A DNA stretch of 64,000 nt, from assembly GCA_030704615.1 (NCBI GenBank), contig CM060731.1, positions 54,932,001 through 54,996,000 of the forward strand, given 5' to 3'. Position 1 is the first letter of the stretch, and each line of letters opens with the position of its first letter. The notes beneath the pieces are model-generated. The model saw only the letters and a list, made by a program, of their open reading frames with translations, was not told where the DNA came from and made no database searches. Shown in pieces: positions 1-64,000 of the stretch. The stretch comes from Takakia lepidozioides. Its lineage: Eukaryota > Plantae > Bryophyta. A program made the position numbers and the translations under genes.

Positions 1-27
1 TGGAAGCTCTTTCGCACATTGCCTTCG

Positions 28-2118
28 TCAAACAAACATCCTCCAATCATAAGTTGATGTTTTGGTTGGGTTTGAAATGACGTCAGTGTCGTGTCTCTGC
101 AGCATGGGCTTCCCATCAGATAAGTCCACACAGACTCCTGGCCTGCCCAGTCGAAGTCAATGAATTTGACGTCAAAACCCTTTCCATGAGGCCTCACCAT
201 GATATTCACGTCACGCACATCCCCGTGGACGGACCCCGGATTGGTTGAATCGAGCAAAGGTAACCTCTGAACCCTTGTCAGTGCCTCTCTGGCCGCCGAA
301 CGAGCTCTTTCCTTCTCACTAGCGTCAAGCGTTATGAGCATCTCCCACGGAGGCCCTAAGTATTCCATTGCAACCATTTTATAGCCCCCCGCCAACTCCT
401 GTACATCCACTAGTACTTCCAGTGCAAAGCCCACGTTGTGCCAAGCTTTGTGCACCTAGAAAAAGCAGATGCAAGCAAAACCAAATCAGACCAAGTGAGA
501 AAGCCTTAATACACAACCAAGAATCGATTGGAAAATCATTTCACACGATGTAAGTAACACATGCTAGCTCTGTCGATCAATCAATGAATTTAAGGTAAAC
601 CCCACACCACCAAACCATCACGTAGCGTGTCATATCTTTCAAGATCAGGGTAACAACTAGCAAAGCCAAGTAAGATTCTTACACACCTCCTTGCCATATC
701 TTCTACAGAATTTGATAACCAGCTTTCGATTATTATCGTCCTCAGCCAGAAATTCGAGCTTCTCGTCGTGTTTCCTGAGTGGCTCCTTGAAAGTAAACTT
801 TGGATTCCACCAAACTGGGTACGGCACCTCCTTACTTCCCAACCATTCCTGCCGTGCAGATGTCCTACCTGCTTCCTCAATCTGTGCGTAGAATAATGCC
901 AAACTGTCTATGCCCAGCTTCAAGGCCCTGAAAATATTGGGCAAGCTTTCATTTCTGTAGGACAAATTGACCAAATCTGTGAGCATACTGGTATGCACTC
1001 GGTCGAAGTAGGCCATCGCACTGATTCTCAATGAGGACCTTGAATTTCTACTAGGAACGCCGGGCAATTGCATGCTGCGAAAGCTTTCTTAGCCGACTCC
1101 GTGCTGCTCGATTGAGCATAACCACAGAATCGGGCGTAGTAATTCTGGCCCTGGAAAAATTTGTCAGACCCTGTTGAGCCTGTTGAACCCAGCTCATTCG
1201 CCACATCTAGTATTGCATAAACTGGAAAGCCCGTGCCACTGCCAATGCACCCATCCACTTCACATCTATCTTTCTTCCGGCTAACAACTTTCCCGCTCAA
1301 GTATGGTGTCAACAACGCTGTAATTGCGATCTGACGCTCATGCTCGTCCGAGTAAAACTCGGAGCTCGTATTGCAGAACTCTTTCACAAACGCATAATCC
1401 TCTCTTGTTGGCAAGGATGCATCACGCAAATTGTCCACGAAAGTTCCGAAAACGGGATGCGTCAAAGGCGCTTCAAGAAGACTTACAGCATCAGCAGGAC
1501 GACTACATCGATAGAGGGGACCCTCCTCAGGATCGTCATAATCACATGCTTTGGAGTCATCGATGAGGGAGCAAATTTCTGATACCTCTTTGTCGAGTCA
1601 GATTTCTTTGGTGTCTTATTTGAGTCCAAAGCTACAACGGGAGGCCGGCAAATGACTCGAACGGGAGACGTCCTATTTGACTCTCCAAGGTGCTGCAAGA
1701 AATCCTCGTAATCTGCGATGTGTTGCTCAAGGTATTGGAAACGAAACCCTAAACCAGGAACATGGTCCAATTCTCCACATTCTTGTTTCAAAAGAAGTCC
1801 AACACCAATCAGATCTTCACAGTTCATCAGAAACCTGGAAGGTAGCTTAAACGACTGCCAAACAACCTCAACTGTGCCGTCGGCGTGTTTGTGACATATC
1901 TCCAAGTACCCTTCCTGGAAGAACAAACACAAAACCTTGTCACTTCCTTGTCAAGAACCTAACACATGCGAGTGAAAGCAAATTTACCAATAGACTAGAA
2001 CACATACCGGGATAGCGGAAGGAGCCACTGCCCCGTCTTCTTCTCTGGTTCGTTTGGCAACAGTAGTATTCTCTGCATCAGAATCCTTGCTCTTCCTCTT
2101 CGGGCCTGACTTCTTTAT
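28..2118 (-). pseudogene. Crinkler (CRN)-like / fungal-type protein: restriction-endonuclease-like domain plus protein kinase, spliced and disrupted
   Basis: Motifs THPVFGTF, ANELGSTG..DKFFQGQNYY, PAFLVEIQGP, LVIKFCRRYGKE|VHKAW, KMVAMEY, VHGDVRDVNIMV, VKFIDFDWAG. GT-AG introns at about 2007-1915 and 686-457. Frameshifts near 1550 and 1030, a deletion near 130, and the start codon appears as ATA. Confidence 0.75.
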
Positions 2119-3111
2119 GCTTCCAAAATCTCCCCACGGGCCACAATTACGTCAAAGCTTAAAGCTTTGCTTAAGTATAGAGTTAAAAGCGGGGCACTCC
2201 AACATACAAACCGACAAACCGACCACATCCAGGCTAGCCCACAGTTGCAAAAACTTAACAATCCAATAATCCAAAGCAGCTTCCAACGCACAACAATCTC
2301 GTCCTGCTTTAGTGCACCACAAGTGTCAATCAAGCGTGAGTCTCCGCCGTCCTACACAACCTCCCGAGTCCCGACCCGAGCACAGCCAGCTCTCCCAAAC
2401 TTCGCTCCAAACGCTCTCGCCAAGTAACGTAACCACACACAAAACAATCTGAAGAAAACCCAAAACGTAAAAGATAGAAGGATGCCAGACCACTTCTAGA
2501 CTTGAGTGCAAGAACGAGTTGCATATAGCAATAAAAGATTTAATAGTTTATCTTTATATTTTAATCATTTTTTAAGTATTTTTAGTATTCATCTTTTTAG
2601 TTCTAGCGACGATTGAAGGTCGGAAGCTAGTTTAGCGTAGAGCAGGAATAGGGTGCCATAGTGCCACATTTCGTCGTCAAATTCTTTAAATCTGCCCGGT
2701 TTGCCCGCCCAAAATAAGCCAATAGAAATTGCCACGACAACTTTTCAGGAACTGCCCGAAATGCCCGGATCTTGATCATCTTGATCTGCGTTTTCCGCCA
2801 TCATTCACCTTGCAAGGCTGCAAGTTCTCAACGAATTGAGGAAATCCATGCTAAGCTGAAGACTTGCTGAAGAGATTGTCTTGGCAGATGAAGGATGGGG
2901 GAAGGGTGTGGCTTTTTCTTAATGTACGATCTGAAGAAGTTTGTCCATCCTGCAAAGGTGGGCTCTTGGCTCCTGTTAGTACCATGATTTGGTATTCCTC
3001 CTGATGTTTGCAAGGTTCTTGGAAGGGTTCTCACGGATCAATCCGACATTACCTGACTACACACACAAACAACACACACAAGAGGTCCTTTTGGGTTGAT
3101 GGTCGGTCAAA

Positions 3112-3313
3112 TCCTCCATGGGTCATGACACAAGGTCAAGGACAGTCTGGTGAGGACACCTTTTTCTTCGACCTATTTCAGAATGTTTTGCCCTCTCATC
3201 AGACTCGGCCCTATCCTCCATGGATCATGACACAAGGTCAAGGACAATCTGGTGAGGGCACCTTCTTCTTCGACCTATGTCAGCCTGTTTTGCCCTCTCA
3301 TCAGACTCGGTCC
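3112..3313 (+). repeat. Two-copy tandem repeat, unit about 102 bp
   Basis: tcctccatgg.tcatgacacaaggtcaaggaca.tctggtgagg.cacc...tgttttgccctctcatcagactcgg occurs twice head to tail. Confidence 0.9.
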
Positions 3314-3579
3314 TGAGATGCATATTGAATTTTGTAAGTTAACTCGTTGGGTGGATCTATGGTGGTTTGGAGTGACTTTGACAAGTTATTGCCAATGTGG
3401 CAACATTCTAAACCCTAAAAATAGATAACAGAGATGAGGATAAGCTTTGGAATGAACTTTTCCGACCCCAGTCAATGGTGGGATTATGGAGACAAAAAGG
3501 TGAATGCTTGTTGGACTACATAGAGAAGCAAATGCAATTTAGGATTGATAGATCATAGAACAAGGCACTGCTAATGAAG

Positions 3580-5310
3580 GCACAACAGGGGCGTGGGATG
3601 GAGGACTGGGAGACCTATGAGCAAATGATGGGGGAAGGTGTGCATTGAGGATGCAGATGGAGTATTTGCGTGGGTAGATGGTCAACTGGAAACAGCAGCG
3701 GCAACAGCACAATTGATAGAACAAGGATTGCTAATGAAGGCACCTTCTTCAACACATTTCACCTTGTTTTTCTCTCTAGAATCGGCCCTGAATTTCCATG
3801 TTGAATTATGCAAGTTAGCTGGTTGAGTGAATCTAGTTTGGAGTGACTTTGACATGATACTGCCAATGTGACAGTAAAGTATCAAAAAATAGGTAACAGT
3901 GTGGATAGGAACTAGTGTGATTGGGTGTTTCCTAGGCTGTCATTGTCAGCTGCTAGCAGCAAGGACAAAGATGAATGCATGATTTGTGCAAAGGCATGGA
4001 TAGCTGAAGGAGAAGGGTTAGAGTGTGGGTCCAGATTCATCCAAGAGGACCAAATTTCATGCACAAGATTACGTATGATTCCCTGTGGATCAATAGCTAC
4101 AAGAAACGTGCATGCGTAGATGGTCAACTAAAGGCAGCAACTGCAGCGGCACAGTTGATAAAATCAGGCACCTCAACCATGACCACAGCTTCTGAAAGGG
4201 GATCAAGAGAGGGAGTCCACAATGCCTCTTCTGGCACTTCTGGGCATGTGAAGATACTTTGTGTGGCTGACTGACTGACAAAGGCTCTACAGACTTTAAA
4301 CCCAAGGCGACATTTCAGCAGATTCAGATGCGTATGTCTGTCTCTTGCTTAAGTGCATCAAGATGGAAGTCTGGAAGCTGGAAAGCAGGTGCACACTCAC
4401 ATTATCCAAAGTGGATTCACAACAAATGTTTTTCTACCCAACACCTTTGTCAACATGTATGTTAAGTGCGGGAGCATCATGGATGCTCACCAAGTGTTCA
4501 ACAGAATGCCTCGACGATCTTTGATCACATGGTAATGTTGGCAGGATTTACCAAGCATGGGTGTGGTAGAAATGTTTTGGAGACCTATGAGCAAATGTTG
4601 GGCGAAGGGGTGAAGCCCAACCACATCACATTTGTTTGTGTTTGCAATGTGTATGCAAGCCTGGGAGCTCTGGAAAAGGGGAAAGAAGTCCATGGTGACA
4701 TCGTCAAAGCTGGAATTGTACCAGATGTCATTCTGAACACTGCCCTGGTGGACAAGTATGCCAAATGTGGGTGCATTAAGGATGCGAAGGGAGTTTTCAA
4801 CACTATGGCTGAATGAGTTGTGGTGTCATGGAAGACGTGGTATGAAGGCTTGGAGACCTATGATCAAATGATGGGGGAAGGGGTGAAGCCCGACCACATC
4901 ACATTTATGTGCATTTGCGATATGTGTGCAAGCCTGGCAGCTCTGGAAAAGGGCGAAGCATGGCGACATTGTCAGAGCTACAATTGTACCAAGTATCATT
5001 CTGAACAATACCCCCTGGACATGTATGAACGGAGTTTTCGACAGTATGGCTGAATGAGATGTGGTGTCGTGGAGGGCGATGATTGTAGGATATGCACAGC
5101 AAAGGCACGGGATAGAGGCTTCAGAGACCTATGAGCAAATGATGGGGGAAGGGGTGAAGCCCGACCACATAACGTTTGCTTGCATTTGCAGTGCGTGTGC
5201 AAGCCTGGCAGCTCTGGAAAGGTGCAAAGTGGTCCACCATCGTCACATCTGGAATTGTACCCGATGTCATTTTGAACATTGCCCTGCTGGACATGTATGT
5301 CAAATGTGAG
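3580..5310 (+). pseudogene. PLS-class pentatricopeptide repeat (PPR) gene remnants
   Basis: Repeated VVSW..MI.GYAQ.G.G.EA.ETY.QM.GEGVKPDHITF, GKEVH..I...G...DV...TALVD.YAKCG.I.DA..VF motifs; many stops and frameshifts, e.g. CGA>TGA at the RDVVSW position. Confidence 0.9.
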
Positions 5311-5485
5311 TGCATTGAGTGCTGCGGGAAGGAAAACAAATAGGAAACACCCCCATGATACACTAGCTGTAGGTCATGACTGATTGTTCTGAGCGGGCTG
5401 AGTACTTAGAGATTTCCAACTCTTCTATCTTGGAGTTTCCGCCTCGGATAGCGAAGGGATGGGTGAGTAAAAGCTGCGTGACATT

Positions 5486-5503
5486 TGGCGACCATACTGG
5501 GGA
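5486..5503 (+). promoter_or_regulatory. Primer binding site, probably tRNA-Arg type
   Basis: TGGCGACCATACTGGGGA 2 nt after the LTR terminal CA; resembles Tat/Ogre-type PBS. Confidence 0.7.
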
Positions 5504-6369
5504 ACTGAGTCATGAACAACCAGATATGACAGGCATCTGGTGGGATCATGGTGGTTGGAGGATTAAAGAATTTGAAGTGAATCAAATTCCCTGTGGAACG
5601 AAGGAAGAAAGATTGTCCAAACAATTCTTTCAAAGGTTCTTGGAATTGCCAGACGGTTGTAAAGAAAATATTCTTAAGCGAGTGCATGATGCTGATCCGG
5701 AATTGGGTCTGGAGAAGGGAGTGATAAAGATTTATCAGGTGGCCTGTAGAGGAAGAGCACGTTGGTTACCAACATTGGTATATGTGATAGCATTGCTATC
5801 CATTAAGCGAGTAGAGTTTGAAGGCTGGGAGGAAAGAAAAGTGAATGTTTATACTCATATGCATGAAGAGCTTGTACTGGTAAAGAATTGGATTCCAAAG
5901 GATATTTGTGGATCAAACTCACACCAAGAACAGCTTTCCAGACTTGTTTGCCATATGGTTATATGGTAACAGAGACTTCAAGTATAGCCAAGGGTGCATT
6001 GAAGCTTGAAAGAAACCCAGGCATATACGAGAGATATTACAGAAGAGAGTTTTGGTTATTGCCACATTAAAAAGAAATGAAAGACATGGGACATGAGTGA
6101 TGAAAGAGAAGCTAGACGCCAGAGATATTCAGCAAAAAGAGAAAGCTATCTGAAAGCTAATTATCCATATCTTTGGGAGAGAGGAATAGACATAGGGGAA
6201 TCATTTGGACCTCTCACACCATTAGATCAAAGAGTACATCACCCATACCGGAAGAACTAGAGTTGGATGCCACTCCTTCTGTTTCTTTGCAAGAAAGATT
6301 AAGGGAATTGGTACGGGAAGAAGATCAATCACGAGGTGAAAGATCTGAGGTACCCCCGGGATAAAAGAT

Positions 6370-8162
6370 TTGACAGAAATCTTTGATAAGAGTTGGCATG
6401 GAACACCAAAAGCAGGAACTCCAGTTTCTGAAGCAGAAGGTGAAGGAGGAGGAGAGGATGTGGCAGAGCCAACGGAGAGTTCAGACTCTCCAACACCATT
6501 GCAGCTGAGTTACATGAGTGAAGAAGAAACCCAAGGACAGAACTTGGAGGATGAAAACAGAGAGAAGAAATTGGAAGAGGAAGAGTATGAAGAAGTAGAC
6601 CCAACAGCTGAGGTTGAGACTACAACCAGGACATCCCAACCCGTTGGACCTGGATCAAGTGGAGCACTTGGATCACAAGCCAACGAAGGTGTCGGCTCAG
6701 GGGGATCAGGCGGGCGGCCTGGATCTGGCTTTGGGGGGACAGGGAGTGTGGGAAGTAGTGCAACTGAAGCTGGGAATACTGTGAATATCGTGGGGCCAGT
6801 AGCAGGGAGTGCTCAAGGGCCACCACTTGGTGGAAGATCCACCACAAAAACAACAGGTCCAGAAGGACCAGCACCAGCAAGGGTGCCAGCACCTATCAGT
6901 GGGCAGAAGGTAGGGCCACAGATGGCATTACAACCAACACGGGCAAAACCACCTTTTCCAATATATTCAGGAAAAGGGGATCCCGATGTACACATTAGCC
7001 AATTTGAGCACATGTGTATAGTGAACAATGAGAATGGCGATGATGCCAAGATGAGATTGTTTCCTTGTTCACTTATAAAGAAAGCAAGTGAATGGTATGC
7101 AAGATTTCCCGATAATCATTTCCTAACCTGGAATGGCTTGAATACAGCCTTCCGAAATAGGTTCAGGACAAGTAAAACTGAGGATGAAGTGTATGGAAGT
7201 TTACAACAGTTAAAGCAAAAGAAGCATGAAACTGTTGAGGAGTATATGGAAAAGATGGAATTGATGATGAAAAAGCTGGCTGCAGTACCAGCACCAGGTT
7301 TACAGAAGACTTGGTTTGTGAGTGGATTAAGACCAGAGTTGCAAAAGAAAGTGGATATGTTATCCCATAATACAGTGGAGGAGGCATTTGAAACTGCAAA
7401 CAGAATTGAGCAATTGGGAATGCTCAAGATAGAGAAAAGGGATGACGAAGACTCTGAGGATGAGTCAGATGAAGAAGAAGAGCAAGAACTGAAAAGGAAG
7501 AGTAAGAGAAAGGAGAAGTTGAAGAGGGATAACTATGAGAAAAGATTGGAAGAAATCTTGAAGAAGTATGCCACAGAGGCTGCAACACATTGGAGGAAGG
7601 GTGTATGGTGTGCAAAGTGCCAGAATGAAGGCCATACCACCACTGAATGCCACATGAAGGAGAAACACTGTACTATCTGTAAAATGGATAACCATTCTAC
7701 TGAGAATTGTTACTACAACAGAAGGACAGCTGCAAGAGACCTAGGCAAGTAAGGGTGCATCAGGTGTAGCCCCAGCCAAGAAGAAACAATGATCAGGACC
7801 ACTATGGTAGGTCTGGTGGTTATAACAATGGCATGGAAGGGAGAGGTAATTCAAGAGGGAATTACCAAGGAAATTCCAGAGGCAACTATCAGGGTAATCC
7901 AAGGGGGAATTACCAGCCCGGGAATCAGGATTACAGAAATAATCCAAGAGCAGACCAAGGGCGAGGACCCAATGGTGAAGAACTATGTTACTATTGTAAT
8001 CAGCCAGGACATCGCAAGGCAGCCTGTTTATTCTGGATAAGACACCAGAATGAGATGAGAGCTCCTGTGAATGAGGGCCCAGTGGTGGCAGCTCACATGG
8101 TTAGGCCATGTGTTGTACCAGAAGTACGTACAATGATAGTAACCAGAAGCAAGCTAAATTAA
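6370..8162 (+). pseudogene. gag: Gypsy gag with three CCHC zinc knuckles, frameshifted
   Basis: YSGKGDPDVHISQFE, RLFPCSLIKKASEWY, LKQKKHETVEEY; knuckles CAKCQNEGHTTTEC, CTICKMDNHSTENC, CYYCNQPGHRKAAC. Confidence 0.9.
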
Positions 8163-8215
8163 TACCTCCGGTAGTTGAGGAAGATGATGATAATGAAGGT
8201 GGCAGTGATATACCT

Positions 8216-8400
8216 TGAGATGTGGTGTCATGGAACACGATGCTTGCAGGGTATCCACAACAGGGACGTGGTATGGAGGCTTTGGAGACCTATGATCAAA
8301 TGATGGGGGAAGGGGTGAAGCCCGACCACATCACGTTTCTGTGCATTTGCAATGCGTGTGCAAGCCTAGCAGCTCTGGAAAAGGGCAAAGAGGTCCATGG
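8216..8400 (+). pseudogene. PPR repeat fragment
   Basis: DVVSWNTMLAGYPQQGRGMEALETYDQMMGEGVKPDHITFLCICNACASLAALEKGKEVHG, nearly identical to the repeats at 4.5-5.3 kb. Confidence 0.9.
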
Positions 8401-8603
8401 CCTGCTTGGCCCACCACCCCCCTGGCAAAAAAAGGCACGTTCCTCCTGCCCATGAACTGCGGTGTAGACGTCCCTCCTGCAGTAAGAACAAATCCACTTT
8501 AAGAATGTCAATACCAGCAGAAGCAAAAAAGGGTCTTTCAATGAAATTAGAGAGCGAAGGGAGGTGCCTCACGAAATTAGGAGGCAACTTACAATGCAAC
8601 CAC

Positions 8604-11600
8604 TCACTCGTAAACCGGGGGCTCCTCGGCCTCGATCCCAACTTGTACCTCCCCCTGCTCCTTCTCGGATTCTTCCTCATCCTCCGAGGATGCCTCTTCC
8701 TCATTCGGCAGACGTTCAGCCGCTGCAAGTTCGGAGTTGTGGAGGGCAGTATCTGGCTCAAAGGCGAAGACATGCCTGTCGGACAACGTCCCTGCCCACA
8801 TTGAAGCACCTCAGGGACAAAGCGGGCGGTTAGTAGCATGCGGCATGCAATTGCAATCGGGCCAGGGGACAAAATGTGCACGTGAAGGCTTACCCGTGCC
8901 GCATGTGAGGTCAAGAATCCGCCCTTGGACATCCGAGCACGTCTCCATGAGGGTTTGGATGAGAGCAGGGCTCCGGGTCCGGCTGTACCGCCACGGTTTG
9001 CCTGTCTTTGTGTCCTTCGGCATACTGGAGTGGGGCACATAGTTGTAGAGGACATTGTAGGTAACAGGGTCCACAGCGGCATCAACAAGACGACCGTCGT
9101 TGCGGAATTTGAACGTAGACCCTCTCTTCACAAAACAATATGCCTCAAACGCCAATGTCTGCACATCCAACAAAAGAGGGATCAACTCCAGGGTCTAGTT
9201 CAGATACACCACAATATGAAGTGAATGCAATAGATTGATAACTTGGCTACTGCCTTCCAGCTGAAAGGTGGATACCTTCATGACACACCAGACCGTGGTT
9301 TGAACCCACAACCACATCCAATGTGGTGTTGCCCATTACCACTGGGCTACATGCTGGTTGTCTATCCACAAGGATCATGTTGATGGAGGCTTTCACCGCC
9401 TTGCCCCCAACTGTGCTCTTTTTGCCGTGGCTCATCGCCACAAAATACTCCATCATCTTTGTGTAGCCGGGAGTGTCCTCCATATCATTGCCAGTGGCCT
9501 TCCTCTTCCCCTTCCCCTGGTGGGCCTCGATCGTCTTCCTCAATCTCATTTTCTCCAGCCTTCTGGTTAGAGCAGTTAGGAAATTTTCATTAACACACTC
9601 CACAATTGTGGGTGTTTTGAGGACTTCCCTGCCCGCAATGTGCACCGCACGGTAGGGTCTGCCAGGGACATCCTCGTATAGTGATCTCTTCGTAGCTGAA
9701 CCCCCGGAGCGCTGGCCCTTGTGAATTTTCGGACGAGGTGTGGCCCCCTGGGTGTTATCCTGCTGGAAATTGTCGTCGGAATCCTCGTCATCTGGCTGAC
9801 TATGTTGCTGCTTCTTCTTCTTGGGTGTGGGGCTCCTTGTCTCTTGCCCCTGTTTGCGCATTCTTTTCTTCCTGTCCTTGGGCTGCTCAGCTGCCTGCTT
9901 CTCCATCTACTCCTTCGCCAACGCTGCCGCCTTGGCTAACTTTCTGAGTGCTTTATGCTTTGCTGCCTCCTCTGCTTTCAGTCTTTCTGCGTCCTCTGGT
10001 TGGGGATCCGATTGCACCTTCATAGCCCGGGCATTAGCTTCCTTCTTCAAGTTAACCTCCGAGAGGTCAACGGTCCCATGGGAGATCCACATACCAGGGA
10101 CAGTCTACCAAATGCTCGACATGCCACTCCTTCGCCATTACTTTTGTGTACATCGTACCACGACCTCCAGGTGTCTTCCACGCCAGGAAGAATGGTGGAA
10201 CCCTTTGAATGGCTCCGGACGGAATGAGAGCAAAATTTATGTACCTGCAATCACGAGCTAGTTCAACAAAAATCATGCTACTGATGCATTATGCAAGAGG
10301 AAGTTCTCAATGCATAAGGTATTTCGGCACCGAAATACGCAGTGGACCGTGCCCCAATTACCTAGCACTCACATCTTGCAGAGGTATATTTCGGCGCCGC
10401 AATACCCACCGCTGTTTACCTAAATCCTCAAAACTTCAAATAGGGGGATGCATTGGCAGCAGATTACCTGAACAGGACACGCATTGCCGCTTTGTCGGCA
10501 CCCTCCTGCTCTTCAATGTATACGTTGCGTCTTGCCTTTGCAATTTCTCTGAAAAAGAGGTTTGCGAAGCGCCCTCACCAGGACTGCACGTAGTTCTCCA
10601 TTGTCTCCGGTTTCGTCTAGTCGATCTGTAACTTGAAAGTGGTGGTGTTGCAATCCAATTGCTCCTGGGCGTGGGTCAATACTTGCAGCAGTGCAGGTTT
10701 CCAAAACATCCATGAATTTGAAATTGCGATGATGTCCAACACACAGAAGAGGAGGAAATTATACCTGATGCCACCAAGTCATCACATTGAGCCAGTCGTT
10801 CATTTTGTCGTCTGTTGGCTCGATGGGAAAGTGGTACAGCAGCTTCGTGTTTGTATGGCCATTCCAGATTCGTAGCCACCTCGTCTGCATGGCCTAACAA
10901 CGGTCAGACATAAGAACCACATCATGAGAATCGCGAGAAGACACAAAACAAGAACAAACACATGCTAACCTTCTCCGCCGGCTCAACATGGGACACTGCG
11001 ATGTGATGAAGTTTCTCCATGGACATTTCCGGTTTCATGGGTCTGGAGTAATGCTGTCCTATCTCCGCCAGGAACTCAGCACCAAGACCAGGGTCAGCGA
11101 TTGCAACTTGTTTCACAAGTTTGGACCTGTACTTGGTCCGTGATTGTCTCCCTGCCTGCACAATGTCACTCTCTATCGATGCGTCCGCCTTGTTGGGGGC
11201 ATCACTCTCAAAGAACTGCCTTTTGGCATAGGCCAAGTCATCCCTGATGTTTGTCTGCATTCCCATACCCAGCAGATACAGTCAGGCCACTAATCCCTGC
11301 AACAAATAGCATTAAATCGGGAAATTTGAGATGAACCTCACCGAATACAGGATCTCCACCATGGCATCCAGTGTTGGTCGGTACCAGGTGCGATCTGCTT
11401 TCGCAAGGGACTTCATGTACAGCTCGGGATCGAGGGATTTTTGGAAGTTCGTCAGCGGTGCTGTGCCCACTTCTTGCACTCTGTAGAGCGTATGTGCCAG
11501 ATGAGTTTCCACGAAGGCCCTCTCTGTAACCCTGCCATGGAGAAACAAACAAAGGAACAACATAAAAATATGATAAAAAAATAACCAGATTTCGGCACAA

Positions 11601-12441
11601 CAATCCATGACAGTCAAGAACAATGTCTATTTCGGCGCCGCAATAGGCAGTACACAAGGATGTAGTTGTATACTTACAGATTTATATCCGCCATGGCACC
11701 CTTCAGCAGTCCTCTGTCCCTGACGTCCACCTTCACAACAATGCAGTCCACCATGTAATGCCAATTGATATCTTGCGGATGCATTTCAACAATGTACTCT
11801 GTCCAGGCAAGCATCCTGTGGTTCCCGTCCCAAACGAAGAACATCTTCCCTGCAATGTGTGCGAATGTGGGATTAGTCTTCAGAGAGGCTTCAAACTCGG
11901 CATTTATAGTGTGTCAGTGGGGGCTCCAATTCTGAAACTCCTCTGCAGTGGGGCCCTTTGTGACACCCTGGTCATTCTCAATGGAAACGTAGAATGTTGC
12001 CGACCCCCGTCTGTACCCCTCTCTGAAGTTGTGCTTCAGTCGATCGATGTCCCCTGGTAGTGCTTGCCTTACAACTGGAAGGCTAACCATGCGACACAAA
12101 GGAACTTTGAGGTTCTCCGGATACACCATGGAGCCCAAAACGCGGCCTATGTTGCTATGAGTCTCTGCCAGCAACCTGTTTGCTGCTAAGTTCATGTCTC
12201 GTGCGCTCATGAGCATACCCGCCACCAATTTCTTACTTCTATCACCTCTCGCACTTCCCTCACCCCTCTCACCAGCCTGTCTATTGTCCTGGAGGTTTTG
12301 CTCCTCCGCTAGCTCCAGCAGGTTCTGATCTCCTGAGAAGTTGTCAAGTCGCACCACATTGTCGTCCTCTGCTTCTGTCAGCTCAATGGGCTGCCCTTCT
12401 GCAGATCCGAGTCCGACATCTCCAGCGGCTTCCACCGCATC
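8604..12441 (-). pseudogene. Multi-exon gene with N-terminal ParB/Srx-like domain and C-terminal beta-class N4/N6 DNA-methyltransferase-like domain
   Basis: MFFVWDGNHRMLAW at about 11805-11845 (DGxHR motif); spliced C-terminus reads RSPALIQTLMETCSDVQGRILDLTCGT|GASMWAGTLSDRHVFAFEPD (SAM-binding motif I region); GT-AG introns near 11678-11533, 11341-11297 and 8893-8810; frameshifts, e.g. at 11914; 5' end deleted. Confidence 0.7.
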
Positions 12442-13110
12442 AAGGAAAACAGGGAAACAGTTGTCCACGACTTATCCAGTGACGATGAAGACTGTATGGT
12501 CCTTCCATCGTATGTTTCGAAGTCATCCGTCACTAGGAGTGTTCAGATGTCGGCAGACAATGAGCACACACCCTTCGACTCAACTTCCGTCCGCTCAGTA
12601 ATCGACATATTGCGGAGAATAAAGACAGTGGGTTCCCGCTCTAGTGACCTTCTTAGGCTTGATTACGACAAAACTCCAATCCATTCTGTGGAAACTTTGC
12701 CTGAAGTTGTGGATGGGAATGCTATCTACGAGTTCCCTCTAGTGCCGGCAGGCGCAGGCCCAGACGACATGCTGGCAGGAATGAACAGGAAACATGACAG
12801 CCACCCTTGGTGTGTCACCAAAACTTCATCGTCCAACCTGGGTGATGGAGTTCGAGTGAGATATGTATTGTGTGCTGGGCATCTTAAATGTTTCTCGAGC
12901 ACATGTTACCACTACACGAGCAAAGGCACCCGGAATGAGACAGACTGGATTGGCAATTCGTCGACCCCATTTTGGCCTCAAGGTAGAGTTCCTGCTGGGA
13001 CGTTCAAGTGTGCCCATTGCAACGTAGCCCCTACGTGCATGGCAGTATGCAACGCCAAGCAGTACTACGTCGGGACCGTCGGCCCAACATGCACCAGAGC
13101 ATGCATTCAC
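12442..13110 (+). pseudogene. Cys/His-rich GCM-like zinc-binding ORF, probable N-terminal DNA-binding part of a transposase, truncated at both ends
   Basis: LPEVVDGNAIYEFP, HDSHPW..TKTS, CAGHLKC...C, NE.DW, CAHC....C...C.AK.Y, RACIHMG; breaks at the start of the duplicated unit. Confidence 0.55.
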
Positions 13111-13558
13111 ATGGGGGCTGCTATTTCATGAGCCATGAGCCATGAGCAGAGTCGTAAGTGTAAAAAAAACATGAGCAGGACTATTTTCCAGAAATGAGTG
13201 TCCGCGGGAATAGGGTTGAGGGTGTCACGGTCATAGGGGGAGAAGGACCTCCCGATGAAGGAGGTTCGACAATGTTTTTTAGAATTACATATTGAAAGGC
13301 AATGTTTCGCGAATGGTAGGGTGGTACTGCTCTGTAGAATGAGGGCCCATTTCAGCCTACCAGCCACTTGCAAAATCCACCCACACTCCCAATCCCAAAC
13401 GAAATAAGGAATGATGCATTATGGGAACGATGGATACAGAATAGAACAAAAAGAGGGCACAATGGGGTTTTTATTGATCCACATGAATTGCATTTGAAGC
13501 ACGTCTATTGTGTTGATTGTGCAAACAAATCTTTAGCCCTGTGCCTTCTGAATACAAG

Positions 13559-14272
13559 TCACGTTGTCAATGGGACTTCGACTGCTCTGAGAACTAGCTC
13601 ATGAGTCATCGGGCTCCTCCAGGTAAACTGGATTGCAGCCGTTGTATCGCCCCTGTTGATGTTCACCACAATGTCGTGCCCTTCAATCATACCACCATCA
13701 AATATGGAAAGCTTCACGTTTTCGTCGTCCACACCAATGCGAATGTCCCCATACAATTGAGAAGAGGAGCGCACTCCTTCAGGAGTATACGTCTCTCCGA
13801 TGGAGTCCACCCACGTCCACTGGCAGCAGTTCCACCGCAATAGCATAGCAGTGCGCATTCTTCTGCATGGGTGCCCGTCGTAGCTGGGAAAATCGGAATC
13901 AAGGATGCGCAGGAGCCACGGACTCCTCAGACCAAGATCGTCACCCCGCTCGAAGGCATAGTGGCGTGGGATATACTCAAAAGCGGATAATGTTTCCACA
14001 TTCGAACCAGTATCTTCTGTGTAAACTGTGTACCAGATAACGATGTCTCCCGATGTGGCCGAATACATTGCATAATCGAAGCCTCCATAAGGGCAGTCGT
14101 CCCGGTTCCAGAAGTACGGCATCCTTGCAAAGTAGGGCCTGAGGACGTCTTTGATGCCGATGACAATGACCTTGCGGACAGCAACAAAGCCCTTAGATTT
14201 TCGAAATGATGAGAAGCGGAAGAGAAGTGCGGGCTCCAATAATGGAGCATCTGGGTCCCACGTACCCACCAA
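13559..14272 (-). CDS. Hypothetical protein, unknown family A (paralog A1)
   Basis: 237-aa ORF sharing DYAM..SGDI..W, PW.L.I.D.D.P, RWNCCQWT, DGGMI.GHDIVV and ELVLRA.EVP with the divergent partner; an upstream ATG near 14330 is separated by an in-frame TGA. Confidence 0.55.
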   Translation of the reverse strand: MVGTWDPDAPLLEPALLFRFSSFRKSKGFVAVRKVIVIGIKDVLRPYFARMPYFWNRDDCPYGGFDYAMYSATSGDIVIWYTVYTEDTGSNVETLSAFEYIPRHYAFERGDDLGLRSPWLLRILDSDFPSYDGHPCRRMRTAMLLRWNCCQWTWVDSIGETYTPEGVRSSSQLYGDIRIGVDDENVKLSIFDGGMIEGHDIVVNINRGDTTAAIQFTWRSPMTHELVLRAVEVPLTT

Positions 14273-14648
14273 TCATCGTGTGACGTGTTCATCACGCCAG
14301 CGGTGGATGAACCGATACCTCTTTCTCATCCACGGGGTATAGTTTGAAATCTGCCACCGAAGTCCATCCCCCGGATGGAAATTCGGCGCCGTATTTACAT
14401 CGAAGGGGGGATGGACTTCGTCGTCTTGAGTGGCTATAGGCCCACCTGGCACTTACTGCCCATAGTTTGCATGGCAGGGAAGGAAACTGAAACGGCTACA
14501 TTCATGGAGCAGCCAATCTTCATCCGTGCAGGTTCCTGTAGGGGGGAAATTTAAATGTGCCCTGGAGTGTTAGTGAGGAATTGCAGCGTTTGCTTGAACT
14601 TCTTCTAGCCACCGCGCTGCTGCCTCCTCCATCCGGGAGCTGCTGTCA

Positions 14649-15256
14649 TTGAGCGTACTCCGCTACTCTTTTTCAAGGATGTCGTGCCGCCGAAATCCTG
14701 CTGACTGCCCTTATCATGGCCACGATTATGCTATGTTCAAACCAGAATCAGGAGACATCATTGTCTGGCTCTCTGTTTTCACTGACGCTTCTGGAATCAA
14801 GCGGGAGTCTTTGCGCGCAATGGAGTATTTGGAGGGCTATTACCGCTTTGAGCAAGGTGAGGGCGAGGGTCAATGCGGTCCGTGGGTCCTGAAATTGTTG
14901 ACCTCGATATACCAAGCTGGAATGGAATGCCGGACAGATCACGCACGGCCTCGCTTTGGCGCTGGAACTGCTACCAGTGGACCAGGGAGGACGGCACCGG
15001 GGAAAACTATATTCGTGGAGTTCACTCCGATCTTCCAATGTATGGAGACATTCGGCTGAGTTGCGAAGACGAATCGCACGGGCACATGAGGCCCACAATG
15101 ACCTTGTCAATGTATGATGGTGGTATCATTGATGGGCATGACATTGTCGTCAGCTCCACCAAGGGCACCAGAACGACGGCATTGCAGTTTATCTCGAGGT
15201 GTCGCATCAGTAATGAGCTTGTTTTGAGGGCTATCAAAGTTCCGTCGACTTGGTGA
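14649..15256 (+). pseudogene. Hypothetical protein, family A (paralog A2), frameshifted
   Basis: ORFs 14649-15059 and 14873-15256 join by a 1-nt deletion near 14893 relative to 17983-18600. Confidence 0.65.
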
Positions 15257-15344
15257 CGCCCATGTAGAAGGAGGAAGGGCTTAGATTTGTCTGGAGTTGC
15301 TAAATGTGAGACACCGTGTTCGAACAATAAAACAACCCATCGTA

Positions 15345-16405
15345 ACTCACTTCTGTGTGCTCTGTTTCATTGTGTTCAAGAACTGCCGTAATTGGGCCAC
15401 TGTTTACACCACACAGCCTCTGTCGTCCAACACCATGCGGGTGAGCCCGAATCCTTTCTTCCAAAAGTCCTCGGAGTACCTGTTCCAAGATGGCAAAGCT
15501 TGCAGTCCTTCCACAGGCTCTCCGTCCGAAATATCCAAGATGATCATATTGCAAGACCACTCTGTGGCTTTTCCTCCCCTCCTGCAATCCTTCCCTGCAC
15601 ACACCTTCTCAAAGAACGAGACCATCTTCAGAAACCCAGGGGTGTTGGAAGGCTCTGCTTCAGTCGCCTTCTTCAGTGCTCTGCCCTTCAGACCCTCCAT
15701 GGTCTTGATGTATGCCAACTTGGCTGCCCGTCCGTCCAGAGCCACCAAGAAACTCTCATTGACACACTGAACTACTGTTTCTGGCTCCAGTTTGGGCCTC
15801 TTCATTTCCACCGGCTCGAAAGGGTGCCCCCCCGGGGGGTTGAAGAGTGCCTTCTTGGCTGAGCCTGTTCTCATCCCTCTCGTGACAACGGTGGGCACAA
15901 GGGATTTCAGCTGCGTTTTGGGGGGTGGGCTGGTTGCAAAGTCTCCATCGTTGTCCTCTTCGTCACCCTCTTCCTGTTCTATCTGTTTCTGTTTCTTCGG
16001 CTTCTTCGGTGTCACAACTGCTGCTCCTTGCTGGTGAGTCCTCTTCTTTGACCCCTTCTGTTGAGCCTGCACAACTGCATCCACCGTCTTCTGTGCCATC
16101 TTAGCTGCCTTTCTGGATTGTTCTAGAGCAGCAGCGTCCTTTGCCGACTCAGGCCCAGCAGGGACACGTCTTTCCATTCTCTTCTCCTCCGCTTTCGCGT
16201 GCAGATCTTTCTCCGATTCATCAACAAGTCCGCCAGACATGTCCAGGTACCACGGGCATCCAACGAGATGTGCGGCATGCCATTTGTTTCTGCATCTCTG
16301 GTAGGTAGACACAGCTTGGTCCCGACACAGTCCAAGCCATGAAAAACGGGGGCTCTTGCGCCAGGGCCCCTGTCTTAAGTAGCACGTATCTCATATACCT
16401 GCAAG
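15345..16405 (-). pseudogene. Exon fragment of a second, diverged ParB-MTase-like paralog
   Basis: WHAAHLVGCPWYLD, VQCVNESFLVAL, TPGFLKMVSFF, NMIILDISDG..PSWN..RMVLDDRGCVV align with WHVEHLVDCPWYVD, VECVNENFLTAL, TPGYTKMMEYF, NMILVD at 9.3-10.2 kb; same splice acceptor position. Confidence 0.75.
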
Positions 16406-16902
16406 ACAGTCAATATGCGTGAGCACAAGGTATGCACTTGGGGGCTGCTATTTCATGAGCCATGAGCCATGAGCGGCATGAGCCCTGAGCAGAGTCGTAA
16501 GTGTCGAAAAAAACATGAGCAGGACTATTTTCCGGAAATGAGTATCCGCGGGAATAAGGTTTAGGGTGTCATGGTCATAGGGGGAGAAGGACCTCCCGAT
16601 GAAGGAGGTTCGACAATGTTTTTTAGAATTACATATTGAAAGGCAATGTTTCGCGAATGGTAGGGTGGTACTGCTCTGTACAATGGGGGCCCATTTCAGC
16701 CTACCAGCCACTTGCAAAATCCACCCACACTCCCAATCCCAAACGAAATGAGGAATGATGCATTCTGGGAACGATGGATACAGAATAGAACAAAAAGAGG
16801 GCACAATGGGGTTTTTATTGATCCACATGAATTGCATTTGAAGCACGTCTATTGTGCTGATTGTGCAAACAAATCTTTAGCCCTGTGCCTTCTGAATACA
16901 AG

Positions 16903-17615
16903 TCACGTTGTCAATGGGACTTCGACTGCTCTGAGAACTAGCTCATGAGTCATCGGGCTCCTCCAGGTAAACTGGATTGCAGCCGTTGTACCGCCCCTGT
17001 TGATGTTCACCACAATGTCGTGCCCTTCAATCATACCACCATCGAATATGGAAAGCTTCACGTTTTCGTCGTCCACACCAATGCAAATGTCCCCATACAA
17101 TGGAGAAGATGAGCGCACTCCTTCAGGAGTATAAGTCTCTCCGATGGAGTCCACCCACGTCCACTGGCAGCAGTTCCACCGCAACAGCATAGCAGTGTGC
17201 ATTCTTCTGCATGGGTGCCCGTTGTAGCTGGGAAAATCGGAATCAAGGATGCGCAGGAGCCACGGACTCCTCAGATCAAGATCGTCACCCCGCTCGAAGG
17301 CGTAGTGGCCTAGGATATACTCAAAAGCAGACAATGTTTCCACATTTGAACCAATATCTTCTGTGTAATCTGTGTACCAGATAACAATGTCTCCCGATGT
17401 GCCGAATACATTGCATAATCGAAGCCTCCATAAGGGCAATCGTCCCGGTTCCGGAAGCACGACATCCTTGCAAAGGAGGACCTGAGGACGTCTTTGATGC
17501 TGATGACAATGACCTTGCGGACAGCAACGAAGCCCTTAGATTTTCGAAATGATGAGAAGCGGAAGAGCAGTGCGGGCTCCAATAATGGAACATCTGGGTC
17601 ACACGTACCCACCAA
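16903..17615 (-). pseudogene. Family A paralog A1, frameshifted copy
   Basis: ORFs 17310-17615 and 16903-17460 join by a 1-nt deletion near 17400 relative to 13559-14272. Confidence 0.65.
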
Positions 17616-17982
17616 TCATCGTGTAACGTGTTCATTACGCCAGCGGTGGATGAACCGATACCTCTTTCTCATCCACGGGGTACAGTTTGAAATCTGCCAC
17701 CGAAGTTCATCCCCCGGATGGAAATTCGGCGCCGCATTTACATCGAAGGGGGGATGGACTTCGTCGTCTCGAGTGGCTATAGGCCCACCTGGCACTTACT
17801 GCCCATAGTTTGCATGGCAGGGAAGGAAACTGAAACGGCTACATTCATAGAGCAGCCAATCTTCATCCGTGCAAGTTCCTGTCGGGGGGAAATTTAAATG
17901 TGCCCTGGAGTGTTTGTGAGGAATTGCAGCGTTTGCTTGAATTTCTTCCAGGCACCGCGCTACTGCCTCCTCCATCCGGGAG

Positions 17983-18600
17983 TTGCTGTCATTGAGCGTA
18001 CTCCGCTACTCTTTTTCAAGGATGTCGTGCCGCCGAAATCCTGCTGACTGCCCTTATCATGGCCACGATTATGCTATGTTCAAACCAGAATCAGGAGACA
18101 TCATTGTCTGGCTCTCTGTTTTCACAGACGCTTCTGGAATCAAGCGGGAGTCTTTGCGTGCAATGGAGTATCTGGAGGGCTATTACCGCTTTGAGCGAGG
18201 TGAGGGCGAGGGTCAATGCGGTCCATGGGTCCTAAAAATTGTTGACCTCGATATACCAAGGTGGAATGGGATGCCGGACAGATCACGCACGGCCTCACTT
18301 TGGCGCTGGAACTGCTGCCAGTGGACCAGGGAGGACGGCACCGGGGAAAACTATATTCGTGGAGTTCACTCCGCTTTTCCAGTGTATGAAGACATTCGAC
18401 TGAGTTGCAAAGACGAATCGCACGGGCACAGGAGGCCCACAGTGACCTTGTCAATGTATGATGGTGGTATGATTGATGGGCATGACATTGTCGTCAGCTC
18501 CACCAAGGGCACCAGATCAACCGCATTGCAGTTTACCTCGAGGTGCCGCATCAGTAATGAGCTTGTTTTGAGGGCTATCGAAGTTCCGTCGACTTGGTGA
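17983..18600 (+). CDS. Hypothetical protein, family A (paralog A2), open copy
   Basis: 205-aa open frame paralogous to 13559-14272; true start uncertain. Confidence 0.55.
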   Translation: MLSLSVLRYSFSRMSCRRNPADCPYHGHDYAMFKPESGDIIVWLSVFTDASGIKRESLRAMEYLEGYYRFERGEGEGQCGPWVLKIVDLDIPRWNGMPDRSRTASLWRWNCCQWTREDGTGENYIRGVHSAFPVYEDIRLSCKDESHGHRRPTVTLSMYDGGMIDGHDIVVSSTKGTRSTALQFTSRCRISNELVLRAIEVPSTW

Positions 18601-18689
18601 CGCCTATGTAGAAGGAGGAAGGGCTTAGATTTGTCTGGAGTTGCTAAATGTGACACACCCTGTTCGATCAATAAAACAACCCATCGTAC

Positions 18690-20607
18690 CTAGCGCAAAG
18701 CAAGTGCCAATGCTTGCACAACTATGTCTGGCATTGCCATCACTACCTGCATCCCAAGAACATCCATCCAGTTACAAAATGCAAGCAGGGAGGGCAAGAG
18801 GCACATATCAGAGGAAGACATGGAGAGGATTTATTGTGCCCAGCTCACCTGCAAGCCTTCATCCACCTTCTCCTCTTTGGGGGACATTTCTCCCTCTGAA
18901 GCAGTGCCTACCACACTTGAGTTTTGATTGGACTGGCTTCCATAAAAAGCGACCACCTCAGCAACAGTTCCCCCGTCTTTGAAGCAATCACGTGGCATGC
19001 GTTCAACACGGACCTCTGAGGCAGGCCCTGCAAATTCCATCAAAAGCTACACCCACAAATGCACTTAAGAACATCAACAAACTTCTTCTTACTGCCCTGC
19101 ACAAGCTCCCAAATCCCTTATACACAAAACCACAAAAGAGTAGGAATAATTGCAACAGCAACGCGGTATACCCACCTTTTCAGTTGCTGAAGCCAGAGGT
19201 GTTGCAAGGAGGAGCTCAGCTAGGGAACATGTCAGCAACCGTGCCTCCAGCTCAGTACGCATCACCGTGTCCTTAAAATCTCCATACATAACATCCCCTG
19301 TTGCAGTCTCTACAGCCACAACCCCAAACCGTGTATCAAAACTGCTTGCTTTTCTGTCTCCTTTTAACCCAAATCGCCCCCCCTCTTCAGCAGTAGCCAT
19401 CTCACCCATTCTTCCGGGCAGGCCGACACGTGCCTTGTTAGGGCTCCAGCCATGCAATAATGGTTGTTCTGCAATGCACATGAGATAGGTACTCAAGCGC
19501 CCAACCCTTCCCTGTGTCTCTCCTCCTAGATCTTCAGCAGCCTCAAGGGTTGCCGGGGTGTAGAGGGCCGAGAGATTACGGGTGAAAGGCCCAGTTTTGT
19601 TTGCCCCGTGTGCTTTGATTGCAGCTGTCTCTGTTTGTCTGACAACCCCAACTTTATACCCAGATTCCACAAGGCGCCGCACATGCACATGAAGTTTGAA
19701 AGTGGGAATGCTTGTTGTGAGAAAGTTGTGGTCATAGTGGGCAAAGATGCCCAGCACATGCGCGGCTGTGTCTGCATCACCTCCAAAGAACCGAAACTTA
19801 TAGCCCACTTCAATTAGCAGCACCACATCTGGGTACCTAGATCACCCAATGAAACAGTCTGTCTCAGTATTTGTCCATGGGTCTATTTATTCCATGGTCA
19901 TTCACAAAACTGCAAAGTGGGCCAACAATATGGAACATATATTCTCTCTTTAAAGTAACTGCAAGTTCAAAGGGCAATAAAACACTCCTCAAATATGAAC
20001 TTGGCTAGAGAGTCCCAAAGGAATGTTCTGGCTATTATGAAGAGGGTATGTACCTGGCCTTGAGTTCCACCACTTGCTGCTCAAGAGGGGTGTAAGTAAC
20101 TTTTCCCAAGGACGGCTTTCCATACCAGGCCTCCTGCACCACACCATTCTGGTCGTTGTGGGCCAATAACTTTTCAACGAACTTCTTGTGCCGGACTGGA
20201 TTAGAAGCAGGGACGGAGACCTGATTGATACTCTGAACTGAGGGTTTCTTGCGTACTTTGACTAGGTTGGCAGAAATCTGCAGGGACATATCTGGTTCTC
20301 CTGAAGGACAACCATTGAGGGAGTCAAAAGTATCTCCTCCTGGCTTGTGAAGTCTGGTTTCCAGCTCCTTAGAAGCTTTGTCCAGTACATTACAGTTGCT
20401 GACTCCAGTGTCCACCTCTCTCTGCTCCTTGACTATGTTGTTGAAGTCACATGGATTGGGCTGTGACAATAGCTCGCTATCAGTTTCGAGTTCTTAATAT
20501 CCTCAGTTCCTGTACCCTGAGTAGCTCCATCAGACAGAGGTCTGTTGGAAAGAGTACGTTTCTTGTGACATGGAATAGCTGTTGAATCGACGTCACCCTC
20601 CCTCCCA
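18690..20607 (-). pseudogene. MSH3: MutS homolog 3, 5' fragment, truncated
   Basis: YTPLEQQVVELKAR|YPDVVLLIEVGYKFRFFG, HVRRLVESGYKVGVVRQTETAAIKAHGANKTGPF.R.LSALYT.ATLEAAED, MPDIVVQALAL; spliced exons; breaks at 18690 with no ATPase domain; apparent frameshift near 20470. Confidence 0.9.
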
Positions 20608-21452
20608 CCTGCAGCATACTTGATGGTCAAGATACACAAATTTAATTGTTCATGCTTTCCAAGCATACCCAGGCATACACAGTTAAAAATGTAGTCATTA
20701 TGGAGCAGGACTAGAGTGGTTGCCCCTTCCCTCCGTGCTCCCCCAAGCCATAGTCAGAGATTGAAACACGCCTGCTAAGACCAAGCTGACTCTCCCAAGA
20801 ACGGCGAGCTTGCTTCTCCTCATCTCCTCTCCTCCTCCTCTCCTCCTTCATGCATCATTTGCTCAACGCCTCCATCCCACGCCCCTGCATATCCTGCTAT
20901 CATCGCGTTCCATCCCTCGGCTATGTGGTGTGGCGCAGGAGACAAAAAAACGCCAAGTCCCAGCCCTCCTTTCTGTTCACGATTACCCTAATGGGCAACC
21001 TTATTAGCAACTTTTTAACTTTTTTAAACCTAATGGGCAACCTTATTTGCATTATATGTGCCTTCAAAATGACACGTGTAGTGATGGAAACTGTGAAACC
21101 ATCCTCAGTCATGGAGTCATAAGATTCTATGAAACGTCATCCACGTGTAGTCAAACATATCACACTGGTCATATAAACCATCCCTGTCATCATGGTCAAC
21201 AATTTTTGACCAATGCTCCCTAACTTTCCGGAGTCATGTAGTGATATCCATTACTACAAAGTCATAAAACTATGACTGCAATGCATTTCAGCGCTCTGTA
21301 GTCATCTACCTAGTGCAGTTTTTATGACTCCGCCAAAGCCGTAGTCCTAAAAACGCTCATCTCTTGTAGTGACTCCCTTCTTCCTCCATTGTATCTACCC
21401 GTTGCATAATCCCCAACGTCGCTTGCTCTTCGGGCGTTAGGTGTACAGTATG

Positions 21453-22076
21453 TCAAATCATTTGGAGTAACAAGGGAGTCGCCATAGTAACAGTTGCTTC
21501 CTTCTTCTTCTTTGTCAACCGGATCAGTTCTTGGGTTAACTTCTTCAATAAGAAGCTTGCCCAATTCACGATTTGCCCATTGAGGCAAATCAACACTTGA
21601 TTGATTAGCTCCTTGGTACAGTAGCTGTGGTTTTGCTTGAGGCAAAGCAACGTGCTAAGTACCGGGGCTATCTTCCTAAAGCCGGGGCTTTTGCTGTGGC
21701 TGCATGTGTAGCCCTGATGTGCTTGGTTGAGATTCTCAAACAAATCTGCAAGTACAAACCTTGGAGGTTTGCCGCTGTACGCTGGTACATCCAGACTGTG
21801 AAGGTGAAACACTTCCGCCAAGTACTTCTCCGTCAGCAGGATGTGTGTGTCATGGACATTTGTGCTCCGAGTGCTGGTGTTGTAATTCTCCAAGAACTCC
21901 CTGCACAGCTCGTCATGTTTCAGGTTCCAGTCCAGCGTGGTGATGAAGTATCGCAGGCCAAGACTGTCCAACGTCTCCTGTGTCTCTGTAACCTGTTCAA
22001 TCTTCCGCAATGCCGGGCTGATTTTGAAATTCACTTGCGCATAAGAACTTGGTGCCTTCTGCTTGGTGCCTGCCAT
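21453..22076 (-). CDS. Retrotransposon extra ORF (Athila env-like / plant transposon protein type)
   Basis: LCREFLENY...V....ILLT...LAEVF.L and NGQIVNWASFLLKKL..EL patterns; lies downstream of integrase. Confidence 0.6.
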   Translation of the reverse strand: MAGTKQKAPSSYAQVNFKISPALRKIEQVTETQETLDSLGLRYFITTLDWNLKHDELCREFLENYNTSTRSTNVHDTHILLTEKYLAEVFHLHSLDVPAYSGKPPRFVLADLFENLNQAHQGYTCSHSKSPGFRKIAPVLSTLLCLKQNHSYCTKELINQVLICLNGQIVNWASFLLKKLTQELIRLTKKKKEATVTMATPLLLQMI

Positions 22077-22792
22077 TTCTCTTAGTCTTGCGGTTGCTAT
22101 AAGGAATTGGAGCACCAATTCCCGTATCACAAGGAGTATGAAGCACACTGGAAGTTGTGTATACAGCAATTTCTAGTTTGCGGAAGAGAAGGTGAGGAGT
22201 TCACTTTTGGGTTTAAGTAGGGGTTCTCCTCTAACTTCTCTCGAGGTTGTCGTGGAGGTAATTCTGTCCTGCTGGTTGTCTGAGTTTAAAGTGCAGTTAG
22301 CTTTAATTGCTGGGCCCAGGCTTACCAAGAAGCATTTAGCCTCTGGTAACGGTTTTGAGAAAACTTCATCCCTTTTGTGCTTGATTTTCTTCCGTTGGTT
22401 TTTTCTTCGTGATTTGCTTTGGTTAAAACTGATGGTCGTTGATGATTGTCCAGTTTCCGTCAGTTTATGTTCATCCCTCTGAGCTGTGTTCATCCACTTT
22501 GGTACGTGGTCTGTTTTAGATGGACGGCGTGGGCGCAGTACTTGCAGCTTGGTTTAATGGCTTTGCCCTTATCATCCGCCGTCTTTTGGCAATCCGTTGG
22601 ATTGCGCCGTCGTTCTGCCTCCGTGTTATGATCAAAGGGTAGTGGTGTATGATTACTTTGGTCGGTGGGGTGATCTGGAGCGTACATCTCGGAGTTTAAC
22701 ACAAGCAGTGACTCGTTGGCTGCTTCGTATTCGTTCACGGTTCTGTAGGGCATTTGTGTTGGCCACGGTTCACCATACGGTATACGGGGTGG

Positions 22793-23810
22793 TCATGATG
22801 TCCTCCAGATGAATAGTGGTCTAGCCGTCGTGGTGCCCTGAATTCGTGTTGCCACCTGTCTTAGTACATGTTGATTCACCGTGTCGTGATGAATGTAGTA
22901 GGCATTGGTGGTTTCGCGCTCCTCATCTTCAGTTTGATCTTCCTCGTTGGCGTATAAATCATGTATAAGGGCTTTGTCATGTATTCCCTGGTAGCCTTTT
23001 AACTTGTTAATATTAATTCGTCCCACGAATTCTTGTTCCAAGGTCTACAAATCAACAGTTCCATTGTCATGTACCCTTTTGATTTGAAATGGTCGCATCC
23101 ATGGCATTTTCAATTTTCCGCCCAGTTTGATCTTCTTGATTTTAGGTAACCACAAAACAATGTCCCCATCCTGGAAAGATTTCTCTTTCCCTTCGGATAT
23201 TCTTTTCCTTCGCTGTTCCTGAATCCGTGCCATGTTATCTGCGGCATCTGCTCGAACTTCTTCCAAATGGAATAACTCATATTCCCTGACTCGTAAGGAT
23301 TCTTCTAAACCCCATCGTTCATGAGTTCCGGTTCGTAGTGTGGGTATCATACATTCAATGGGTAATAGTGCCTCTGCTCCATACACCAGTTGAAATGGTG
23401 TATGCTTCGTGGTCACCTTGTATGATGTCCTGAATGCCCATAGTGCTGTGTTCAATTTGGTGTCCCAATCTGTACGATTGGCATTTACTATCTTGGTTAA
23501 GATAGTGCATAATATTTTGTTGGTAGATTCGGCCTGACCGTTTCCTTGAGGATAGTAAGCAGTACTCTTGTGATGTACAATCATGAACTCCTCCGTCAAG
23601 CATTTTATGGCATCATTTATGAAATGTGATCCCTGATCACTGACGAATTCCAGTGGGCAACCAAATCGTGTGATGATGTTTTCATATAAGAATTTGGCTG
23701 TTGATCTGGCAGTGTTGTCTCTTAGTGCCTTGGCCTCTACCCATTTGGTAGTGTAGTCAGTGGCCGTGAGGATGTATTGGTTTTGTGTGTACCTTGCTGG
23801 AGGTTTAATG
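22793..23810 (-). pseudogene. Gypsy integrase core, 5' truncated
   Basis: [72 protein letters not shown]; stop at 23045. Confidence 0.92.
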
Positions 23811-26800
23811 TGTCGGCCAGGTGTCGGCCTCTCCCCCCGAGACGACTTCATCTGGCCGGCCCGGATGGAAAAACGGCGCCGAATTTCCATCCGCGGGATG
23901 TTCTCTGTCGGCCAGGTGTCGGTCTCTCCCCCCGAGACGATTTCATCCGGCCGGCTCGAATGGAAAAATGGCGGCGAATTCCCATCCGGGGGATGTTCTT
24001 TGTCGGCCTTGTGTCGGCCTCTTCCCCCGAAACGACTTCACCCAACGGGCCTGGGATGGAAATTCCACGGCAAATTTCCATCCGGGGGATGTTCTCTGTC
24101 GGCCAGGTGTCGGCCTCTCCCCCCGAGACGACTTCATCAACGGGCCTCGGATGGAAATTCGGCGCTGAATTTCCATCCGAGGGATGTTCTCTGTCGGCCA
24201 GGTGTCGGCCTCTGCCCCGGAAACGACTTCATCCGGCCGGCTCGGATTGACAAACGGCGCCGAATTTCCATCCGGGGGATGATCTCAGTCGGCCAGGGGT
24301 CGGCCTCTCCCCCCGAGACGACTTCATCCAGTGGGCCTCGGATGGAAATTCGGCGCCGTTTTTCCGTCTGGGGGATGTTCTCTGATGGCCAGGTGTCGGC
24401 CTCTCCCCCCGAAACGACTTCATCCAAGGGGCCTCGGATGGAAATTCAACGCCGAATTTCCATCCGGGGGATGATCTCTGTCGGCCAGGTGTCGGCCTCT
24501 CCCTCCAAGACGACTTCATCCAACGGGCCTCGGATGGAAATTCCGAGCCGTTTTTCCATCTGGGGGATGTTCTCTGTCGACCAGGTGTCGGCCTTTCCCC
24601 CCGAGACGACTTCATCCGGCCGGCTTGGATGGAAAAACGGCGCCGAATTTCCATCCGGGGGATGATCTCAGTCGGCCAGGTGTCGGCCTCTCCCCCCGAG
24701 ACGACTTCATCCAACGGGCCTCGGATGGAAATTCGGCGCCGTTTTTCCATCCGAGGGATGTTCTTTGTCGGTCAGGTGTCGGCCTCTCCCCCCGAGATGA
24801 CTTCATCCGGCCGGCTCAAATGGAAAAACGGCGCCGAATTTCCATTCGGGGGATGATCTCAGTCGGCCAGGTGTTGGCCTCTCCCCCCGAGACGACTTCA
24901 TCCAACGGGCCTCGGATGGAAATTCGGCGACGTTTTTTCATCCGGGGGATGTTCTCTGTCGGCCAGGGGTTGGCCTCTGCCCCTGAGACGACTTCATCTG
25001 GCCGGCTCGGATGGAAAAACGGCGCAGAATTTCCATCCGGGGGATGATCTTAGTCGGCTAGGTGTCGGCTTCTCCCCCCGAGACGACTTCATCCAACGGG
25101 CCTCGGATGGAAATTCCGCGCCATTTTTCCATCCGGGGGAAGTTCTCTGTCGGCCAGGTGTCGGCCTCTCCCCCCGAGACGGCTTCATCCGGCCGGATCG
25201 GATGGAAAAACGGCGCCGAATTCCCATCCGGGGGTTGTTGTTTGTCGGCCATGTGTCGGCCTCTCCCCCGAGACGACTTCATCCAAGGGGCCTCGGATGG
25301 AAATTCGGCGCCGAATTTCCATCCGGGGGATGTTCTCTGTCGGCCAGGTGTCGGCCTCTCTCCCCGAGACGACTTCATCCAAGGGGCCTCGGATGGAAAA
25401 TCGGCGCCGTATTTCCGTCCGGGGGATGTTCTCTGTTGGCCAGGTGTCGGCCTTTCCCCCCGAGACGACTTCATCCGGCCGGCTCGGATGGAAAAACGGC
25501 ACCGTTTTTCCGTCCGGGGGATGTTCTCTGTCGGCCAGGTGTCGGCCTCTCCCCCTGAGACGACTTCATCCAACGGGCCTCGGATGGAAATTCGGCGCCG
25601 TTTTTCCGTCCGAGGGATGTTCTTTGTTGGCCAGGTGTCGGCCTCTCCCCCCGAGATGACTTCATCCGGCCGGCTCGGATGGAAAAACGGCGCCGAATTT
25701 CCATCCGGGGGATGATCTCAGTCGGCCAGGTGTCGGCCTCTCCCCCCGAGACGACTTCATCCAACGGGCCTCGGATGGAAATTCGGCGACGTTTTTCCAT
25801 CCGGGGGATGTTCTCTGTCGGCCAGGGGTTGGCCTCTGCCCCTGAGACGACTTCATCCGGCCGGCTCGGATGGAAAAACGGCGCAGAATTTCCATCCGGG
25901 GGATGATCTTAGTCGGCTAGGTGTCGGCTTCTCTCCCCGAGACGACTTCATCCAACGGGCCTCGGATGGAAATTCCGCGCCATTTTTCCATCCGGGGGAT
26001 GTTCTCTGTCGGCCAGGTGTCGGCCTCTCCCCCCGAGACGACTTCATCCGGCCGGCTCGGATGGAAAAACGGCGCCGAATTCCCATCCGGGGGTTGTTGT
26101 TTGTCGGCCATGTGTCGGCCTCTCCCCCCGAGACGACTTCATCCAACGGGCCTCGGATGGAAATTCGGCGCCGAATTTCCATCCGGGGGATGTTCTCTGT
26201 CGGCCAGGTGTCGGCCTCTCCCCCCAAGACGACTTCATCCAAGGGGCCTCGGATGGAAAATCGGCGCCGTATTTCCGTCCGGGGGATGTTCTCTGTTGGC
26301 CAGGTGTCGGCCTTTCCCCCCGAGACGACTTCATCCAACGGGCCTCGGATGGAAATTCGGAGCCGTTTTTCCGTCCGGGGGATGTTCTCTGTCGGCCAGG
26401 TGTCGGCCTCTCCCCCCGAGACGACTTCATCTGGCCGGCTCGGATGGAAAAACGTCGCCGAATTTCCATCCGAGGGATGATCTCAGTCGGCCAGGTGTCG
26501 GCCTCTCCCCCCGAGACGACTTCATCCAACGGGCCTTGGATGGAAATTCCGCGCCGTTTTTCCATCCGGGGGATGTTCTTTGTCGGCCAGGTGTCGGCCT
26601 CTCCCTCCGAGACGACTTCATCCGGCCGGCTCGGATGGAAAAACGGCGCCGAATTTCCATCGGGGGGATGTTCTCTGTCGGCCAGGTGGCGGCCTCAACC
26701 CCGAGACGACTTCATCCGGCCGGCTCGGATAGGAAAACGGTGGCGAATTTCCATCCGGGGGATGATCTCAGTCGGCCAGGTCTCGGCCTCTCCCCCCGAG

Positions 26801-27334
26801 ACGACTTCATCCAACGGGCCTCGGATGGAAATTCAGCGCCGTTTTCCATCCGGGGGATGTTCTCTGTCGGCCAGGTGTCGGCCTCTCCCCCCGGGACGCC
26901 TTCATCCGTCCGGCTCGGATGGAAAAACGGCGCCGTATTCCCATCCGGGGGATGTTCTTTGTCGGCCATGTGTCGGCCTCTCCCCCCGAGACGACTTCAT
27001 CCAACGGGCCTCGGATGGAATTTCGGCGCCGAATTTCCATCAGGGGGATGTTCTCTGTCGGCCAGGTGTCGGCCTCTCCCCCCGAGACGACTTCATCTGG
27101 CCGGCTCGGATGGAAAAACGGCGCCGAATTTCCATCCGGGGGATGATCTCAGTCGGCCAGGTGTCGGCCTCTCGCCCGAGACGACTTCATCCGGCCGGCT
27201 CGGATGGAAAAACGGCTCGGAATTTCCATCCGGGGGATGTTCTCTGTCGGCCAGGTGTCGGCCTTTTCCCCCGAGAGGACTTCATACAACGGGCCTCGTA
27301 TGGAAATTCCGTGCCGTTTTTCCATCCGGGGGAT
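23811..27334. repeat. Tandem array of about 37 monomers of 95-96 bp, each with a 32-bp palindrome
   Basis: Unit tgtcggccaggtgtcggcctctccccccgagacgacttcatcc-N8-cggatggaaa(aa/tt)cggcgccg(aa/tt)tttccatccgggggatgttctc; starts at 23811, 23906, 24001, 24097 and so on. Confidence 0.98.
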
Positions 27335-27561
27335 GAGGCTCCATATCCGCCTCCGTGAGGCCCAAACCTACAATAGCAGCTCTGCCCAACATCAGTGACT
27401 GAGCTCCCGAGTCCAACAAGACCCGCAGTGGCCGGTACCTCTTGCCTGCCGGTCCAGTCAAAGAGAAAATGTCATCCTGGTTGTCTAACAAGACAACTCC
27501 AGGTGTCACCATGGCGCGCTCAAAGGCTGGCTTAGCTGGCAGCTCTGTCAACCTGGCAGCT

Positions 27562-30500
27562 TGTCGCGGCCCTTTGCCTTGAGGGCAGGGGGTCGGGACA
27601 CACGAGGGGCTGCCCCTGTGGTGGGGGCAGTGGCAGCGATAGGTATGGGGGGGCTGAAGCACCCTTGAGTGCCCAAGGCACTCAGGGAAGCGGAGGCGCT
27701 CACTAGGTGGAGCCCGCACACCGGGTTGCGGTGGGGGTGGCTCCACAAGGGGTGGTGGTAGCTTAGCGGGACTTAGTGGGGGTGGCATATGACTCACCAT
27801 GGGGGCGGAGACCTCGTGGTAGGAGTCGTGGGGAGTCTTGGGACTCATCACGGTCCATAGGGGCCGTGGTGAGTGGGCCAAGACTCACCGCGACTCATCA
27901 CCGGGAGTCGAGGGTTTTCGTGGTGGTTCGCCATAAAATGGCATGGCTGGTTGTGAAACCCCCGCGGACAGCTACAGAAGTATATATAAGGGGAGTAGTG
28001 ACCCTGAGAACGGTGCAAGCCCGTTGGTGACCAAAAACTAGTGAGTAAGCGAGCGAGCCGGAAAGCGACCAAAGAGTGGGGAGCTGTTCTGGACTGCCAT
28101 CTACCAAAGGGAATTCCACCAGGCCCAAATAGGTGGAGGGTTTAGTGGGAAGCGAAGGGGGACCGTTATGTCCCGGTGAGCAGCCGAAGCTCCAAGTTGG
28201 CCCGGGGCCAGGTTGGAAGTCAGGCGCGCGCATCAAAGCGAGTAACTATGACTTGAAGGGGAGCTTACCGAAGTGAGGTGCGCGACATTTGGTATCAGAG
28301 CTTAGAGTTCAGTACGCGATCGTCCTTGGGATTGGCCTCATCATGGGGTCGGGCAAGCCAAAGCGAAAGTGGAACGGCCCAAAAGATGATGATCCTGGTG
28401 AGCCCGATGGGGGCGACGTGTCACCGAAGCGGCCGTTTGAGGAAGCGACGCAGGTTTCTGAAAACGAGGCCGCTCAAGAGCGGGAGGAATCCGAGGAGTC
28501 AGAGCCCGAGGAATCCGTGAGAGCTCCAACCGACCAAGAGATGCCTCCCATGCCGGCAGCCTTTTGGGAAGGGTTGTTGGCGCAGTTTGGCGGGACGTTG
28601 AAAGACGTGTTGAAGGCGGCTAATGCCACTTCCACTAAGGCAAAGTTTAAGGTGAAGCCTAAGGAGCCCGACACCTTCGAGGGCGTCCGAAATCGGAAGG
28701 CACTCAACACCTGGCTCCTGGAGCTAGAGCAGTACTTCCGGGCGGCCAAGTTGAGTGACGAGGATCGGGTGGAAGTGGCTCCCACCTATTTGAGGGGCTA
28801 TGCTCAACAATGGTGGCAGAAACGCCTTCACGACCGAGGTCCAAGTCCGGAAACTTTGAACTGGAGTGGGTTCAAGGAATTGATGAAGCGACAGTTTGTG
28901 CCCCTCAACGCGTCATGGCTTGCTCGGGACAAGATGAGGAATTTGAAGCAAACAGATGACATTCGGGGATATGTCCAGGCTTTCAATGTGCTGTTGCTCG
29001 AAGTCGCGGATATGGCGGAACCAGAAATGGTCTTCAACTTTGTGGCGGGTGGCCCCATGGGCCAGGCGGAAGTTGGAGGAGAAGCCACCTAAGACTTTGA
29101 ACGAGGCAATTGAGAGGGCTGAATGTTTTTCAGATGTCCCTAGGGGTGAAAGACAAGGCCGTACGGAGCTGAACCACAAGAAGACCCGGCGGGAAGGTGA
29201 CTCCTTCCGACCGGAAAAGAAGTGGGATAGGCCACGCGGCGACAACATCATGTGGAAATCGAAGGGAGAGCCATCACAAGTCAAGGCGGCACCCGGTGCT
29301 TCGAAAGGAAAAGCGGGTGGAGCGGCCTATGGCGGACAGAAGGCAACCTTTGATGGAGTGTGTTTCAATTGTGGGGAACCCAGGCACATGGCCAAGAAGT
29401 GCACGAAGCCCCCGCAATTGAACATGACTCGGGCGACCACAGAGCTGTCGGAAGATACCATCAGTCGCTTGGTGGAAGCGGTGGTCGCCAGGACTTGCAA
29501 GGTAGGCAAATATTCTTGTGAGTTGTATCAGGAAACTGGCGCATTGCGTAAAGGGAGTCACTTATTGTTCGTGGATGGGACAATATCCGGAACTAACGTG
29601 TCATTGTTGGTGGACACAGGAGTGTCGCACTCCTTCATGACACCGGCAACGGCACAAAAGCTAGGACTCCCGACAACTGACGTAGGGGCCTCTATTGAGG
29701 TGCGTTTTGCCAAAGGAGAACCGCAATTGGCGACAAGGTTGGCGTTCGATGTTCCTCTTCAACTGGGGAGTTGGGAGGGACGCGAAAACTTCACCGTCTG
29801 CGAGATCGATGGAGTGGATCTCATTTTGGGGATGATCTTTTTGAGCAAATCCGGAGCGGTCATAGATGGCCGCAAGAGGGTAGTCACGCTGCCATGTTGG
29901 AATGGTGGCGAGGTCTTACGAGTTTCGGAAACGCCCAAACCCGTGGGAGGGCGAATAAACCTTCTATCAGCAAGGGAGTGGGCCGTGGAGGAGGCACACA
30001 AGCCCCAGTTTTTGCTCTACATTAGAGAAGTGAAGGGAGAAGATGATGGAGAGCCGAGCCCAGATTGGATCAAGGGGATTTCGGAGAAATACCATGATGT
30101 GATGCCGGAGGATTTGCCAAGCGGCTTGCCACCGCGAAGAGGAGTTGACCACAAGATTGAGGTGATACCGGGATCGGAACCGCCTGCCAAGGCGCCCTAT
30201 CGGTTGAGCCACAGAGAGTTGGTCAAGCTGAAGACTCAGCTCAAAGATCTAATGTCAAAGGGGTACATCCGGCCGAGTAAGTCACCTTAAGGAGCCCCGG
30301 TGCTATTCGCAGACAAGAAGGATGGGACGCTGCGGATGTGTGTCGATTACAGGGCTTTGAATAAGGTGACTATTAAAAACCGGTACCCTTTGCCAAGGAT
30401 CGACGACCTTTTCGACCGGTTGGCAGGAACGAAGTATTTCAGCCGGGTCGACTTGCGCTCCGGCTATCATCAAATTCGGGTGGCGGAAGGAGATGAGGAG

Positions 30501-33500
30501 AAGACCGCGTGCAGGACAAGGTATGGTTCATATGAGTTCTTGGTGATGCCTTTTGGGCTCACCAATGCACCTGCAACCTTTAGCACGCTGATGAACAGCC
30601 TTTTTCAGGAGTGGTTGGATGACTTTGTGATCGTGTATATCGACGACATCTTGGTGTACTCGAAAACAAAGGAAGAGCACCTGGAGCACCTCAAAAGGGT
30701 GTTCCAAAAGTTGCGGGAAGGGAAGCTGTACGCCAAAGCTTCAAAGTGCGAATTCGGGGTCACGAAAGTGGAGTTCTTGGGGCATGTGATTACACAGGAT
30801 GGGATCAAAATGGATGACAGAAAGGTGAGGGCGATCTTGGACTGGGAGCCTCTGACTTCGGTCCCGGGAGTGCGATCCTTCCTAGGACTCGCCTCCTATT
30901 ACCGGAAGTATGTGAGAAATTTCGCCAAAATCGCGGGGCCGCTGTCAGACCTTCTGTGTAAATCTAAAGTCTGGGCATGGAACACCTTTTGTGGCCAAGC
31001 TTTTGCTGAATTGAAGCAGCGGATGGCGGAAGCTCCAGTCTTGAAAATCCCGGAGTTCGATCGTCCGTTCGAGATACATACAGATGCGTCGGACTTCGCG
31101 ATTGGGGTGTACTGATGCAAGATGAACGTCCAGTGGCTTACGAAAGTAAGAAACTGAATGAAGTGGAGCGACGGTGGCCGACGCATGAGAAAGAGATGAA
31201 GGCGGTGGTGCACTGTCTTGAGCTTTGGCGCCACTATGTTGGTTCCAACCCAGTGAAGGTGTTCACGGACAATGTCACGGTGAAGTATTTTGCCACGCAG
31301 CCCAAGTTGTCCCCAAAACAACTTAGGTGGCAAGATACTTTGGCGGTGTTCGACGTGGATATCCAGTACAAACCGGGACGAGACAACGTGGTGGCCGATG
31401 CTTTAAGTAGAAAGCAGCAGCTCTTGTTGGTGTACAAGGGCGAGACGGCGCTCCAAATGAAGATCCGAAAGGCTTGCCGGAAGGATGAGCTGGCGAAGTC
31501 CGTGATGCAGGACTTGAGGATGGGGGTTAAGTCGCAGTTCCACTTGCAAAATGGACTGCTCCGGTATAAGCAAAAGCGTCTCTACGTACCGAAGGGAGGG
31601 ATCAGAGATAGCCTCTTGAGAGAATGCCATGATAGCCCGCTTGCGGGCCACGGCGGAGCCACGCGCACTGCGGCACTCTTAAAGAAAGAGTATTTCTGGC
31701 CTAAACTGAGGGAGGAGGCGGAGGAGTATGTCAAGACATGCACCACATGCCAACAAAACCGGATCGAGTACAAAAAGCAAGCGGGGCTGTTACAACCCTT
31801 GCCGATTCCAGAGGGGACTTGGGAAAGCGTCTCGATGGATTTCATGACTGCTATGCCGCTGTCAAAAGGATTCGATGCAATCATGGTGGTGGTGGATAGG
31901 TTCAGTAAAATGGGCCATTTCATCCCCACCAAGGAGACGGCAACGGCGCAGGAGACAGGGCGACTTTACTTTGCCCACGTCTTAAAGCATCATGGAGTCC
32001 CGAAGGATATTGTTTCGAACCGCGATCCAAAGTTTACGAGTAAATTTTGGAGGGCACTTTGGAAGAAGATGGGGACGAGGCTGAAGATGAGCACCGCCTT
32101 CCGACCTACGACCGACGGCCAAACATAAAGGGTGAATTTCGTAGTGAAGCAGATCTTGCGGAATTACGTGTCGACAGACCAAACAGACTGGGTGGAACAC
32201 TTAGACGCGGCAGAGTTCTGTTATATTAACACAGAACACTCCGCAACGGGAGTTTCCCCTTTCGTATTGGTCTATGGAAAAGCACCTCTGGTGCCGACAA
32301 GTTGGGCCGCCCAGGATGTTGAGGAACCCGCAGTAGCGGTGGTACTGGAAGAACGCGAGCGTTTGTTGAAGCTCGCAAAGTACAACATTGCCAAAGCTAG
32401 GAAACGGTATGAAAGGCAGGCAAATCGGAAGCGGAGGGAAGTAAAGTTTGAGGCAGGCATGGAGGTCTGGTTGAACATCAAGAATTTCCGACTACCTCCG
32501 GAAGTGAGTCCGAAGTTCGTACCTCCGTATGCGGGACCCTTTCGCATTCGGAAGGTTATGAATGAGGATGTGTATGAATTGGAGCTGCCGGTAAACAGCA
32601 AGGTGCACCCAGTATTCCATGTCTCCCTTTTGAAGCCTTATTTCAAAGATGAAGCGCGTCCGAATCGGCATCAAGTGTTGCGTCCGCCACCTATGCTGTT
32701 GGATCATGAAAATGAACCTGAGTACGAGGTGGAGGCAATACTTAAGTCGAGGAGGTTCAAGAATCGAGAAACGGAATATCTCGTCAAATGGAAGGGCTAT
32801 CATCATGTGGAGGCATCTTGGGTGCGTGCCTCAGAAATGGGAAACGCATCCGAGGCGGTTGCAGCTTTCGAAGGGCGACCTCAAAAGTGGAAGAAGCGTT
32901 GATGGGGACATCAACCTTGGAGCGTGGGGGAGGAAATGCATGCTTAGCCCGGTTTAGCTAGCTTAGGAATCCGATTGCAAAAACTTGTATTCTACAAAAC
33001 GTGCTATAAATGAAACGGATTCCAAATGTTGTGCGTCCTATTTGTTTGGAATGGTGATGCATGGTATGGTTGGCTAGTGTGTAGAATGCATGCTAGCTTA
33101 TAAAAGTGGGAGAGGTAAATTGGGTTAATCGTGTGTTTGCGTAGTGCCGAAATCGGGTGACCCCCATCCAAGGGGCAAGGAAACTTGCGCCTTCTTTGGG
33201 AGTTCACGTGCTAGTGCGCACCTGGCGCGTGTGCGTACTATAACTGCGCTACCGAGGGGGTTGCCTTGTAGTGTGGGCTAACGCGGAAGCTACGTGCTTC
33301 CGTTCACGTACTATAATGTGTAGCCTCGGGACGAAGTCGTAGTGCGGCTTCGGCGTGTTCCCGTACCTCAGGCCAGCATTCCAAGGCGGACCCAATTGTA
33401 GTGATTGGGGCGCACGGTTGGTTCAAGGTTATCTTCCTAGTCAAAGAGGGTTCCAGGTGAACCCTTGCTCAAGGTGATGCCAAAAGCGGCATCATGAGCG

Positions 33501-34543
33501 GTCACAAGCAATGTTGTTGCAGTAAGGCGATTTGATCCTCGGGGAGGATCGTGTCTGGCCTTGAAGTAGGCCAAGAAGAGTGCACTGGGAGGAGCTGGAG
33601 AGGCTCCACCCTTGGCCGGGACTTGGAGGAAGTCGGCCGAACTAGTTAGTGGAGAGTAGACTCAAGTGTGGGGTTTGGTTCTTTGCCATGGGACGCCATG
33701 GTACGGAAACAAACTCCTTGATGTGGGACGCCACAACTTGGATGTTCGTTTCTACAAAATGGACAAGTCGATGAGGACATCGACTCCCTGTTGGTAGGGG
33801 TGTGTGTCGCGGCCCTTTGCCTTGAGGGCAGGGGGTCGGGACACACGAGGGGCTGCCCCTGTGGTCGGGGCAGCGGCAGCGATAGGTATGGGGGGGCTGA
33901 AGCACCCTTGAGTGCCCAAGGCACTCAGGGAAGCGGAGGCGCTCACTAGGTGGAGCCCCGCACACCGGGTTGCGGTGGCGGTGGCTCCACAAGGGGTGGT
34001 GGTAGCTTAGCGGGACTTAGTGGGGGTGGCATAGGACTCACCATGGGGGCGGAGACCTCGTGGTAGGAGTCGTGGGGAGTCTTGGGACTCATCACGGTCC
34101 ATAGGGGCCGTGGTGAGTGGGCCAAGACTCACCGCGACTCATCCGGGAGTCGAGGGTTTTCATGGTGGTTCGCCATAAAATGGCATGGCTGGTTGTGAAA
34201 CCCCCGCGGACAGCTCAGCCATAAAAAGTAGCTACAGAAGTATAAGGGGAGTAGTGACCCTGAGAACGGTGCAAGCCCGTTGGTGACCAAAAACTAGTGA
34301 GTAAGCGAGCGAGCCGGAAAGCGACCAAAGAGTGGGGAGTTGTTCCAGACTGCCATCTACCAAAGGGAATTCCACCAGGCCCAAATAGGTGGAGGGTTTA
34401 GTGGGAAGCAAAGGGGGACCGTTATGTCCCGGTGAGCAGCCGAAGCTCCAAGTTGGCCCGGGGCCAGGTTGGGAGTCAGGCGCGCGCATCAAAGCGAGTA
34501 ACTATGACTTGAAGGGGAGCTTACCAAAGTGAGGTGCGCGACA
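27562..34543 (+). mobile_element. Structurally complete chromovirus Gypsy element (Galadriel-like) with 5-bp TSD CAGCT
   Basis: LTRs 27562-28287 and 33805-34543 (TGTCGCG...CGCGACA); TSD at 27557-27561 and 34544-34548; PBS TGGTATCAGAGC at 28290. Confidence 0.97.
28342..32902 (+). pseudogene. Chromovirus gag-pol (Gag, PR, RT, RNase H, IN, chromodomain)
   Basis: [81 protein letters not shown]; stops at 30288 and 32126, frameshifts near 29050 and 31108. Confidence 0.95.
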
Positions 34544-34548
34544 CAGCT

Positions 34549-36516
34549 GCAGCTTGCCAGGGCGCAGCCGTGGCAGTCTTGACCCTCAAATCCGCCACTA
34601 CACCTTCCACTAACTCCGGAGAAGATGAAGTGACCTCCCCACTTTCACAGAGTGTTGCTGCTAGTCTGAACACCGCAGCTGGTCTTACCCCCGGCGTCGC
34701 GATCATGGTTGCCGAGAACAGTGGGGCCTGATACACAGAGGTGACTGCCCCCAACAACACACTGGCTGCACTAGCCTTGGCAGTAGGTGTCAGTGCTGCA
34801 CGTGTAGATCTCCCCAATGGCACAATAACGGCCTCAGTATCTGTCGGGCGAGAACTAGGTGCCATGGATGTCGTCGACACTGTCTCCCCCAAGATGAATG
34901 ATTGAGGCAACCTAGCCTGATGGCTTGCCTCCCCACGCTATGGATCTAACTCCACCTCTGCACCTTGTGGCTCAGGAATTTGTGCTGCTCCTCGAATGAC
35001 GGCTGCAGTAGACTCCACCTGCACTAGTGGTAGTGCTGCCCCACACATAAATCCCATGCCTCCCATGTCTCCTCTGTCAGGATGACGCTGCTGAGGAGGA
35101 ACAGGAGGTGGACCCTCAGGTCTTGGAGCTGGTACCACCTGAGCTGTGGCCATGGCAGCAAGCCTTTGTTCTAGTTGCTGAAGCCGGTTGGCCGTGCCTT
35201 GGTCAATGCCCTGACCTCCATGTCCTTGGCCATACTGTGCTTGCCCTTGTCCCACACCTCGTGCCTGACCACCTCGTCCTCGGGCACCATAGTTCCCTTA
35301 GAACTGGCCTTGCCGCAACTCAGGGTGCAAGTCATAACACTGGGCATCTCCATGCCCATACTTGCCACAATACCCACACTGCAACTGTGCAGGCTGTGCT
35401 TGTGCCGGCCTTTTGCCACTCTCTGGGCAATCTTTCTTGACATGAGGTCCTCCACATGTCCAACATATCACCCCTGGTTGCTGTTGGGTTGCAAAAGAAG
35501 CTACTGGCCTCTGCACCTGAGGTCCCCTGTAAGCTCCATGGAACCTTACCAAATCCAATGGTAACAACTCGCTCCTCCACCATGTTGAGCTCAATCCGCT
35601 CAACCAGCAGAAACACATATGCTAATGTGGGTTGGGCCGCTTGTAACATGGTTGCATCTCGCACCCTTCTCCTGAGCTCCTTGTCCAAAATTCCATGCCA
35701 AAACTGGACTGCCTGAGCTTCAGTAACTCCTTGGGTCACACTTATCAAGCGCCTCATACGAGTGTAGGCCTCTCGCAAGCTCTCACTGGATTTGCGCTGG
35801 AAGTCTTGCAAACTTCGCAGCTTCTCTGTCCGTACGCCTTGGTAGTACAACTCTTGGAAGAACTCCACCACCGGGTTGAATCTAGGCACATGTATTGTAG
35901 TCGTGGCAAGAGGAGTAGTAGCACCTTTTGAACTGGTACCACCTGCATAAGTACCGACACTACTCGTTTCACTACTAGTGCTGGCAGTGGGAGATATTGG
36001 TGGTGATGCAACTACTGGTCGCGTCGTGCCTCGAGTAATGGAGACGTAGTCAGGTGACCAATACATCCTCCACTCCTCAATCTCCGCTTCATGTCCTCAC
36101 TTGAACTCGTGGTAATCGTCCATAGGCGGGCCTTCCAAATGCTGGAACAATCCCTTCCACGCCATGAATGGGGTGAACAACTGTGGATTGCGCATCTGCT
36201 GCAAATCACACCATCTATCAAACTCCTGGATAAAGTCATCCAACTCGATTGTGCCCACAGCTCCAGAGTACATGCGAGGCCCCTTGGTAGCTCCATACAT
36301 CTCCTCCATGTCGTCCCACAATAATGGCAAAGAAGACTGCACACCTGTTGATGAAGCCTCCGGGTCTGTGTCAGACTCTACAGTAGTTGAGGGTGGAGGT
36401 GAAGGTGGTCTGAACCGAATACCTCGTCTTGTGAACCCACTCTCACTGTTACTGCCTGTAGCCGTACTCCCCTCAGAATCCTTGGGTAACTCCGTGATGA
36501 CACTCACAACGTGCAC
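34549..36516 (-). pseudogene. gag: Gag of the host Gypsy element, disrupted
   Basis: YSGAVGTIELDDFIQEFDRWC, FQRKSSESLREAYTRM, knuckles CWTCGGPHVKKDC and CGYCGKYGHGDAQC; several stops and frameshifts. Confidence 0.85.
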
Positions 36517-38184
36517 CTCCCCTACGTGACACTATGAGGCTCTAGTACTAATTCTAATAGTGACACGGGTGGGCACCTGTTGCAATTTAAGGGTCATATC
36601 CCAGTGGCTTAGGGCATGTGCACCTGCATCCACCGCAAGAACTCCTATGGTTGGCTGGTCATCAACCCAGTCTCACCATAGAAGAAACACTGGTGGTCTT
36701 GCTGGTCATCACTCCAGCCTCACCACCGACAGCATACTCTAGGATTGACCGGTGATCAAATCCGGCCTAATCCCTATGAAAGCAAACGCCCACACAAAAC
36801 CAACATGGCGCACAGTCAAACATGCAGGTGTTGGGGGGGATCCAAACACAAGAAATCAAAACATCAACACCCCCACACCAAAATACATCTGCAGTGCTGA
36901 TCCTGCAGAATATCCCAGCCCAAAACCCCGGACTGATTGGCCTCCACCAAGAGAGGCTTTGGCAACTACAAGTACAAAGTAATGAAAATAGTAAAAAGAG
37001 GGAGGGGAAGAATAGAGGCCCGACCAAGCAAGATCTAATCCTGATCTATGCTATCAACTGCCAGACTTCTCTCAAAGTGCCTCGCTCTGCATGATGGTAA
37101 GGTGTAGGAGGTATATCTATGTCTAGAAACCTGCCACTAACCTTGTCCCAATCGACAGTAGCTCGCTCTAACCAACCCTCCTCTTCTTTCTGCCAGGTAG
37201 AGACAAAGCAATACTTCCCGATCTCCCGCTCACTGAATACTAAAGAAAATAAAGGTAGGGTCTGACAGTCTCTCAACTCGAAAGCTTTGAGACGGTTGCG
37301 GGTGTCCTCATTGCGAATGATTGCATCTCCTTCAAGCAGCACAAACTTTTCATTGCTAATGAACCCCCGCTCGTGGTTGCCTCGTGTAGAGCGTGTCCGG
37401 CTGCAACCATGTCTGATTGCAAAAACTTGTGTAGCTCCTGCTCCTCTGCTCCATGGCCTTGTGGCTGGACACCTTGGTCCCCGGGGCTGTCTTTGGCTGT
37501 GTTCCAAACCTAGCTTCCACCCACTTTGGTATTTCACCTACAGCTGCAGAACTGCTTGATCCAACAGAGTTTTGACTGTCCAAAGCAATATTGAGGCTCG
37601 CAACGCCAACTACAACAGTTTATTGTCTATTGCTAATGCTTGACTCCCAGTATGCAATCAACTCGTCCAACTGCTCCCCACTCAAATCAGTCTGAGTTCC
37701 TTGATAAACATAAATCTTGTCCCCTTGTGTGCACAGGCTAAGAGAAGAGACCTGCCCTTCAATTACGTCCTCATTTCCCCCAGCCATACAAGGAGGACAT
37801 CCCCAGATTTGTCTCTCATGTAGACCACATAGGTTCTAGAAACAGAATTGTGGATCTTTCATAGCACACTCACACTCAAAAAATTCCATAGATTTTTAGC
37901 AGAGTCCAAAAACTAAAACCAAGTTTAGATAGGTAGATTTCCCCTTTCTGCAGCTATCCCCCCAAAAACTGAGTCAAACGGAGTCCATTTGACAAAGATA
38001 TGACCAATTAGGCTCTAAATCATTTAAATTAGATTAAAAAAGGGTTTTTTTTAAAAAAAATTTAACACCACAACGTTCTCGCCATTAAAAACTGTTCCCA
38101 GGTTATCTACGGGTTCTGAACATGTTCATGTAGTTCTCACAATTTGGATTCACCCCTCCTCTCGTTCTGTGCTCTTATGCTATA

Positions 38185-38358
38185 GCAAAGCGTGGGATGC
38201 GAAGGTTGGTGATGTGGGTCTTGGCCTTTCTGTCAAGGAGAACGTGAGAAGGCTTCAGATCACAGTACACCCTGTGCTCCGGGCACTCATGATGCAGGTA
38301 CACCAGCGCGTTTGCCACACCGATGGCAACGTTGAGTCGATCCTTTCAGTTCATATCC
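38185..38358 (-). pseudogene. Receptor-like kinase fragment (around subdomain VI)
   Basis: Manual translation MN*KDRLNVAIGVANALVYLHHECPEHRVYCDLKPSHVLLDRKAKTHITNLRIPRF matches the RLK pattern RL.IA..VA.AL.YLH..C...VHCDLKPSN.LLD. Confidence 0.8.
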
Positions 38359-40128
38359 CGCTCATACACCAAGTGTCACCTGGTAAGTCCACAGTCTCCC
38401 ACTCTCATGCTCTCCTGCAACAAACACAACCTTGAGGTTCAATCCTCCAAAACCTGAGGATCGCCAGCCACCCGCTGGACTATCAGGATCCTAGAGACCC
38501 TTCTGTTTTTTCACCAGCGCCAGTGCGTCAGGGTGGTGGGGCCAGGCTTGCCTACCCAGCCTCCAGCCCTATGTAGGTGACAGTGTGGTTTCAATTGAGG
38601 TTTCCCAACATAAACCTGCCTGCACTTCGGAAGAATCTACTTCTCAAATTCAAGGCATAATTGAGTATGTTGAGAAGCTCCCGCCCAAACTTATGAGCAC
38701 CGATTTATTGTGCATTCCACAGCTGATCAAGACACATCTAGTTGTGATATTCTTTGCAGAAGCCATAAACATGGTTGTCGATTAGGAGACGGCAGGCAGT
38801 ATGCGGGTATGTAGGAGAGCAGGTCGGCACTCCCCTTGTCGACACTTCCTTCGGAATCTCTGAAAGATCTCTTCCTCCCTCCCTGCTTGCGTTCATATCA
38901 GTGCAGATGAATCCCCTGTGGCCATCCTGCAGGATCTTCTCTGCAGCATGCAAGCTGCATCGTTTGCCCATATTTTTCCTGTTCCATTGCCAACCAGAAA
39001 GAAACAGAGAGGAATATGTGGAAATTTCAAGAACAACGGGCTCCACACCCGAGCGGTAGAGTCTGAATGCTGCTTTGTACCCAGTTGAGCTACCAGTCTC
39101 GCATTCACTTTCCCCACCAAGGCAGCTGCATGAATACTATGAATACCATCACAGCTCCCATCTTCCACTCACTTCCACCACAAGACGACTGGAAGGCGGC
39201 CCCCAACTGACACCAACGATGGACGGTGACTTCGTGGAACGACGGCAGAAGAGGAGCGACGGCAGGCAACAATTCTCAACCATCTTAGCAGCTGGAGATA
39301 CGATTGAGTCCAAAAAACATCTGCATGCTGGCTTGAATCACGAGCCCCTTCAACAACAATTTCCACATCATACAGGAAGATTGCACCCCCTTATCAGTGT
39401 CCCACCATTGCGACTAAGGATGTGAGACGAACTCGAGGCAGAGCCATTCTATGCCTTTGCTTGAGTTGTGTGCAAGAAGATGAGAACCGTGCCACCTCTC
39501 TCCGGGCAATCTCATTGCGAAGTTGCAGCCCTCACCTCTCTTCTGGCAACCTTTCGTCTCCACCATCCAAAACCAAGAGGCAGGAGCCCTCCTCTGATTG
39601 CTATGCTTCCCATGACCATCTATATACCCAGAAACCAGAGATGATCGAAACCTGCATGTTTTTTTTTTTTTTTAACTTCTCAAACTAAGCACTACTCACA
39701 CACAGTCAATCATACAAGTGCTAACCCTCAACTCCTACCTTGCACTCACATGTAAGAGCTCATCTCTCTTGAGTGATTGAAAGAACTAACCTCACATGTC
39801 TGATAACAAAGAAACACAAAACACAACACAATCACTCATTAAAACTAAGAGTCGAGCCAGGGGCACCCCAAGCTATGGGGACTCCACCCCACAACGTCCT
39901 ATTCTCCCTTCATAAACACACTCAGATTCTAAGCAGTGAAGGAGCTCGGTCGTGTAGGCTCAACTCGGGAGAGATGAGCCGCACGACTGACGCTCTCGTG
40001 AAGATAAGATGGTTCAGGTGTCAAGCTAAACTTGACACCTGACTTAACACTTGAACTAAATCCAAGTGTTAAATACAAATAACTTGATTTATTCTAGTTA
40101 GTTACACACTGTGTTTATTTAACTTGAC

Positions 40129-41920
40129 ACAAGGTAAACTCATTGTTGATTTGAAGGCTACAATCTGTCGCAATGAGAATACTTTCCAACAGTACAGTCA
40201 GGTTGAGGCTGAGAAGGAAAGGTACATCCTGGAGTTGCAGCAAACACTCATGGTCCATAAGAATGAACTCTCTGTGGCTAACAAGGCTTGGAAGGAAGCC
40301 AATAATTTGGCTGCTGCCTATGCGGCCCTGGTTGAACCTCATGCGAAGCGCATGGATGCTTTACAGCAGCAGTTAGATGCCTACAGACTCAAGGAGGAGC
40401 ACGCTCTCAGGGGTGCTACACAGGACTTGGTGGATAATCATCTTATGCAAGTATGGTTAACACAAGGGCCGGTGGAAGGGAAGGCACCACGAAAGCTCAC
40501 TCAGGGGGAGATGAATGATCTCAGATTACAGGTGCAGAACATTGCCATAACTACTATAGACAATGTCTATAGTAGCATAGCGAAGTTACAAGATGATGTG
40601 GAAGGTCTGCAGACTCAAGTGGATGACCTGAGTTCCAATATTGACAAAAGAGTCTTTGTTCTTGAGGAGCAGCTGGTGGCTACTTATTTGCATGCCAGGA
40701 CTCTGATTTTCCAGTCTTCGTCACAGGAGGTACACAAGTTGCTAGTGGTAGGAGGGACAACGGTGGCAATATCACAACCTCCACAGCAGGTGGCTGTGCA
40801 GGTGGCTGACACTGTTGATACCATGGCAAAGCCACAACCTGAGGTTTGGGGGAATGCTATTTTTAACCCACCTAGGACCCCTACTGCACTGGAGTACAAT
40901 CGGGCTATGATTATGCCCTTCAACCAAATTCCCATTGTGATGGATTTGGCCTGGAAGAAATACAGTCCTCCACAATCTCTGGCACATTATTACCAGATCA
41001 TGCACATTTGGTTGCCAGTGGCAACTCGAACTAAGGTTCTTCCAAACAATCGCCCCATTGAGGATCATCACTTTGCAAGGTACTGGTCAGAGGCAAGCAC
41101 CATGCTGAAGGAATTAATTGCCTTCCAGGTTGTTCATGGGTACATTTACACCAAGACCAAGGAGGTATCTAGTATTGTCATGGGCTGTGGATTGTATTAT
41201 GCTGCTTGTTTCATGGCACGTTATCACATTGAGCAGCAGAAGATGCAATCACGATTTTTTGAGTTATTCCAGTGGGGATCATTGGGTCTTACCTTCAGTT
41301 CCGCCCCATATGTATCTCTATGATGCGAAAGTCATGATACAGAAGGATTCCCAGCTTCGTTCATGGTTTAATTTGGCTTGGAACAACTTGGTCAAAGAAA
41401 AATTGGGGGCCCTGATGATATTTTCTATAAGGGACATGAAGCATGGAAATACTTACACTGTTCCAAAGTCATTGGCACACCTCTCACCTATATGGCCAAG
41501 GAGTTTAGGGAGTTCACTCATTTTGCTTGCCAGAGTTTACAACAAGTAGTCCAGTTTAAGCTTCCAGACATGGTGGACCAACATTGCATGCCACACAGGA
41601 TTCCGGAGAAGCCATTTAAAGTTTGGCCACTAAAACACCTCCGGGGGGAAGATGATTCTGATACTACTGGTTCTTCTGAGGAACCTTTTGACATGGCGGA
41701 GGATTATGCACTCCAGATGGCAGAGAAGAAAAGACGGGGATCTCCTATGCCTGAGAGGTTACCTCGTTATCAACCACAGGAGGGTCAGACATTTCCATGT
41801 AGTGCTCAATCGCCTTCCTCAGCCAGTGACAGGGCTCGAGCTCGCACACAGAGTCCTTCAAGAGACTCTCACCGTCAGAACGGTGCTCGATCACAAATGT
41901 TTGCTGCTCCTAAACAGTAA
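40129..41920 (+). pseudogene. Large extra ORF of unknown function with a coiled-coil-like N-terminal half, frameshifted
   Basis: Overlapping ORFs 40124-41323, 41118-41549 and 41378-41920 end about 20 bp before the PPT. Confidence 0.65.
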
Positions 41921-42862
41921 ACCGTGAGGACACGGCTTTTTGAGAGGGGGAGAGGTAATGTTAGAGGGTTGTTTGGGACTTAGACGCTTTTACGGGTTCT
42001 GTGGGGTACCCTTAATTTTTGCGCAAACTTACGGATGGTAGACTGAGACCAACAAAAGCCTTAGGGGTGACAGGCGCAGGCTTTAGGGGGGTAGACAGCC
42101 AGTCACAACCTGACACAGACTATCACAGCCCGACACAGCCTCACACAACCAGTCACAGCCCGACACAGTTTTACACAGCCAGTCACAGCTCGGCACAGTC
42201 ACAGCTCGACACAGCTTGGCACAACCCGTCACAACGTACATAGGGAACGGTTATCATTGAGAGGAAACGACTGTGTGGGAACGACATCTGCAGAGGGAAC
42301 GTGTTACTTCAGGGGTGACAGTTAATTAGTTAGGTGGTTAGAACAGCTTGCGGGTAGATGAGGCAGGGCGGCAATAGGAAGGGGATCACTTCTTGGAGAG
42401 CGCGACTTGGTCAGGGAAAGAGGAGACGAAACAGAGAGCGGAAACAGTGAAGAGGAGATGATGACTTGATTGAGGCTTAATTCATGCAAGCTGTAGAATC
42501 ATACATTAGAGTAGATTAGGGACATCATGGCATTGGCCTGATACCTGATAAATCATAATCTGATACTAATTCGATACAAATACACTGTGTAGAGAGACAT
42601 GAGTGAAGCTGTGGAATGAATGAATGATTGATTGGAACTTGATAGATACTGAAGCAATCTGATGCTTCAGTACGCATAGTAAAGTAATTGGCTAACATAA
42701 ATGCAAGAAAAAATACAAATAAGAAGCACAACCATGATTCACTAGCTGTAGGTCATGACTGATTGTTCTGAGCGGGCTGAGTGCTTAGAGATATCCAACT
42801 CTTCTATCTTGGAGTTCCCTCCTCGGATAGCGAAGGGACGGGTGAGTAAAAGCTGCTCGACA
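40129..42862 (+). mobile_element. Gypsy 3' fragment: extra ORF, PPT and 904-bp LTR
   Basis: PPT GAGAGGGGGAGAGG at 41942-41955; LTR 41959 (TGTTAG) to 42862 (TCGACA), whose last ~125 bp match 5360-5483. Confidence 0.85.
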
Positions 42863-44612
42863 CTCCTCTGCTATGGCAGCAACGCACAGTGTCGCGCTTT
42901 GTAAGCTCTGCTCGCATCGCCCGCTTTCTCTGCTGCCACCACCCAAGCGCGCCCATAGAAACACAGAAAAGAAAACAAACTTCACGCATGCGTAGAGTTG
43001 ATGAAACAATCACAGGCTAAACCCTAAATTTGGCCACAAAATGGTAAGTAGACTTTTGTGATCAAACATTCCCAATCTCTTCCCAATCTCTCCACATTCC
43101 CAATCCCAATCAACTCGTACGTCTTAGCTAGCTTCTAGTTGCGCATTGCGCATCCTACCTGGAAGCTCGTCGTCCCCGCGCTTCAGTCTAGCCCAATACG
43201 ACCAGCCATCTTCCAGCCACCCACATACCCGATGAAGGCGACCTCCAATCAACGATTCCAACTTGATGTACAAAAATAATCAACGGCTACAATTAATTCG
43301 ACTTTTTGCTCCGCCATTCCCGCGTGCTGCGTATTCTACTTCATATGTCTATTTTTTATGGACTGCAAGTTGCCGCTTTCGGATGTCCCATAGCATGCTT
43401 TGGCCCCAGAGCTTGTGGATTTGTCTAGTTTCTTGGATAGATTGCATGCTCGTCGGTACATGATCTCGGTGATTGAGGCTAAAGCTAACATAGTCTTGCC
43501 TCAAGATATGCAGGCTAGGAATTTTACCGAATAGGTTAAGTATACAGATCAGTTTCAGGTGGAACAGACTATGTGCCTACGTCTTCAACATGGCAAGCAT
43601 GCATACAAGTCCAAGTTGACGATCAACGGTCCCTATTTGTTTTACAAGCTGATCCGGGGGGGACGTGCCTTGATACATGCCATGGGCTAAACAGATTACC
43701 CCACATCCTATCCGTTGAACCATAAAGGGCTGAGATGTAGCCAGCCCAATATAGGGTCAGCTGTACAATGTATGGGGTAACCAGAGTATAACGGCTTCCC
43801 GCTGTTGTTTAATTAAAGCAACAATGAAGTCTGACAAAAACATAATGAGAGAGTTTTTTATAGGGCCAGGAAATTATGGGGCATCATATATGTAAAGCCT
43901 TCCCCCCTCAAAACCTGAGCTCATGCGAGGTAAAATATACGGAAACTACCCCGCCCTGTGTTCCTTGTCGTCGTAGGGTGAAAAATCTCTCATCGGAAAA
44001 CCAGTGGGACAAAATCCATATAGATGAAAACCTTACGCAATGAACATGTTGGAACATCATGCTGTACTTAGCTAAAATCTAAACTACAAGAATCAAGAGA
44101 AGAATGCAAACTAGAAGAAGACTAGAACATCAGAAAATCAGCTCCTCATTCTAAGTCTAAAACATGGCTCTAGAAACAAAAGGCTCCATAGCCCTGTGCC
44201 TCACGGAATAAGCTCCGCCATCCTACCTTCCACATTGATACAAGTCAAATAAAAAATCAATTCAGAATGGATCAGATTTGTGAGTGCTACCGGCTCCTTG
44301 TGAGCTTGAGTTATATATGCCCCTGTGGCACCAAGTGTGGTCTCATCCCAACCAAGGGTTTGGGATATGGTCTTTGTGACCTTCAGTAAATGGGCTCTTC
44401 TCCTCATATGTACAGCCTGGTGTATCTGTGTGTGACAGAACTCTAGATGTCTGTTGTTGATGCATGCTTGACGTTCATATGTTGTTCTCCTCTACGTGTG
44501 CCTTTATTACTGCAACTGCAAAGTCTTGTTTTTTCTTGAATTGCGCACCCTTGAACTAAACGTGCCTCGTGAGGAAGAGAGAATCTCATCCAAGCACAAA
44601 ACGAGGCTTCAC

Positions 44613-45042
44613 AACACCTCTCATAGGAAACCTCAAAAAGCTAACAAGACCTAAAACACATTTGGGCATAACAGCTTCACATTTGATGACCTCGGTGACC
44701 CAGCTTCACCACATTCAGAGCCGTCTCCGCCCACGGCGGCGGATGTCATCATCCATCACTGCGACCCGTCACAGTGGAAGACACATTTGTGTTAGTGACC
44801 GTCCAAAATGCTTTCCATAAAAAAAAAGGCATGTAGCAAGAAAACCTGATCCACGGTTATCGCAAGGGGGGCAAATCAGGTTCTCATGAGGCATCATCGA
44901 TAGCCCTTTGGTAGCATACTTACATACTCTCAGATATCCGATACACCTATGATAGGAAACCTCATAAAGCTGACAAGACCTAAAACACATCTGGACATAA
45001 CAGCTTACATCTGGTCATCGGTAAGCCAGCTTCACCACATTC
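44613..45042 (+). repeat. Two ~100-bp direct repeats upstream of the LETM1-like gene
   Basis: acacct...ataggaaacctca.aaagct.acaagacctaaaacacat.tgg.cataacagctt...cagcttcaccacattc at about 44613-44716 and 44943-45042. Confidence 0.85.
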
Positions 45043-45259
45043 GGTCTCCACCTCCATTACAAAGTCTCAAGTTTCGGAAGTAGAGTCGGCCACCGCGGCC
45101 AACCTCATTACCCTTGCAGCAGGCGGAGACGATGACCCTCTGTTCGCTACATTGAGATCGTGGTGGGAACTTGTTCTCGTATTGTGATCGTTCTAAGTTC
45201 TACTAACAACACCGTTTCTCTCTCTCAGCAGAGATAGGAGAGAGAGAGAGAGTGTGGCT

Positions 45260-48200
45260 ATGGCGGTGCGCTCCGCTCCTCCATCATTGCATTGCTTAAC
45301 ATCCTTTGTGAACTTACTGCAATCATGTAAATCACCATCCTCCAAGCATTCGAACTACGCTATCTCTGAAGCTCTACCCTCACCCTACATGAACAACAGT
45401 AAATTCTGTGCGAGTTCAGAGCGCACTTCCCAGTCGAGGGCTTCTTTAAAAAATGCCTCACTGTCGGCACCGTCCATGGCGTTCAGGATGCGACTTCCGT
45501 GCTTAGCTAGGAATAGGAAAGGCTGGGCAGAAGCTTGCGCCAAATTTGATGAAGCAGTGCCCTGTAGCGGAGGAGAGCAGGGCAATAATTTGGTACAGGC
45601 ATTGCATGACGCCGCTCGCGTGTTTCAATCAGCTATGGAGGAACAAACCTCTCTCACTCGTGGCCCCTGGTTTGCACAGAAGTGGCTTGGCATTGACAAA
45701 AATGCTTGGATGAAGGCTTTGGCATACCAGGCAAGTGTTCTTACATAGTGCGTGACTTGAGAAAGTAGTCTCCGAACTGAAGCTTATATACTTTCACCAG
45801 CTCCAATGATTCGACGGGAGATAATCGTAGTAATTATTTGCGAAGGAGGAAGGACATTTTGTTCTTTTCGTGAGCGCGTCTGAAATCCTTTGCAGACTGG
45901 AAAGTTTTCCTTGGAAGCAATACGCGTGGAGTAAAATTTTGTTATAGTTTATGATCTAAAGTTGAGTCTGGGAGTATTACCACTGAACGTATTCATCAAG
46001 TTCAAATCTGGATCTCTAAGTCTTTTTCCTCACGGCCTCCATAAAGGAAAGCGAGCATGACTTTATAATTATGGGGTCTATGCGCCTCTTTTCAGTGCCA
46101 TTTATGCCAGTTTCTGAGTTGCCAGCCAAAGGGACAGGATTCTTCCGAAATCAGCTTGGGTGTATGTATGAGAGTGGTGCAAGGTTTTGAAATCCATAGC
46201 TGCCCTAAATAAGCAATTTTCTTTGGGAGTTCGTCCCTGTGCAGCTGTGTAGGCATAGTGCTACATAAAAGATGACTTGATACACCTGTAGCACTCAGTC
46301 CAAAGGAGTGTGGACATCTTTTCAGGTTCCCACAACATTCTCCTATTTCATACAGAGAACATTACTAGGTTCATGAGCACTCATACAGCAGGCTGTCTGG
46401 TTGCAGGCTGCCGTGCACTCGGTGTTACAAGCAGTTCTGGAAATTTCTGCTCGAGGCGAAGGGAGGGATAGAGATGCCCATGTCTTTGTACAGCGCAGGT
46501 TAGCCCATTGATGTTTGTGAAAATGTCTGTCAGTATAAGTACCTCTTGTAGCCTTCCTGGAAGTGACATCTTCTTGATCCACTAGCTGACATCCCACATT
46601 CCTTAAGAACCGGAAGAATGAGGAAAATTTAAAAACGCTGTGAGGATGGTTGTCTTTACTTCACAGGGAAGGGCCAATATAGGGGGGGGGGGGATCTCCA
46701 TCTTAGGACTTTGTTGGAAATGGATGCTACCTCAGACTGAGGTGGCAAAAATTGACCACTACATTGCACTAGAATAGTGTAGTGCTCATCTGGTACATCT
46801 ACTGGCACTCATATGCAATCTAGTGCACTGCTTTCATCTTCGCATGGCAGCGTCACTAGTACTTTAGTCATGGTAAGCTAACTGTCTTGTATCTTATTCT
46901 GCTGTGCAGTCTTATGCGCCAATCAGTCCCACTGGAGGACTCCATCAGACAGCAGCTGTCATCAAGAGATCCATCTGCGGACGACTGGCTATGGCTTCAG
47001 CAACACCCCCTTGCAGTGGCAAGCTTTGTCAGATTTTTGGAGAAGGACTTACGATTTGCTGCTATCACTTCCACGTGTGTACCCCGCATTAAGCTTCTAA
47101 ACCATCAAATTTTGGTTCAGTTTTGGGGCCTAAATTACACTAGGTCTTGGATGTGATTTAGTTATCAAGTGTCAAATTGCATGAGCTGAGTCACAATTCA
47201 GGCTTTTGGAGACAAGACCTGAAAGTTTGCAATAGAGTACAGGCCTGGTTCCTATTATCATGGTGTTTGTGCTGTTTCTGGAGAAATGAAAGCGTGCTTC
47301 AAGATCAGCTGTGAAAGACTTGTGGCTCATTTTGACTCTGGCAGCAGACAAGTCCTGAGTGCTTGGACGAGATTTAACAAATTTTGTTCTCCACATTTGT
47401 CAATTTCTGCAGCTCTCTTTAAACTGTCGCTCACTATTAAACCCTGACTTGGTGCCTTGCTGTATTTCCAGGGGCTGGGATGGGCCTGCTACAAAGCCAA
47501 GCAAGGCAAGTGATATAGCCCTCTTGTCACTGGCTCTCAGCAGTAGTGCAGCAGTGATGAAGCTTGGGTCAGCAGCAGTGTCATGTCCTCTCTTTTTATC
47601 CACTCTTCCTGAGGAAATTGGCCGCCAAATGCAGAAGCTGACCGAGGTTCTCCCAATGGATCAAGTGTATTCTTTTGCTTCTGGCATAGGACTTAAGGGT
47701 GAATTCCTTGGAAACTTTGGCTCTAGAGTTGCTGACAACAAGAAATGGCGTGAAGGAAGAGAAGTGGCCTTCTGGGTCGATCTGGTGCAGCAGTTGCTTC
47801 GGGGAGCTCTCATCAGGGAAGGTGTTAGATCCAGGCTGGAAGCCTATGACAGTGTTGAGGTAATACCCATGTCGTCCTCAACCATGGGGGATGTCCTTGT
47901 GCCTTCCTTTGATTTTCTTAACACCTCTATATGTGTGATTTTCTCTCTCAAGTACTGGCCTGCATGCTTGGTGTTAATTTGCCTGTTGTATTGGGAAGGT
48001 GTTGTGTTAGGGTCTGAAAGAAGATGTTCCTAAAATGTGCTGCCTTCATGCTATAGTACACCCAAATGAGAACTGGATGGGAATGTGTCTTTGCAATGAT
48101 ATGCATATATAGATCAGGGAGAACAAACAGAAGTTGATGGTGCTGCAGTGCAACTTCCAATTATCTCTATAAAGTAGATCCTTGTTTACCCCATGTGGGC

Positions 48201-51200
48201 AGCTGCTCGTTGGGGGACTTGGCTGCAACAGGGAAAATTAAACACTCACTATCAAAATCTTTGCAAATGGTCCTGTATGTCTTTGTCTCTTGATGCATCT
48301 GGGTTTGCTGGGGCATGCAGGTGCTTGAAAGAGATTTGGCAGTGTTTGGTTTCTTTTCAGCTTTAGGGAGAAGCACTCGTGCCTATCTGGCAGCTAAAGG
48401 TGTGAGTGATTCAGAAGAATCGCTTGCAAGCCTACTTAGGTCAGTGGCATTTCTTTGCATTTGTGGACTTGTAGCCTTTGCAGCATGTTCATAGAAAGAG
48501 ACAGACAGACAGAGAATAATTGCATTGTTCGAAAGGAAGAAAGACTCCCACTTCTCATGTTGCTTCACTAGATGTCAATCAGGAACTTTTTATCACATAC
48601 TGCTCTTGAACGCAGATAACATGCCTTGATGAGTCAGGCTGTCATTTTAGTTGGTCACATCTTGGCAAGACCGGGCTCCCTGCTGCAGGTACCTAGAAGG
48701 TGGGAGTGTTCTGTTTTACCCTCAGCTTGCAACTGTTTCCACATACCAGCTGTTTGTGGAGGTGAGTCTCAGTATTGACCTTGGTCTTTGAGGTCCTTCC
48801 AAAAATTTCTAAGGTTGCTTGTCAGAAAATTCTGGACATTTGTGTGGTTTGAGGGACAGTATAGAGGGTGTATTTTCTCAGCTGCTGAGTTGGGGTTTCA
48901 TGACAACCTAACACAGGATAACATCAGATGCCTCCCTGCCTTTACAGCTAAGCAGACCAAGCTGCATACACCACTTTCACATTGGTTGTGGGTATTTCAT
49001 CTGGTATTGTGATCTCCCAAGACCGGAGAAGAGTCTGTTAGTTGGGAATGATTTACACAATGTCACTTGTTGTTTAAGGCAGAGGTAAATGCTGTACCTG
49101 GTTACCTTGTCAGTAAGATCTGAGAGGAAACAAATTTGATTTGCAGGTGGTATGTGAGGAGATGGAGTGGCTGCCATTTTATCCAGGCATTCGACGAGCG
49201 GCAGCTCACGGGGAAAATGGCAGAATGAAGTCAGGGGTTAGTAAAGCTGAGAGAAGGATGATCATTGCTGCAGCACTCCAGACATGCTCTCTGTGGGTTA
49301 ATAGTTTTGTCCATCACAGCAGTTGGGTGCAGCAACAATCTGGCTTTCGGGCTGCCAAGTTTCTTTCAGTAAGGTTGGTTCCTATATACTTTTTTTAAAC
49401 TGATCTTTAGTGAATCAAGTACAGTGCTGGAATTGTCTATTTCTAGCCTGTTGTGAGAATGTGATGCGTAGAGGAAGTTGCAAACAGTGGGGACAAGGCT
49501 GGTCAGTTTCTGTTTTATAGTGAAATCATTTCTTGCTAAAGTTGTGATTTTTTTGTACATCAACAGTCAGCAACGGTTGGAAGAGTGCAACAAAACATAC
49601 AATATTATGAAGCGTAGTACAAAAGCTGATGGTCCCAGGTAAGTCAGCTTTCTGGTCGTTTTTGGTGAAGCAATGTTGCCAGGGAGCATTGGATTGCCAT
49701 ACAGGAGGAAAATGTATGCTTGCAGTGCTTTTCCTACAAGTACCGTCATAAAGGATGATACGCCTTTTTAAAGCTCTGTCAAGACAGTTGACCACATCTT
49801 TGCCTCGTCAACACACAACTTCTCCTTGTCTGGGCACAGGGACAGGGTAGGGGAAGTTGACAGCAAGTTGGATAGGCTGCTGTATCGGGATTTTCAAGAG
49901 AGAGCAGTGGTTGAGCAGACCAGTAGCAGTTGGGTGGACGATGGCATGTTGTGGAACTGGGATGTTCCTGTCACAAAATCAGAGGAGCTCACATCAGAAC
50001 GTATAGGCTTACAAGAGATGGAGCGGCAACTGAAGCTGTTTGATGAGGTTCTCTCTCTCTCTCTGTTTATCACTTGAATTTTTTCTCACTAGTTTCAGTT
50101 TCACTTCACATTGAACCCAATGTCCCACAATGTTGGAACCAACAGTACCAACCCCCTTTATGTACTAGTGTCTTTTTAAAGCCACAAATGTTTTTTTGTT
50201 CTTTCTGTCTAGATATTGATTTGCTTTCATGAGAGCTGCTTGTCAAGGACTCTATACATGTCCTTTCCTGTTGTTCTTTTGAAGTAATAATCTGCACATC
50301 CTCTAATTGATAACTGTCCTCTTGATGACTGTGGGCACTCTGGGTTTTTCGCCGCAGGAACTGCAGAGTGTTGAGATTGCATTGGGAAAACTTGAATTGT
50401 TGGTCAAAGACTCAGAAGCTTCAAGTTTAGTCTCTGGGAGGGAAAGACCTTCAACAGCTCGTGCTGACCTTGTGAGGATTCGGTTGCTCAAGAGAGAAGT
50501 AGAAGCGTTGGAGGCTTCGCTTGAACTCAAGGCTGTATTGAAGGAGGAAAGGGTGCTAAAGCAGCAGGTACTGTGTCTACCCCTCCCCTAAACTCTCTTC
50601 TTTTTTTGGAAGTGTTTTCCTGTACGGTTCTCTTTATGCAAGTTCCAGATAAGTGAGAACTGTTTACAGAAGTGAATGCAGCTTAACTAGGTCTCGCTTC
50701 TCTGTTTTTGTCTGATAGAATGAGCTGCAGCTTCTGCTGGTTTTAAATCATGTACACTCTGATTCCAGGTGGAGGAAGAGAGTAGAAGGTTGCAACAGCA
50801 GAGATCAGCCTCACAAAACCGTGACTTAGTGGGAGAAATCCAAGACCCAAACCAAGAACCCCAAAGCAGGTTTGGTAACTCTAGCTTGCTTGTCTTGCAC
50901 ATGGTCATATCAGATACATGTGAATCTCGTTGTGACAGAAACAAGATGACGAACTTGATGTTTTTGCTGTTACCTTTAGTGTTACCCCTGCTAGGAGTTT
51001 CAGCTTTGAATTTTCTGTCGTGGCAGGGAGACTCAGAGAGGGCTTGTTTATGACATCATACAGCCTGTTTAGGCACCATCAAACTGCCTCTACCCAAATC
51101 TGCCTGCATACCTTTGTCATATCCTATAGATGTAGGGTGTTCTAAGCGGCAATCAGATGCACACCAGCTAGATAGGCAGGTCGCAGAGAAAAGGTTTCCT

Positions 51201-54200
51201 CAGCACATCCTCCCATGGAAGCATTTCATTATGATTGTGTATGTATGAAAACAACAAATGCACACCCAGTCATCCAAGATCTGAAAGAACTTGAAGCGTT
51301 TAACTTTCCTTAGACTCTTGCCCTTAGTAGCAATCCCAGCAATAAAAGAAGGTGAAGTGGCCTCACCTGGATCCATCACCGCCAACCAACGAACCAACAG
51401 GTTAGTGATCCCTGTGGAACCCCAGGCTTCAACCACATCACACTTGTTATTGATGTCATCACTATAGTGTTGGAAACTAGACCTGTCCTCTACCTCCTAG
51501 TGATATTGACAGATAGCTTCTAGCACAAGCAGCAGTACAAAAACTGACAGCCTAAACCAACCAAAGAGTTAGTACTAACAAGAAGTGTCAGTCCTAACAA
51601 GAATGCTCCTTACTGCAAAAGAAAAGAACTTACAAAAGTAGATGCTGGACTTCTCCTCCTCCTCTCTCTGCAATCTACTAGGATAGCACATCCAAAATGC
51701 TAGAAGAAGTGCTGGGCATTGCCTCAGCCTTTCTCTTAAATCCTACATGAGTTCTCTAGAAACTTCTGGTGGCTGGAACCTTCTGGTAGAACTATCCCTA
51801 GCCGTCAAAAAACCCTAACAGAACCCTAGCTAACTAAATCTGAGCTGACTTCTAACACTCCCACTCAGCGAGGATTGAGGCTTAACCCAATCAGTTCCAT
51901 GCATCTAGAATGCTTTTCTTTGGATAGAGCCTTTGTGAGTGCATCAGCTGCCATGTCCTCAGTCCTACAGTAAACCAACTCAATCTCCAAACCAATCATT
52001 TCTCTAATGAAATGATGTTTGATATCTATGTGCTTGGTCCGGGCGTGATGAACAGGATTCTTGCTCAGCTCAATGCTGCTCCTGTTATCAGCATGCACTT
52101 TCGTTGGCTGTTCTTGACTGAAGCCAAGTTCACCAAGAAGCCTTCGAATCCAAATGGCTTCTTTAGCTGCATGAGTCAGAGCCATATACTCTGACTCAGT
52201 CGAGGATAGAGCAGTGGTCTGCTGTCTTTTGCTGCTCCAGCTCACAGCACCTCCACTCATTACAAAGCAGTAGGCAGATATGGATCTCCTCTCATCTGTG
52301 TCTCCTGCCCAATCTGCATCACTGTATCCTTCTAGTGATGCTCCAGTGTCCTGCTTGTTGTAAGTTAGACATGTATCCGCAGTCCCTTTCAAATATCTAA
52401 TCACCCTCTTGAGTGCTTTCCAATGCTGAGGTCCTGGGTTGTGCATGAACTTACTAAGCATTCCCACTGCATAGGCAATGTCTGGCCTGGTGCCAATCAT
52501 TGCATACATCAGAGATCCCATGGCTTGCTGATATGGAACCTTAGCCATTTCCTCAATCTCACTTGGAGATTTTGGCTCCATTTCCTTACTCAGCTTGCAG
52601 CCGGTTTCCAATGGTGTTGGTGCTGGTTTGCAGTCCTGCATACCAAACTTCGCAACAACATTCCTGACATACCTCTCTTGGCTCAACTTTATAGTTCTCG
52701 CCTTCCTGTCCCTCAGAATCTGAATTCCAAGTAGGTAGTTCACGGCTCCAAGATCAACCATCTCAAAGGTTTCACTCAAATCATGCTTCTGCCTGCGCAT
52801 GGTATCCTTGTTGTCGCTGATCAGTAGCAGGTCATCCACATATAGTGCTATTATCATGACACCTGATGTCATGTAGTAAATGCTCTGATCAGCTGTACTC
52901 CTTACAAAACCTTGGCCTGTCAAGTAGCTATTGATCTTCTCATACCATGTCCTCGATGCCTTTTTGAGTCCATATAACGATTTCTTGAGCCGACACACCT
53001 TATCACCTTCTTGGAAGCCTTCTGGTTGTTTCATGTAGATCTCCTCCTGGAGATCCCCATTCAAGAATGCAGTCTTCACGTCCATGTGTTCTATCTCCCA
53101 GTCATGCTTCGCTGCCAATGCCATGATGAGTTGTGAAGTGACATACTTCCAACTCAGTCTACTCTTACCATGAGTAGCCAATGCAGTTTCCACCATGTCA
53201 TAACTCTTTGGCAAGGTGCCAAACAAGGTCATGATCTGAAGTGATTCAGTCATGGGTTCTCCCGCATCAATTATCTCCAGAACGGAGGTGTTGGAGGTGT
53301 CAAGGCTATAGCCCTTGCACGGCACTCTGAGAACAGAAAGGGACGGGTAGCTCAGTGGTAGAGCACCCCACCGGTATGGGGGAGGTCCTAGGTTCAATCC
53401 CTAGCCTGACCATACGCCAGTGGTTTTCCAACATGGTATCAGAGCCAAGGTTGGGGCGGTGGTCAGAATGGGTGGGCATCAGCTTTAAGGGCTATGCCTT
53501 GAGGGGGAGTGTTGGAGGTGTCAAGGCTATAGCCCTTGCACGGCACTCTGAGAACAGAAAGGGACGGGTAGCTCAGTGGTAGAGCACCCCACCGGAATGG
53601 GGGAGGTCCTAGGTTCAATCCCTAGCCTGACCATACGCCAGTGGTTTTCCAACATATAGCAGGTCATACTAGCAGATGAGTGGTAAGGAGGTCAGCTATT
53701 TTAGCCAGCATTAGGCAGACGTTTCAGGCAGCAGCAAGCACTTATTTCAGTCCATGCTCCAGAGGGAGGGGGTGCTGGACTCCTCACACCCGTTTCCAGT
53801 AAGAAGGTATTACTGGAGCTATTTGCTCAAGCAAGTCCACGCGTAGTAGCCCTTAGCTTGCAATTGTATTCACACAATTAGAGTAGAGTAGTGAAGAGTT
53901 TACATGGAAAACCCCAATTAGTCATTCCATTTTCCCGTTTTCTTGTGGACAAATTTCTTAACAGAAAAATGGGACCAGGGCAATCCTTGAGTTGTGTTAT
54001 GAGGGACTTGGCCACATTCAGGAAAGAGAGAGAGAGAGAGAGAGAGGAAATGTACTCATAAGGCATTGTTTGCCTTGTGCTTGCGGCCATAGACCTCACT
54101 CCCAGTTTGGGCAGAACAAGAGGGAACAGACTCTGCCTTTGTGTAGTGGGACTTACATTGATACGAACAATTTGTTCAGGCTTTCCAGATTTCCCCTAAA

Positions 54201-57200
54201 AATCCCTTCACACAAGCATCAATCTGCTGTCAGTAATCTGTCCAGCAGGTAGACCCCAAGAGGGTCAGTGCCAGGGTTTTTTTTCTACTTTTCCAAAATC
54301 GCCACAAGGGCCACATGGAAATTCTATCCAGCACCCATGTGGCGAGAATAACAAGGTGGCAGGGTTAGAAAAGTGGCTATATAATAGGTGTCACATTTTA
54401 ACAGGTCCACGCAGGAAAAATCTGTCTCCTGATATTTAGCCACGGGCGCTTTCTGGCAATTTTTTTGATTTTGACTCCCATCATTCCTCTGTAATAATAG
54501 CTGACCCATTTTCCAGGTCGAAGCTGGCTATTTCTTGCCAGATTTAAAAACACTGGTCAGTGCTTCAGGCTCAGCCTCGAGGTTTGCAAGTTGGTGAACA
54601 GAGGTGCAGGGACTATGTTCTTGATAGTCCTGAAGAGGGTTGCTCTCTGACGAGAATACCATGGACATAAAACAATGGATATTGTCTTCAGGCCGGCCAC
54701 ACATCGGGCTTTGACAATATCCCTTTCCTCTCTACATCTGTTTTCTGTTCAAGTGAGTTAAAATTTCAGTCTAGTGCTGAGGGTAGGTAGGCCCTTCAGG
54801 CATCCTTAAGGTCCTCCTCACCCATGTCTGAAACAAGTTCAGGGAAGTTTTATGCCTATCTGCATTTGTTCGGACATTCTTCATGCTTCCGCCATGACCT
54901 TCGCTTCAGCCTTGTCTAGCAGGGACAGTTCTTCCTGCCTAATATTCAGGTATTTGAAAATTGCCTCTACCCTTCACCGTCAGAACTTAGCCTGTATAAC
55001 AGGATGGTCTTACTTCCAAGTAAGAAAAGAAAGAGATAGGGCTTGTCAAGAAAGGATCTGTCTATTCCAGACTAGATCTATATATGATGAAATACAGGTT
55101 TGCCTCCCATCTTAGACTTACCACAGGTAGGCAGATTGCATCATGATTTTTCATGAACTGCTATACTGCACCATGATAGAGAGTTGGAGATAGCTCTGTG
55201 CAATGCAGATTGCTGCTATGTCACCCAGCTTTGTATTGTAATTTGTTTTGTGGCAACACCTCTTTTAAGTCATCGCAAACTTACCACATATTTGGTTTGC
55301 AGGAAACTTGATCATAGAACTCAGAGCTTGGACAGCTTAGGTTCTGGACGTAAGCTCATGATAACTTACCTCATGTTGATGTATAGTGACTATGCACTAT
55401 ATCACTAACCTAGCACATGGAAATGCTTAAAAGTATAGGTTAGATCCCTGTAGAGGGGCAACCCGCTGTTATGGTTATTCTTTCCTGAGGTGCTCTCATA
55501 GGTAGTGAAACCATAACGCTGGTTGCTCACTGCAAGTAAACAGCCTTCTCATATTTTCGAAACAACTCCATATCCAGCACTGTGATTTCAGACAAGAACT
55601 CAAAATAGACGAGTGGCCTTCACCTGCACCAGTCCCAAAATCCACCACAAGCATATGATGTGGGTTGTTGAGGATGTATGAGGTGAATGGCAGGCCCTCT
55701 TACGTGCGTCAGCTCTCCAAAATGAACCAATAACTATCATGTCCAATCACAGACGAAGCCCACTTGGGTACAAACATGCAAGGGATTCAAATTGAGTAGA
55801 TCACTTGAGCCCAAAACCACCTGAAGTGTCCGTGTTGGAAGGGACTGAAATTTTCAACATGGGGGAAGGCATGATCACTGGTACCGCAGGAAGACAGTGC
55901 CTAGAAGATACCTTAAAGTCTCTTCTTGTGAGAAGATGTGACAGTTTCACTCTTTTGTCCTTTTCCTGTTTTTATGACAGTTGGTCATTGTTATACATGA
56001 GTTAGTTGATTTGTCTTGTTGTTGTTCTGGAAAGTGGTGGCTGTATGCCCTAGCTGTCATGTATGCAATAGTAGATGGTGGAAGACACAAAGCCGTAATT
56101 CCACTCTTTAAAGTAGAACAAAATAGACTATTGAAGTAGAAAAAGATATGTGCTGCTTTCAAAAGCGTTAGAGAATGTCCATTGTTTGCCGTAGCCTTGT
56201 GGCCATTGACCTCACGCCCAGTTTGAGCGGAACACAAAGGGACAGAAACTACCTTTGTAAAGGGCTAACGCCGGTAGTATGACTTACTGTGAAACAAACA
56301 ATAGATCCAAGTGTTCCAGATTACCTCTAGAAATCCCTTCACACAAACATCAATCTGCTGTGTGTGATTTGCCCAATACTCAGACCCCAAAAGTGCTTGG
56401 CTATTGGCTCAGCCTCGAGATTTTCGAAGTTGGCAAACAGAGGTAGAGGAACAATTCCCTTGATGGATTTGGAGAGGGTATCTCTCTGGTGAGAGTGCCC
56501 AGGGAATCAGAAAGTGGATATTGTCTTCAGGTTGCTCATACACCGGGCATTTGCAATCCCCCTTTCCTCTCTGCATCTGTTTGCTGTTCAAAGGTAGGCT
56601 TCCCACCCTGAGGTTAAATTTCAGTCGAGTGCTGAGAGTAGGTAGACCCTTTAGGTCATCCATGATGGCCTCACCCATTGCACAGACTGGAAACAAGTTC
56701 AGGGAAGTTTTCTGCCTTACTTCATTTTCATCAGACAATTTACTGGCAACAGACATGGCTTTTGACACTATAGCTTCTAAGGGAGATTCATCCAGAAGGG
56801 CAATCCTGCTTCCAAGATATACAGTCTATTAACTTAGGATATCTGGTATTAGTCATATAGAGTCCATTAACTTAGGATATCTATTATTAGTCATACTTTG
56901 CAGCTGACCCCACCATCTGACCATGAATTTATCTCATCGGGAGCTTAAGGCAGGAATGCCAAACTCACCCCGAACAGCCACATTAGCTGTTTTGGAGCAT
57001 GCTGACATGCACTCTTGAGCACCCCCACTTGAATGGATTCTAGAGATTGTACTCATAAGACGTTGTTTGCCGTAGCCTTGTGGCCATTGACCCGCCCAGT
57101 TTGAGCGGGAACAAAAGGGACAGAACCTACCTCTGTCAGGGGCTGACGTTGGTAGTGTCACTTACCATCATATATAGAATTAATCCGGGTTTCCAAATAT

Positions 57201-60200
57201 CCTCTAGAAATCCCTTCACACAAGCATCAATCTGCTGTGTGTGATTTGCCCAAAAACTAGGCCTCAGGAGGGCCTGGGCTTTTGGCTCAGCCTCGAGACT
57301 TTCAAAATTGTTAAACAGGGGAACAGGCACAATTCCCTTGATAGAGTTGAAGAGAGCGTCTCTTTGGTGAGAGAACCCCGGACAGTGTATCAGAAAGTGA
57401 ATACTGTCTTCAGATTGCCCACACAGCGGGCAATTGCACTCTCCCTTTCCTCTCTGCTTCTGTTTGCTGTTCAAAGGTAGGCTTCCTGCCCTGAGTTTAA
57501 ATTTCAGTCTAGTGCCGAGAGTGGGTAGACCCTTGAGGTCATCCAAGATGTCCTCCCCCATGTCACTGACTGGAAACAAGTTCAGGGAAGTTTTCTGCCT
57601 AACTTCATTTTCATCAGACAATCTCATGGCAACAGACATAGCTGAGGACACTACAGCCTCTAAGTCAGATTTATCCAGCTGGGTCAAGGCTTGCGGATCC
57701 AGGTCCAGGTCCTTGAGAACCTCTTCTACTCTCTTCTGCCAGGACTTAGCCTGTTTGACAGGGCGGTCCTGTTTCCAAGATATAGAGTCGATTAACTTAG
57801 GATATCTGGTGTTGGGCATATGTTGCAGCTGACCCCACCATCTGACCTTGAATTCATCTCGTCGGGAGCTTAAGGACGGAATGCCAAACTCACCCCGAAC
57901 AGCCACATTGGCTGTTTTGGAGCTTGCTGACATACACTCCTTAAGCACCCCTACTTGAATGGATTCTAGAGACTTAGCCTGGTTGGAGTTATCAACCCAT
58001 ATAGCAGATCCGTACTCCAAGGCAGGTCTAATAACGCGACAAAGCATGGTTTTCTTAACCTCAGAGTTGACCCCTCTGCAGTGGAAAAATTTAGTGAGCC
58101 CCAGAGCTTTGCCCTTGCCAGTTTGAACAACTTTCCGGATATGTGCATCCCAATTACATTTGGAGGAAAACTCAACGCCCAGGTAAGTGTAGGAAGGGAG
58201 GACCGGGATCTCTTGGCTACCCCACTGCCACTTAAGATCACTTCCTCCCTCTCCTCTGTCGTTGAATGCTACCACTGCACATTTGCTGACATTAGCCTCT
58301 AGCCCCCAAAGATAAAAGTATCTCTTCGCGGGCTGGTATGGTGGTATCACCCACCCTTAACCCAAATCCCTCACTTTCCACATCCTCGAGGAGTTGATTG
58401 ATGAAAACATTGAAGAGCAGAGGGGAGAGAGTACATCCTTGAGCTACACCTTGGTCTATGTCAAAGAAGTTGGACTTCTGTCCGTTAACAGTGAAACAGC
58501 TTTTGGTGTGGGCATACAAGTTGTGGACAACTCTCCACATCTTTCCCTTGATCCCACAAGACCAGAGGCGGAACCATAGGCCATCTCTCCACACTGTGTC
58601 ATAAGCCTTTTTGACATCTAGGAAAAAAACATAAGTGGGTTTCCCTTCTTTTTTCCTTCCCTGGATAATCTGGCTTAGAGTGAAGATATGATCCACACAG
58701 CCCTTTCGCCGAAAGCCAGCTTGGCCTTCGTGGAAACAACCTCTAGACTCCAGATCAACCTCGAGACGAGTACTTATAACTCTGCAGAATGTCTTGCCAA
58801 CAGCATTGAGGAGCGTGATGCCACGGTAGTTCCCGGTTCTTCTGTCACCCTTCTTGTATAGATTGACAATGACCCCCTGTCGCCAGCGAAAGGGGATCAT
58901 TTCAGTCTTCCAGATAAGGTTAAAGAGGAGAACTAGGGCCTCTATCATGGGATCGCCACCGTGCTTGATAAGCTCGTTGACAATACCATCAGGTCCACCA
59001 GCTTTATATCCATTTAAATGTTCAATTGCTTCCACAATCTCAGAAGAACTAATGGGAGCATTATAAGCCATTGAAATATACTCCAGTTCATCAGGGCTGT
59101 TTTGAATCATAGGAACAGTTTTTCCAACTGTGTCCCTCCATTCAGCAGAAGACCCCTCACTGTTAGACCTAGAAGTTCTGCCAAGGATACTGTAGTGAGT
59201 TTCAAAGGTTTTGACAATGTCAACCGATGAAGTCACCACTGCACCTTTAGTAGTCTTCAGAGCTTGTACTTGCTGACCGTTTTTCGGCTTGTACAAACGT
59301 TGAAGGGCCAACCAGAATTTCTTATCATTACCACCATGGTGGTTTGAGTTTATTTCACTGTATAACTTGTCCCAGTATAATTTCTTCTGAGACCTAACAA
59401 GCTGATTGATATCTTTACGGAGCTGGTAGTACCTCGCCCACAATTCTCTGTTGGTTTCCAAATTGCAGCACTCTTTATAGAGGGCTCGTCTCTCAGCTAT
59501 CTTGAGTTTAATCTCATTGGTCCACAAATTAACTGCTCTACCGCAGACAATTAGTTTCCTCCCAATGATCTTGTCAGCCATGGAGGAAACGAAACTCTCC
59601 CAAGAGTCGTCACCTCTTGTCCTGTTATTCAAGGTCAAAAGCTGAAGCTCTTCTAGACAGTTAATTAACCGTCTGCCATTAGAATTCAGCTCGTCCTCAC
59701 CAAAAGGTCCAATGATATCGTCCTGATGGATCCCTTTGCCCACCCGGGCATTGAAGCCCCCCAATAGTACCACCTGACCTTTGGCAAGGAACGAAGCACA
59801 GTCCAGCTTTACATCTTCGAAGGCTTTGTCTGCGTCAGCACTAAGGGTCCCCTCTGTGGGCATGTAAACACAACCCACAAAGAGGTCCTTTGTACTCATG
59901 CCGCCCTTCAGATTCAGTTTTAGCCAGATACTATGCTCGTACCTCAAACCCTTGTTGATAATTTCACAATTGTCAAACAAGAAATCACGGACAAAGAATC
60001 CAACCCCTTTTTGACCGCGTTTGGCAGAGGCTGCCTTGAGAGTACACATCTTACCTGCCCATTTATAACCATTGACATCTCCAACCAGTTTATCCGACAT
60101 TTCCCATGTTTCTTGCCCAGCACAGATATGAATATCATTAGTCCGAAGAACTTGTCCCACTTCGAGTTGTTTCCTTTGGTTGGTCAACCCTGAGAAGTTG

Positions 60201-62550
60201 AAACAGCCGCAAGCCAGCCCCTTGCATGTGAATTGTTTGTCGTCTAGGTAGCTTGTGATTGCTCCTGGACGGCCAACCGTTCTGCAAAGGGGGGACAGTT
60301 ACCCCATGTGTAGATTTTGCTCGTCTTGTGTAAACTTTGAGAATTGGTAAACCATTCAGGGTACCAAATCTTTCAGTTACACGACGCACAGGCTCCACAC
60401 ACATAGGGGCAGATTGTCCGTCAGACTGCTTGGGGACAATTACCCCGTGTATAGATTTTGCTCGTCTTGTGTAGACTTTGAGGATTGGTAAACCATTTAG
60501 AGTACCAAATCCTTCAGTTACACGACGTTCAGGCTCTGCACAATTAGGGACAGATTGTCCATCTGACGGCTTGGGGACAATTACCCCGTGTATAGAATTT
60601 GTTCGTCTTGTGTAAACCTTGAGGATTGGTAAATGGACTCTAGAGACTTAGCCGGGTTGGACCTATCAACCCACACTTCAGAGGCATTGGAGAATGTACT
60701 CATAAGACGTTGTTTGCTGTAGCCTTGTGGCCATTGACCCCGTGCCCAGTTTGAGCAGAACACAAAGGGACAGAAAACTACCTTTGTCAGGGGCTGATGC
60801 TGGTAGTATGAGTAACCTTGAAATAGACAATTTATCCGAGTTTTCCAGATATCCTCTAGAAATCCCTTCACACAAGCATCAATCTGCTCTGTGTCATTTG
60901 CCCGATAACTAGACCCCGAAAGGGCCTGGGCTTTTGGCTCAGCCTCGAGATTTTCGAAGTTGGTAAACAGAGGAGAGAGATGCAATAGATTGTACTCATA
61001 AGACGTTGTTTGCCGTAGCCTTGTGGCCATTGACCCTGCGCCCAGTTTGAGCGGGAACAAAAGGGACAGAACCTACCTCTCTCAGGGGCTGACGTTGGTA
61101 GTAAGACTTACCTTCATATATAAAATTAATCCGGGTTTTCCAGATATTCTCTAGAAATCCCTTCACACAAGCATCAATCTGCTGTGTGTGATTTGCCCAA
61201 AAACTAGGCCTCAGGAGGGCCTGGGCTTTTGGCTCAGCCTCGAGACTTTCAAAGTTGGTAAACAGGGGTACAGGCACAATTCCCTTGATAGATTTGAAGA
61301 GAGCGTCTCTTTGGTGAGAGAACCCCGGACAGTGTATCAGAAAATGAATACTGTCTTCAGATTGCCCACACAACGGGCAATTGCACTCTCCCTTTCCTCT
61401 CTGCTTCTGTTTGCTGTTCGAAGGTAGGCTTCCTGCCCTGAGTTTAAATTTCAGTCTAGTGCCGAGAGTGGGTAGACCCTTGAGGTCATCCAAGATGTCC
61501 TCCCCCATGTCACTGACTGGAAACAAGTTCAGGGAAGTTTTCTGCCTAACTTCATTTTCATCAGACAATCTCATGGCAACAGAAGAGATGCAATAGAGAG
61601 GGGGTGAGATTGTACTCATAAGACGTTGTTTGCCGTAGCCTTGTGGCCATTGACCCCGCGCCCAGTTTGAGCGGGAACAAATGGGACAGAACCTACCTTT
61701 GTCAGGGGCTGACGTTGGTAGTAAGACTTACCTTCATATAAAGAATTAATCCGGGTTTTCCAGATATCCTCTAGAAATCCCTTCACACAAGCATCAATCT
61801 GCTGTGTGTGATAGAGAGGGGGTGAGAGAACAGAACAAAGAAGAAAGGTGACTGAGACTGTTCGGACCCAGGGTGGTTGGTAATACATGTTTGGGTGCTG
61901 AGTGTGCCGCAGTTTATAAGTTGTGTCATGGTTGCGTGTGCATAGGGGTCGTCTGGAACAAGAAGGTGCTGCAAACTGGGGTAGACGATTGATGAGGTTT
62001 ATGTTTCCCTTCTCTGATCTTAGGAAGGGGAGGGAAGACAACGACTCAATTGTGACCTCCAGTTCAGCTGTATGACACCTGTTCCCATTTTGCATCTATG
62101 TTTTGCAGGTTTCTCCTGTTAACGAGTTAATTGTGTTCTTTCGCACTACAGAAATATGTATATCTTTTGTGAAGTCGTGGTCCTGCAGGAAAAGTGAAGT
62201 TACATATGTGCAATTGATATCACATCAAGTTCAGAGTTTCTGCTTGGATATAAAATTATTCTTCTGCTCAGCATATGCAAAGAATTAAATTATATTTTCG
62301 TGAGATTTGTTGAACCCCTTTAACCACTAAGCTGTTCAGGATCTTCGTAGATATATATGCACCAGTACCAAAATTGTGAGGTGTGCACATACAGGATGAT
62401 GGTCTGTATGATGAGAAGAACGCAGAGCTAGTGCGAGAGGATGCAGCTGGAGTTTCGAAGGAAGTGGAGACATTTGAGCTCCTGCGGGGTGAATTGGCTG
62501 CACTTGAATCTCGGCTCAGGCAATGTGCTGGCCAAACAACCTCTGACAGG
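45260..62550 (+). CDS. Plant LETM1-like (At3g11560-type) protein, multi-exon, continues beyond the window
   Basis: Phase-compatible exons 45260-45730, 46407-46498, 46910-47074, 47472-47859, 48321-48439, 48689-48761, 49147-49373, 49567-49638, 49840-50047, 50358-50567, 50769-50869, then possibly 55303-55349, and 62395-62550. Motifs LVQALHDAAR, WLGIDKNAWMK.L.YQA, VLERDLAVFGFF.ALGRST, VVCEEMEWLPFY, FELLRGEL..LE.R. Exon structure between 50.9 and 62.4 kb is unresolved. Confidence 0.9.
51468..53288 (-). mobile_element. Copia LTR retrotransposon, internally deleted (gag fragment fused to RT-RNase H, PPT, 390-bp 3' LTR)
   Basis: HMDVKTAFLNG, LYVDDLL, GYSDADWAG, ARTKHIDIKHHF; PPT TGAGTGGGAG; LTR 51857-51468 (TGTTAG...TTTCCAACA); gag-like piece 53130-53288. 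Confidence 0.93.
53341..53412 (+). tRNA. tRNA-like element in the TRIM 5' LTR (anticodon position reads GGT); probably not a translating tRNA
   Basis: A box TAGCTCAGTGG, B box GGTTCAATCCC, D stem GCTC/GAGC, T stem CTAGG/CCTAG, acceptor GGACGGG/CCTGACC with one mismatch; C instead of U at position 33. Confidence 0.7.
53562..53633 (+). tRNA. tRNA-like element in the TRIM 3' LTR (anticodon position reads GGA)
   Basis: Identical to the first copy except one base in the anticodon loop. Confidence 0.7.
54050..57046 (-). mobile_element. Older degenerate fragments of the LINE family (about 54050-54240, 54560-55020, 56180-57046)
   Basis: Similarity to the 3' end and late ORF2 of the 57-60 kb LINE. 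Confidence 0.75.
57047..60631 (-). mobile_element. LINE with APE endonuclease, RT and C-terminal CCHC; 5' truncated, internally deleted; 15-bp TSD
   Basis: QETW, CVYMP, G.FNARVG, NYRGITLL, FLDVKKAYD, GVAQGCTLSPLLF, YTYLG, RPALEYGS, CPLC....DSIHFLIHC; TSD aatgga(t/c)tctagaga at 57032-57046 and 60632-60646. Confidence 0.92.
60292..60631. repeat. About 2.4 copies of a 140-bp tandem repeat at the LINE 5' side
   Basis: ggggaca.ttacccc.tgt.taga.tttg.tcgtcttgtgta starts at about 60292, 60432 and 60573. Confidence 0.9.
60694..61810 (-). mobile_element. Three 5'-truncated LINE copies (60694-60975, 60990-61583, 61610-61810)
   Basis: Shared 3' end; TSDs agagatgcaataga (60976/61584) and atagagagggggtgaga (61593/61811). 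Confidence 0.92.
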
Positions 62551-62596
62551 GTGGGTCCCTTTCCTTACTAGCTCTACCTCTCTATTCAGCACTGCA

Positions 62597-62725
62597 TATG
62601 AAGGTAAGTCTTACTACCAATGTCAGCCCCTGACAGAGGTAGGTTCTGTCCCTTTTGTTTCCGCTCAAACTGGGCGCGTGGTCAATGGCCACAAGGCTAC
62701 GGCAAACAACGTCTTATGAGTACAA
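62597..62725 (+). mobile_element. 129-bp 5'-truncated LINE copy with 16-bp TSD
   Basis: TSD tctattcagcactgca at 62581-62596 and 62726-62741. Confidence 0.92.
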
Positions 62726-62741
62726 TCTATTCAGCACTGCA

Positions 62742-64000
62742 CCACTTCCTGGTTTGGACTGAGATCAAAGTTATTTCCCCAACACTCTGTGAAACGTTCG
62801 ATATGGAAGTGGTGCATAGAAAAATTCCAAAATGAAGAGGTCAAGGCTGAATATGTCCAGGCCTTGCAAGAGGCTCTCCCTCATTTGGTCCATTTGCTCC
62901 AAGATCTTCAGTCTCGCTCTGGCAATGCAAGAAATGAAGTTGAAAGAGTGGTGGATTCTTGGGAGAGCTTCGTATCCTCTATGGCTGACAAGATGATTGT
63001 CTGCAGTAGAGCTGTCAATTGGTGGACCAATGAGATCAAAGTCAAGATAGCCGAAAGACCGAGTCTTCTATGCATAATGGAAGTCAACAAAAAATTGTTG
63101 GCTAGGTACTACCAGATCTGCAAAGTATCAATCAGCTCATAAGGTCTCAGAAGAAATTATATTGGGACAAGTTATAAAGTGAAATAAAACTCAAATCACC
63201 ATGGTGGTAATAACAAGAGATTCTAGTTGGCCCTTCAACGTCTGTACAAGCCGAAGAATTGTCAGCAAGTACAAGCGTTGAGGAGTACTAAGGGTGCATT
63301 GGTTACATCAACGGTTGACGTTGTCAAAACCGAAACTCGCTACAGTACCCTTGGCAGAATTTCTAGGTTCTAATGTGAGGGGTTTTCTGAAGAATGGAAG
63401 GACACAGTAGAAGACATGTTTCTATAATTCAAGTCAGTCCTGAGATCAAACTCAGTGGTGACTTCAACAGTTGACAAAACCTTTGAAACTCACTACAGTA
63501 TCCTTGGCAGAAATTCTAGGTTTAGTGAGGGGTCTTCCAAAGAATAGAAGAACACAGTTGAAAAGACTGTTCCTATGATTCAAGGTAGCCCTGATGAACT
63601 GGAGTATATTTCAAAGGGTAAAGACACTCCCATTAGTTCTTCTGAGATTGTGGGGAGCAATTCAGCATTTAAACGGATATAAAGCTGGTGGACCCGATGG
63701 CATAGTCAACGAGCTTATCAAGCACGGTGGTGACCCCATTGTAGAAGCCCTTGTACTTCGCTTTAACCTTATCTTGAGGACTGAAATGATCCCCTTTCGC
63801 TGGCGACAGGGGGCCATTGTCAATCTACGCAAGAATGGTGACAGAGAAGAGCCAGGAAACTATCGAGGCATCACGCTTCAAAATGCAGTTGGCCTGATCT
63901 TTTGCAGAGTTATAAGTACTCGTCTCGAGGTTGATCTGGAGTCTCGAGGTTGTCTCCATGAAGGCCAAGCTGGCTTTCGGAGAAACAGGCTGTGTGGATC
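62742..64000 (+). mobile_element. Degenerate LINE ORF2 fragment running off the window
   Basis: Reverse-complement similarity to 58690-59610 (DSWESFVSSMADK, GYKAGGPDGIVNELIKHGG, NYRGIT); stops and an internal duplication. Confidence 0.9.

Follow-up and report, generated by a model that had tools for sequence, protein, structure and literature searches.

We identified a 366-bp TRIM at positions 53289–53654 of the window, the whole 64-kb stretch of DNA that was analysed. The element consists of two 145-bp direct repeats (LTRs) that enclose a 76-bp non-coding internal part, and each LTR contains a tRNA-like segment with A and B boxes. Its size, the length of its two LTRs, the presence of a PBS and a PPT, and its non-coding nature had been proposed in an original prediction made from the same DNA, and all were confirmed at the following positions.

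53289..53433, plus strand: 5' LTR, 145 bp, TGTTGGA...TCCAACA, a direct repeat; the contig of another copy diverges exactly at 53289
53289..53340, plus strand: U3-like part, before the tRNA-like segment, with a small palindrome inside
53341..53412, plus strand: tRNA-like segment of the 5' LTR (ARAGORN and Rfam tRNA)
53348-53358, plus strand: A box TAGCTCAGTGG, within the tRNA-like segment of the 5' LTR
53391-53401, plus strand: B box GGTTCAATCCC, within the tRNA-like segment of the 5' LTR
53424..53427, plus strand: TTTT run of the 5' LTR, 6 nt from the LTR end and inside the terminus TTTCCAACA
53434..53509, plus strand: internal part, 76 bp, non-coding
53434-53445, plus strand: PBS TGGTATCAGAGC, immediately after the CA of the 5' LTR
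53501-53509, plus strand: PPT GAGGGGGAG, a purine run adjoining the 3' LTR
53510..53654, plus strand: 3' LTR, 145 bp; the contig of another copy switches flank exactly after 53654
53562..53633, plus strand: tRNA-like segment of the 3' LTR (ARAGORN and Rfam tRNA)
53645-53648, plus strand: TTTT run of the 3' LTR

Both LTRs have TG...CA ends and are distinguished by a sole mismatch (T/A at 53375/53596; BLAST E ~2e-71), which in the Rfam alignment is the third base of the anticodon (GGT vs GGA). This is the single LTR difference that had been described originally, and the insertion is young, as had also been proposed; at substitution rates commonly used for plants, a single difference over 145 bp corresponds to a nominal ~0.27–0.7 million years, with a very wide interval. 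The PBS TGGTATCAGAGC is complementary to the plant initiator tRNA-Met at its 3' end. No credible ORF was found over the element in the ORF list, the ORFs present being short and running through the LTRs. A CTATAG motif is part of the palindrome in the U3-like part and lies ~30 nt upstream of the tRNA-like start.

The tRNA-like segment comprises 72 nt in each LTR according to ARAGORN and Rfam, and the match to the Rfam tRNA model spans its full length (1–71) with a score of 54.6 bits in either LTR (E 1.2e-10; cut-off, 29 bits). The claim that half of each LTR is tRNA-shaped, carries A and B boxes and is followed by TTTT near the LTR end is borne out by these matches. The segment is a degenerate tRNA. 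Its cloverleaf fits the tRNA model imperfectly, with the non-standard pairs A3/A70 and A31/G39, position 33 is C against the universal U, and ARAGORN assigns no isotype. Energy folding failed to recover the cloverleaf, which reaches −16.0 kcal/mol when standard pairs only are counted vs a minimum free energy of −24.5, so that another fold is favoured by energy, and the folding z-score of the segment against shuffles is +0.3 to +0.5. This failure does not count against tRNA ancestry. The TTTT run at 53424–53427 may be a Pol III terminator.

LTR elements of this type have been published. Kojima 2024 (PMC10886601) named TRIMs with tRNA-derived sequence in their LTRs "Helenus" and placed them together with Cassandra and Ajax in TRIMp3, the TRIMs with a Pol III promoter. 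The defining features of Helenus are two LTRs, a PBS, a PPT and a tRNA-like sequence with boxes A (TRGCY...YGG) and B (GGTTC), and it has been reported in fungi, including rusts, in six animal phyla and in a single plant, Selaginella moellendorffii (PMC10886601). Duplications of 5 bp are reported for plant and fungal Helenus and copia partners for fungi, while no autonomous partner is named for plant Helenus or indicated for Cassandra; tRNA-derived SINEs were proposed as the likely source of the tRNA segment (PMC10886601). Our literature search among later papers citing Kojima 2024 found no further plant Helenus member.

The element at 53289–53654 very probably belongs to Helenus. It has the TRIM layout, with the PBS beside the 5' LTR and the PPT beside the 3' LTR, its LTRs contain tRNA-derived sequence with the A box TAGCTCAGTGG and the B box GGTTCAATCCC, and contigs with alternative flanks that begin at 53289 and 53654 mark a dispersed multi-copy family. 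The element is a new plant family and adds a host to a published type; it is not a new kind of element. The original prediction that no such family had been described did not hold, the type having appeared as Helenus/TRIMp3 in 2024 with Helenus-1_SMo, the Selaginella family, as a recognisable relative.

Two other kinds of element share parts of this architecture. Cassandra is likewise a miniature LTR element with a small-RNA gene, an internal Pol III promoter and a T-run in its LTR, but the small RNA is 5S rRNA (type 1 promoter), whereas that of the window element is a tRNA (type 2). Identity with Cassandra was rejected, as the Rfam scan at E up to 1 returned tRNA only and no 5S; the earlier description of the element as a tRNA-based counterpart of Cassandra was correct in substance, a tRNA-derived segment being present in each LTR. 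Similarly, tRNA-derived SINEs (SINE2) have a tRNA-derived head with A and B boxes, but they are moved by LINEs and are without LTRs, PBS and PPT; all three are present in the window element, and its identification as a tRNA-derived SINE was rejected.

The consensus of Helenus-1_SMo was taken from Data S1 (PMC10886601) and aligned with the window element by eye. The tRNA-like segments, both of 72 nt, are identical at 56/72 positions without gaps (~78%). The first 27 positions of the segment, including the A box, agree at 25/27 and contain an identical block of 22 nt, and the last 30 positions, including the whole B box, agree at 26/30, with the B box itself identical throughout. The anticodon arm of Helenus-1_SMo is diverged and shifted by 2 nt relative to the window element. 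Pairing is kept by several stem changes in this by-eye alignment, namely G-C to A-T and T-G to T-A in the T stem and T-A to C-G in the anticodon stem. Outside the tRNA-like segment, the two elements share the TRIM layout, the LTR start TGTT, the LTR end TTTTCCAACA, a PPT that ends in GGGGAG, 11/12 positions of the PBS and 17/20 of the first 20 internal bases (by eye).

Helenus-1_SMo, for which 5-bp duplications are recorded, has an LTR of 120 bp (145 bp here) and an internal part of 85 bp (76 bp here) (PMC10886601, Data S1). Its U3 of 32 nt is not alignable by eye to the U3 of 52 nt in the window element, and the TATA-like motif is absent from it. Identity stays below the family threshold of at least ~80% over most of the LTR and the internal part. 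Because the ~78% identity is confined to the tRNA-like part, the U3 is not alignable and the lengths differ, we assign the window element, on the by-eye alignment, to the lineage of Helenus-1_SMo but to a separate family. A test had been proposed of whether the boxes and stems are more conserved than the rest of the LTR; in this two-family comparison by eye, conservation is seen in the promoter boxes and at the ends and not in the remainder. Fungal Helenus of Pucciniales are proposed to be mobilised by Ty1/copia elements, and most of their families prime from the anticodon loop.

Further copies of the element were sought in contigs of four public sequencing runs, one of them labelled plant metagenome, that were compared with window positions 50800–54800. 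The summed contig depth over the element in run X2 was 46,000–73,000 vs ~50–66 for adjacent single-copy contigs. This is ~700–1200 times the single-copy level, summed depth not being a copy number, and the copy number as judged from summed contig depth is hundreds or more. The LTR ends are confirmed, since contigs of other copies diverge exactly at 53289 and exactly after 53654. Contigs of other copies cover the tRNA-like segment in all four runs, and the family majority letters differ from the window copy at positions 53413, 53480, 53485 and 53560, all of which lie outside the tRNA-like segments. Runs X5 and X7 were provisionally taken for RNA, but single-copy DNA between genes is covered in both as well; they may for this reason be DNA, and no conclusion on expression was drawn from them.

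The predicted dispersed copies were accordingly found in the contigs; the predicted 5-bp duplication does not apply to the window copy, whose 5-bp flanks differ (GGAGG to its left, TATAG to its right), so that no target-site duplication encloses it alone. Within the 64-kb window we found neither a further copy of the element or of the neighbouring copia element nor an empty target site. Scans of metagenome contigs with a pattern anchored at the LTR ends and with a pattern conserved with Helenus-1_SMo gave no match, nor did a protein search with a 75-aa ORF that runs through the element and served as a proxy for other copies.

To the left of the element lies an internally deleted Ty1/copia remnant on the opposite strand, and a 5-bp sequence, TATAG, is found on the outer sides of the two elements.

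51463..51467: TATAG, left duplication copy
51468..51853, minus strand: copia 3' LTR, 386 bp, TGTTAGAAG...TTTCCAACA
51854-51862, minus strand: copia PPT GAGTGGGAG, which precedes the copia LTR
51865..53123, minus strand: copia RT/RNase H frame, in which the RT is N-terminally truncated (Pfam RVT_2, profile 63–243, E 2e-51)
53124..53288, minus strand: copia gag fragment, 165 bp (weak Pfam Retrotran_gag_2, E 7e-4, profile 115–161)
53655..53659: TATAG, right duplication copy

The gag fragment borders directly on the Helenus 5' LTR and is fused in frame to the RT. The remnant has lost protease, integrase and the beginning of the RT, and neither the 5' LTR nor the PBS of copia is present. In three runs, contigs with different flanks start to match precisely at 51468, and the contigs of other copia copies all end their match at 53123, which fixes these two positions as copia boundaries. 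One contig from another copy matches 53121–53233 and then continues differently leftward. The best relatives of the copia RT-RNase H in the protein collection have at most 58% identity, and the sequence groups with Streptophyta.

The copia and Helenus LTRs end in the same 9 bases, TTTCCAACA, their starts are alike (TGTT(A/G)GA) and their PPTs are similar. Based on these shared termini and the similar PPT, we regard the adjacent copia family as a candidate for the autonomous partner of Helenus, with even odds that it is the partner. A Ty3/gypsy element at ~28–33 kb in the window has the same PBS as Helenus but a different LTR end. A copia partner would fit the copia dependence that was proposed for fungal Helenus (PMC10886601).

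The copia remnant and the Helenus copy together form a 2187-bp composite (51468–53654) with TATAG on both sides, for which the probability by chance is ~1 in 1000. This composite with its shared duplication is the only locus-specific point of some interest. A 7-nt repeat, GGAGGTG, is present at the gag/Helenus junction (53284–53290 and 53293–53299). Two origins of the composite, nested insertion followed by deletion and integration of a chimeric cDNA, are about equally likely.

Nesting, a plausible origin that we put a little short of an even chance, would have begun with insertion of the copia element at TATAG, followed later by insertion of Helenus into the copia gag in opposite orientation; a deletion between TTCCAACA in Helenus and TTCTAACA at the outer end of the copia 5' LTR would then have removed the 5' part of the copia element. 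In plant genomes, both nesting of elements and deletion through microhomology occur commonly. The two sequences match at 7/8 bases, with the elements in opposite orientation, and the copia element also has an unrelated internal deletion at 53123/53124. However, both end points of the deletion must have coincided exactly with element ends, and the locus retains no trace of the copia 5' LTR and no second GGAGG.

Alternatively, and here we are more tentative, the composite may have integrated as a single chimeric cDNA. Copia minus-strand DNA with its natural 5' end at 51468 would have leapt over the region between RT and gag, and from gag would have switched to the end of a full Helenus cDNA. The resulting molecule would have been bounded by the U5 ends of copia and of Helenus, both TTTCCAACA, and the copia integrase would have inserted it as a unit.

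How the template RNA of Helenus arises is a separate question. In line with the reasoning of Kojima 2024 (PMC10886601) and with Cassandra as a precedent, we lean towards Pol III as the polymerase that makes it; Pol III had also been suggested originally, and reasonably so. The A and B boxes would recruit TFIIIC and Pol III, and transcription would start near 53341. Some transcripts would end at the TTTT of the 5' LTR and yield an RNA of ~87 nt, and others would read through it and end at the TTTT of the 3' LTR, yielding an RNA of ~308 nt with the layout R-U5-PBS-internal-PPT-U3-R, in which U3 would measure ~52 nt, R ~87 nt and U5 ~6 nt. Packaging of the ~308-nt RNA, its reverse transcription with initiator tRNA-Met as primer and its integration would be carried out by Ty1/copia proteins. 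Partial read-through by Pol III is needed because a template RNA must begin in the 5' LTR and end in the 3' LTR; the terminator of the 5' LTR would have to be leaky. The case for Pol III is weakened by the position of the TTTT inside the terminus TTTCCAACA that is shared with copia, and by the CTATAG upstream, which could serve Pol II. As part of this shared terminus, the TTTT may serve recognition by the integrase and not termination.

It is less probable, and on balance we consider it unlikely, that the template RNA of this Helenus-type TRIM comes from Pol II or from read-through of a neighbouring gene and that the tRNA-like segment persists for a different reason, such as binding of TFIIIC or an effect on chromatin, RNA 3'-end processing or packaging. 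The CTATAG motif ~30 nt ahead of the tRNA-like start could serve Pol II, Pol III would terminate at the TTTT in the 5' LTR and so not reach the PBS, and the stem-preserving changes seen by eye relative to Helenus-1_SMo suggest that the shape of an RNA matters, which a DNA promoter does not need. The use of Pol III by Helenus was itself inferred and is stated as not validated (PMC10886601). These points are set against the A and B boxes, which are conserved better than any other block in the comparison of the two plant families, whereas the U3 is not alignable and its TATA-like motif has no counterpart in Helenus-1_SMo, and against the analogous Cassandra, whose transcripts arise from its Pol III promoter (PMC10886601). 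It is highly improbable that the element is an ordinary TRIM with a single capture of a tRNA gene or SINE, or a duplicated pair of tRNA genes, for which nothing speaks beyond first impression: the one-off SINE capture that had been named as an alternative is contradicted by the segment in both LTRs, in the contigs of other copies from four runs and in the Selaginella family, and C33, the two broken pairs, the anticodon that differs between the LTRs and the lack of an ARAGORN isotype also speak against this reading.

We give a probability of about 0.85 to the account as a whole, that is, a Helenus-type copy of the Helenus-1_SMo lineage but of a separate family, with a place in the TATAG-flanked composite; transcription by Pol III and this copia family as partner are its less certain parts. 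Helenus is abundant and was recently active in a second plant genome, one plant family having been described before, and the boxes and stem-preserving changes common to the two plant families point to an old, conserved lineage. Annotation will mistake Helenus copies for tRNA genes, with two tRNA-like matches per element, and masking them is advisable. The copia remnant found here provides a concrete candidate for the autonomous partner of plant Helenus. If the composite did integrate as a chimeric cDNA, it would document physically that one particle and one integrase are common to Helenus and this copia family, and would name the autonomous partner of plant Helenus, which would be unprecedented for plant TRIMs with a Pol III promoter.

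A pentanucleotide, TATAG, stands on either side of the Ty1/copia remnant (51468-53288, minus strand) and the Helenus copy (the 366-bp tRNA-carrying TRIM at 53289-53654, plus strand) taken together, with outer limits at 51463 and 53659. The copia remnant of this composite is internally deleted; it shares the last 9 LTR bases with Helenus, and the polypurine tracts (PPTs) of the two are similar. The stretch from the pol end to the PPT measures 55 nt in the window copia (51859-51913) and about 900 nt in another copia copy, on a 2.5-kb contig of the public sequencing run coded X7, which indicates either a second deletion in the window copia or an insertion in the other copy. Across the junction of the copia gag fragment and the Helenus 5' LTR (53284-53299), two direct copies of the 7-nt sequence GGAGGTG are separated by 2 nt; they may have arisen by chance, reflect a target preference or be a vestige of the joining. 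The DNA to the left of the composite (51308-51467) is itself repetitive, as many contigs match it at ~91% identity with a match start at 51308, and at least one matching contig departs near 51460.

Other annotated features of the window are as follows.

19092-19826, minus strand: exon-like ORF encoding MutS domains I and II (Pfam E 1e-16)
about 27900-32900, plus strand: Ty3/gypsy element with zinc knuckle, aspartic protease, RNase H and integrase
57136-60187, minus strand: non-LTR (LINE) retrotransposon with a 631-aa ORF (Pfam RVT_1), then an ORF of 404 aa that contains a Cys/His motif
54033-54264: six-copy repeat
56180-56393: six-copy repeat
57048-57272: six-copy repeat, overlapping the 57136-58350 ORF at its 3' end
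60693-60924: six-copy repeat
60969-61219: six-copy repeat
61595-61805: six-copy repeat

The MutS-domain ORF is a fragment of a host DNA mismatch-repair gene. A G+C-rich block at 24000-28000 (0.61 vs 0.44-0.52 in the surroundings), in which both strands carry long ORFs that overlap, is probably a satellite. The initiator-Met primer-binding site of the gypsy element lies at 28290, where a spacer of 2 nt separates it from the preceding LTR end ...GCGACA.

The repeat measures about 215-250 bp, and its six copies in the window have 70-74% identity; the ORF that one copy overlaps is located downstream of the reverse-transcriptase ORF of the LINE. Summed contig depth, which does not equate to copy number, peaks within 50800-54800 at the repeat core (54150-54283), with about 266,000 vs about 60 for single-copy sequence. 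The six-copy repeat may represent a LINE tail of very high abundance or a SINE.
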